A stretch of DNA of 64,000 nt, taken from Octopus vulgaris. Taxonomy: Eukaryota. Below are positions 1 through 64,000 of this stretch, in pieces. A model generated the notes under the pieces. That model was not told the origin of the DNA, did no database searches, and saw only the letters and a program-made list of their open reading frames with translations. The position numbers and the translations under genes were made by a program. The stretch spans positions 131,440,001 through 131,504,000 of the forward strand of contig OX597815.1 in the NCBI GenBank assembly GCA_951406725.2, read 5' to 3'. Each line of letters opens with the position of its first letter. The stretch's first letter is position 1.

Positions 1-264
1 TGCATATTTATTCTTTAAACGTCTAGGCAGGTTCGGACGTAAAATATTATGGTTACCGTAGTGTACGTCATAGAATAATATCTCTCTTTTACGACTACAG
101 CGCGTTCAACATACTTGGTTTAATGGCGCACAAAATTCTGGATCCCAGTTGTTTCGACATGTGTATCGTCAACGAGAAGCAACTGGAAGTTTGAATCTAT
201 ACTAAGCCGCTGGCTTTCCTTATATTTTCAGCGAAAATATTGTTTGCTGATCGAACACAAAATG

Positions 265-480
265 ATCCTTTCTACTAAAGGCATAACGCCTGAAAACTAT
301 AGGGAGGAGGCTAGTTAATTATATCAAATCCAGGGCTCAAAAGTTACTTTATTTATCGACTCCGAAAGTAGAAGTAGCAAGGTCAACCTCGGTGGTATTT
401 GAACCCAGAACGTGAAACCGGAAAAGCTGCTGCTAAATATTGTGCCTGAAGTATTAACGATTCTGCTAGCTCGCTGCCAT
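265..480 (-). mobile_element. Degenerate tRNA-type SINE (family A)
   Basis: Reverse complement resembles the SINE copies at 6355-6570 and 19628-19810 (ggcagcgagctagcagaatcgtt...ttctgggttcaaatacc...gtcgataaa). Confidence 0.6.
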
Positions 481-1689
481 AAAAAAACAAAATGATAAGA
501 TATATTGCGCTTTATAATAGTAGATCTATTATAGCTGTTGGTTTAAAGGAAAGCTAAACAAAGCTTTGAAAAAGGCCTTACTTTTGTTAATGCATTAACT
601 GTAAAAATGAAGTGAAATATGTGAAACCAGGAATAAATATCCCTGGATACGCTGATAGTCTACCACATATAACTTTATGGCAAACATGTGTTAGCTGTTT
701 TGCTCAGTTACATATGTGAAAACTGAGACAATAAACAATATGTTTCTTTTTGCAAACAACATTAAGACCAAGAACAGCAGATCTACTACTTGTTCAATAT
801 CACAAACATCATTTTATAGCTATAAAGCAAAAGTGAGCGTAGTATTTAATTACTTTGGGACGTCATTCGACTAGAACTGTTGGGAATAAATGTTCCCAGG
901 ATGTCATTTACATCAAATTATTCTTGTTGAATTATCTTTATGTCTAATGCCATACTACCTATATATAGATACAAAAATTAGTTCAAGCTTTCTTTTTCTT
1001 ATTAATCTTCTTATCGTTTAGTCGAAAATATATATTTAAGATATCTAGAGGTACTTCGGGAGTAGAACTTTATAGAGGTAAAAAACAGTAATAACAAAGA
1101 TCATCAACTTTATTAACCCTAAAATGCAGATGCACTTAGTTCTATGATCCGGAGCATAGAGTTAAACATCAATGAATTTCCGGTTACCATTTCTTTGATT
1201 TCAGTTAGTTAGCTTTACATCACAAACAAACAACTTCATCATCAACTTTCCGCGATGCCACAGTAAGGACAACAGGGTCTACCGGTTATAAACCTGATAA
1301 GGTTGAGAAGCCCATCGGATATACTAAGTGGAAGTGAAAAGATCTGCTTCGTCCCTCTCTTATTTGGTTTTGCGTGTTTAGTGTTGATTTTCTCACTGAA
1401 AACCAATGCCATGCTCACTGGTTGCATCTGTCAACCTTCGTGTCTATGTTTCAGCTCTTTACACTACACAAAACACAGCCGGCAATCTCTATGATGGCTT
1501 TCTCTCTTTCTATCTCTTTCTCTCTCTCTCTCTCTCTCTCTCACTCTCTCTCTTTAGCACGAACACTATTGGAGACTAATAACTAGAGAAGCTTCTGTTA
1601 TTTGGCAATTTCAGTGACTCAGTAGGTGTCACCCATGACTCCTGGCTATGTTTCTCAGCGTACCCCTTTCTTCCTCGTTCTCACTTTCT

Positions 1690-1779
1690 TTTTCTCCTCC
1701 TCCTCCTCCTTCTCCTCCTCCACATCATCAACATCATCATTGTCGTCATCGTCATCATCATCATCAACATCATCATCAA

Positions 1780-1820
<41 letters not shown>
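1690..1820. repeat. (TCC)n/(CAT)n trinucleotide microsatellite
   Basis: Read directly; source of the poly-S, poly-H and poly-D ORFs. Confidence 0.95.
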
Positions 1821-4207
1821 CGATCAGCAACGTTAATAACTCCGCCGTCAACGCTTACGAATACTACCATCAATATCAATGCACCCGCCATCACCAACCT
1901 CTCTTACTAACAAACATTTACATCATTGTCTGTTTATACAGTTCAATGAGGTCTGTCAGCATTTTTACTAAATCATTTTCTAATCGATATCTTCTATTAA
2001 ACCGACGTTGGTTGGTTTTAATTTCAATTGTACTTATTGTTGATTATCCAAAAGTTTGTTACTTTATTTGATAAACACTAACAATAATCCACCATGGACC
2101 ATATCATTACATAATTTTCAATACTTCATCATTAATGAAAGACGTAAAGTCTAAGTAATCGGATAAAGTTTATATTCCTGCACAGTTCTTGCATCTTTTA
2201 TTGTACAAGTCACTGAACTCAGCTTGCCTAAGGTTTTATTCCTGAGTGACAAAACATTATTTCGCCATTAATCATCGTTTAGTAGTTGATATCATCTTCA
2301 AAGTGTAATTACAGATTTTACAATTCAATAGAAAATCTATGATTGTAATTAGATTCATTCTATTTGATTATTTAGTGTTAGCTATTTATTGGCTGAAGGG
2401 TCAGTAGTTCCAATCTTGTAATTAGAGTGAAACAGAACTCATGGCTAAAAGGCCGTTGAACATTAATGAAATTGTGTGTAATTGTAGAGATAAAGAGGCG
2501 CGTTTAACTATTGTTGTAAGAAATATCAGCACACATCAGTGATATATGCTTGGTTTCTGAACCCTGCTTTGTAGAATTAATGAAACATTTGTCACAAACC
2601 AACAGTAGAAAGTGAGAAAGGCAACTAGTAAAAGTAATTGGGAATATTACATTACATGGCTAAATTTCTCTCATAGAGTTAATTGCAATGATTATTTCAA
2701 ACACGTTCATATTTTTCATTTTAAATTCAATCATTCCTGTCTCAATTTGTCTTCAGGTCCTAAGAATGGATTTTAATAAAAAAAAAACCCAACAAATTAT
2801 TGTTCATAACATGTTTCAATGTTCTTTCATCTTGTACAAGCATAAAATACGTCGAAGATTGTGACCACATAACAATTTTCAAATAAAATATAAATGTATA
2901 TGTATATATGGTGGAACGGAGAACCCAGGATGATTAGGATTTGGAGTGTTCCATTAATGACCATAGTTTCCATTTCTAGACCAGGAGATGTGGTGTGATC
3001 TTAAGCGAGTCACTTCTTTTTAAGTTATTCAATGTCTACTCAATTGTAATGGATAAAACCGGATTCTCGTGCAAGTTTATCTATTTCAAGTTTCAAACCC
3101 TGGACTTTCCGATTTTCAATTGTGAAAAAGATATGGAAATGTTAAAGATGTTTTCATCCTTGTCTTTTATTCCTCGTCACTCCTAATTATAAATCCAGAG
3201 CATTGTGGCATTATATTTCTTTGCTATCAGCGTCATGTTTACTTTACTTGTCTTACCACCACCATAATAAATATAGTAAGCATAAAAGAGGAAAAGACAG
3301 TTTTTTTGTATTTTATATCTACAAATAAGTGATATTTATTACAAGAAAATGTAATTTATTGCTTGGATAAATCTAAAATAAATCAGGCAGGCGTAAATCT
3401 TACTTCATGTTTCGTAGTTCAGTATACGATGTTGTATGTGCGGTCATTGAATTTCAGTAAGGTCGCCAAAACAATGAATGAGAAAAAACAGAAGAATACG
3501 GAAAAAATACGGTAGGACGGATGACACAAACATATGAGAAATGTATTAAGATCGACGAAAAAATTACTGCCAATAATCTTAGATTGTTTTATGACATGAA
3601 TTTTGTAAATAATAGTATTGTTGGTTATTGGTTTCTAATGAGCCAAATACTAGTGCCCGATACACCCATATCGCGTGAACAGCCAAATTTATGTATGTAT
3701 ATATATTATGGCCCCAGAATCAGGTGTGCCGTGATTGTCAGTTCATCTCGAGGACCATGGATCGCTAGTAATCTCGGTGCTTTTGTCATCTCCGCGAAGC
3801 TGAGGATCCGGAGATCAGCTTCCACTACTGGTATCTGTGTATACATGTTTGTATTTTGATATTTCGCTGAGGCAAAAACGATACTTATAGTATGGTATTA
3901 GTACTGAATATGTATATGCTTGTGATCCAAGCGTCAGTCGAATACAGAACAGTAAGAAGAAATTAGAACGACAAATGAATAAACATTTGTACTAGGAACT
4001 TCATTATCTTCCAGTTCTTTTTGTTATAAACTGCAATGCACTCATAGTTAAATGCTTGAGCATCACCCTCTATCTTATATATATGTTCGTATTAAGATAG
4101 CAAATCATACAGTGTTTGATAAACTTAAATCTCATAGAAATGTTTTGAATGGCACAACAATGCAGAATGGACTTTAATAAATGTAATAATTTAATTATCC
4201 ATAGTCT

Positions 4208-4256
4208 GATATAATAATAATATTTTAGAATACAAAACTGTCTTCTTCAGATATCC
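4208..4256 (-). ncRNA. Degenerate hammerhead-like motif 3' of a Penelope fragment
   Basis: Minus strand: gatat-CUGAAGA-aga...tct-AAAA (GAAA mutated)-tattattat-UA-tatc. It lies where a 3' pLTR would be expected. Confidence 0.35.
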
Positions 4257-4499
4257 CTAGGAATTGATCGAGTCACTGCTATAATCGGTTTTCCAACGGT
4301 TAATGAATTTTTTTTCCAGAAGTGTCTCTGCAGTGGTCTCACGAAGCTCCTTCCGGAATTCCTCACGAGAAATGCGTGAAGGCGGCCTTGCCTCAAGTTC
4401 GTGCGGGTTGGCACATCCGCAACGCTGCTTCTAAGTTATGTATTATACATGCTGTTTCTTTTCCAGTCTTTTTTCCTATAACATGAGCATGTTGTCAAA

Positions 4500-5190
4500 A
4501 ACTGAACCTACACGCATCCAGATGTAGCTAAATGATATATTGACAGCTTGTTGTTAATATGGGGGCCTAGACTGTTCATGAGGATAGCTTCCTTAATTCT
4601 TAGATTACCCGAATTTCTTTCATTGGCCTCAGTTGGGACTGTTATGCTTTTGTCGGTGGTCCGGCATTTATCCAAATGTTTTCTGAAGGAAGAGTCTCTC
4701 GTGTTCAGATATTCTTTGCGAATGTGTAACGGTCTTGTGCTACCCACATAAAACTTGTTGCATTTGTTTCATTGTGTTCTATACAAAACATTTACCCGTT
4801 GACATAAATCTTTGTCACAGATGGGACAGTTAGCTAGTGTGCGTTGATTGCTAAGTTTTTTGCTAGGTGTCTTCACAGAGAGAGGCCAGAGCGGGCTAGT
4901 TGTAGTCTAATCCTTCTCTTCTTATGGCTTTTCGGATGCTTGTAGTTATCCTCTCGCTAAAATGGGGTATTTTAAGAAGTATGTGTTGCTGGATTTCCTG
5001 TATGTTCGGCGTGCTTGTCATCTTGAATACTTGAGCCGATTTTCAATGGATATAGGGTACCCGTTGGTTTTCAATATTTCATAATAAATGTTAATACCAC
5101 TCCAACTGTTACTTCGTTATTTCCTATACATTAATTGCATAGGATCGATGAAATTATCATGTAATTAACCTGATTATGCAATGAATCAAC
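4500..5190 (-). mobile_element. Degraded Penelope-like element 3' fragment (GIY-YIG endonuclease)
   Basis: ORF 4508-4747 and its upstream read CPICDK...CNKFYVGSTRPLHIR...SSFRKHLDKC...EAILMNSLGPHIN, the layout of a Penelope GIY-YIG domain; stops and frameshifts present. Confidence 0.7.
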
Positions 5191-5205
5191 TTCTTAGAGA
5201 AGGCA

Positions 5206-5288
<83 letters not shown>

Positions 5289-5559
5289 CTGGTATTCCTA
5301 TGTACCGATATTACAACTGTTTGAATTATAACCTTCACTGCATGTCGATTCTTCATGAAAGTTTAGAATATGTCTGCATCACAGTTAACAGTTAACAAAT
5401 AAGTCAAGCGAGTTAGATATAAAGTAAATTAGAGAAATCGCAAATGATAGATTATCAAATTCTCTCCTTCCTTACTCTTTCAGTATCTAATTTCTTTTTA
5501 CTCTCTGTCACTTCCGATAGGTGCATTTTCTGCCAAAAGTGTGTAATATACTTCGTGGT

Positions 5560-5770
5560 TAGTCCACATTGCTCCATAAGGAACATAGGGCCAGCTTCCC
5601 GGTTTCTCTGGCGTACATATTCCTCCCTGAATGGGACGCCAGAACATCACAGGATTACTCTTTTTTTACCAGCTGAATGAACTGGAGCAACTTCAAGTGT
5701 TTTGCTCAATGATACAGCGCATCGCCCAGTCCAGGGATAGAAACCCCAATCTTACGATCATGAGTTTGTT
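5560..5770 (-). mobile_element. Degenerate SINE (family C)
   Basis: Minus strand has a tRNA-like head remnant followed by ttgagcaaaacactt...gttgctccagttcattcagctg; homologous to 44640-44890. Confidence 0.5.
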
Positions 5771-5800
5771 CATGACAGAAGCAAAATTTCGATAGTGATA

Positions 5801-6570
5801 AGGCGGTGAGCTGACAGAAACGTCAGCACACCTGGTGAAAAGCTTTGCAGTATTTCGTCTGTCCTTGTTTGTCCTCTCTGTGTTTAGCTCTTTGTGGGTA
5901 GTAAAGAAATAGCTATTTCGTCTGCCGTTACGTTCTGAGCTCAAATTCCGCCGAGGTCGACTTTGCCTTTCATCCTTTCGAGGTCGATAAATTAAGTACC
6001 AGTTATGCACTGGCATCGATTTAATCGACATAATCCGTTTGTCTGTCCTTGTTTGTCCCCTCTGCGTTTAACCCCTTGTGGGCATTACAGAAATAAGAAG
6101 CGTTAGCACGCCGGATGAAATACTTAGCGGTATTTCGTCTGTCTTTACGTTCAGAGTTCAAATTCCACCGAGGTCGACTTTGTCTTTGATCCTTTCGGGG
6201 TCGAAAAATTAAGTATCGGTTGCGTACTGGGATCGATCTAACCGATTAGCCCTCTTCCCCAAAATTTCGGGCCTTGTGCCTAGATTAGGAAAGAATATTT
6301 TGGTAGTGATTCACCGATTCAACGCCTTGTAGAAAAGAATATTTATGTACGATAAGGCGGTGAACTGGCAGAAACTTTAGCACGTCGATTGAAATACTTA
6401 GCGGCATTTCGTTTGTCTTTACGTTCTGAGTTCAAATTCCACTTTGGTCGACTTTGCATTTGATGCTTTCGGGGTCGATAAATTAAGTACCAGTTGCGTA
6501 CTGGAGTCGATCTGATCGACTGGTCCCTCCCCTAAAATTTCGGGCCTTGTGTCTTGAGTAGAAAAGAATA
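5801..6570 (+). mobile_element. Tandem cluster of 3-4 partial or complete tRNA-type SINEs (family A)
   Basis: Repeated units aggcggtgagctg.cagaaac...gttctgagttcaaattcc (B-box-like) and gtcgactttgcctttcatcctttcggggtcgataaattaagtacc, with cores near 5956, 6173 and 6447. Confidence 0.85.
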
Positions 6571-7349
6571 TTTTGGTAGTGATTCAGCGATTCAACACCC
6601 ACTTGTTTGTTGGTTATTAATACTATTTTCGGCTGCGGTGATGTTAGAGATGGTTGTATAAATGGGAGTGGTGTTAACGAAAACAAGTGTTGTTTCGCAG
6701 TTCAAACTTTATAAATTTGTTTCAGTCAATAGAATCATTTGTTAACATCAATTAAAAATAGGATAATATTCCTCTAGAATCTGAAATACGATATTTTCAA
6801 TTCATTGAAATCGTAAGAATGGTTTTAATTCATTTGCTTCTTTTGACGGCGGTTGTTTGTAAACTAGTTAGCTTACTTCTTCATGAAATTGGAAATTTCA
6901 GGATTTCTTAATTTGTATCAAACTGGTTTTTATTATTTTATACTATATTTTGACTGTTTTTTTCTTCTTTTACTTAAATTTCGAACAATAGTTTGAGCAA
7001 ATAAACAAAATTAACTTTATCGCATCGAATAACCAAATTATTCAATTATCCGGTAGGTATTTAAACGCAAAGTATTCTGCAGGCATACACATTCACACAC
7101 GCCCACACACACACACACACATAAACAAACGCACATACACGTACATACACATGCACGCACATACAAAAACCCACTCACACACGCAAACACTCACACACAT
7201 ACAAACACTTGTACATTCTGAGAGGAACGAAGCAGTACCCAACACACTGCTTTCAGAGTCTGCAGATGCAATGTGCAGATCTTTTTACCTTGACTGAATC
7301 ACTGATACATACGTACATACATACGTACATACATACATACATACATACA

Positions 7350-7408
<59 letters not shown>

Positions 7409-7456
7409 GGGTGTGGTTTGTATATATGTATATGTTTGTGTGTCTATTTGTGTTCT

Positions 7457-7738
7457 TTTGCCAAACCGCTGATGTACGGGACGTAAACACACCAGCATCG
7501 GTTGTCAAGCGATGGTGGGAGGACAGACAAACACAAACACACACACGCGCACGCACACACACACACACACACACACACTCACATATATATATATATATAT
7601 ACGACGGGCTTCCTTCAGTTTCCATCTACCAAATCCACTCACAAGGCTTAGAAGACACTTGCCCAAGGTGTCAAACAGCAGAACTGAACCTGGAACCATG
7701 TGGTTTATAAGCAAGCTACTTACCACACAGCCACTCCT
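7457..7738 (-). mobile_element. tRNA-type SINE with internal (TA)/(TG) microsatellite (family B), partial
   Basis: Reverse complement of ggagtggctgtgtggtaagtagcttgc...ttcagt...cttgggcaagtgtcttct; same family as 58421-58810. Confidence 0.85.
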
Positions 7739-8074
7739 ATATATATATATAATGAACGGTACTACAAGTAGTACAAGTATGCTAAAAATAGCAGTGAAAA
7801 CAACTCAAAACCACAGTTTTCACTTGTACACAAGGGGAAATCAAGAGAATGAGTAGTAAAATTTTAAGACCCCTGTACCACAGACGAAAGGAATGGAAAA
7901 TGGAAACCAGACATATCCATATTACAGTGATTTCAAACTTTGTAAATGATCACTCTGTTATCGTCAGTGAATAATGCTAATCCAGGGCCAAAATCAGGCC
8001 CGCTTTGTCCATGTGCTCGATAATCATTCTTAATGCCGCTGAAAATTTAAAAAGATATATATATACATATATAT

Positions 8075-8274
8075 CTTTTACTTGTTTCAGTCATTTGACT
8101 ACGGCCATGCTGGAGCACTGCCTTTAGTCGAACAAATCGATCTCAGAACTTATTTATTGTAAGCCTAGTACATATTCTATTGGCCTCTGTTGCCGAACCG
8201 CTACGTTACCGGGACGTAAACACACCAACATCCGTTGTCAAGCGATGATGGAGGGACAAACATATGCACACAAG

Positions 8275-8351
<77 letters not shown>

Positions 8352-8510
8352 GACAGGCTTCTTTCAGCTTCCCGCTACCAAATCCACTCAATGCTTTAGT
8401 CGGCCCAAGTCTATAGTACAAAACACTTGCCCAAGGTGCCACGCAGTGGGACTGAACCCAGAACCATGTGATTGGTAAGCAAGCTTCTAAACCATACAGC
8501 GACTCCTGCG

Positions 8511-8512
<2 letters not shown>
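8075..8512 (-). mobile_element. Full-length SINE (family B)
   Basis: Reverse complement runs from the head ggcgcaggagtcgctgtatggt to the tail tgactgaaacaagtaaaag; flanked by (TA)n. Confidence 0.9.
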
Positions 8513-8566
<54 letters not shown>

Positions 8567-10582
8567 TAGATAGATAGATAGATATACATAAAGAGAGAGA
8601 GAGAAAGGGGGATAAAGTGTCGAAAACAACTGTGTAAACGCTTTAACAGCTGATAATTCAGCATAGGGCGTGCCATAATAACTATCATGTATCTTTCGTG
8701 CTCGGTAATCTGGTGGACGATTGTAGCAAGCTGAATTCCAGTTATAATTTGAACTTGTAAAAGTGCTGTTCAGTAGTGTCAAGGACACGAATCGTTCCAA
8801 AACATTTGAAGGGAGAGATAAAAAAAAAGGGGGATTGATCTGTGTGATACTACTTAGCAATTGTTGTTACTTTGCTCACGTTACAGAATACGGAAATTTA
8901 TCAGATGTTCTTGAGTAGTAGGTTTCAACGTTTTTAATATCCAGGTCAGATATAAAAACCTAGATTTTGCTAGGGTGCTGCACCAGAAAAAAATAAAGCA
9001 TTAGCTAATGAATGACAAAAATTATAAATATTAAGCAAGAGGAGACCGTTGAGAGCCTCCGGAAGTATGCTTGAGGATCACAGCTCAAGACTGCTGTTCT
9101 TCATTACACTGATTTTTCTGTTCAAATGGGGAGCTTAAACACGCGCATCAGAGATTTAATTGAACCCTAAGGCATTTCGTGATTTTTGTGCGCGTTTAAT
9201 TTTTCTATTGTATTTATAGCGTCCAATGAAAGGAAGGAGTCAAAATCATAGTCCAGGAAGAACAAGTGTATTTCATGTTTTGTATTAATGCCTCATGAGT
9301 GTATTATTTTGTTCATGGCCAGTTTTCGACAAATATTGAATAAAAAATTCCACATGATGCCAAATTTTCAATATTATTTGATGTTGTTTCATTTTGATCT
9401 GTCAAATGAGTACACCAGATTGATCAGTTTATTGTTGGGATTTTTCTCAAACTTTCACATATCAAATGAATTTATGTGAACTGCTGAGGGGGATGGATCT
9501 TCTAATGTTGCTGTGTCTGGAATGCCTTCGTATGCTTACAAACTGTTGCGATAGTAGCTTGACGAAATAGAGATATCTATCAAATGCTCTAAATATATTT
9601 ACACATCATCTTAACTATTCACATCTATGTGTGTTGTGAGAGTGGTAAAATTGATTTCATTAATTTATACCGTATTAGATGGCATATAAAAATATAAAAT
9701 TCACTTTTAAGCAAAAAAAGATGTTAAAACAAAAATACCCCGGGACAAATATCCGAAGCTTACATTAAATATTACATACTTTAATGCACTAAAAACCTCA
9801 TCTTCCTGAATATGCGCTGCGGAAATCAGGGTGCATCTGATATGCGCATGCGATTTTTATGCCATTAAATACAGCAATATGTAATCTTTTTAAAGCTTGG
9901 TGCTGCAATATTATATGAGGTTTCGAATTTCTGATTGTTATCATGCTTGATGAATTCCGTTTAATGACCAAACTTACAGCTCTTTCATCTCTTTGGTAAG
10001 TAAAGTTATACTTCATGTAATGCTTCCTAACAATCCTGTTAGGCTTTTCATTTACTTTATAACCGGAGTAAATTTGCTCTATGTAATATATTTTGTGCAG
10101 AGAACGTTAGTTATTTGCAATTCTATATGAATTATTGGTGTGCAGTTTTTCCATAAATACATTCATTATAGTATGCTTTCGTGCATTGCTATAAATATTA
10201 ATTAAAAGTCACCTATTCCAGCAATCCCTGCATAGTGAATAATTTGATTGGATCGTATTACAGTGTTATTTAGAACAGCGATTTTTATGAACGGAATTGT
10301 ATATCTAATGGCTCAATTACTGATGATTGAGAGGAAAGCACATTTATATACATATATGTATTCATACATACGTATGAGTGTACCTACATACATGCATACA
10401 TATATATATGCGTGTGTGTGTGTGTGAGTGTCTGTACACATGTAATTTGGGGTGGGACATAGCTATATTTAAAAACAAACATTAATTAGAGGAACTAGGT
10501 AAATTTATGGAGAATATCGTCTTTATTTCTGCTGCAAGGAAAAGATGTTTCTTTAGCCTCAAGACTCGTGTGCCTTTCCTTC

Positions 10583-10584
<2 letters not shown>

Positions 10585-10663
<79 letters not shown>

Positions 10664-10772
10664 GATCGATCCATTGATCGATCAATCTATCTGTCTACTT
10701 ATATAGGGTCTATTTACATATTTTTCATATCTTGCTCTCTTTCTCTCTCTCTCTCGTTCTCTCTCTCTCTCA

Positions 10773-10817
<45 letters not shown>

Positions 10818-10952
10818 TTACAACCAATATGTACGAAGAAAATCATATCTCTATTTTAGATCACACCTTAAAATATAACACTTGTTTCAACTATATTAAC
10901 ATACACACGCATACACACACATATACATACGTACATATATATATACATACAT

Positions 10953-10987
<35 letters not shown>

Positions 10988-11008
10988 TACACACACACAC
11001 ACACACAC

Positions 11009-11056
<48 letters not shown>
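10585..11056. repeat. Compound microsatellite (TATC)n/(CT)n/(TA)n/(CA)n
   Basis: Read directly. Confidence 0.9.
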
Positions 11057-11058
<2 letters not shown>

Positions 11059-11134
11059 GGAAAGTTCACGAAAAAAAAGGTGCTGTACAAAACAAACATA
11101 TATATTAGTATAACGCCCAGGAATTGAAAAAAAT

Positions 11135-11170
11135 CTTTTACGTTTCGAGCCTACGCTCTTCTACAGAAAG
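11135..11170 (-). ncRNA. Minimal type I hammerhead-like motif, atypical core
   Basis: Minus strand: cttt-CUGUAGAA-gagc(gtag)gctc-GAAA-c-GUA-aaag. Stems I and II pair, stem III is the palindrome ACGU, and the core differs from CUGANGA. Confidence 0.5.
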
Positions 11171-13299
11171 GGACACAGAAAAAAAAAACAAGGAGAATAT
11201 ATACATACATATATTTATATATAATTCTCCTATTTATTTATATGTACATATACGTTGTGTGTGTGTGTGTGTGTGTGTGCATGTGTATGTATGTGCGTGT
11301 GTAAAGTGATTTGAGATTGACAAAATCGTTAGAGCGTCCAATTAGATAAAATGTTTTGCTGTATTTGTTACCAATGTTTGCGCTCTGGGTTCATGTTCCG
11401 TCGAGACCATCTCTTAATTTTCCATTCTTTATATAAAAAAAAAAAATCGATGCGTGGCATTTGATTGTCTGTCTTCTTACATGGCAGGGTAGCGTTTCAT
11501 GTTGACTCTTGCTCAAAAACGAGATCGTGATTATTCAGTCATGGAAACTAACTTTGTGAAATTAATCTTTAATTTCTGAAAATCATCTCCCTTTTCTCGT
11601 TTGCTTGTTGCTAACATTTGCCGCCATATGTTTGTATGCTTTCCTTTCTATAGCTAAATATTTTGAATTAAGCATTTTATTTCTTTTGCGTACGGCATTT
11701 TGTACTTCATTATTTTATTAATTATTTAGATTCCCCCATTGACATAGTTCGAGATATTTTCCGAAGCTCATTTCAGTTTTAATTATACAATAATTTAAGT
11801 CAGTTTTAATACAAAAGAGGAAAGTTTTAAGCTATGAGACGCGACTGTGAGACTGTGAGACTGAGGCACGCCGGAAGCATAAGGTCAGTGTCGTCACGTG
11901 AACGGCCGAGGGGCCTTGCCGGAAGAAGAGAAGCGAGGGCTGCCATGTGAAGGGAAGGATAACAAACGTCGGCGTTTTTTGTTTTGGGGTGACTTCGTCA
12001 ATGGAAGGAATTTCCCGTTAGGTTCTGGTTAGAAGTTTGACTCGTAGGACTCCTACAGATATATCCTGCATGGAAAGAATCGACGTTATGAAAGAACCTG
12101 CGGGGAAGCGGAATAGCGGTTCCCACCCCATATCACAGAAATAATAAGTTTGTTCTAGTTGAGTCATATATTTGACCAATGGTTTGAATCTCTATTTTAA
12201 AATATATATAGAATATATATAAACTGTATGTAGACTGTATGTTGTAAAAGATAATCGTATAGAAACTGTACAGTGTGAAGTATCAAACCCATTAGTTTAC
12301 AGTTGTTTAGATTGCACCGACTGTTTGTGACGATGATACATTTGAAGAAAATATCCTGTCACTCTAATGACCACGACATCCAAGTAACGCACACATAACG
12401 ACTCACATGAGTGCATACACACACAGACACACAAACACACACGCACACTTACATTGATACACAAGGAAGTTGAACATTTTAAAAGATACAAATGCACACA
12501 CGCTCAAATTACGTAAAACAGCATAAATATCTACAAATACAGACAAGGAGGCGATTTGTGTGTGTTCACTTAACATGCTAGAAATAGAAGTCGAATCTTA
12601 CTCAAATTAAAATGTAATCGGAAAAAAGAAATACGATTTTCATGGATGGAACATAATTAGCCATACGTATGCTAAATCAGGTCTGACTTGGAGGAGTGAG
12701 AAAGCTACATTACAGTGGAAATACGGACAAGCGCATACACATACACGTACACACATAAACCTAGAAGAGTTATATAGCACATATGCACAGCATATACGCA
12801 CACTCACACAAAACTGGCGCCAGAGTATTCAGTACCCTAACGCAACCCTAAAATATGTGCCACCTATTCTCCCGGCATTATAATGTGCATCCATTCATTT
12901 AGACCTTAAATGTGCATCAATGTTGGTTGGTCAGCCACACCATCTGCCACTCCTTCCAGACCTGCAGCAATGTGCATCCTTTCAAACAGCCGTACAATAT
13001 GTATCCCTCCCTCAACCCTAACATGTGCCACTCCTTCTCCCAGTCCTACGCTGTACAACCTTTTTCTAATTATTTCGTACAATTTTCTGCCGCCATTACA
13101 CTCTTTTACACCGTCTGAAAAATGTGCCCGTCCTGATTAAAGTTAACTTGCGTTTAAGAAATATATAGTCCTGTGATCATGTAGCTCAGTAATTATATCT
13201 ATATACTGGCAAAATTTGAAGATGTGATAAGTCCTAACACCACGAGACCCTACAGATTATTTATCCCCGTCATCTATGATCCTAGCTTCACATCACCTG

Positions 13300-13342
<43 letters not shown>

Positions 13343-14274
13343 ACTCTGTTACCAAGTTTTTATTATCATGTTTTAGTGGGATTAAGTAATTTTGTCTTAG
13401 TTATTAAGAGGTAGGATCACTGCCCCAGATTTTAGTGTTCTAGGTGATAGCGTGGTTTATCTAGTACTTGGTGCCGATGCTAAACACACAGCGCCGCTGT
13501 ACATGGTTGTCAAAGGAAACACATAATCATACTGAAGAGTAAACACATACACACAATGACGCACACTTCAAGCATACACTTATAGATATACGAATACACG
13601 AACTGTCAGTATAACAACGCATCCTATGATACTGCCCACGTGTGAATATAACGCAAACTCTGTTATTTACATGCTTTTAGCCACAGATATTCAAGTACGT
13701 AGAAACTTTGAAAGCCTCGTAAATGTACACAGTAGAGCACCAGACATACAGACAAAACAGCTCACAGATATGTACATCAACACAAAAATATACACATGTA
13801 GAGAATCATATCTGTTTGCTGGCAAATCATATCCTAAGTCAGATTCTAATGAGTATTTCTTTTTTCTCTTTTTGTTTTCTGTTTTAAAACAGCGTTCGGT
13901 AAAACAATGCTGTTTACATTACTGAAAGCTATTTGTAGTCATCTTGCTGTATTACGTTCTATATAACAAAATATTTACTGAGAGACAGACAAACGTCAGA
14001 CCTAATGAAGCTCTTTAGCCTGCTGTCACTGTTCGCCTCAAAGAGCTCTAGACACATTCAAAACTGCAAATAAAATACATATAAAAAAAAAGAAAAGAAA
14101 AAGAATCTGCTTCCGCCCTTTAGGATTTTCAATGTTTTTTTTCTTTTGTTTTTTGTTTAGTATATTCACAACTCTGACAATATGAATCAGAAAACTGTAG
14201 TCAAACGAGATGCATCATTCCCTTGAGCTATCTTCAGCCTTTGGAAAAAGATGTTGCGACTAACTGGTTATCAA

Positions 14275-14752
14275 CAATGACAACAACGACGACGATCGCC
14301 ACCAACACCACCACCACCACCACCACCACCGCCGCCGTCGCCATCACTGTTGTCGTCGTCGTCGATATTGCCGTCATCGTCATCGTCGTCGTCGTTTGCG
14401 ACATCATTTGTGCTGTCGTAGTTGCCGTCTTCATCAGCGTCATCATCGTTATCTTCCTCTTTCTTCACTTCTTCCTGCACTCCATGCTCACCTCCTCCTT
14501 CCCCTCCTCCTCCACCACCTCCAGCTCCTCCATCACTCCTCCACCACCCCTCCTCTATCACCCTCCTCCTCCACTACATCTGCCTGCTTCTACATCTCTC
14601 CTCCTAAACCTACTACAACTCCTCCTCCACCACCACCTCCACCACCACCTCCACCACCACCTCCACCACTACCTCCACCACCACATCCACCACTCGTCCT
14701 CGTCCTCCTCCTCCTCCTCCTCATCATCATGATCGGCATCATCATCATCGCC
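14275..14752. repeat. Compound trinucleotide low-complexity tract (CAC/GTC/CAT/CCT)
   Basis: Read directly; explains the overlapping low-complexity ORFs. Confidence 0.9.
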
Positions 14753-14883
14753 ATCCTATATCAGATGTTAAAGAGCAGTAGAGAAAGTAGGTGTGAATAT
14801 TGAATGTATCGAACCAATTACTAAACAATCTAGCCATGTATTCATTGAAATCTTACAATGACCTACGAATAACACACACACAC

Positions 14884-14942
<59 letters not shown>

Positions 14943-15530
14943 CACTACTTAGTTCAGAGGAGAGCTTCGGAATTAAAGTTCACTACAGGTGTCAGTGTCT
15001 CTAAAAGAGAAAAAAAGCTGCTCTCGGATAACATGTCCTGCTTGACCTTTGATTAGAATATATAGTTGAAAAAATGTTATCTTCGCACACTTTTATACTG
15101 TCTACCAAATCAATTCTCTTCTCCTCATGGCACAACATATTCTACTCTAATTTGTCATTTGTATTGATCTGATTAACTCAGTTTCCCGACAGAAATATAG
15201 AAACCGTTGCTGCCTTTGTCTGTGTCTTAGCCGTCGGAGGACATCCAACAGTAAATTTAATTGCATGCAGAAGATATTACATTGAGTTTAGAAAAATACG
15301 TCTCAGTGACGTTGAAAAAAATCATTTTTAGACAGGGAAATTGGGATAAATGCTTGTTCTTCGAGACACATACACACACTCACGCACACATGAATATATA
15401 TATATATACATGAATATATATATATATATATATATATACATACATACATACATACATACATACATGTATACATACATATATGTATGTATATATATATACA
15501 TATATACATACATATATATATACATACAAT

Positions 15531-15561
<31 letters not shown>

Positions 15562-16972
15562 ATGCGTGTTCTCTCACGTTTTTAATTAGCTAAATTCCTC
15601 CTCCTCGGAGGGAGCTGGTTTCTACTAAAGCTACAAGGGTCCATCGTTGGAATGTAGATAAAAATGAATGTCACGTTTTAATCTTGAGAAAATACTTGCA
15701 TATTTTTACTGTATGCATGTATGTACGTACATACGCACGTATCTATCTATCTATGTAGCTAGCTATCAATCCGTACGTATTTATATATGTATGTATACAT
15801 AAAGATGTATACATATATGTCGGAAGGTTTCATGTGTTGCCCCGAAACGTCGTTACCTCCACCTCTCTCGCCTCGCCTGTATGCACCTTTTATTCGTGGC
15901 CCTGTGGCATCACCCGTGAAGAAGGGGAGGAAGCTTCATTGAAGAACTGGTATCATCATGGAATCAAAGAACTGGTAGAAAAAGTGACTTCAGGAGCTGC
16001 AACACGATGGCATCGACTTTAAATGCTAGACTGCTTTTGTTGTAACTTGATGAATAAAGCAAAGAAGTTACCAGAATATTGCAAAACTTTTCACTCAACA
16101 CAATATATTGTAATAACAGTGAATCACTTTTGTCCGTAGGTTTTGTATTAAACTTTGAAATTTTTGACCTTATAGAATGTTCAGACATTACAATAACCCT
16201 TCAGCCATTGTGTCGTATTTCAAAATCTTTATAATTAATGTTATATTTCATTAATCATTTTATATTTAATATTGTATTCAAGTAGGTTTGCTGTGTACAC
16301 TATGTTAGGAAATTGCTCTTGAAAAGTTTGTTTAAATAGAGAACAGTATCGAAGTGATATTTATCAAAAGTTTTCTTTGTATCCATAACATTACCTAGTA
16401 CCGATTGCTTAAATTTATGAATTATAAACTACATTTTCTTAAAGGTCACCGCACACTTATGACTAATGGATTTTTCGAAGCTGCACAATAAGAATATAAA
16501 GTAAACTACAATTTGTAATTTAATAAACTGTAAATAATTCGATTACATAGGAGTAACATAAAACCAAGTGGAATATGTTCTTATTGATTTTTTTTTCTCT
16601 AACCACAAAATGGGGAGAAGAAATAGGAAGAGGATTTATGTGCTTATTAAATTAGTATAGCATAAGTTAAGTAAAGTGGCCTCTCGCATAAATTGAAATG
16701 AATTCTAGAAACCTTGACTAATAGCTCGTAAGTTCCTCTAAATATATTCTTAAGAAACAAGGGAAATTTTGAATTCTTTTGACCAGTAATGTTAGTGAGG
16801 TTTTCAAATTTATACGAGAAATTAGAGTATCTTTATACCTGTCTCTTTCATAGAAATCAAATGAAATCCGTTTGTAAATTTGACTCGATGCAAGATTTTC
16901 TCTATAAAAACATTAAGAATCGTAGTAAGTACTTCCTGTCCTTGGTTTACTATCACAGCTAGGACGATTTCA

Positions 16973-17191
16973 TTAACCATTTGGCATTTAAAATGGCCAT
17001 ATCTGGCCCAGATAGTTTTCTTGTTTTATGCTAAAGCTAGCCAGATCTGACTTCTCACACCTACCGTATAATGTCTTTCTAATAATAAACAATCATATTA
17101 GAAAAATCTCGAAGCTACCAGATATGCATGGTTAATTCAAAACAATGTGAGTGGATAAGTATTTCATTTGACAGAAATATAGAAGGGTTAA
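16973..17191. mobile_element. Putative piggyBac-type MITE
   Basis: Bounded by TTAA-CCATTT (16973) and AAGGG-TTAA (17191), consistent with a TTAA target duplication and degenerate CCC/GGG termini; about 210 bp, non-coding. Confidence 0.45.
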
Positions 17192-17449
17192 AGTAATTAA
17201 CCATTCCAAGATAAAGTTCACTCGACGTAACTGTCCATTACATTGCTCAAAATTTGTTTTGTTTTTTTCAAATTTACTAATTTCTGTTTCATACAAACTA
17301 TGAAGTCATTTATTTGTGATGCACCTCGAGGAAACCAGAATTTGTTAACTTAAACAAAAGCCTTTCACAACAACGAAAGAAAGGCTTCAAAATTTGCACT
17401 ACAATTAACTGTCCTGTACGTTGGCCTTATAAGTATCAGGCCAGGGATC

Positions 17450-17760
17450 TTATCGCAGATTAATGATACCTGCTACTGGTACCATGTACACCAGTCCTAC
17501 ATGTTCCATTGTCGAGTAGTTGGCGACTAAACCGGCTGCCCCACTTGAGTAGCTGCCTATTCTTGTGAAGAGGATGTATGGACACCCAGCAGGGCTAAAA
17601 ACAAGACATGTCAAAGTACGGGTGAGCTCCATGAGGGCCAATGGTGATCCAGTTGGTGAAGGCAATGGTAAACCACGCCCTAGTAAACACTATGAGAAAG
17701 TCAAAACTAAGTAACACAGTGCTTCACTCCGATGAGAAAACTCACGCTTAACCGAAAAGT
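17450..17760 (+). mobile_element. Possible RTE-type LINE 5'-region fragment
   Basis: GC-richer island containing gaaggcaatggtaaaccac, a motif I associate with RTE/Bov-B-type elements; no ORF support. Confidence 0.3.
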
Positions 17761-18084
17761 CCTTCGTTCTAGTATTATCAACGCTCTGCAAAGCGTACGA
17801 TACATGATGGCGATTGACCTCTTAGAAACTTATCTTTCCTGCATAAAGAGTTAGAGTAAATTTACTGTACAACATAATTTATGAATTGTTCATCAGCTGT
17901 TAAGTTCAGTGAAATGAAAAATAAAATATTTATTAGTGACAGCACCGACCACAATATTCAGCATTGTAGATCAATTATAAAACGCCCATTCTTCTTTTGT
18001 CTGTAATTTACTCCAGCTCTCCGCCTTAACTTCCAGTTTTCAGCTGATGTTTACACAAGCTAAGAATTAACAGTCGAAATATCG

Positions 18085-18285
18085 GTTTCAAGTTTTGGCC
18101 TAAGGCCAGTAATTTCGAGGGAGATATTAATCCCAGTGCTCAACTGGTTCGTATTTTATCAAACCCGAAAGAATGAAAGACAAAGTCGACCCCGGTGGAT
18201 TTGAACTCAGTACATAAAGACGGACAAAATGCCGCTAAGCTTTTAGCCCCGTGTGCTAACGATACCGATAGCTCACTGCCTTGAG
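18085..18285 (-). mobile_element. tRNA-type SINE (family A)
   Basis: Reverse complement matches family A (aaggcagtgagct...cgttagcacac...ctgagttcaaatcc...gtcgactttgtctttcattctttcggg). Confidence 0.8.
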
Positions 18286-18984
18286 CAGTCGAAATACTAT
18301 CATTAAGCTGCAAAGCAAGAAATCTATGGTTTTTTAAATCATATCTACTATATATTTGTGAAAAGGGCGGACGTTGTCTCACAAGCAGTTGTGCAGGCAA
18401 AAGTTTTAGTAAATGTGGTTGGATGACCTGAAAATTTGCACACCTATGTTAAAAGTGTTGGGGAGTTTGCATGGAAACTTGAGTTTGCTCAATTGAAAGG
18501 CGTGACCTCTAAGGCAGAATTCCTCATCTTTAAAATGTGGCCCGAGAAGGCCCCAAATATAATCGGGTTATGACACTAGTATAATATATTTACGCTTATA
18601 TTATTATGGTATAGTTAGCAGTATTAATCGGGAATTGTAAATGCACCCTCCCCACAAAAAACAAAAACAAAAAAACAAACAAAAAGAAGGATTCAAACTT
18701 TCGAAAGAATGTATTCTGCTTTCAAGCTGCTGTAAAGAAGATTGTCAGTATTTTAGTGTTCATACTCGAATGAGAGATAAAATAAAGTGGCAGATCAAAC
18801 AAGCAGAGCCAAACGGAAGATTAATGTGGGAATGAATTGTGACAGCTAACTAAAGTGAGTAGGAGCAACAATGAATTAAGTTTGGAAAGAAAACAGTTTG
18901 AACGTAATTATTTTAAAGAGAAAAGAATATGTTAAAAAGTAATGCCAATGATTGCAGCTGTTGTTGCCCGTTGTTGCTGTTAAT

Positions 18985-19232
18985 ACTGATGATGAAGATG
19001 ACGTGAAGAATTACGATGGGCAATGGTGATGATTTTGATGATGATGACGATGACGAACTATGAAGGTGTTGCTGAAGATGATAGACATTATGACAAGAAT
19101 GATTATGATGATGATGGTAGTGGTGATGAGGATGAGGATGATGATGACAATGGGGATGATGATGATGATGACGACGATGATGGAGATCAAAACGACGACG
19201 AAATGAAGCACAAAATGAGGATGGTACTGGTA

Positions 19233-19295
<63 letters not shown>

Positions 19296-20047
19296 GTGAT
19301 GTTTAGTCAGGTGACGGCAACGACGACGACAACGAAGAGCCAGAAAAGGTTTCCTGATGAAAACCATGATGGTAATTTTGCATATTGCTACGACAATCTC
19401 GTTGCTGATAGATTTTCATTTTTTGTTTCCATTCCTTTTCGTTTCTTCCTGCTAATACGTTTAAAAGTTTCCTTTCGTCAGCCATCGACAACAACATCAT
19501 CGAATTATTGCTGCTACTGATATCGATGTTGTTGCTGATGTTGCTGACGATAAAAAAACTATATCGTTGTAAACGATGATGATGTTAGCAGTGCTGATAA
19601 TGATGATTAACCAGGAAGCTAATATGACACTGGCAGAATCGTTAGCACGCCGGTCGAAATGCTTAGGGGCATTTCGTCCGTCTTTACATTCTCTATTCAA
19701 ATTCCACCAAGGATGACTTTACCTTTCATCCTTTCGGGGTCGATAAAATAAGTACCAGTTGCGTACTGAGGTCGATCTAATCGATCTATCCCTTCCTTGG
19801 AATTACTGACCTTCAGTCTAAACTTGGACGCAATATGGTGATAATGATGATAATGATGATGATGATGATGAAGTCGACGACGACAACGATGATAATGATA
19901 ATAATGGGGAGGGAGGGGAGGAGGAGATTGAAGCAATATGAAACTAATATGATGATAACGATATTAAAGATAATGGCAATGATGATGATGAGGAGGAGGA
20001 GGACAACGACGACGTTGATGATGATGATGATGATGAAAATGATAATT

Positions 20048-20100
<53 letters not shown>

Positions 20101-20460
20101 ATTGAAAAGTAACAGGAAACTAATATAATTAAGTGTAGAACGATGACATGAATGATGAAGATGATGGAATGAAAGTGTAGGACAGGATGACGCGGGAGAG
20201 AAACAAGTAGATGATGAGACAAACAATATCAATGATAATGACAATAGCTCTAATGATAATAGTGGAGAGGATGATGACAACAAAATACAAACAAACTATT
20301 TATGACAAGGAAATGATGACAATAATTTGGCTGGCAAAATGTTGAGAATGAAAGCAGAGTTGTCATTGCCACCATGATGGCAAGGTGGTTATGATAATTA
20401 CGAATTTGATAAAACGTATGATTATAAAGATAAGTGGCAATGATGATGATGCTGGAAACC
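18985..20460. repeat. Large degenerate (GAT)n-rich microsatellite region
   Basis: Pure (GAT)n runs at about 19233-19295 and 20048-20100 within decayed repeats; produces the poly-M, poly-H and poly-I ORFs. Confidence 0.9.
19628..19810 (+). mobile_element. tRNA-type SINE (family A) within the (GAT)n region
   Basis: ctggcagaatcgttagcacgccggtcgaaatgctt...cctttcatcctttcggggtcgataaaataagtacc. Confidence 0.85.
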
Positions 20461-20961
20461 ACGATGATGTTGTTTATTGTAAAGGCTTTCAATGTATTTG
20501 GTTCATGAGTTCACAGAAAATGAATTTAATTTCTCTCCTTATTAGAATGCAATGACAAGTGATGGCTGTCAGCGCACGAACAACTGCCTCACTTCATTTT
20601 TAATTTGAGTTAAACAGATGAGTAAAGTTGTTCTTTTTGCTTGTAAAGAGACATCAGGCAAAACGATCAAACTCGACAATAATTTCATTACAACTGATTA
20701 TATAAAAAAGTTTAAAATATTGGTGAGAAGTAAAAAAAAAATTCGAACTTGTTCAATTTGTTTTCCTCAAGTGTAAAGGATCATTTCTTAATTATTTAGC
20801 GGATAATATCAGCTCTGAAAATTCAGAAAACTGGCAAATAGTTAAAACGAGTTTTCAGTTTTATATACAACAACAGTACAATAATTAAATTTTCGTATAG
20901 CAAGTTATTAATTTCCCAATAGTGAAAACATCCTGTCACTGAGGTTGAGCTTTATATTCAA

Positions 20962-21249
20962 CTAGCTGGCCCCGTGCCGTCAAAAATGACCGCTAATTGT
21001 AGTATTTTATATATAAAAAAGGTACATAATAATCACACATACAATCACATACTTCCCTTCTACACGCACACATATAGTTCCCTTTCACACATACACACAC
21101 ACACACTACTCACACACATTTTAAACGCTGTTTCATTTTTCTTTTCAGCGTTGAATGTTCACCATCCCACTTCCAGTTTATTATCACCCCTTCCTTTCTT
21201 ATTCATATGTTGTGATAGAGAAATACACAAGAATATTATTTATATTAGA
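20962..21249 (-). mobile_element. Non-autonomous Helitron (288 bp)
   Basis: Minus strand starts TCTAATATAAAT at 21249 and ends with a hairpin (gtca-tttt-tgac) then CTAG at 20965-20962. It sits between A and T with no TSD. Confidence 0.7.
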
Positions 21250-21854
21250 TACTAATACTGGTTAAATTCCTCTAGATGTAAATATAATCAATATATAAAT
21301 ATACAATACTACTATAAGAAGTTGTAACAGCCTAAAATTGAGGCGTTAGTTGACGAGGCTCTTGTCAAGGCATCACATGCAGTCTCATTCTGTATTAAAG
21401 TCGGCTACCATGACTTTCCAGCTCTGTTAGTGTATTATTTGTTGTACAAACTCGCTCTGTAAACCAGACGGCAGAAGATATCCCATAAGGAGATAGGCAT
21501 GGCAGTTGAAACCAGCTCAAATAGATGTCGTTGCAGGTGGAACTCTTTCACAAGTGCAAATGAGTTCAGTTCTTGCTGCCCAACTCAGGCTAAGGTACAG
21601 ACAGGGAGACGAAACACTTGTGACCCTGAGATACCTGCAGGTGATACGGAAGGGTTTCCAGTTTTGTGCTGGATAAAGAGGAAGTGCTTGCAATATTTCT
21701 GAGTACTTCCACAAATTTTTTCATGGGGCGAAGCACCCTCATCTAAAAAGGCAATAGGAAAATACACCAGAAATCGGTCTGTAATTTATTTCACTAAGCT
21801 TCATCTGAATCATATTTGGTACAGTATATATTAATCTTATTTTTTAATATATTT

Positions 21855-22230
21855 GTTCCACTTATTAAACTGCAGCCATACTAAGCCACCACCTTGGAGG
21901 GTTTAGTCGAAAATATCGACCATGGCACGCGCATAACTTTTGATTCTGCAACTTATTCTATTGATCTCTTTAGCCGATCAGTTAAGTTATGGGAACCTTA
22001 TCTAACACCGGTTGTCAGGTGATAGTGGGACGAAAACACACACACCCAGAGACACCGACAGGCAGGCATACAGACATACACCCAGAAAGACAGACAGACA
22101 GACAGATAGACACACACACACACACAGAAGCTTATTCTGTCTGCCAAATTTATTCGCAAGGCATCGGTTGGCTTGCAGCGATAGTAGAAGACATTTGCCC
22201 TGGGTGCCACACAATGGAACTGTACCCACG
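21855..22230 (-). mobile_element. Degenerate SINE (family B)
   Basis: Homology to 8075-8512 (atagtagaagacatttgccc.gggtgccac; caccggttgtca.gtgat). Confidence 0.7.
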
Positions 22231-25200
22231 CTATATACAATTTCTCTCTACTCCTATTCTCCGTCTAAGTATGGCCATGTTTTTTATGCTAAGTCCTGAT
22301 GTCTTTCCTCCTTAGAAAATATATAACTTTACTCTTTGTGAAGTTTATTGTGAGACTGTAAGCATTCCAACTCCATCAAGAATTTCCTCTGAAAATCCTG
22401 CCCAGTAATTGCTAAGAGAACTAATCAATCACCAAATAAGAGTTCCAACGGTCTTAAGGCTTGTAATTGCCAAAGCTCAATTTCTTTTACATAATGATCC
22501 AACTTCTAATATTCGATAATGTGTGATGGCTAATGTGGAAAAAGACCATATTAGACTTGCACACAGTCCTCTACTATCCGGTGTACATCTTTATGGAGTG
22601 AAAAATCTAAAAACATGAACCTTGCTCAATGGGAAATGATATGGTCTATAGAATAAACCAAATTTGAGAAGAGATAATAGTAATATTTTATCTTTGATAT
22701 TGCTGTTGCAATTCGGCCCTGAGCCTAAGCTAATTAAATATACCTATTTAAAGGTAACCATGTCGTTACCAATTCGTCTTTGTATAGGTGTTTTGGACTG
22801 CGTTCTTTTATGCGTCCTTTTGCTTTTTATGGCAACAGGAAAATTTGAGGAAGATTTGGCCGCTAGTTTAGTTGATCGTGTATGTATACACAGGATTATT
22901 ATAGTGTTTGAATTAGTAAAGTAGTTGCTTTTTTACTTGTTAGTTCTACTGTTAACATTATTTTGATTATACGGAACTTCTAGTTTACAAAAAAATTTGA
23001 AAGTTTTAGTTGATTATTTATTTATTTTTTGTGCTCCTGGCGAATGGCAATGACACTTGAAAATTACCTACACGACTAATATATATTTTGTTGGTTGTTA
23101 GTTATTTTGCAATGTAATATAAGTATCAACTTTGATTTAGGTAATTTTCAGACAACAAACACTAATTATATCCTGTATCAGAAAATCTATAAAATAGTTA
23201 GCTTCATTTTAAACTTGAATTGGAAAAAAAAGAAGCAATTAACGTGAAAAGTATGTTGTAAACATCTCTGTGTTTGTTTAGGATTAATTCTACAAAAAAA
23301 GAGACAAGAATAAAAAAGGAGTAATCATAAAATATAGACGTATTAAAATGAGAAAGTTTTAATGAAATATTTTTAAAGTTATATTGAATATGTATTTTAA
23401 AAGTAGATATTGTATTTTCCTGAACAAGTAAATCATTAGAAACAATAATGTTTAGTTCCAATAATGCTTCTGAACACTGTTTATGTAAAACCATAAAGAG
23501 AACAAAAGAAATACAAACACGTTTGTTTACATAAATTGGTACCCAAACAGGACAGCTTTTTAAGCGTTAATTACTAACGCGTATAGAATAAAGTTTTCTT
23601 TTTGACCTGTAGAACTGAAGGTATTTTGCTAGTATTTCGTGAATATTATATGTATTAAACTTGCATTTAACCGCTTCTATAACTTGTACAATAGTTTCGT
23701 TATTTGTAAGATTATATTAACTTCTAATATACTTTTGTTTAAATGCATCTATTACAACATTGACAAGACAATTAACTTGACATTTCCAAACGATTTTAGA
23801 TATACCAAAACCAATATGAGTTTCTAATTAGGTTTTAATTTAAACTGACCGACTATATATAATGACGTTTACATGTTTACATAACATGAAATATTCTGAA
23901 GTAAAAATTATTTGACAACTTCTGAGTTACTTGTAAACTTTAAATAACGGATTTGACAACATACCTAAAGGAAAATACAATGTGTGTTTAAAACAGTATC
24001 AAGCTGACAGTTTATTTCATATTTATAGCAGATAATATAAGAAACAAATAGTATTGAGCGCGTGGTTCCGATTCTTCTTCAGATTTCTCAATATGTGGAA
24101 CCAAACTGAGTACTATGAAATTGGTAAGCGTAAATCTGCAAGCCATTGGGATCACCATCAATCATACATTGAGCTATATTACGTGAAGTACCTCCTTCCT
24201 GTGATACACGATCACGGAAAGAAATTAAAATGATCAGCACCTACTATATATACTGCCTTTGATGTGGACACCATTACACCTCAAATGCATACAAACACTA
24301 TTTATCAATTCCACGAAAAAAAGAATCATAATTTCACTTACATACTGCTTTCCGTAACATAAACCAATGAATCATACGCTGAGTTATAGTACGTGTGTAG
24401 ATTACACCTAATCATTCGTTAATAAAATGACATGTTTAGTCGACAACTGCCAACGGACTATACGACAGCAATAAGAACTGCATTATAGAACAAAGATTTA
24501 TGCAGGTTGACCCTTTGTACATCAAGAATCTACTAAGAAATGCAACTTATATTTACTGTCTGAACAAAAGATCGATACGTTCGTTTGTCATGGCAAGTGT
24601 ATTGTGTTCATTGTGAAATTATTTAAATCTGTACCTACGCAGATGATCAGCACTTTACCGCCAGTCATTACTCACATGCAAATAACTTGTACGATGCTTT
24701 CAATAATTATTTTAAGTACCTAGGTAGCTGCAAACAAACATAGACTCCTTGTTCCTTCCACTATTGTCCCTCCAGGACATAAGTATCAAACAAATGGGAG
24801 AGAAGGATGCACCAACCTCCGGCAAGTAAAATCGTTTTCAGCTCAGTACACTGGAGTACGTAAAATGAAATGTTTTGCTCAAGGATGTAAAGCACTGTCT
24901 TGTACAGGAATTAAACTGATGACTTTATGAAGATGTGACGAACACTTTAATGAGGTAAGTTGGAAACTATTTAGATAAACATTTCCTCTCTCAATAAAAT
25001 GTAAATGTATATGTGACGTGTGGTAGTCAACTCAATTTCTTCACAGATATAAAAAATGGACACATATATCTGCATTTTTCTGTACTTTTGTACTTGTTGA
25101 ATTTGTTTTGTATTTCATGAAGGAACAGAGAGCATGGCACTTGCAGGCCCTCTGGGTTTGTGAGGTCGATGTTGCTAATGTTCGCTTTAAACTGTTGTTG

Positions 25201-25405
25201 GCCAACAGCTACAGGAAAAGTATGAGCAAGAAGGAGAGTTATAATCGTCACTGCTTGGGGAGGAAAAGACTGGGAAAAATTATCAGTGGGCCGGGAGGAC
25301 TGGATGCAACAAAGGTAATGACAGGTACAGGAACTAGTCGGTCAGAGATGCTTCATTTTGAAGGTACGACGCCAGATACTTCTGAGAAGTAGGGGATATT
25401 ATGAA

Positions 25406-25486
<81 letters not shown>

Positions 25487-26577
25487 CAGCATGCCTGTGG
25501 GCCAGAGGCTAAAGTGTGTCCCTTAGGCATTGTACACCAACCAAAAGAGATGCCCTTTTCTGAAAGAATGTATGAGGTTGAATTCGAGACACGCAGCATC
25601 ATATTCATTTCCCGAAATTTTATCTTCCAAATATCCCACACTACTTTTAATTGTTTGTTGTTGTGTAAAATAGAAGTAAATAGATTAAGTTCGATATTTT
25701 ACTTATCTCTGAGTTCAATAAGCTGAGAAATGTTCCCTCTTTATTAAAATTACATTTGAAAATGTTTTTTATAAATTATTAGATATTTCATCCGTTTGTA
25801 AAATTAATTTAATTAATGATGATTAATTAATTAAGTATCGATAAACCTTTGCAGGAAAATAAAACCTCATTAATATTTTCGTATTATATTAAATTACAAA
25901 ACTCTTTTGTTTTATTCAATACTTATTTTAATATATATTTAGTTTCATTAATTCATTACTAAGATTTTCTGTGCAAATTTCGTTTACATTTAATCAATTA
26001 ATATGCATTTGAAAATTTTGAATTTAATTTCATATTTAACCCACATTCAAGTAATGTTAAACCTGTGAATAGCTTTTTCCAGTGACTGAAATAAATTTCG
26101 TTTTATTTCTCCCATTAAAAACATCTTATAATGTTACTACATATAAATACAATAGAATATTTCAAGTGAAAATATAAAAACAAGCTTGCGATGAAGTTTC
26201 AACTCATCTACTTGCACCTGAATACTTTATTGTTTAATAATACTCCCCCAGTACGAAAGAAAATAGTGTCTTAATCAGCTGTATTTGCTTTTCTTTTCTC
26301 TCTATAGGTGAAGAATGTTGTATAGCTAAAAGAAATACGAACCGTCTTCAATCATAATTTGCTTCCCGTGATAAAATTGAAGTTATAAAACTACATGAAA
26401 TCTGTTTGCTGTATAGAAGAAAGGTAGTAAATTCAAACTTCATCATGGAAAAATATTTTGTGGCAAATGTGTTAGATTCTGAAAAATCAAAATCATACAA
26501 ATTCTTTTGTGAAAAATTGGTCTGTCACTAGATGAGGTATTTGTGTAATCTTAGTAAGTAAATCAACGAACAAACAG

Positions 26578-33820
<7,243 letters not shown>

Positions 33821-34652
33821 GAATTGAGGAGAGAAACAAATTTTACAAGCAAAATAAGCTGTTCCCATCCAACGCGAAAACATCCTACAGAGAAATAGGG
33901 AAGGAGAAAATAACCGTTGAAGACCCACTGCCATGGAAGAAGTTGAACACTTCTGGAAATATATCTGGAGTGATGAAAAGATATACAGTGAAAATGCTGA
34001 CTGGTTTAGACGCAGAAAAGGATTCTACAAAATCTTACTGGAACAAGCATGGGAAGACATCACACTAGTAGACCTAAGGATGACACTCACGAAGACTCAT
34101 AAGTGGAAATCAGCTGGTAATGACAGGATGCCAAATCTCTGGCTCGCATCGCTCCCGTGCGCGCACGAAAAGTTCGTTCTGTTATCCAATGAAATTATGA
34201 GAGATCCTACGAAAACACCAGATTGGTTAGCAAGAGATATTACTTACCCACTCCCGAAGAATAAGGAAAGCAAATTTCTCCAAAACTATCTTCTCATAAC
34301 ATACCTATCTATCTATCACGTATAAAATTTGAACATCGATCCTCGTGGAGAAAACACAAATTTATGGATCAGAACATTATTTTTCCCACTGAACAAAACG
34401 GGTGCCGACGAGGCTCACATGGATGCAAAGACAAACTCGTAATCAATCGCATGATCCTTGAGATCTGACACAACAAACGCAGAAATCTCAGTTCTTCATG
34501 AATTGTTTATAAAAAGCCCTGCAACAGTATACCGCATTCATGGATCTTGAAATCGCTGGATATCTTCAAAATTTCTCCTGTGATTTCAAACTTTCTGAAA
34601 CACGACATGTCAATGTGGAATACAAATCTCCAATTATACCACTCCAATGGTA
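33821..34652 (+). mobile_element. 5'-truncated R4/Dong-type LINE of a third family (copy 3), 5' part
   Basis: EEVEHFWKYIWS, KWKSAGNDRMPNLW, EQNGCRRGSHGCKDKL, HSWILKSL, WNTNLQLYHSNG; interrupted at 34653. Confidence 0.8.
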
Positions 34653-35340
34653 TATAAAGCTTCTGATGAACCACTGTCAAATTTCTTTTAATGTCCATTC
34701 ACTTTATTTGAATAATGGTGAGAGCAAAGAGATGTGGTAAACACCGAATAATTGTCGCTTTCGTACTCCATGCATAGAGTGTATAATTGACATATAAATG
34801 ACCATAACGGAATTAGTACATAACATAAATTGAAATTAGACAATTTTATAAACTGTTAAATAATTCTTATAACATACATATGCAAAGAAGGGACTGGCAA
34901 GATCATCTTGGTTTTCGAAGCATTAGGTTTGAAGACTAAGGATAAACTTGCAATGAACTTAGCTATATAAAGCATATTCATATCTATATACGCGCGTCTG
35001 TTTCTCTGATATTTTTTCTTGGCAGGGAGTATGTCAATTACATCGACCCTTATGCTTAAATAGTACTGTTTGGTTGATCTCTAAAGGATAAAAGGTAAAC
35101 TTGACCTCGGGAAGTAAAAATGCACGAAACGATGCTAACAAGTTTGCCCAACGTAATAAGGATTGTGCCAGCTCGGCGCATTAACTGCCTTGTAAAACAA
35201 TATCAATGTTATGTGGTATGATACGTCCATTGTCACACAAACGTATATTTAGAGACACTTTTCTGGATTAGAAACACGGCATCAAATAAAATCACATAAT
35301 ACACTATATTTCAAAATGACACACACACACAGCCACACAT
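34653..35340 (+). repeat. 688-bp segment duplicated at 38011-38698, inserted in the RT of LINE copy 3
   Basis: tataaagcttctgatg...cagccacacat matches 38011-38698 at a constant offset of 3358; one substitution seen (agcattagg vs agcactagg). Confidence 0.95.
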
Positions 35341-36360
35341 TTGACCACAAAAATATTAATATCATCTGCGGCAGTTTCCAAGCAGACTCACATTCACCTT
35401 AAATTTTCTGCATAGCTGTAATGCCCCTTACAAGTGAACTTAACAGAACAGGGTATCGATATAAAATTGGTGACAATAGAGTCTTCTATTTTATATGGAT
35501 GATTTAAATAGCTATGGCAAAGACGATAATGAGTTTGAAGGACTACAACGTACTGTGAGAGCATTCAGTGATGACATTGGGATGGAGTCTGGTCTTGATA
35601 AATGTGCCAAGGCCAATTTCCAGAGAGAGAACCTGAAGACCTTACATTCATTGGTGTTGGATGTTGATACAGTCATAAAATAACTCGTGCAAGAACAAAT
35701 TTACAAATATCTCGGAATAAATGAGGGTTCTGGCATTCAGCATGCAAGTATGAAAGAGAAGATCGGGAAGGAGTGTTACAGGAGAGTTCGAGCAATCCTA
35801 AAATTCGAGTTCGTTATAAATCCCTCTGCAGTTCCGCTTGTTATCTAAAGTTTCAACGCGTCTGACTGGAATATGAGCGAAATAAGGAAGATTGACAGGA
35901 AAATCCGTAAGTTGCTGACTTGCATTAAGATGCACCACCCAAGGACAGACGCAGATCATCTTTACCCAACCAGAGCTCAAGGATGTCGAGTCTTGATCTA
36001 CAAAACCACCATAATTGAATTGGCAAAATTTCTTGAAACCCCTAACAATTGGATGCTAAAGCGCGTTGAAAATCATGAAAGACGTCAGAAACTTCGCTCT
36101 GTTATGAAGGAGAGAAAAAAGTTTTCAAGTGAGTTTCTGCATAATACCCAGGTTGAACAGCAAGATGTAAATGCAGCAACTGTAGTTGCAAAGAAGGTGA
36201 ATTCAATAGCAAAGCAAAATGCGTTCGAACAATTGGCTGATAGGCGGGAACAAAAACTCCTGCATAGCAAATACGTCGCCCGCAGCATACCAGAAGCACA
36301 CCTATCAGTGGCTACACAACTCAGGGCTAAAGGCAGAGAGTGAAGGCTTTATCTTGGCTG
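35341..36360 (+). mobile_element. R4/Dong-type LINE copy 3, 3' part (3'-truncated)
   Basis: Resumes LTTKNINIICGSFQADS; FYMDDLNSY, GLDKCAK, YKYLG, MHHPRTDADHLY, SGLKAESEGFILA; then breaks into a SINE fragment. Confidence 0.8.
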
Positions 36361-36510
36361 AGTTCAATTTGAACTGAGGCCAACTTTGTCTTTCATCTTT
36401 TTGTAGTCGATAAAATATGTACCAGCTATGGATAGGGATCAATGTAATCGTCTATTCTCCACCCCAACAAAATTTCAGGCAGGCCATGTGTGCCTGTAGT
36501 AGAAAAGATT
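36361..36510 (+). mobile_element. Partial degenerate SINE (family A)
   Basis: gagttcaatt...actttgtctttcatc...gtcgataaaatatgtacc. Confidence 0.6.
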
Positions 36511-38010
36511 ACCGAGGCAAAAGTAACATCCAGTTGAAAAATTTGCAGGACTCTAAGAGTTTAATATAATTATAAGAGGTGTCTATCATTAACAGAGTAA
36601 TAATTAATATAGATATTAATACACCTGATAAAATTAATAATAGTGGCTGGGTTTAATTCAGATACATTATATACATCGTTGATTGAACACTATAACATTG
36701 TATTAAATATCATTCATTACTTAAACGAAATTACTGAATCTTCCATTCTATTTCGATGGCTTCTAGAAATGTTGATAAATTTCATAAGAAACCTCATATA
36801 GCACAGCTTTAATTTCATAGCAATCTCCCTAAATGTTTATAAACTATTATTGCTGTAGATATTCAACATTTTGATTTTCATCTTGAGAAAACTACTCGAA
36901 CAAAAGAGAACGAACAATCGAAAGTTGCTTCCAGCACTTAAGATGCATCTACATTTCCCGTTGCCCAAACAAAGGCCTGTGATACCTTATCATATCAGAC
37001 AGAAAAGAAGTAAGTGTTCGGAATAAAACAAGACTAAAAAAAAATGTTTTTGTTACTGCAAAGTAATCAGTACCAATCTCAGTTAAATTTGAAATTTGAA
37101 AAGATCCAAGAGCCCTCAGGCTACGGACTTTACTGATAGAAAGAATTATCTTGGCTTGCCACCTCTAAAACCACCACTACTACTATCGCAACGCCTAGAA
37201 ACACAAGTTTTGAAAATATTCTTGATGTAAAAGAAGACAATTTCTTATCAGATTTTGAACATTTATTCTGACCTTTAGAAAGAAATACATTTTAATTCAT
37301 CTGAAACAGAAGTGTTACTAATCAAACGGATATTTTTGTTTGCTGAAAAAAGTGATTTAGCTTGTACAATGGTATAAATTGAAGCGAAAGTGCAATAAGC
37401 ATTCAAGTTATGAATTCGTTCTTATATAACCAACATAGATTAATAATTTATACCAAAGTTTTTAGAGATTCATTATGTTTGTCTGTATATAAATTTAATT
37501 AAATTTATCAATTACGCCTCGACTTTATTCATAAAGTCAATTAGTTAAAAGAAATATAAACAGAAATATATAAATGAAATGTCCCTCGTCTGGGACTCGG
37601 CACTTCTCTCTTAATTCTCTTTCTTTTCTATATATGCTATGTCTATATTTACATTTAATGTGTACAAAATGTATAACCAGCCTAATATTAGCAAGGCAAA
37701 TTGATGTACTAATGAACAAATAACGTCACAAACGCTCTCACTGAAACACACTGTATTCTTTACATACAAATATACTTTCATATATGTATATATATATAGA
37801 GAGATATAGATGTGTGTGTGTGTGCCTGCGCGTGTATGTATGTATGTTTATTGATTGATTTATTTATATATATGTAAATACTATTACACCTACAAATTTA
37901 CATACACTAAATCGACATGTGCAACTCTCATTCATCAAGATTTAATTGAATGCTCTGCAATTTAAATACTATTTAATGTAGCTAGCTATTTGAGTTGCTA
38001 AAGGAAACTT

Positions 38011-38698
38011 TATAAAGCTTCTGATGAACCACTGTCAAATTTCTTTTAATGTCCATTCACTTTATTTGAATAATGGTGAGAGCAAAGAGATGTGGTAAAC
38101 ACCGAATAATTGTCGCTTTCGTACTCCATGCATAGAGTGTATAATTGACATATAAATGACCATAACGGAATTAGTACATAACATAAATTGAAATTAGACA
38201 ATTTTATAAACTGTTAAATAATTCTTATAACATACATATGCAAAGAAGGGACTGGCAAGATCATCTTGGTTTTCGAAGCACTAGGTTTGAAGACTAAGGA
38301 TAAACTTGCAATGAACTTAGCTATATAAAGCATATTCATATCTATATACGCGCGTCTGTTTCTCTGATATTTTTTCTTGGCAGGGAGTATGTCAATTACA
38401 TCGACCCTTATGCTTAAATAGTACTGTTTGGTTGATCTCTAAAGGATAAAAGGTAAACTTGACCTCGGGAAGTAAAAATGCACGAAACGATGCTAACAAG
38501 TTTGCCCAACGTAATAAGGATTGTGCCAGCTCGGCGCATTAACTGCCTTGTAAAACAATATCAATGTTATGTGGTATGATACGTCCATTGTCACACAAAC
38601 GTATATTTAGAGACACTTTTCTGGATTAGAAACACGGCATCAAATAAAATCACATAATACACTATATTTCAAAATGACACACACACACAGCCACACAT
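38011..38698 (+). repeat. Probable donor copy of the 688-bp duplication
   Basis: Near-identical to 34653-35340, runs on into ordinary flanking DNA, and contains a decayed minus-strand family A SINE (about 38378-38543). Confidence 0.95.
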
Positions 38699-38819
38699 AC
38701 GGACATGCATACACACAAACATATCAATGTAGAGTGCGACACGCAAACAAGATGTCTCCGCCATTGTTATGCAATTATTTCAGCATTTTACTGAAACGAG
38801 TGTATATATCATAAAGCTT

Positions 38820-41200
38820 AGAAAACATCTAACACCGCTAACACAGACCCAAAATAAGAAAACAAAAATTATAAACCTCTCTAGCAAAACACTGACACCA
38901 ACCCAAATCAACATCCTAGCAAGAGGTTCGAAATTCACACCCACCCCAAGAACACCCGGAGGTCAAGGACGACGTTTCTGAATTCTGCAGAAAACTTCGT
39001 TTAACAAGACGCTCTGACAGTTCTCAACAATGAGGACGATTCATTGATCAAAAACAAAAGTAACTTCCTACCATCAAAAGGAAGAAATAAGGCACTGAAC
39101 GATTTTTGCAAACACATCCAAAGTCTCCCCTTTACCCCAGGCAAAACCATGGCAAAATCCAACTTCAGTAGGGAGGAATGGAAAAACCTACGTGACCTAC
39201 ATCTGGACAAAAACCTTACTATCAAAGAAACCGACAAAGGGAGTTCTGTGGTCCTTATGGACACGGAGGTTTATAAACACCTAGTGCTTTCCATGCTAAA
39301 CAACAACACTTTCTATGAGGTTATTAACAACTATAAACAACAAAAAACAATCAAAAACCTTACCACCCTCATACTCCAACACGGTCAGGGACTCAGAAAA
39401 AGAAAGGGATTATATCACCAATTTCAAATGCAAGCCTAGACTTTTTTATGGCCTTCCTAAAGTCCATAAAAACAAATACATCACCGAAGCCTGCAAACTC
39501 TTCTCTGACATCCACATCAACATCAAAGCACCGGAGGACCTAAAACTAAGGCCCATCGTGGCTGGCACCTCCTGTGAAACACACCGCTTGAGTAATTTCC
39601 TAGACATCCTTTTGAAACCTTTCCTTACTGACATCAAAAGTTTCATGAGGGATGATCTGGACATGCTCAAACACCTCCCGAAAACAGCTAACGAGGAGGC
39701 ACTCCTGGTGTCCTTTGATGTCATCAACCTCTACACCAACATCCCACATGAATATGGTATTGAGGCAATTGATTTCTGGCTAGAGAAACACCCAGAGGCA
39801 TTCCCTGACCGCATTCACAAGACCTTCATTACGGAATCACTCAAGTTCATTCTGACAAACAATTATTTCCTCTTCGATAACACACACTACCGTCAAAAAT
39901 GTGGTATTGCGATAGATACCAAGGCTGCACCAGTCCTTGCGAACCTCATAATAGGCTTCTTCGAACTATCACTCTATGAGATATCACGCCAGAAATGTGG
40001 ACACGTTTTCTACATCTACCTAATGGAAAACTGGAAAAGGTATTTGAATGATTGTTTCATCATATGGAAAGAATCTTATGAAAAGCTTCTGGAATTCAAA
40101 ACCATACTGAATAACATACACCCCAACATCCAATTCACTATAGAATTCAGCAAACATCATCTCCCTTTCCTTGATCTCCTAATTATAAAAACACCTAACA
40201 ACCAAATCATAACAGACATCTACCACAAACCTACAGACTCACAACTATACCTCCTCTTTAGCTCCTGCCACCCAAAACACACCAAGATAAATATCCCTTT
40301 CAACTTAGCTAAAAGGGTATGCACCATTGTCTCGGATCCCAAAACTCGTGAAATACGCCTTCAAGACCTCAAAAAAACACTATTACAATGCCAATATCCC
40401 TCCACCCTTATAGTGTATGGAATAAAACGTGCCAAAGAACTAGACAACAATACACTGAAAACCACCCAACCCAACAACACACACAATCCCAAATTACTTC
40501 CGTACATTTCCATCCACAACCCCAAAAATATCGAAGCATATACCACAATCATACAAAACCTCACTCTACTGTCCACAGACCCAAAAATGAATAACATTAT
40601 CAATACACATAAAATCCTCAAATGTAAAAGGCAACATAAATCTTTGAAAAAACTCTTGACAAATGCCAAACTTCACACACCACATCCACCCCCATCAGTT
40701 AAAAAATGTGCACGCTCAAACTGTGGCACCTGCTCCTTCCTACTTGAAGGCTCTGAATTTATTTTCAAACAAAGAACAAAGTTTAAAATCAAGACCAACT
40801 CCTCCTGTTCTTCCGAGAACGTTCTCACATGCGCCGGTTGCCAACGTAATTATGTTGGGCAAACGAGCCTCCCTTTACGTAAAAGAGTAGCGGTTCATAA
40901 AGAACAAATAAATCTCACAGAATACCGTCAAATTCCATTAAGTAGCCACATAGACTCGTGCGCTAAAGACAAAAGTCCCAGATTTTACATATTCCCCTTC
41001 TATTAATGTAAAGACGGAATCACTACACAAGAAAGAATTAACAAGGAGAATCTTTTTATTGAAAAATTCAAAGCGCATCTTAATATGCAAACTCCACGAT
41101 GATCATACATCTTTTTTCTACCTCATTCTTCACGGATGGACTAATACAAATATATAAGGATATCATGCAGTTATCACTTCAAGCTAAAAATTATATTCTT
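38820..41200 (+). mobile_element. Penelope-like retroelement (RT plus GIY-YIG), near complete, inactivated
   Basis: IINLSSKTLT...KFTPTP, TIKETDKGSSVV, FYGLPKVHK, LRPIV, SFDVINLYTNIP, RYLNDCF, LPFLDL, CARSNCGTC, CAGCQRNYVGQT...R...H. The Cys-rich linker before the endonuclease suggests the Neptune group (inference). Confidence 0.92.
39315..41006 (+). pseudogene. Penelope-type RT / GIY-YIG ORF remnant (563 aa open)
   Basis: Longest ORF in the window. The RT catalytic motif reads YLND instead of YxDD, the N-terminus is frameshifted, and a stop at 41004-41006 precedes the last endonuclease residues (ERINKENLFIEKF...LN). Confidence 0.88.
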
Positions 41201-41262
<62 letters not shown>

Positions 41263-42779
41263 CATTCAGTCGTTTTATTTTTATAACGTGCTTTCACTTC
41301 ACTACCGAGCACAGCTCTGTGTGCCTTGGGTATGTGCTGTGATTTGTTGTGATGCTCTGATGGTTGCTGTATGGAATTTGTTCTGCGTAGGATGTGTGCA
41401 GTGCCTAGTAGTGCAATTTTCTGTATGTTATATGTGTTTGTAAGTCCTGGTGTTTTTGTTATGTATTTGTCTGAATATTTTTTATCATGCCTAATGCACC
41501 TATTATGATAGGAATTGTTTCTGTTTTTAGATTCCACATTCTGGTTACCTCTATTTCCAGGTCTTTGTATTCTGAGAGTTTCTCCATTTCTTTTAGAGAC
41601 ACGTTGTCATCTGCTGGTATTAATACATCAATGAGAAAGAATTTTTTTTTCTTCATGATCTCTGACAACTATATCTAGTCTTAATGTCTCTATCTGTGTG
41701 TATTGGCATATCCCAGAGTATGGTTGCTTTCTCGTTTTCTGTGACCTTTTCTGGTGTGCGCCTATATCATCTTTTTTCTGTTATTATTTCATAATGTTGG
41801 CATAGATTCCAGTGTATATAGGTCCCAACTCTGTCGTGTCTGTGAATATATTCCTTCTTAGCCAGGACTGGGCAGCCAGAGATAATATGATTTATTGTTT
41901 CTTGTTCATCTCAATATATTCTGCAGTTACTTGTTATATTTCTTTTCATTACATGTTTTTGGTAATTTCTGGTGGGGAGGCTTTGGTCTTGTGCTGCAAT
42001 TAAAAATCCTCCTGTCTCTGCTTTGAGTCCTGAGCTTCTCAACCACTGCTAGGATTTTTCTTTGTCTATATCTTTTGCATTTAGTTTAGTCCAGTATTTG
42101 CCATGAAGGGGCTTTTTTGCCTTCGTTTTATCATGATTCGTTGCTGTTCTATTTTTAGTTTGGATTTCATTTGTTTTTGTAGCTTTTGCTGTTTCTTCTT
42201 CTTCTTCTTCTTCTTCTTCTTCTTCTTCTTCTTCTTCTTCTTCTTCTTCTTCTTCTTCTTCATATTTGTTAGGTGGTATGATTTCTTGTTTGTATTTGTC
42301 AGCTTCCTTAAATACTGAGAACAGTTTTTTGTTTTGCTCGTGTTTTGTCGCTATTTGTATCAGTTTTCCTTCCTTCTTAAGTAGATATTTTTGCATTCCT
42401 ACGGCGGTTATTTTATAGTTGTTTTCCAGCTGTATAAGGCTTCTACCACCTGCTATACGTTGTATATATAGCCTTTCTATGTCAGATTTTGGGTGATGCA
42501 TCCTAGATCCTGTCATTATTTTTCTTGTTTTCCTATCTATTTTGGTCAGTTCATTTAGTGTCCAGATATTGTAGCTGTAACTTATAACTGGGAGGGCTAA
42601 AGTGTTGATACCAATTATCTTGTTTTTAGCATTGAGCTCTGTTTTCAGTATTGATCTAACTCGTCTGTAATATTATTTTTTTATTTTCTCTTTCATTTGT
42701 GTGTGTTGTGTCTTATCTAGTTCATGGATTCCTAAGTATTTGTAAGTTTGGCTTTGGTCTAATTCTTTTATTTCATTGG

Positions 42780-42782
<3 letters not shown>
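41263..42782 (-). mobile_element. 5'-truncated R4/Dong LINE (copy 4, same family as copy 1)
   Basis: Reverse complement aligns closely to 29320-30800 (MHHPKSDIERLY...IQKIALLGTAHILR); flanked by (TTA)n at about 41207-41262 and 42781-42850. Confidence 0.93.
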
Positions 42783-42854
<72 letters not shown>

Positions 42855-43373
42855 GACACAACAATTTGAAATGAAATTATAAATTGGTTTACGTAAATTT
42901 ATATAATTAGAAAACAATATAAATGAAGTGTTAAAATCTGAATGTTAAGTTAGCAAAATTATATAAAAAAAGATAATGCAAATGACGCTAAAATGATAAT
43001 TTTATACTTTAAGGTTTATTAACATCCTATCTTACAAAACATTGATAATCCCAATTGAAGAGCATAAAATCCACAGAGTTGTCACCCCTTACTCACAGGA
43101 ACTGGATAACTCCTACCCCATTTCCTGTTTTGACATTCATTTAACAAACATACTAAATTAAACACCACATGGATTTAATCACATGGATCTTAATCCTCCA
43201 AGGTAATTTTTCCAAGAACTATCTTTGAACTCGAGATACACAAAGACTTTACAATTTATCGGTGTACCTATTTTTTAATTTTTGTATATCTTTATTATTT
43301 TTTTTGCAAAAAACAATGTAATTTTCTTTTTTCCCCTCCTCAATTATAAAAAAAAAATTTCTTTTCGCATTAC

Positions 43374-43415
43374 AATTCTTGAAAAGTCGCACTGCGACGA
43401 AAACCGGTTATAGTT
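43374..43415 (+). ncRNA. Hammerhead-like motif with variant core UUGAAAA
   Basis: aattc-UUGAAAA-gtcgc(act)gcgac-GAAA-accggt-UA; homologue on the minus strand at 58333-58374. Confidence 0.5.
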
Positions 43416-43626
43416 AATATTAAAAAAATTTTTTTTAATTTTCCATACACCCATTTTCATTAAAGTTTACCTTCAATTTAGCATTCTGCCTTTTTATAAT
43501 TTTTCCTTGCCTATCATTTCTCCACGTGCGGTCAACACAACCCCACCATTTATTGATTTATATATATATATATATGTATGTATATATATATACATATATG
43601 TATATATGTATATACATATGTATGTA

Positions 43627-43685
<59 letters not shown>

Positions 43686-43760
43686 CTTATTTAGAGATAG
43701 TAGTCCCCCTTCATCACACCATATATATAATTTTAATTTAATACTTACTACTCATTTCTC

Positions 43761-43854
43761 AGCTATAGGTGTTTCTTGAGGTTCTTTTACGGTTCCTTAA
43801 GCACGCAGTGTTTTACAGGAACCTTTCTTAAAATGTAACCCCAATCATCAGGCT
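43761..43854 (-). ncRNA. Type I hammerhead motif, left arm (stem III disrupted)
   Basis: agc-CUGAUGA-ttggggtt...aacctcaa-GAAA-caccta-UA-gct. Confidence 0.55.
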
Positions 43855-44439
43855 TCTAAATAACTTCGATACCAAATACTATATTTGAATTTTAACAGAT
43901 AAGTATGTGTATGTGTAAATATATGTTCGCCGAGCTTACGCCGTTGAGCCGAAATTAATACGTAGTAGGACCAGGGTAGTCGACGGTAGTTTGTACATAA
44001 TATTTACGACATTTCTTTTACGTTACCTTTAAGTTATTAAGCTCCAATTTTTACTTAGTAAATCTTAAATTTTTATCATTCGTATCATTTGTAAATTTTC
44101 GTTTTGCATTTTGTCATTCGTACTTGTGTATGTCCACTTTTAACTATAGTTTTTATTCATTTGTCACTGGTTTCATTATTACATGATCACAAGTATATAT
44201 TTTATTTTTATCTCTACATATTATTAATTTTATATGAATGTTTACAGACACAAGTTACGAGAGAATTTAGTTTTTGTAATTTTTTATTTTTTATTTTTTA
44301 TTTTTTTTTATTTTTTACTAATTTTATTTGAATTAAATTATGGCTTGCACAGTAAGGTCCGGCGTATCTATTTACACATACTTATCTGTCAAAATTAAAA
44401 TACAATATTTGGTATCGAACTATGATAAAGTTATTTAGA

Positions 44440-44534
44440 GGCCTGATGATTGGAGGTTACAGTTTAAGAAAGATTCCTGTAAAACACTGCGTGCTTAAGG
44501 AACTGTAAAAGAACCTCAAGAAACACGTGTAGCT
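44440..44534 (+). ncRNA. Type I hammerhead ribozyme with extended stem II
   Basis: ggc-CUGAUGA(44443-44449)-ttggaggtt...aacctcaa-GAAA(44520-44523)-cacgtg-UA-gct; palindromic stem III; predicted cleavage after GUA at 44531. Confidence 0.75.
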
Positions 44535-44639
44535 GAGAAATGAGTAGTAAGCATTAAATTAAAATTACTTTTTTATGGTGTGATGAAGGGGACTACTATC
44601 TCTAAATAACATATATATTTCCTCATTGAGAATAATTTG

Positions 44640-44890
44640 AACCCCTGTGATGCCGGAAGGTTATTTTTATGGAGAACCAGCAATCGCCCATGCATATGAG
44701 CCTCCCCTATTCACACCATTGAGGCAAAGCCTAATACAGCCTGGCTCAATTGACGTTGCAGCTCATTTCTACAGTTCAGTCAACCGGAGCAATGAGAAAT
44801 AAAGTGTCTTGCTCAAGAACACAACAGAAAGCCCGGTCTGGGAACCGATTTTACTGCCCTCATGATTGTTAACTCGACACTAACCACTCA
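44640..44890 (-). mobile_element. Degenerate SINE (family C-like)
   Basis: ggagcaatgagaaataaagtgtcttgctcaagaacacaac...ccggtctggga; homologous to 5560-5770. Confidence 0.55.
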
Positions 44891-45139
44891 ACTAAGCATA
44901 TATATATATTTGTGTGTATGTGTGTGCGTGTCTGTATCCTAATATCAATTAATGAGTTACACAAGAACATGAAGTCTCTTTGGAGGCGTACAGAAAGACT
45001 GGCACTGACAGAAGTACATTAAGCGTTTATACTGATTGTTTTTCTTTCCTAGTAATATCTCTTAATGTTCTTCATATTGGTGTGTTTTAAGCCTTAATTT
45101 AGCCTTTGTTCACGATAAATCTACTGCAGATTTCTACTT

Positions 45140-45290
45140 TAAAGCCTGTCTTTATCAAATCTACCGAATGACACTCAAAACTTTGGTCAGCTAGGGGTTT
45201 TATTAAAAGACATTTGCTTACAGTGCCGCGAAGCAGGACTGAACCCAAAAGTCACAATTGTGAAGCAAATTACGTATCCACAGAGCCATG
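45140..45290 (-). mobile_element. Degenerate partial SINE (family B)
   Basis: cactcaaaactttggtc...aagacatttgc...gtgccgcg...ggactgaaccc...ccacagagcc. Confidence 0.55.
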
Positions 45291-46096
45291 TGTGTAAATA
45301 CTTTTACATAAGTTGTAACAAATATGGAAAATCAACGTTCTGCAGGAAAAAAGAGACCATGAGTCACGTATTCTGAAAATTCGATCTGTAAAAAGGAGAG
45401 CAAGAAATTGTTAAGACTTTTCTAACATTCATCGTACAGCTGCACCTTATTGTTGCTTTTGTATAAATTCCAACAATGGAGTTTTGTTTCCGTATTAGAA
45501 ACCAGTATCTTCTTCCAGGAAGATATCAGAGATTTAAAAGAATGAAGCCATATTTATGTAACTATATCACAACCACAGAAGTATTGCTATCTAAAACCAG
45601 AAAATAAAGGCATGCTTTGTTATGGACGTCAGCTTCCTGCTTTACATGAATGTCGCCAGAAAATACAAAGAGACTTCAATATACCATAGTGGTAAATTTT
45701 AAATCTATTGTATCTAAGGTACAAATTCATTTTTCTTCTGGTTATTAAGAAAGGTATGTACATGGAATTTAGAATCTAGTTTATTGAAAAATGTATATCT
45801 ATAATTCAGTCTATAAATAACTAAAAAAAGGTGAGGTCGATATCTATTCCCAAAGTCTTAAAAAAAGGTATAAAAATAATCTATTCACCCATGTACAAAC
45901 CAGCTGAGTTGTATTACTTCGCTCTTCCGTTTTCTTCCCTGTCATTAACATATGTACATATACAAAAGCATACGAACGCACACGCACGCACACACACACA
46001 CACAGACATACACACACACACAGACACACACACACATATATATATATATATATCAATTCGGTGAATAATAATAATGGTATTCTTTATAAGCTTGAA

Positions 46097-46309
46097 TAAT
46101 GAGGTAAAAGAAACCAAGGCTGTATAGATATTAGAGTATTTATAGATAGAAGGTCATACAGCTGTTTCTAGAATATTAATTAATAATAATATCCCTTCAT
46201 TGGAGACGGTAAAGGGATATTATTATTAATTAATATTCTAGAAACAGCTGTAAGACCTATCTATATATGGTCTAATATCTATACAGCCTTGATTTTTTTT
46301 ATCTCATTA
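46097..46309. repeat. ~210-bp imperfect palindrome with hammerhead-like arms
   Basis: Arms are reverse complements around about 46205. Minus-strand motif at 46153-46207: gtct-CCAAUGA-agggata...tattcta-GAAA-cagctg-UA-tgac. Single-arm homologue at 57440-57550. Confidence 0.85.
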
Positions 46310-46367
46310 CGCAAAAAATTCATATATACACACGCTGACATAGAACCAACGTTGAACCCTTTATTCG

Positions 46368-46409
<42 letters not shown>

Positions 46410-47349
46410 TAGCAATAATACCCGGCGTTTCACGGGTCAAAGTAGTAAATATTCAGAGGGTCTAGTTATGTTTCAGTCTACATTACAGCAGTCCGGACCT
46501 TAATCTGTAGTGCAAAAATGAATTGGGCATTCCAATGTTTTATAGAGTTTTATTTAGGTTAAGGTTAGAGTTGACAATGCAATCTGATATCACTAAGTCT
46601 ATGACAAATAAGTGCTTGTCCGTCCATGTAGTGACTCGTGTTGTATCCCTCTCTGTATCACTGCAGCTCGGCGCCATCCGATAATGCAAAATTGTTGTGT
46701 ACATTGCAATGGTGTGTAGAGTTATATTTGGGTTTATCAGATGTAGACATAGAGAGTGAATTAAAACGTGTATTTCACAAGTGAGCATTTTTGGGGATTG
46801 GGCTGTTTAAACAATCTTAAAGTACGACCGTCATTGAAATGGGGAGAGTGATTGAATGTTGATTAGTAGTGTCATGACGTATGGGTAGTATAGACGTTGA
46901 ATGTTTGTCCACACCATTTATGTAGCAGAGCCCCCGAAACTGTCATAGCGAATGCGTTCTGTGTATCTCTGCCGTTTTCATAAGCCTCTACCAGTTAATT
47001 GGCGTAACATTGCATGCCTCCTTTCTGCTTACACATTGAATGCATTAGAAGCGCATAAGAAAACACTGATCGGTTGAAGTTACGTCCTTAAAGATGCTTG
47101 ATCGCCTCTTAAGCCATTATTGGAGTAATTATCCCTCCTATTTTTTGTAAAAAAACCTAAATGCTGCCCTGAGTGGTGTGTAACTTAATAGGTTACTGTT
47201 TGGGAAATGGGCTGACTGTGTGCTGTTAGTTTTAGAGTAAAAGCGGATGTAAAGCCCATTACACACGTCTGAGAGGATGATGTCTAAATCGGCTGTTTTG
47301 TGAAGCTGCACGTTTCCTTTTCACAGTGTAAACATTTACGAAGTCTCCT

Positions 47350-50300
47350 CCTTATACCTCTTGGTAGACAATATTTTTTCGTTCTACTCCGGGGTGAGTA
47401 AACGAAGAGGCTTTCCTTGCTTCCCACCCGGGAACAACCGACGTATAGCTGACCGTGTGAGAATGATTCATCTAAATGCAGCCCTGCCACCGATAGTGTC
47501 TGCCCCTGTGACTTATTGATTGATTTTGCAAAACATAATCTAAGCGGGAACTACAGACGGCGAAATACAAAGAGAATATCTGCACCAGGTGGAATGTGGG
47601 GGATTCTGGCTATGAAAACGTCCTCTCCTTTGCCACAACCGGAAAAATGGTGACTTCAAGAACGTACTGTATAGCCTTCTTAATAACCAAACGTATCCCA
47701 TTGCAAAGCTTTGGAGGGTCTAAATATACTCAGCAGCATGGTAGGAGACCCCGACTTTAACTTCCAGTGTATGAGGAGGCAAGCCTGGTGGGTCAAGGGA
47801 ATTAAGAAACTCTACTGGATAGTTCACTGCTTGGTCGTCGTCGGGTACATAATCAATTGACCCGTACACGTGCAGCCTTCGGGAAGCGAATGCAGCAGCT
47901 TAGCGTTGAGAGCGGTCACTGTGCTGTTTTTGGGAGCCAAAATGTCTCTTTCGGAAATCTAATTCATGTCAAGGTAGTTCCTTTGGAGATTTGGATAGAC
48001 ATGCGCTTCTAGTTCATCGGAATTAATGACAGGGGTACAGAGTGACAGTTCTCCGTTTTCATCGAGCGGAACAACACCGTTTCCGATTGACAATATGTCA
48101 GATATAAAATCTGATGCCATCTGGACACCACGAAGCTGCGCTCTCATATTTCTTTTGAGAGACAATGTTGTAACATTTTGCCACAGGGGGGGGGGGGGAC
48201 TTTAGGCAGGCTCAGACTACATCTGCCCTGGTTCCTTTGGGTATTACAAGAATCGTTTGTCGGAAATCGCCAGACAGGAGGAGAGTTATACCACCCATCG
48301 TAGCGGGGCAGTCTCTGATGTCTTGAAGAGTGGTGTTGAGGGCTTCGAGGGATCGCTTGTGGGCCATTGTGCATTCATCCCAAACTATCAGCTGACAACT
48401 CCGGAAAGCAAGCCCTTTTCAGAGGTTTTGGTGATGTTACAGGAAGGCACTTCGGATCTTGCCAAAACAAATTGTAGCTTAATGGTTGAGTGCGCTGTCC
48501 TGTCACCGTGAAGCAAAGTTGCTGCAATGCCAGAGGAGGCCACAGCTACGGATACGTCTTTCCGGTGCCTTACTTTAACCAGGAAAAGCTGAATAACGAA
48601 CGTTTTTCCAGTCCCTCCTGGTGCATCAAGAAAAATAAATACCCCCTTTTCGTTTCTGCATGTGGTCAAAGATGGTACTGTAAGCCCACTGTTGCTCTGG
48701 AAGATGCTTGGGCTCATTTTGCTGGATGTATTGATTAAGGGCTTCAGTGTCATAGGACGTTTCACGTATTAACTCTGTTGGTATTGAAGGTGTCCCGTGC
48801 CGCAATGGTTGCAGCAGCCCGTGTGTAGGTAAGGTATTACCTCCCAGAGAAAGTCTTGTTCTCTATGTCAAGTAAAGCACAGTTGTAAATGAAATCATTT
48901 TCAGCAGGCAAGCGGGTATGATGCAGTAGGGCCTGGTAATGGAAGTCTTCTAATAGGTCGTCTCTGTACTTTAACCACGGGAAATTGGCAAATGTGCAGG
49001 AGTAGAGAAAACAGAGCTCTGAGACTTTTCGGTGACTGTGTAACAGCAGTCTCCACAAGCGTAGCATCCCACTGCGCACCGTCTTCTAACAGCCCACGTA
49101 GTAAGCAGGCCTCCCTGAACGTAGCACATGTATGGCAATTCAATTGGTCGAAGGACTTTAGACCACTTACCACGTGAAGCAGCAATCGGAGGTAGAAGCA
49201 TTCTTGTTGGCCCGAGTGAATCGTGGAAATTATCAAATTTAATCTCAGGGTAATCATCAACGGCTCGACCTGACTTCCTTCGCTGCCACTCACACTTATT
49301 CCATGTGTAGTACGACGGGACTTGAGGATAAAACAGATCTTGCTCAAACAGGCCTACCTGGCAGAGTTTGAAGAAAGCCGTTAGTCTTTTGGTTGCTCAA
49401 TCAGTCGAGCAGCAGTGGAAGCGGTGAAGTACAGACACTGGCCGTTTTCAAGGTGCACTGTAAGCTGCTGGATTGGCGGATACCTTTGATGCAGTGGAAA
49501 CCCGAAAATGCGCCAGAAGGCTTCGTTATTACTTATGTACCTGCCTACTTGGTATTGTGTTATTTCATCTCGGAATCTGTCTGGTTGCAGGCCGAACACA
49601 GCAGTATCAGAGCCTTTGTTGATATACTTGCACACATATTTCATGAACTTTACAGAATTGCAGAGCTCGATGTTTATGTGAACATTAAGGCACTATCCAT
49701 CTGTTGTCTACTTCATACAGACCAACATTCACTGTGAATCCACCGTCCTCTGGATTCCTTCGTCTGTACAGAGGGCATCCATCGTGCCCAGATTGTGTTT
49801 CCTTGAGGAATTATTTTGGGTATTTCTTGCTGCAAACTGACCCTTTCATGCAAGGCGATCGAAGGTTGAATTCTCGTCTGCAGGGACCATGGATCATATT
49901 AGCCTTCACTGTCTCAAAGAGGGTCCTGTCGATAACGGGGTCAGGGAACTCGGCTGAGATCAAATTGTCAATTGCATCGGATGCAATCCATGTGGACAAA
50001 TTAGAATATGAGCACGAGGAAGACCCCTTTTCTGTCGCATCGCACGGGGCCAAATATTTGGCCTTTGGAGATGAAGTTCATGAGTTTGTGTAACTTCAAG
50101 TGGAAGACCCGCGCAATGAGATCATGTCTGTCTTTGGCCTGCTGACGTTGAAAAAGTTCTAATACAATCCCCCTATCACCTAGGATTACAAGTGAAGGTA
50201 ATAAGTCAGGACGCCCGTAGTAGCAGACGTATGTCATTGCATCTTGAGTTCTTTCGAACATGTAACGTGGGCCGCCGGTGAAAGATAACGGCAAGATGCG

Positions 50301-51835
50301 CACCTGATCCAACCTTCCGGGTGATACGTCATTACTGAGACCATCCCACAGATGGATATAGCCGTCTGATCGAAGTTTCTTCTGGTTAGACCTGATATAG
50401 AATAACCTCTTAGATTCCATTTTTGCCCAAACATCCACGGCAAATTGGTGGAACAGGTCGCACGATCGCTGGAGGTGGTTAGCGCATTCGTGACGGAGCA
50501 CGAAGTGTTATGAGTAGAACTGCATGCACCAAACCTATTTGGAACTCCTTTCGTTTTGTCTGCGCGGCACCCGCTGGTGAAGACCCAGATGGTAGCCATC
50601 TTCTCTGCGCACAAAAAGAAATGGATACTGGAGCGGGTTGTATGCTCTGTGTGTCTCGTTGATGCGCTTTACAGTTTGGTCACGGCACGAAAGGACAATG
50701 CTTCTGTGTTTATGCTGTTCACCACCGAGCACAGTGGCATCTTCGTTCAAGTTCGGCGTGTTTGGTAGTCAACGATAAAGTACACCTGGAGGAACTGCGG
50801 TGTTTCGTTGGCAACAGGTAGAAGGGGTCCAATTCTGTGGTAAATATGCCCCTGAATTTTAAATGTAGGCATGATGCCGCCTTCTCGAACGATATTCGTA
50901 CCAAATGATGTCATCTGAAAGGCGCAGTTATACTTTCTCATGTTGCTCCAGAAGTGCCGGCATTCGTTGTCTGCACCTGTTAAAAGATATCGCAATGGCT
51001 CAGGTGAGTTATCCAAAATGGGAAGGAGGACTTTTCCATTCGAACAGTACATGCCAGATGGTTCTCCAGGCAATTTCCTTGCATTGCAGAAGGGGCAAAC
51101 TTTTCCCATAGAGGAAATCATCAAGTTGGGGTGGTGAGCGTAATCACGATCATGTTTATAATCGAACGCTGCCCTTGACCATCGTGTACTACACGGAACA
51201 GATAGACCCTGCTGGGGGGTTCGTAGGACGGCAGAAGCTGCAAGGCGGCTTTGTCTTCCTTCATCGGCTTCGGCATTTCGAACACTAGCTGCAGAGGCTG
51301 CGTTGGTGGACCGTCGATGAGCACGTTGCTGTTCAGATTCCTTAGCTCGCGCGGACGCAATTGAAGCAGCATTACATGACCGCCGTCGTGAATGCTGTTC
51401 TGGTGTTTCAGCAGCTCGGGCAGACGCTGTTGAGGCTGCGTTGGTGGACTGTCGTTGAGCACGTAGCTGTTCAGTTTCGGCAGCTCGTGTGGAATCCCTT
51501 GATGCTGCATCATGGGACGGGCGTAGTGCTCGTTGACCTTCAGTCGTATTAGCCCGGGTAGCAGCAGTCGCAGGCTACGCTGTTCTTCCGTTTCAGCAGC
51601 GCGGGTGGCAGCCATTGTGGCAGCATTTCGAGATCTGCGATCAGCGCGCTCGTGCAGCAGCTTGTGAAGCTGTTTTGCGTAGCCGACGAATGGTACGCCA
51701 GTAGTTGAATGGGGATACAGGTGACACCGATAATGGATGGTTACTTGTTCCGTCGGGCTGACTGCTTGGCCTCCTTGCTTGTCGAACAGCTTCTCGTGTT
51801 CTTCGTCCGACGAAAGGTCTTTTCTTTGGAGGCAT
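47350..51835 (-). pseudogene. Helitron RepHel (HUH Rep plus PIF1-family helicase), heavily frameshifted
   Basis: MPPKKR start; RAAETEEQR-type repeats; CPFCNA...CSNGKV; YGRPDL; QKRGLPRAHIL near 50003-50035 (HUH first His changed to Arg); KYVCKYINKGSD; FLDAPGGTGKTF; ASSGIAATLL; HGQLYVGCSRV. Confidence 0.92.
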
Positions 51836-53114
51836 TTACCTAGAAAGAGAGTGTAAGAGGGGCAGAAATAACGGAAAGTCTTAATAAAGCGGAGTTAATG
51901 AGCAATTGCACACAATGGGTAGCAAACGTTTAAACTGTAAAGGGTATATCTTTGAAAAAGGAAAGTAAGCGAAAACCGAATGGTGGCTATGACCAATTTA
52001 CTGTGAGGGAAGTAGGTGGAAGGCAGAGTAATCGGACGGTTGAATGTGTTTCTGAAATGTGCGATTCACAGCACTGTCTCAACCAGGAGGACTTCTGAGG
52101 AAGTTTTCAAGAAGGTTGTTTGCTTGTAGAAGCGAATGGATGAGTTGCTGCGACAGGGAAATCGATCCCGTATGTCAAATAACCAGGAGGGACAGCTGAA
52201 CACGTGCATAACGGAATGCCTAATTGACCGAGGTACGAGAAGGGGGTGTGTTACGCAATGGAGATCGTATCATGGTCGAACTGCAGTAAGTGGCTGACAC
52301 ATCAACGGTAACCCGTTAACGCCGGTCTGCCTTTTCCGCGGTGGGAAATGCGTAATTCTGTAGTATAATGTAGCCCAGGGTCTCCTCAAGGAAAAGATTG
52401 CAAAGAGAAATAAGACATGGAACGGAAGCCAGAAAGCAGCTTGACCCTGCTCTAGGACGTTTGAGTGTAACATGGGTGCCGTAGCAGTCGTAAGTATAGT
52501 TAGTAGCGGTTTTACCACTGAGTCTAACCTAAAATTGATTGTTGGAAGAAACTACCGAAAATCCCATGAAACGTCAATACATAAATACTGCACTTTTTTG
52601 CTGATTCTATAGTGTATCGAGCTAAGTGCAATGTAAATCGGTACATGGGCATTAGTTGAGTTCAAATATCGCCCTGACTTCGTCCACTTTGAATGCAGTA
52701 AGTAAAATCGCAGTATTTTCATTGTCGAAGTTTCTATAAGTAGGTTTCAAAACCTTGAAGTGTTTTTCAACGCGGAAACGCAGTGATCCCCGTCTAGGAA
52801 TGAACAGTGTCTAAGAATGGATTTGGGTGCACAATTTTAAACATTGGACTTGGCAAGAACTAAAAAGTTAGTGCTCCAAATGGCGTAGTTTAGCATTAGT
52901 ATGTTTGAATAAAAGTTTGGCAAGGGAAGTTTCTAACGTAGTAGTGCACTGAGCCCGGCAAAGGATAACTTTTGCTTAATTAAATGCGCCATGTTACGAC
53001 CTAATGGCCATAACCCGAATTCACAGAATCAATGTAGACAGTGTGAATTTAAAACAACACTACACCATGAATGTTTTGTAAAACTATTATTAATCGTCAA
53101 CATAAAAACAGCTT

Positions 53115-53146
<32 letters not shown>

Positions 53147-53438
53147 AACAGCCAAAGCTACACCAAGCCTGCAGTCAAAAGTTACAAGGGTAACATATAT
53201 ACACAGTTCAGAAGTTCAGACTCCATATCTTAGTTTTTCAAAAGTAGCCTTCCAAAAACTTTGGGTTTCATAAAATGCTGATTTCCAGTTTCGTAATCAT
53301 TTGGTTTTCAAACGTCGGATTTCGACAGTGGATTTCGAACCGTGACTTCATAAAATCTGTGTATCAATTCGGCGTTCAACCTTGAGTTTCGAACCTTGGA
53401 ATGTAGAACGTTGGATTTCGATATGATATAGAAAATAT

Positions 53439-53782
53439 TTTAACTGACAAGCAAAATTTCTGGCAAATTCCTGGAGCATAAAACAATTTCACAAGTGCTT
53501 AACACATAGCACAAAATGCAGAAACTAAACAGGCAATCACAGCTTCCAGAATCCAATTGAAATTTGTCTCACAGAAAAACTGTCACCAAAACTGGGTGTA
53601 CAATTATCTCACACACCCTGCCACAATGCAGGATTCAAAGTTCACGTGCGACAAATTATTTTAAAACTGACCGGCAAAAAGTTTTGGTGAATTCCTGGAG
53701 CATAAAATATTTCCACAAATGCCTAACACAAAGTTCAAAGTGCATAAACTAAAACAGGCACTTACCGCTACCAGAATGCAAT
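53439..53782. repeat. Diverged direct repeat (~115 bp, two copies ~220 bp apart) in the Helitron 5' region
   Basis: aactgac...aattcctggagcataaaa...aacaggca...ccagaat.caat at about 53440-53556 and 53660-53782. Confidence 0.75.
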
Positions 53783-54730
53783 AGAACAAAACTGTTCTGC
53801 GGGGTATGGGAGGGGGGGGGGTAAAATTATGTATATTTATAACGTTTTTCCAGTGAGTAGCCGATTCGTCATAGTTTCTGGGGCTAATAATTATAGCGTC
53901 CCCCATTTAATAATGGACGTCACCATTATAGTGCAGCATAAAAACGGTTTTTCCCGTTTACTTTAATGTCAAACATCATTATAGGACCTGGGTTCGATAC
54001 CCGGAATCTCTACTATTTTTTAATTTCATAACAGCCAAAAGTGTCAATAGGGTGAGTAGGGGTGAAAAATAGTGATGATGTGCGCCTTGTCTCTACCCGC
54101 TAAGTAACATGATATGCAGCAGCTAAGGCGTATGGTTAACGGACAAGCTATTGCAAACAGTATTAGGGCTTCAAAAACTTTGACTTGATTTTTTACAACT
54201 AACCACCGCTATGGCCCTCGTCTAAGAAAGCCTATTGCTCAATGTTACGCATGGAACTTGCAAAAAGTATGGAACATGGGTTCTTTTGCTGTTTTTCTTC
54301 AAAGTAAAATGTGTAACGATATATTGACTAAACGCTCGGCAACTGGTTTTTTAAAGGTAGCATTACATTGAACTCTGGCAAGAAAAGGGTAAGTGCTTCA
54401 TCTACTGGGCAAAAAAAAAACGTGTCAAAAGGGTAAGTAGAGGTGCAAAACGTGTTGGTGCATGAGTCATTTTACTCTCTCCCCCCAAAATAACACATTA
54501 ACGTGTAAAACATAGCGATTAAGGCGTGAAAAGTAATTCAGCAACACATGTGCGTATAAGGTAACTTTATGTCTGTGCCCCCTATCATGCGTGCAGATCA
54601 CGGGGGTAATTTTTTTGCCATGACCTAGCTCTGACCTTATGGAATATGTGTACAAAATGTGAGGTCAATCGGACATTGAATGTGGATTTCTATAAAAAAA
54701 CATAAATGTCTACACACACATAGACACATT

Positions 54731-54776
<46 letters not shown>

Positions 54777-56608
54777 CAATTTTATATATATGTTATAGAT
54801 AGTAAGAAGAAAACAGAGATGAAAAAATCTAGGTAGATATCAATAAAGCACTCAGTCTTAAACGAATTTGCTTAACTATAACCAACAATCATACGCCAGT
54901 ATACGTTTTTTGTATATACACACACATACGCACACATGTATGTATGTATGTATGTATACCTATGCACACAGACATGCCAATGTCCTAAGTCCAGTTAAGA
55001 TGAAATCTAATTATACAGTAAAACACATATGATCGAGATTCAAAGTAAATAGTTATGGATTTTAATTAAAATCATTTAAAACCTCTAAAGTTTGCTTGGA
55101 AAAATTCTTAACAATAAGTGTATCCGAATCAATATCTAGCAAAATAAAAAGAACAAAATAAATCTCAGTTGGGAATCTTAAAAATAAATTTTCTTTCTTT
55201 TAGCAGATCAAGAATCTGGTTATTAATTCAGCATCTGTTTCTATTATTATGTAATCTATTTTCTCTTGTAGTATTGATTTGATAATGAAATAATACAGAA
55301 ATAAAAATAGAAATAATCACTTTGTGGAATACAATAAAAGGCCGTTGTAAAAACTCCTGAGTAATCCTTTGTTAACTCGTAAAACACAACGTGTCAAATT
55401 ATTTTTATGGTTAAAACAGTAATCTTTTGTATCACGTAGAATGAGTCCAATCTAAATAACAATATTATTCTCAATTGCATAAAATAAAAGCCAGTTCAAA
55501 TTTTGGAAATCTGATCACACGTTATGAAATGAATGCAAGAAAGATTTGTGGCAGGTTTCAGGAAATTTCAGTTTTAGAGCTGGAAGAATTAAACAGAAAA
55601 AGAAATGACAGGTTCCGTTTTCTTTTACATCACTAAATGTGTTTTGACATTGATTAGAATTATTCATGGTTGCTATGCATTAAGTTTTAGAGAATGAAAA
55701 AAGATTCGAAATAACAGCAAGAGAGTAGGAATTTCATAATATTCTCTGAAAGATAAAATTCAATCATTGGAACTCGTTATTTTAAAAGTACTTTTCTTCT
55801 ATTTTTCCGCTTATCTCTTAGAGAAAATGTGGGTGAGACAACAATATTGATTTGTGGCATGTACCTGATATGTCGGATATTACAGAAAAGTCGAAATTAA
55901 GATATTTGATTATCAGATTTTTCTTAAGTCTAATATTTATGCAAATGACAGAATCCTTTTCAGTCAAGAAGCGAAATTAAATTCCAATATTCAACTAATG
56001 TCAATTTAACATATACTGTGAGCAGTTCGCCTCGAAGTAATTAAATGTCTTGCTCTATATATTTTGATATTCCTCAAATAATCTTTCTACTGTTTGAATT
56101 TTCAGTTGAAATTTCAATGTTTAATAGGTGAAGGACTCTCATCAAATAAAACTAGGTTATATATAATTTGACTGGGAGATGATATAACTGTAAGGATAAA
56201 AGAAATCCGTATAGCTTCGACCTCAACAGTATTATATAATTAGAATGGTATTTCAATTTGTTGATCCAAGGTGAACTCACTTGCGTGATTGACATAAAGT
56301 GCTTCACCACAACTTCTCAACTCTGACCTACGGTCAGTCTTATCTTTCTACCTTTTCTGTCATTATTACAGCGGTTTATTTCTGATTCTTGGAGCTGGTT
56401 AGGTTCCCTTCACATCTACTAAAAACACCCACGATCCAGTCCTCTTTCAATTTGATGGCACCGCAGATCATTTGTATGCTCAGTTAATCTCCGGTTATTT
56501 TAATCCCAAGGTCTGTCTATTTACATTCAATAGCCGGTTAATGCTCGTTGTTTCCAAACCCTAGCCTGAAAACTGAAAAAAGGATGATTAGCAATTCGTT
56601 ATATATAT

Positions 56609-56795
56609 ATAAACAACACTTATAAACAAGGGTAAAAGAAAAGATTTCAATGCCAAATATGCCGAAATAGACTTAATAATCAATAACCATATAATTTATC
56701 ACTTATAAATTATATGGTTAATGACGATTAAGTCTATTTCGGCATATTTGGCATTGAAATTTTTTTTCTTTTGACCTTGTTTATAAGTTGTTTAT
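56609..56795. repeat. ~187-bp near-perfect palindrome
   Basis: ataaacaac...ttcaatgccaaatatgccgaaatagacttaat...aaccatataatttat | ataaattatatggtt...attaagtctatttcggcatatttggcattgaa...gttgtttat; centre about 56702. Confidence 0.9.
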
Positions 56796-57439
56796 AACTT
56801 TAACCTTTAAAGGTATTTTTTTTAATATGCTGGCCAATGACAAATTTTTACTTAAACTGAGGCACTTTAATTGATATATCACCATCAACTAGAATACAGT
56901 TGAGAACTCCCAATGGATTTAATTCTAAATGGTTAAAGACTACATGCTGCATATCTTCTGAATATAAATAACTACGCCACAACTCCTTTATCTTGGCTCC
57001 CACCACTATTTTTCTTTTGCTACTCTCTAATAGGTTTAATAAGATATGCATTATTTCCTAAACTCATTCTGCAACAGATATAACATAAGGAATGTAACAA
57101 TTTAATTATTTTGGTTTCTATTATTGACGTAAATTTCTTAAAATTGTTTGTCCTTTATATTTGAAATCATCTGCAACTGAAGAGAGCAGTTTCTTTCAAA
57201 CTGATGTAATGTTTTCATTGATCGATTAATGGAGAAGCGTGAAACAGATCTAATGTATTGAAACCTGTACATTTTCGTTACTTATTTAGTTTTTCTCTCT
57301 CTCTCTCTCTCTCCCTCTTTCTCTTTATCTCTCTGAATATATATGTATAGGGAGAAGTTGTGGTTATAAGAGATAATGGTGTCATTAAGACCCAAATGTA
57401 ATATTGCGAATAATTTTTCTTAATTTTTCTTCTCACATC

Positions 57440-57491
57440 GTCTCCGATGGAGGGATATTATTAATTGATATCCTAGAAACAGCTGTAAGAC
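57440..57491 (+). ncRNA. Minimal type I hammerhead-like motif (variant core)
   Basis: gtct-CCGAUGG-agggata...tatccta-GAAA-cagctg-UA-agac; stems I and II and palindromic stem III pair; same family as 46097-46309. Confidence 0.55.
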
Positions 57492-57553
57492 CTATCTATA
57501 AATGCTCTAATATCTATACAGCCTTGGTTTTTATCTTATTACGCAGAAAAATT

Positions 57554-57594
<41 letters not shown>

Positions 57595-57651
57595 GTGTGT
57601 GTGCATATATGTGTGTAAATTTATACGTATATATACATACATATATATATG

Positions 57652-57726
<75 letters not shown>

Positions 57727-57908
57727 TAAAAGAAAAAATAAGTTCAAGTAGAACAATTCAAAAGTTTTTGAGTAGTCCAAAAAGAGAGAAAATAATTTCT
57801 AATAAAAATTCAAATACAGAAATATCCTGCTAGACCAAGCAATAAGAATAAGAAAACAATTGTCTATGGTACATTTGTACCTATGACGAACGTCTTCAGT
57901 ATTTTATA

Positions 57909-57948
<40 letters not shown>

Positions 57949-57949
57949 T

Positions 57950-58170
57950 TCTTTTATTCTTTTAGTTGTTTCAGCAATTTGTTTGCGTGATTGTGACCAT
58001 GCTGGAGCACCGCCTTGAGTCGAGCAAATAAACCCCAGGACTTATTCTTTATTGGCCTAGTACTTATTCCATCGTCTCTTTTACCGAACCGCTAAGTTAC
58101 AGCGACGTAATCTGACTAACATCGTTTGTCAAGCGATGGTGGGGATCAAACACAGACACACAAATACATA
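57950..58170 (-). mobile_element. 3' half of a SINE (family B)
   Basis: Reverse complement of the family B tail (ccatgctggagcaccgcc...ccgaaccgctaagttac...gtcaagcgatggtgggg). Confidence 0.8.
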
Positions 58171-58178
58171 CATATATA

Positions 58179-58232
<54 letters not shown>

Positions 58233-58298
58233 CAAGGAAAAATTATAAAGAGGCAGAATGCTAAATTGAATGTAAATTTTAATGAAAATGGGTGTGTG

Positions 58299-58332
<34 letters not shown>

Positions 58333-58336
<4 letters not shown>

Positions 58337-58374
58337 CAAACCGGTTTTCGTCGTAATGCGACTTTTCAAGAATT
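58333..58374 (-). ncRNA. Hammerhead-like motif with variant core UUGAAAA
   Basis: aattc-UUGAAAA-gtcg(catta)cgac-GAAA-accggt-UU-gaatt; 58228-58395 is homologous in reverse to about 43355-43515. Confidence 0.5.
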
Positions 58375-58388
58375 GTAAGGTGAAAAGA

Positions 58389-58420
<32 letters not shown>

Positions 58421-58424
<4 letters not shown>

Positions 58425-58808
58425 GCTCTGTGGTAAGTAGCTTGCTTACCAACCACATGGTTCCGCGTTCAGTCCCACTGCGTGGCACCTTGGGCAAGTG
58501 TCTTCTACTATAGCCTCGGGCCGACCAAAGCCTTGTGAGTGGATTTGGTAGACGGAAACTGAAAGAAGCCCGTCGTATATATGTATATATATATGTGTGT
58601 GTTTGTGTGTCTGTTTGTCCCCCTAGCATTGCTTGACAACCGATGGTTGTGTGTTTATGTCCCCGTCACTAAGCGGTTCGGCAAAAGAGACCGATAGAAT
58701 AAGTACTGGGCTTACAAAGAATAAGTCCCGGGGTCGCTCGATTAAAGGCGGTACTCCCGCATGGCCGCAGTCAAATGATTGAAACAAGTAAAAGAGTAAA
58801 GAGTAAAG

Positions 58809-58810
<2 letters not shown>
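58421..58810 (+). mobile_element. Full-length SINE (family B)
   Basis: A-box-like gtggctctgtggtaag, B-box-like gttcagtccc, internal (TA)/(TG), tail gaaacaagtaaaagagtaaagagtaaagagt; within (TA)n. Confidence 0.92.
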
Positions 58811-58859
<49 letters not shown>

Positions 58860-59088
58860 TTAAAAACAGATTTGTTATATACTCTCACCTCTGTCACTAT
58901 CTGTCATATACAGGTGCTTACACTTATCAAGTATTCACTCTAAATTTACAGTACCTACTTAATATATGTATATATATATACGTATATATATTTATATATA
59001 TACATATAATGGTGGTGTATCAGCCTGACCACAGTTTTGAAGTTGAAACATTTTAAAATAATTTAAGTACATATATATATTACATACA

Positions 59089-59774
59089 TATAAGAGGGAT
59101 GAACACTAAGTGGACATCCATTATGCTAGACGTCGACCTCCTATGGTCTTACCACTAAGAAAGGAATATTTTCAAGAAAATTTAGCAAACACTAGAACGT
59201 AGGTGAGCAAGACAAATGAAAAGGTACAAAATATGCATATTAATCACAAACACGGTTTAATTGTTACCACCTACATAATCACTTACGTAGATGCCTGCAA
59301 CTCGTCAGTGTGATCGTCATAGGAAAATATAATATACACGAGACGTTCACATGAGATTGAACATGTATATAGTTCTGCCAAATGCATTTGGTTTTATATT
59401 TCAAAAGTTTTCGTTTTGGCGCGCCAAAATACCGGAAATAATTCTGCAGAAAATAATTCTCTGCAGTGAATTTTGCCGGTTAGAGAACATAGTTATTTAA
59501 GATTGCTGGCGTTTGATAAATTTTCTTGAGAAAATTCCTTTCTTAGTGGCAAGACCATACGGGGTCGACTTCTAGCATAATGGATATCCATTTAGTGGTT
59601 ATCCCACGCAGGAGTGGCTGTGTGGTACGTAGCTTGCTAACCAATCACATGGTTCCGGGTTCAGTCCCACTGCATGGCATCTTTGGCAAGTGTCTTCTGC
59701 TATAGCCCCGGGCCGACCAATGACTTGTGAGTGGATTTGGTAGACGGAAACTGAAAGAAGCCTGTCGTATATAT

Positions 59775-59814
<40 letters not shown>

Positions 59815-60660
59815 TTGTGTGTCTGTGTTTGTCCCCCTAACATTGTTTAACAACCGATGCTGGTGTGTTTACGTCTCCGTAACTTAGCGGTTCGGCAAAA
59901 AGAGACCGATAGAATAAGTACTGGGCTTACAAAGAATAACTCCCGGGGTCGATTTGCTCGACTAAAGGCGGTGCTCCAGCATGGCCGCAGTCAAATGACT
60001 GAAACAAGTAAAAGAGTAAAAGAGTATACGTATGTAATATAATTTTTCTGAATCTTCAGATCTTTCTATATGCTAGACCACTGGTTTTAATTGATATTAA
60101 TCAAATTAATATTCAATTTTTCCCCCCTTATTATTTTAAATTTAAATTTAAAAGGCTATGTTCTCTAACCAGCAAAATTCACTGCAGAGAATTATCTTCT
60201 GCAGAATTATCTCCGGTATTTTGGTGCGCCCCCGCAAATGTAATTGGTAGAAATATATACATGTTCAATATCATGCGGATGTCTCGTGTATAGTTTGCAA
60301 ATTATATTTTGCTATGACGATCACACAGACGAGTTGCAGACATCTACAAAAGTGATTATGTAAGTGGTAACAATGAAACCGGGTTTGTGATTAATATATA
60401 TATTTTGTATCTTTTCATTTGTCTTGCTCGCTTACGTTCTGGAGTTTGCTAAATTTTCATGAGAACATCCCTTTCTTAGTGGTAGGACCATAGGCGGTCG
60501 ACTTCTGGCATGATGGATGTCCACTTAGTGGTCATACCACTTATATATATATGTAATATAATTTTTTTGAATCTTCAGATTTTACTATATGCTAGACCAC
60601 TGGTTTTAAATTGATAATCAAATTAACATTCAATTTTTCACCCTTATTATTTTAAATTTA
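59089..60660. mobile_element. Inverted plus tandem-partial terminal-repeat structure (Penelope pLTR-like), non-coding
   Basis: 59089-59492 is the reverse complement of about 60156-60545; 59515-59606 plus 60030-60150 directly repeats about 60450-60660; degenerate hammerhead motifs at 59266-59314 (minus) and 60320-60368 (plus). Confidence 0.75.
59607..60025 (+). mobile_element. Full-length SINE (family B) nested in the repeat structure
   Basis: gcaggagtggctgtgtggt...gaaacaagtaaaagagtaaaagagt; it interrupts a unit that is uninterrupted at 60530-60560. Confidence 0.92.
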
Positions 60661-61151
60661 TATATATAATATAATATAATATAATATAATATAATATAAA
60701 ATAATATAACATTATATTATAATATAATGAAGGGTAAAAATCACTATTGATATTACCAGGGGTTTAGTGCGCAAATAAAAACCATATAGGTAAATTTTAC
60801 AAATATTTTTAATAATTATATACATAATTATAACAAGGGATTGACTATAAGCCTGTCAACGCGCTGGAAACAGACGCCAAAAGACGCTACCACCACCTTA
60901 AGAACTCCGTGAATAAAAGACTGGGCTGTAGTCGGACGAAAGAAAGAGCATTACACTTTTAGCAAGCTTAAAGTAAAAGAAAATATTACTTAGTGCTCTC
61001 ATCAGCAACGATATTCCATAGTATAAATTGACGTATATATATATATATATATATGAGTGTGTGCGTGTGTGTGTGTATATACGTGTGTGTATATATATGT
61101 ATATATATATATGTATTCATATATGCATTTATATATGTATGTATATATATC

Positions 61152-61207
<56 letters not shown>

Positions 61208-61794
61208 GGAGAGAGAGAGAGACCTGTGTGTATGTGTCTTTGTGTCTGTGTTTGTCCACTACAACCGCATAATAGCTGGCGCCGGTGTGTTTACGTCTTC
61301 GTAATCTTGAAATACGGCGAAAGAGACCGATAGAAGTACGATGCTTTAACAGATAAGTACGGGGGAGGGTGCCTGAAACAAGTAAAAATTACCTGAAACA
61401 AGTAAAAAGAAAATCAAGATATAAAAGAAAAAAACTACAAAGAATTTAACCCAAGGTATTTTGTCCGACGCTTTAACAATTTAGCCGATCCACCATCCTC
61501 AAATAGTTTCTGTATGTAAGCACTTGGTAAATAATTTACTAGGAAGGACGTTAATCAATTGTATTGAGCCTAAGATTTTCCTCGTACTACTTTGTTTCAG
61601 CGTTCCCAGAGAAGGCAAAGCTGACATCAGTGGAATTTGAATGCAGAACGTAGTGAGCGGAAATTAATACTGCGAGACAATTGCCTCACCATTTTGAAAT
61701 ATCAGAACCATAGAAATTATAAGTAATAAATATTCTTAAGAATAGTGACATTGGCTATAATCTCCGCAAGGTTTATATTTTTCTAGATACGACA

Positions 61795-61854
61795 ACAACG
61801 ACGACGACGACGACAACAACAACAACAACAACAAAAACAACAACAATAATAATA

Positions 61855-61909
<55 letters not shown>

Positions 61910-61942
61910 TAATAATAACAATAATATTGATGATAATAATAA
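61795..61942. repeat. (GAC)/(AAC)/(AAT)n compound microsatellite
   Basis: Read directly. Confidence 0.92.
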
Positions 61943-62200
61943 CTAGTGGTTCTGTGATATGTGAGTCGTTTTATTTAGTATATTATAGTATATAATGTTA
62001 CTAGAAGCTTAGTAAAATGTACGAAAGAAGACGAATACAATAGCAAAAAATAAAAAAAACAAGAAAATTCCCTGTAGCCGAAATATTTCAAACTTTATGT
62101 ATACACACGAAAGGGTTATTGTTATTTCCATGCTTTTCATGTGGTTATTGGAAATAAAAGAATTATTATATATTATAGCTTTCTTTGCTTACACACTCCA

Positions 62201-62274
<74 letters not shown>

Positions 62275-62574
62275 CTTTTGTTTGCACTTCCTCCCTTATT
62301 TGTGAACAGTGTATCGTACCGTTGGTTTCCATCTTCTAGTAAAGTAAAAGTAAGAAAGAAAGTAAATTGAATAAGGAAAGAAATAGAGAGGGAAAGAGGG
62401 AGAAGAGATGAGTGAACGAGAGAAAGTGGAAGAGACAAATGGTAATAAGGTAATAGCCATTTACATTTCCTTATACGCACGCGCAAACATACAGGTACAT
62501 GCATACACATAGACCCATGCGTAAGCTATATACACAAATATATATGCATATATATAGATATATGTATACATATG

Positions 62575-62627
<53 letters not shown>

Positions 62628-62655
62628 ATATATTCATATATATATTCATGTATGC

Positions 62656-62718
<63 letters not shown>

Positions 62719-62784
62719 GGTCCCGGGTTGATTCGGGGTTAACCACAGTAAGTAAGGTACTCAATACATAGCAGAGTAAAATTA

Positions 62785-62916
62785 ATTTATTATATAGAAG
62801 GAGTTTACAGGACTAGTACTGTTTCATTCAAGAGAAATCTTCAGGAAGCTTCAGAGCTTCCTGAAGATTTCTCTTGAATGAAACAGTACTAGTCCTGTAG
62901 AAGCTCCTTCTATATA

Positions 62917-62922
<6 letters not shown>
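62785..62922. repeat. ~138-bp palindrome made of two divergent hammerhead motifs
   Basis: atttattatatagaaggag...caggaagct | agcttcctg...ctccttctatataataaat; centre about 62852; in a short element flanked by (TA)n. Confidence 0.92.
62854..62906 (+). ncRNA. Type I hammerhead ribozyme, canonical core
   Basis: Stem I gagcttc/gaagctc (7 bp); CUGAAGA at 62861-62867; short stem II ttc/gaa; GAAA at 62880-62883; stem III acag/ctgt with loop containing palindromic actagt; GUA site at 62897-62899. Confidence 0.8.
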
Positions 62923-62951
<29 letters not shown>

Positions 62952-63014
62952 CATATTTCTGAGGTTATATATGTATAAGTATGTACATATATATATATAT
63001 ATATATATATAAAA

Positions 63015-64000
63015 CTTAGATATGTTGCGATTGGTCCAGACCATGTCTAACTTAATAACACCACCTGATAGGATTATCTAAATCATTTTTTTAAAATCAA
63101 GTTTTGTTTATGATCCATTCAAGTAGTGAGTTCTTGTTGAGTGAGTTGTATCCAGGTATGGGTGGCTTATCTGGTATTTCTTGAAGAAATCTGTCCAGAC
63201 TCTGTTTAAAGGTGATGGGATCCTTTTCCTCTTTGAACTGTTTAGGGACAATGTTAAACAGGGCAGGGCATGTTGAGGGAAAGAAATTATGTCACAGTGT
63301 ACCTATATGTTGTAATCCTGAAATGGGCAGTGGACGTATGGCCTGTGGTTCCAACGTAGGTTGTACCTTGAAACTAATTTTCATGTCGTTTGGGCAATGC
63401 TGGCGGTATATTCTCTACATCGTACAAATGATGTATCACTCATGGCGGCGCTGGAGAGAGTAGTTTCAAGGCATTAAGGCAGTCCCAGTAATTAAGATCA
63501 GTCATGCCTTCAGTTTGTTTAGTGAGTGCCTCTGGGGTGATTCAATCCTCGAGATGTTTTGTTTCGTATGGAGAGACCACAAGGAGCAGCAGTATTCGAC
63601 GTGTGGCCATACAAAGGAGGAGAAGAGTGGAATGATGACACCTTGTTATCTAGACCGGAAGTTTCTTAAGGTCCAGGAGCTTATCCTACGAGCTATATCG
63701 ACCTTATTGTTGCTGTGGGCACTCCAACTGAGGTTGTTATCAACAATTACACCCATGTCTCTGATATTATTAGATGCTGTGAGCGGTTCCCCTGATGGAA
63801 GAGAGTATAGCTGTTTTAGTATAGACTTTCTTCCAAAATGCATCAGCTCAAATTTTGACACGTTTAGTTGCATTTTGCCTTTGTATGCTCATTGACTCAC
63901 AGCATATAGATTAGACTGGAGTTGAATTCGGTCTTCTTCTTCATTGATGATTTGATGGAGCGTAGTGCCATCAGCAAATATTTTCACTTTGCAGTGATTT
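63015..64000 (-). mobile_element. CR1-type LINE 3' portion (RT C-terminus), decayed, runs off the window
   Basis: CKVKIFADGT (FADD-like), MQLNVSKFELMHFG, IRDMGVIVDNNLSWSAH, FVWPHVEYCCSLWSP, LERRHE; stops and frameshifts present. Confidence 0.85.

Follow-up and report, generated by a model that had tools for sequence, protein, structure and literature searches.

Truncated Penelope-like elements (PLEs) of Schistosoma mansoni have been described to carry pairs of minimal type I hammerheads on opposite strands, 100-700 bp apart, and the hammerheads of PLEs to possess a palindromic helix III/loop 3 (Cervera and de la Pena 2014, PMC4209133). Head-to-head pLTR junctions were reported in 2013 (Arkhipova, PMC3846280), and in D. 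virilis the most frequent arrangement of Penelope is given as a partial tandem bordered by inverted repeats that vary in size (Fig. 1C of PMC2377424). For PAc, the Poseidon element of Anolis, the source describes nicking and extension of both strands with AT-rich DNA preferred, as well as reverse transcription that starts internally, ~90 nt beyond where the ribozyme cuts, and uses uncleaved RNA (Frangieh 2024, PMC11167929). How PLEs form inverted junctions is still considered undefined (PMC8557442).

Here, we analyzed a 64,000-nt stretch of the Octopus vulgaris genome (the window), in which an earlier note had pointed out four unrelated fold-back elements with outward-facing hammerhead motifs, here called E1 (43.7 kb), E2 (46.1 kb), E3 (59 kb) and E4 (62.8 kb). 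Each of them is very probably the scar of one PLE insertion, comprising two 5'-truncated, hammerhead-bearing terminal-repeat copies placed head to head, with centres differing by locus.

Fold-back arms and hammerhead motifs

Inverted repeats were found at all four places, and the arms align in each pair: 242 of 261 aligned letters are identical in E1 (43687-43959 / 44332-44609; gaps excluded), 90 of 97 in E2 (46097-46208 / 46211-46309), 357 of 402 in E3 (59076-59503 / 60148-60560) and 66 of 66, plus two 1-nt gaps, in E4 (62785-62852 / 62853-62922). Arm divergence across the elements is 0-11%. The window has five local fold-backs, one of which (56610-56796) is without a hammerhead. As the earlier note had stated, the motifs lie on the minus strand in left arms and on the plus strand in right arms, the E1-E4 families have no common primary sequence (no pair above shuffles, none at ≤4/200), and no protein is encoded (no coding remnant in E1-E4 by tblastn, best E 0.17). 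The claimed adjacency to simple repeats holds for E1, E3 and E4; in E2, both arms end ~45-60 nt from the (TA)n tracts, with 15% of the window falling no more than 60 nt from a run of this kind. The features of the window are as follows.

7920..7967, minus strand: solo hammerhead-like motif outside the fold-backs, in a ~300-nt stretch between TA runs
38835..41084, plus strand: Penelope-like ORF of autonomous type, decayed (RT and, at the C terminus, GIY-YIG), identity taken from relatives
43687..43959, minus strand: E1 left arm, an apparent 3' end of Penelope type, inverted and 5'-truncated, its own 5' end lying 111 nt ahead of the hammerhead core
43764..43851, minus strand: E1 left hammerhead (descriptor), helix III broken (CACCUA)
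43960..44331, plus strand: E1 spacer, present in multiple copies, T-rich (187/371 T) upstream portion of the longer forward copy; coding remnants were not detected
44332..44609, plus strand: E1 right arm (arm alignment)
44443..44531, plus strand: E1 right type I hammerhead, with complete core, long helix II and palindromic CACGUG helix III
46097..46208, minus strand: E2 left arm, decayed hammerhead at 46157-46203 with three defects and CAGCUG helix III
46211..46321, plus strand: E2 right arm, starting in helix II, core absent; ~12 nt longer at its outer end than the left arm
57439..57553, plus strand: solo E2 sibling that lacks an inverted arm and terminates in (TA)n
59076..59503, minus strand: E3 inverted arm (arm alignment), hammerhead at 59249-59308 (descriptor; G12 to U)
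59505..59607, plus strand: E3 short forward partial copy, corresponding to the unit's 3' 102 nt and lacking a hammerhead; abuts the inverted arm
59608..60024, plus strand: presumably SINE-like repeat, a later insertion into the short forward copy; 86% to 58421-58805, among others
60025..60153, plus strand: E3 extension X, first copy; a duplicated 129-nt extension, tail or transduced flank
60148..60545, plus strand: E3 long forward copy, hammerhead at 60326-60385 (descriptor; U4 to A)
60544..60669, plus strand: second copy of E3 extension X, with TA-rich repeats after it
62716..62784: candidate one-sided tail of E4, adjoining the left arm
62785..62852, minus strand: E4 left arm, hammerhead at ~62806-62844, helix I broken
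62853..62922, plus strand: E4 right arm, containing at 62861-62899 a complete type I hammerhead with 7-bp helix I and 4-bp helix III

A type I descriptor allowing zero defects found two motifs in the window (E1 right and E4 right), and five were found with ≤1 defect, adding E1 left, E3 left and E3 right. The arms make up 2.7% of the window, yet contain all five. The comparison with shuffles that the earlier note had proposed placed these motifs above chance: 200 block-wise dinucleotide shuffles gave means of 0.01 (zero defects) and 0.14 (≤1 defect), the observed counts being reached in none of them, in a test that is partly post hoc because the descriptor was widened once, after the elements had been seen. 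The first relaxed descriptor overlooked E3 and E4 because of its loop-length limits. At the two-defect level, 8 matches were observed versus a shuffle mean of 3.2, and 2 of the 200 shuffles were equally high; since this level is near noise, the matches at 24082 and 57177 were discarded as chance. No hammerhead family was among the 68 Rfam matches at E≤1. The microRNA matches in Rfam stay below threshold and stem from hairpins or simple repeats (70 bits for E4 against mir-3199). The isolated motifs have unremarkable MFE z-scores (-1.6 to +1.3 in nine stretches, one of which, 59221-59300, is without the full core).

That both arms of each element hold a hammerhead was borne out in part. The motif is complete in two of the eight arms and recognisable in seven, and defects in E1 left, both arms of E2, both arms of E3 and E4 left leave no element with two intact motifs. 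Besides the broken helix III of E1 left, E3 left has UAAA in place of GAAA, the core of E3 right reads CAGACGA, E4 left keeps its core and has helix I broken beside the cleavage site, and the defects of E2 left include a CCAAUGA core and a helix I mismatch; the core is absent from E2 right, as had been noticed earlier. Helix I of E1 right consists of 3 bp, an internal loop and 6 bp. The palindrome in helix III/loop 3 is clean in E1 (CACGUG), E2 (CAGCUG) and E4 (ACUAGU, in loop 3 of the right arm), and E3 has a near-palindrome.

Competition between ribozyme and hairpin, which the earlier note had envisaged, appears one-sided, because read-through always meets the antisense arm first. The predicted fold of E4 RNA is -106 kcal/mol, with 66 of 66 pairs on the fold-back, and the predicted pairing of helix I in E4 drops from 0.94 to ~1e-49 when the antisense arm is included.

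Copies, centres and the probable link to PLEs

Copy structure was surveyed for the E1 family, one of the four, by mapping contigs from four DNA runs to E1 (591, 193, 722 and 637 contigs). E1 is a multi-copy family. Among the joints listed (15 of 24 joints, with 32 pieces; short-read contigs hide palindrome centres), at least four further fold-back centres were found, all different: 43841 plus 22 nt to 44411 (run X1), 43851 plus 6 nt to 44423 (X5), 43921 plus 9 nt to 44008 (X2, X4 and X5) and 43921 plus 9 nt to 44343 (X1). These joints have a depth of 41-55, or 7.9 in the shallow run, which resembles that of single contigs. Contigs at two of the four joints diverge by 9-11% from the window and are therefore other loci, not alleles. 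Since two joints have the same left-arm end, 43921, the ends are not random. Right-side starts vary (20, 32, 100, 435 and 483 nt before the core) and the 3' end is shared; one further copy (X1) extends beyond the 5' end of the spacer into different sequence. In most of the depth, family copies elsewhere show an intact CACGUG helix III at the left-arm positions (43766 T>C, 43768 G>C). Five of eight opposite-strand arm joints were rejected as mapping switches because they lie ≤5 nt from the mirror position, and the remaining three are off it by 26-61 nt. Summed contig depth on E1 climbs toward the 3' end and is not a copy number.

In the E2 family, the solo sibling is identical to E2 at 95 of 103 letters. 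It has the 5' start of the E2 left arm (CGTCT), and its hammerhead (57444-57487) has two core defects. E3, whose unit measures 520 nt, is a partial tandem plus an inverted copy, the 5' ends of its long forward copy and inverted arm agreeing within ~12 nt.

The earlier note had offered two alternatives. The first, truncation and inversion products of several Penelope families, is supported by the E1 centres, the solo E2 sibling and the E3 layout; the second, a mobilised class of palindromic ribozyme elements, is contradicted, for the E1 and E2 families, by the differing E1 centres and the non-inverted E2 sibling. A narrower form of the latter, in which E4, the youngest of the elements, and perhaps E3 are non-autonomous Penelope derivatives copied as whole palindromes by PLE protein in trans, with the centre fixed at helix I, appears very unlikely. 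The E4 arms are identical across 45 nt and its centre lies at the start of helix I, the common 5' end in E3 fits a short RNA of defined length, and PLE cis-sequences are able to mobilise non-coding DNA in trans (PMC3846280). However, E1 has at least five different centres among the joints listed and the window, E2 has a solo copy, the observed arm divergence fits single insertion events of differing age, and a palindromic RNA would be predicted to fold back, burying its tail and ribozyme. Were this reading true, E4-type elements would be a palindromic counterpart of retrozymes, with two outward transcripts, each supplying the following round with a ribozyme and a tail.

Non-autonomous repeats of the animal retrozyme type, or MITE-like DNA elements with incidental hammerheads, would also lack coding sequence, as E1-E4 do, and the type I hammerheads and the reported PLE derivation of retrozymes (bioRxiv 10.64898/2026.07.22.740005) agree with the former. 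Nevertheless, retrozymes have one ribozyme per 170-400-nt unit of a head-to-tail tandem (PMC7229834), whereas no same-strand motif pair occurs within any of E1-E4 and the short tandem copy of E3 has no motif; a MITE requires fixed ends and centre, whereas the E1 centres vary. This explanation is largely refuted for E1 and E2 and seems very improbable overall.

Several features point to PLE terminal repeats, namely type I hammerheads with a palindromic helix III/loop 3, inverted head-to-head copies, and variable 5' truncation with a shared 3' end (in E1 copies; E2 and its sibling share their end position). PLE ORFs are present in the same window. The ORF at 38835..41084, which has no Pfam match, may represent a possible kind of helper for E1-E4. 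No sequence link was detected between the arms and autonomous PLE ORFs (tblastn, best E 0.17) or the flanks of the window's own PLE. In one autonomous PLE relative (L001), a complete motif lies 190 nt past the stop codon and is followed by a further ~140 nt; of two autonomous relatives, only one passes the descriptor. Exact-motif scans of metagenome contigs gave 0 loci for E4 and 0 for E1, and no PLE relatives were found in viral contigs. The flanks are TA-rich, and no target-site duplication is readable in these simple repeats. The outer ends of the arms differ (one-sided tail) by 0 nt in E1, ~12 in E2, ~110 in E3 and perhaps 70 in E4, versus the textbook 30-40.

Proposed origin of the inverted junctions

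E1-E4 are likely ordinary PLE leftovers, not a new kind of palindromic element; the observations behind this are the arms, their outward orientation, motifs above chance, at least five differing E1 centres including that of the window, the solo E2 copy and the tandem-plus-inverted E3. We suggest that a PLE RT/endonuclease would nick both strands at a TA-rich or (TA)n target, and that reverse transcription of uncleaved RNA would be primed by each nick, in the tail that lies downstream of the ribozyme. Both copies would then proceed 5' through the ribozyme and stop, and the two 5'-truncated cDNA ends would be joined head to head. Stops 0-110 nt before the core may reflect run-off at the RNA 5' end near the pLTR promoter or stalling at helix I. 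The ribozymes would be passengers, now decaying, and the hairpin would silence them in read-through RNA. In the literature examined, no demonstration of the dual-nick joining step was found.

It is possible, though rather unlikely, that the head-to-head junction of these PLE copies arose by self-priming on an antisense template instead of from two primed nicks, an alternative that concerns this one step and not the family assignment. Self-priming is preferred in PMC3846280 to account for palindromes at inverted junctions, and at the E4 centre lies a palindrome that is nearly perfect and has a 4-nt loop. On the other hand, arm lengths are very unequal in E1 and E3, the inverted arm of E3 is longer than the adjacent forward copy, and in vitro both strands are extended by PAc protein when sense RNA is the template (PMC11167929).

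In three unrelated families, 5' ends are concentrated near helix I. Counted genome-wide, this clustering would offer a handle on whether inverted junctions originate from two primed nicks with run-off or from antisense self-priming. Otherwise, E1-E4 add four unnamed mollusc families to an already described pattern, and their relevance lies mainly in repeat annotation, where PLE scars may be mistaken for MITEs or microRNA hairpins. A search of the open literature yielded no report of a mobilised palindromic hammerhead element, nor any of the E1-E4 families.

Comparison with known systems

Retrozymes resemble E1-E4 in being non-coding repeats that carry type I hammerheads, but they are head-to-tail tandems giving circular RNA (PMC7229834), whereas the ribozymes of E1-E4 stand head to head on opposite strands and therefore bound no unit by two cuts. 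PAc supplies the insertion chemistry for our proposal; its ribozyme overlaps the ORF start, which could not be located in E1-E4, and inverted products are not described in the available sections (PMC11167929). Endonuclease-bearing PLE units share with E1-E4 the inverted copy, junction palindromes, unequal arms and AT-rich or microsatellite targets, while E1-E4 differ from the canonical unit in having no ORF between the repeats, no readable TSD, and tails unlike the 30-40 bp described (PMC3846280; Craig 2021, PMC8557442). With two direct copies and one inverted copy, E3 is like the D. virilis Penelope layout, as depicted in PMC2377424.

The closest likeness in pairing is to S. mansoni, for which PMC4209133 describes a single genome with several unrelated families, a palindromic helix III/loop 3 and truncated copies that for the most part are solo. 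From core to core, the motifs of an element lie ~590 nt apart in E1, <20 in E2 and E4, and ~1020 in E3 including the later insert, compared with 100-700 bp in that species. The passage on those pairs leaves their facing unstated, whereas the motifs of E1-E4 face outward. Relative to the S. mansoni hammerheads described there, a helix III of 2-4 bp is kept and helix II of E1 and E3 is much longer (41-69 nt).

Fold-back elements and their hammerhead motifs

The four fold-back elements (E1 to E4) claimed in the earlier note are all present in the window, and they are likely insertion scars of four families of Penelope-like elements (PLEs), real but ordinary. Arm identity without gaps is 242/261 in E1, 90/97 in E2, 357/402 in E3, and 66/66 in E4. 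Cross-family alignments were no better than shuffles, in agreement with the claim that the elements share no obvious primary sequence.

Fold-back arms and other features of the window
43687-43959 (minus) and 44332-44609 (plus): arms of E1
46097-46208 (minus) and 46211-46321 (plus): arms of E2
59076-59503 (minus) and 60148-60545 (plus): arms of E3
62785-62852 (minus) and 62853-62922 (plus): arms of E4
57444-57487 (plus): hammerhead motif outside the fold-backs, in the E2 solo sibling
7920-7967 (minus): hammerhead motif outside the fold-backs, from the motif scan
38835-41084 (plus): Penelope-type ORF, relatives with RT and GIY-YIG domains

With simple repeats masked, five local fold-backs were detected in the window, four of which contain hammerhead motifs. 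No hammerhead was found by the type I descriptor in the fifth (56610-56796; 82/88 alike, 5-nt loop), which adjoins a short TA run. It could be a MITE or the scar of a ribozyme-less PLE clade; an excerpt of PMC8557442 describes Naiads as such a clade.

Over the whole window, the type I descriptor (widened after a first pass, before this count) identified two motifs with no defect and five with at most one, the five representing only three independent families as the arms are duplicates. All five lie inside the arms, which occupy 1738 nt (2.7% of the window). The means in 200 shuffles were 0.01 and 0.14, respectively, and none of the 200 reached the observed counts. Complete motifs occur only in E1 right and E4 right. 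Helix III is broken in E1 left, a defect absent from other E1-family copies in Logan contigs; E3 left and E3 right have one core change each, helix I is broken in E4 left, and three defects are present in E2 left. In E2 right the 5' core is absent, as previously noted, since the arm begins past it. Palindromes occur in helix III or loop 3 of E1, E2, and E4. None of the E1-E4 hammerheads was detected by Rfam models.

A competition between ribozyme and hairpin in read-through RNA had also been suggested. The fold-back is predicted to win, the antisense arm being transcribed first on either strand. For E4, the predicted fold has -106 kcal/mol versus -12.4 for the ribozyme alone, and predicted helix I pairing drops from 0.94 alone to ~1e-49 with the antisense arm. 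Helix I of E1 is predicted to be weak even alone (pairing 0.006).

Palindrome centres, solo copies, and 5' ends

Logan contigs from four DNA runs were compared with E1 at 80% likeness (591, 193, 722, and 637 contigs), and the E1 family proved multi-copy across arms and spacer. Contigs conceal palindrome centres; among the joints listed (15/24, plus a further table), at least four left-arm-to-right-part joints have centres unlike that of E1 in the window. Their right sides begin 32, 20, 435, and 100 nt ahead of the core (483 in the window), and their left arms end ~12, 0-6, ~80, and ~80 nt before it (111 in the window). Depth at these joints matches that of individual contigs, and at two of the joints the listed contigs are 9-11% different from the window; the four joints therefore represent other loci. 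One joint recurs in three runs, which bear two organism labels between them, and one further contig continues beyond the 5' end of the E1 spacer into unlike sequence. For E1, these centres contradict a mobilised palindrome with a fixed centre. The same idea fails for E2, a solo copy of which (57439-57553; 95/103 alike) shares its tail end with E2 but lacks the inverted arm. With E1-family centres varying and E2 having a solo copy, movement as a fixed palindrome is improbable for E4 or E3.

At 44514-44658, a contig of roughly half depth in two runs joins the outer 32-34 nt of one arm to 44518 and continues into the right flank of the E1 locus. It may be an E1 allele with most of the palindrome deleted.

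E3 consists of an inverted arm, a short forward copy, and a long forward copy, the short one being divided by a later insert that we take to be SINE-like. Both forward copies have a 129-nt extension, just the first ~17 nt of which is found in the inverted arm. The inverted arm also contains a perfect 16-nt palindrome, TTTTGGCGCGCCAAAA (59413-59428), ~110 nt before the ribozyme core and lost from an E3 forward copy; it presumably resembles an E2F site.

The best explanation is that 5'-truncated PLE copies were joined head to head. Structure, varying centres, solo copies, and decay are the directly observed part of this mechanism. Both strands of a TA-rich site would be nicked, each nick would prime copying from the tail, and the truncated copies would then be joined. 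In a small hand tally of hammerhead-spanning or core-adjacent ends, selected for having a fold-back, 9 of 14 placed 5' ends lie at most ~32 nt from the core (E2 left, E2 right, the solo copy, both E4 arms, and four at two E1-family loci). The remaining five, at E1-family loci, lie ~80, 80, 100, 111, and 435 nt away; the tally leaves out E1 right (483 nt) and the two long E3 copies (~180-190 nt), which lie further out. Such clustering near the ribozyme is compatible either with initiation inside the RNA followed by run-off at its 5' end, or with stalling at helix I.

Neighbouring mobile elements

The window (36% G+C) is rich in TA/CA tracts and decayed mobile elements, including LINE-type RT fragments and a Helitron with Pfam matches to PIF1 and Helitron_like_N. 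Its SINE sequence suggests a cephalopod genome. The Helitron (~46411-54795, minus) retains Rep and PIF1 helicase remnants, and its end (hairpin plus CTAG) is located in the (TA)n tract to the right of E2.

The Penelope-type ORF, whose relatives include bivalve proteins, is nearly full length, with one frameshift near 39300-39400 and a 3' end interrupted by an inverted LINE fragment. It has a Cys cluster ahead of the GIY-YIG domain, a Neptune/Nematis-like feature by the portion of PMC8557442 consulted. Neither a pLTR (PLE terminal repeat) nor a complete hammerhead was found around it. An older PLE remnant with GIY-YIG lies at 4553-4891 (minus; tblastn E 1e-5), near a weak hammerhead-like stretch at ~4200-4250.

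A 688-nt direct repeat (34653-35340 and 38011-38698; 99.9% identity, 3.4 kb apart) stops just 5' of the ORF and represents a recent duplication or an assembly artefact. The window's largest inverted repeat (29321-30859 and 41208-42782; 91% over 1.6 kb) is formed by a LINE-type 3' end that is present twice, in opposite orientations and each time flanked by (AAT)n tracts; a pure (AAT)n tract of ~700 nt lies 3' of the LINE end at 30800-31500.

Comparison with known systems

By sequence comparison, no E1-E4 arm could be tied to an ORF. Two PLE contigs (L001 and L002) were found in genome contigs filed under bacteria; these animal PLEs in bacterial assemblies probably reflect carry-over from the host. 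In L001, a complete hammerhead motif lies 190 nt past the stop codon, with ~140 nt beyond it; as in E1, a T-rich stretch is followed by the ribozyme and then by a short tail. L002 failed the descriptor, although a core is visible by eye ~150 nt past its stop.

PLE general layout and microsatellite bias are described in part of PMC8557442, and insertion chemistry in vitro in part of PMC11167929. In S. mansoni, according to excerpts of PMC4209133, dual minimal hammerheads on opposite strands, 100-700 bp apart and with palindromic loop 3, were interpreted as truncated PLEs. Extracts of PMC3846280 report inverted pLTRs, mostly head-to-head with palindromes at the junction, and propose antisense self-priming for them. 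In D. virilis, the commonest form is a partial tandem accompanied by inverted repeats that vary in size, and the start site lies 46 bp before an intron (PMC2377424, in part), the end of which maps to helix I (PMC4209133, in part).
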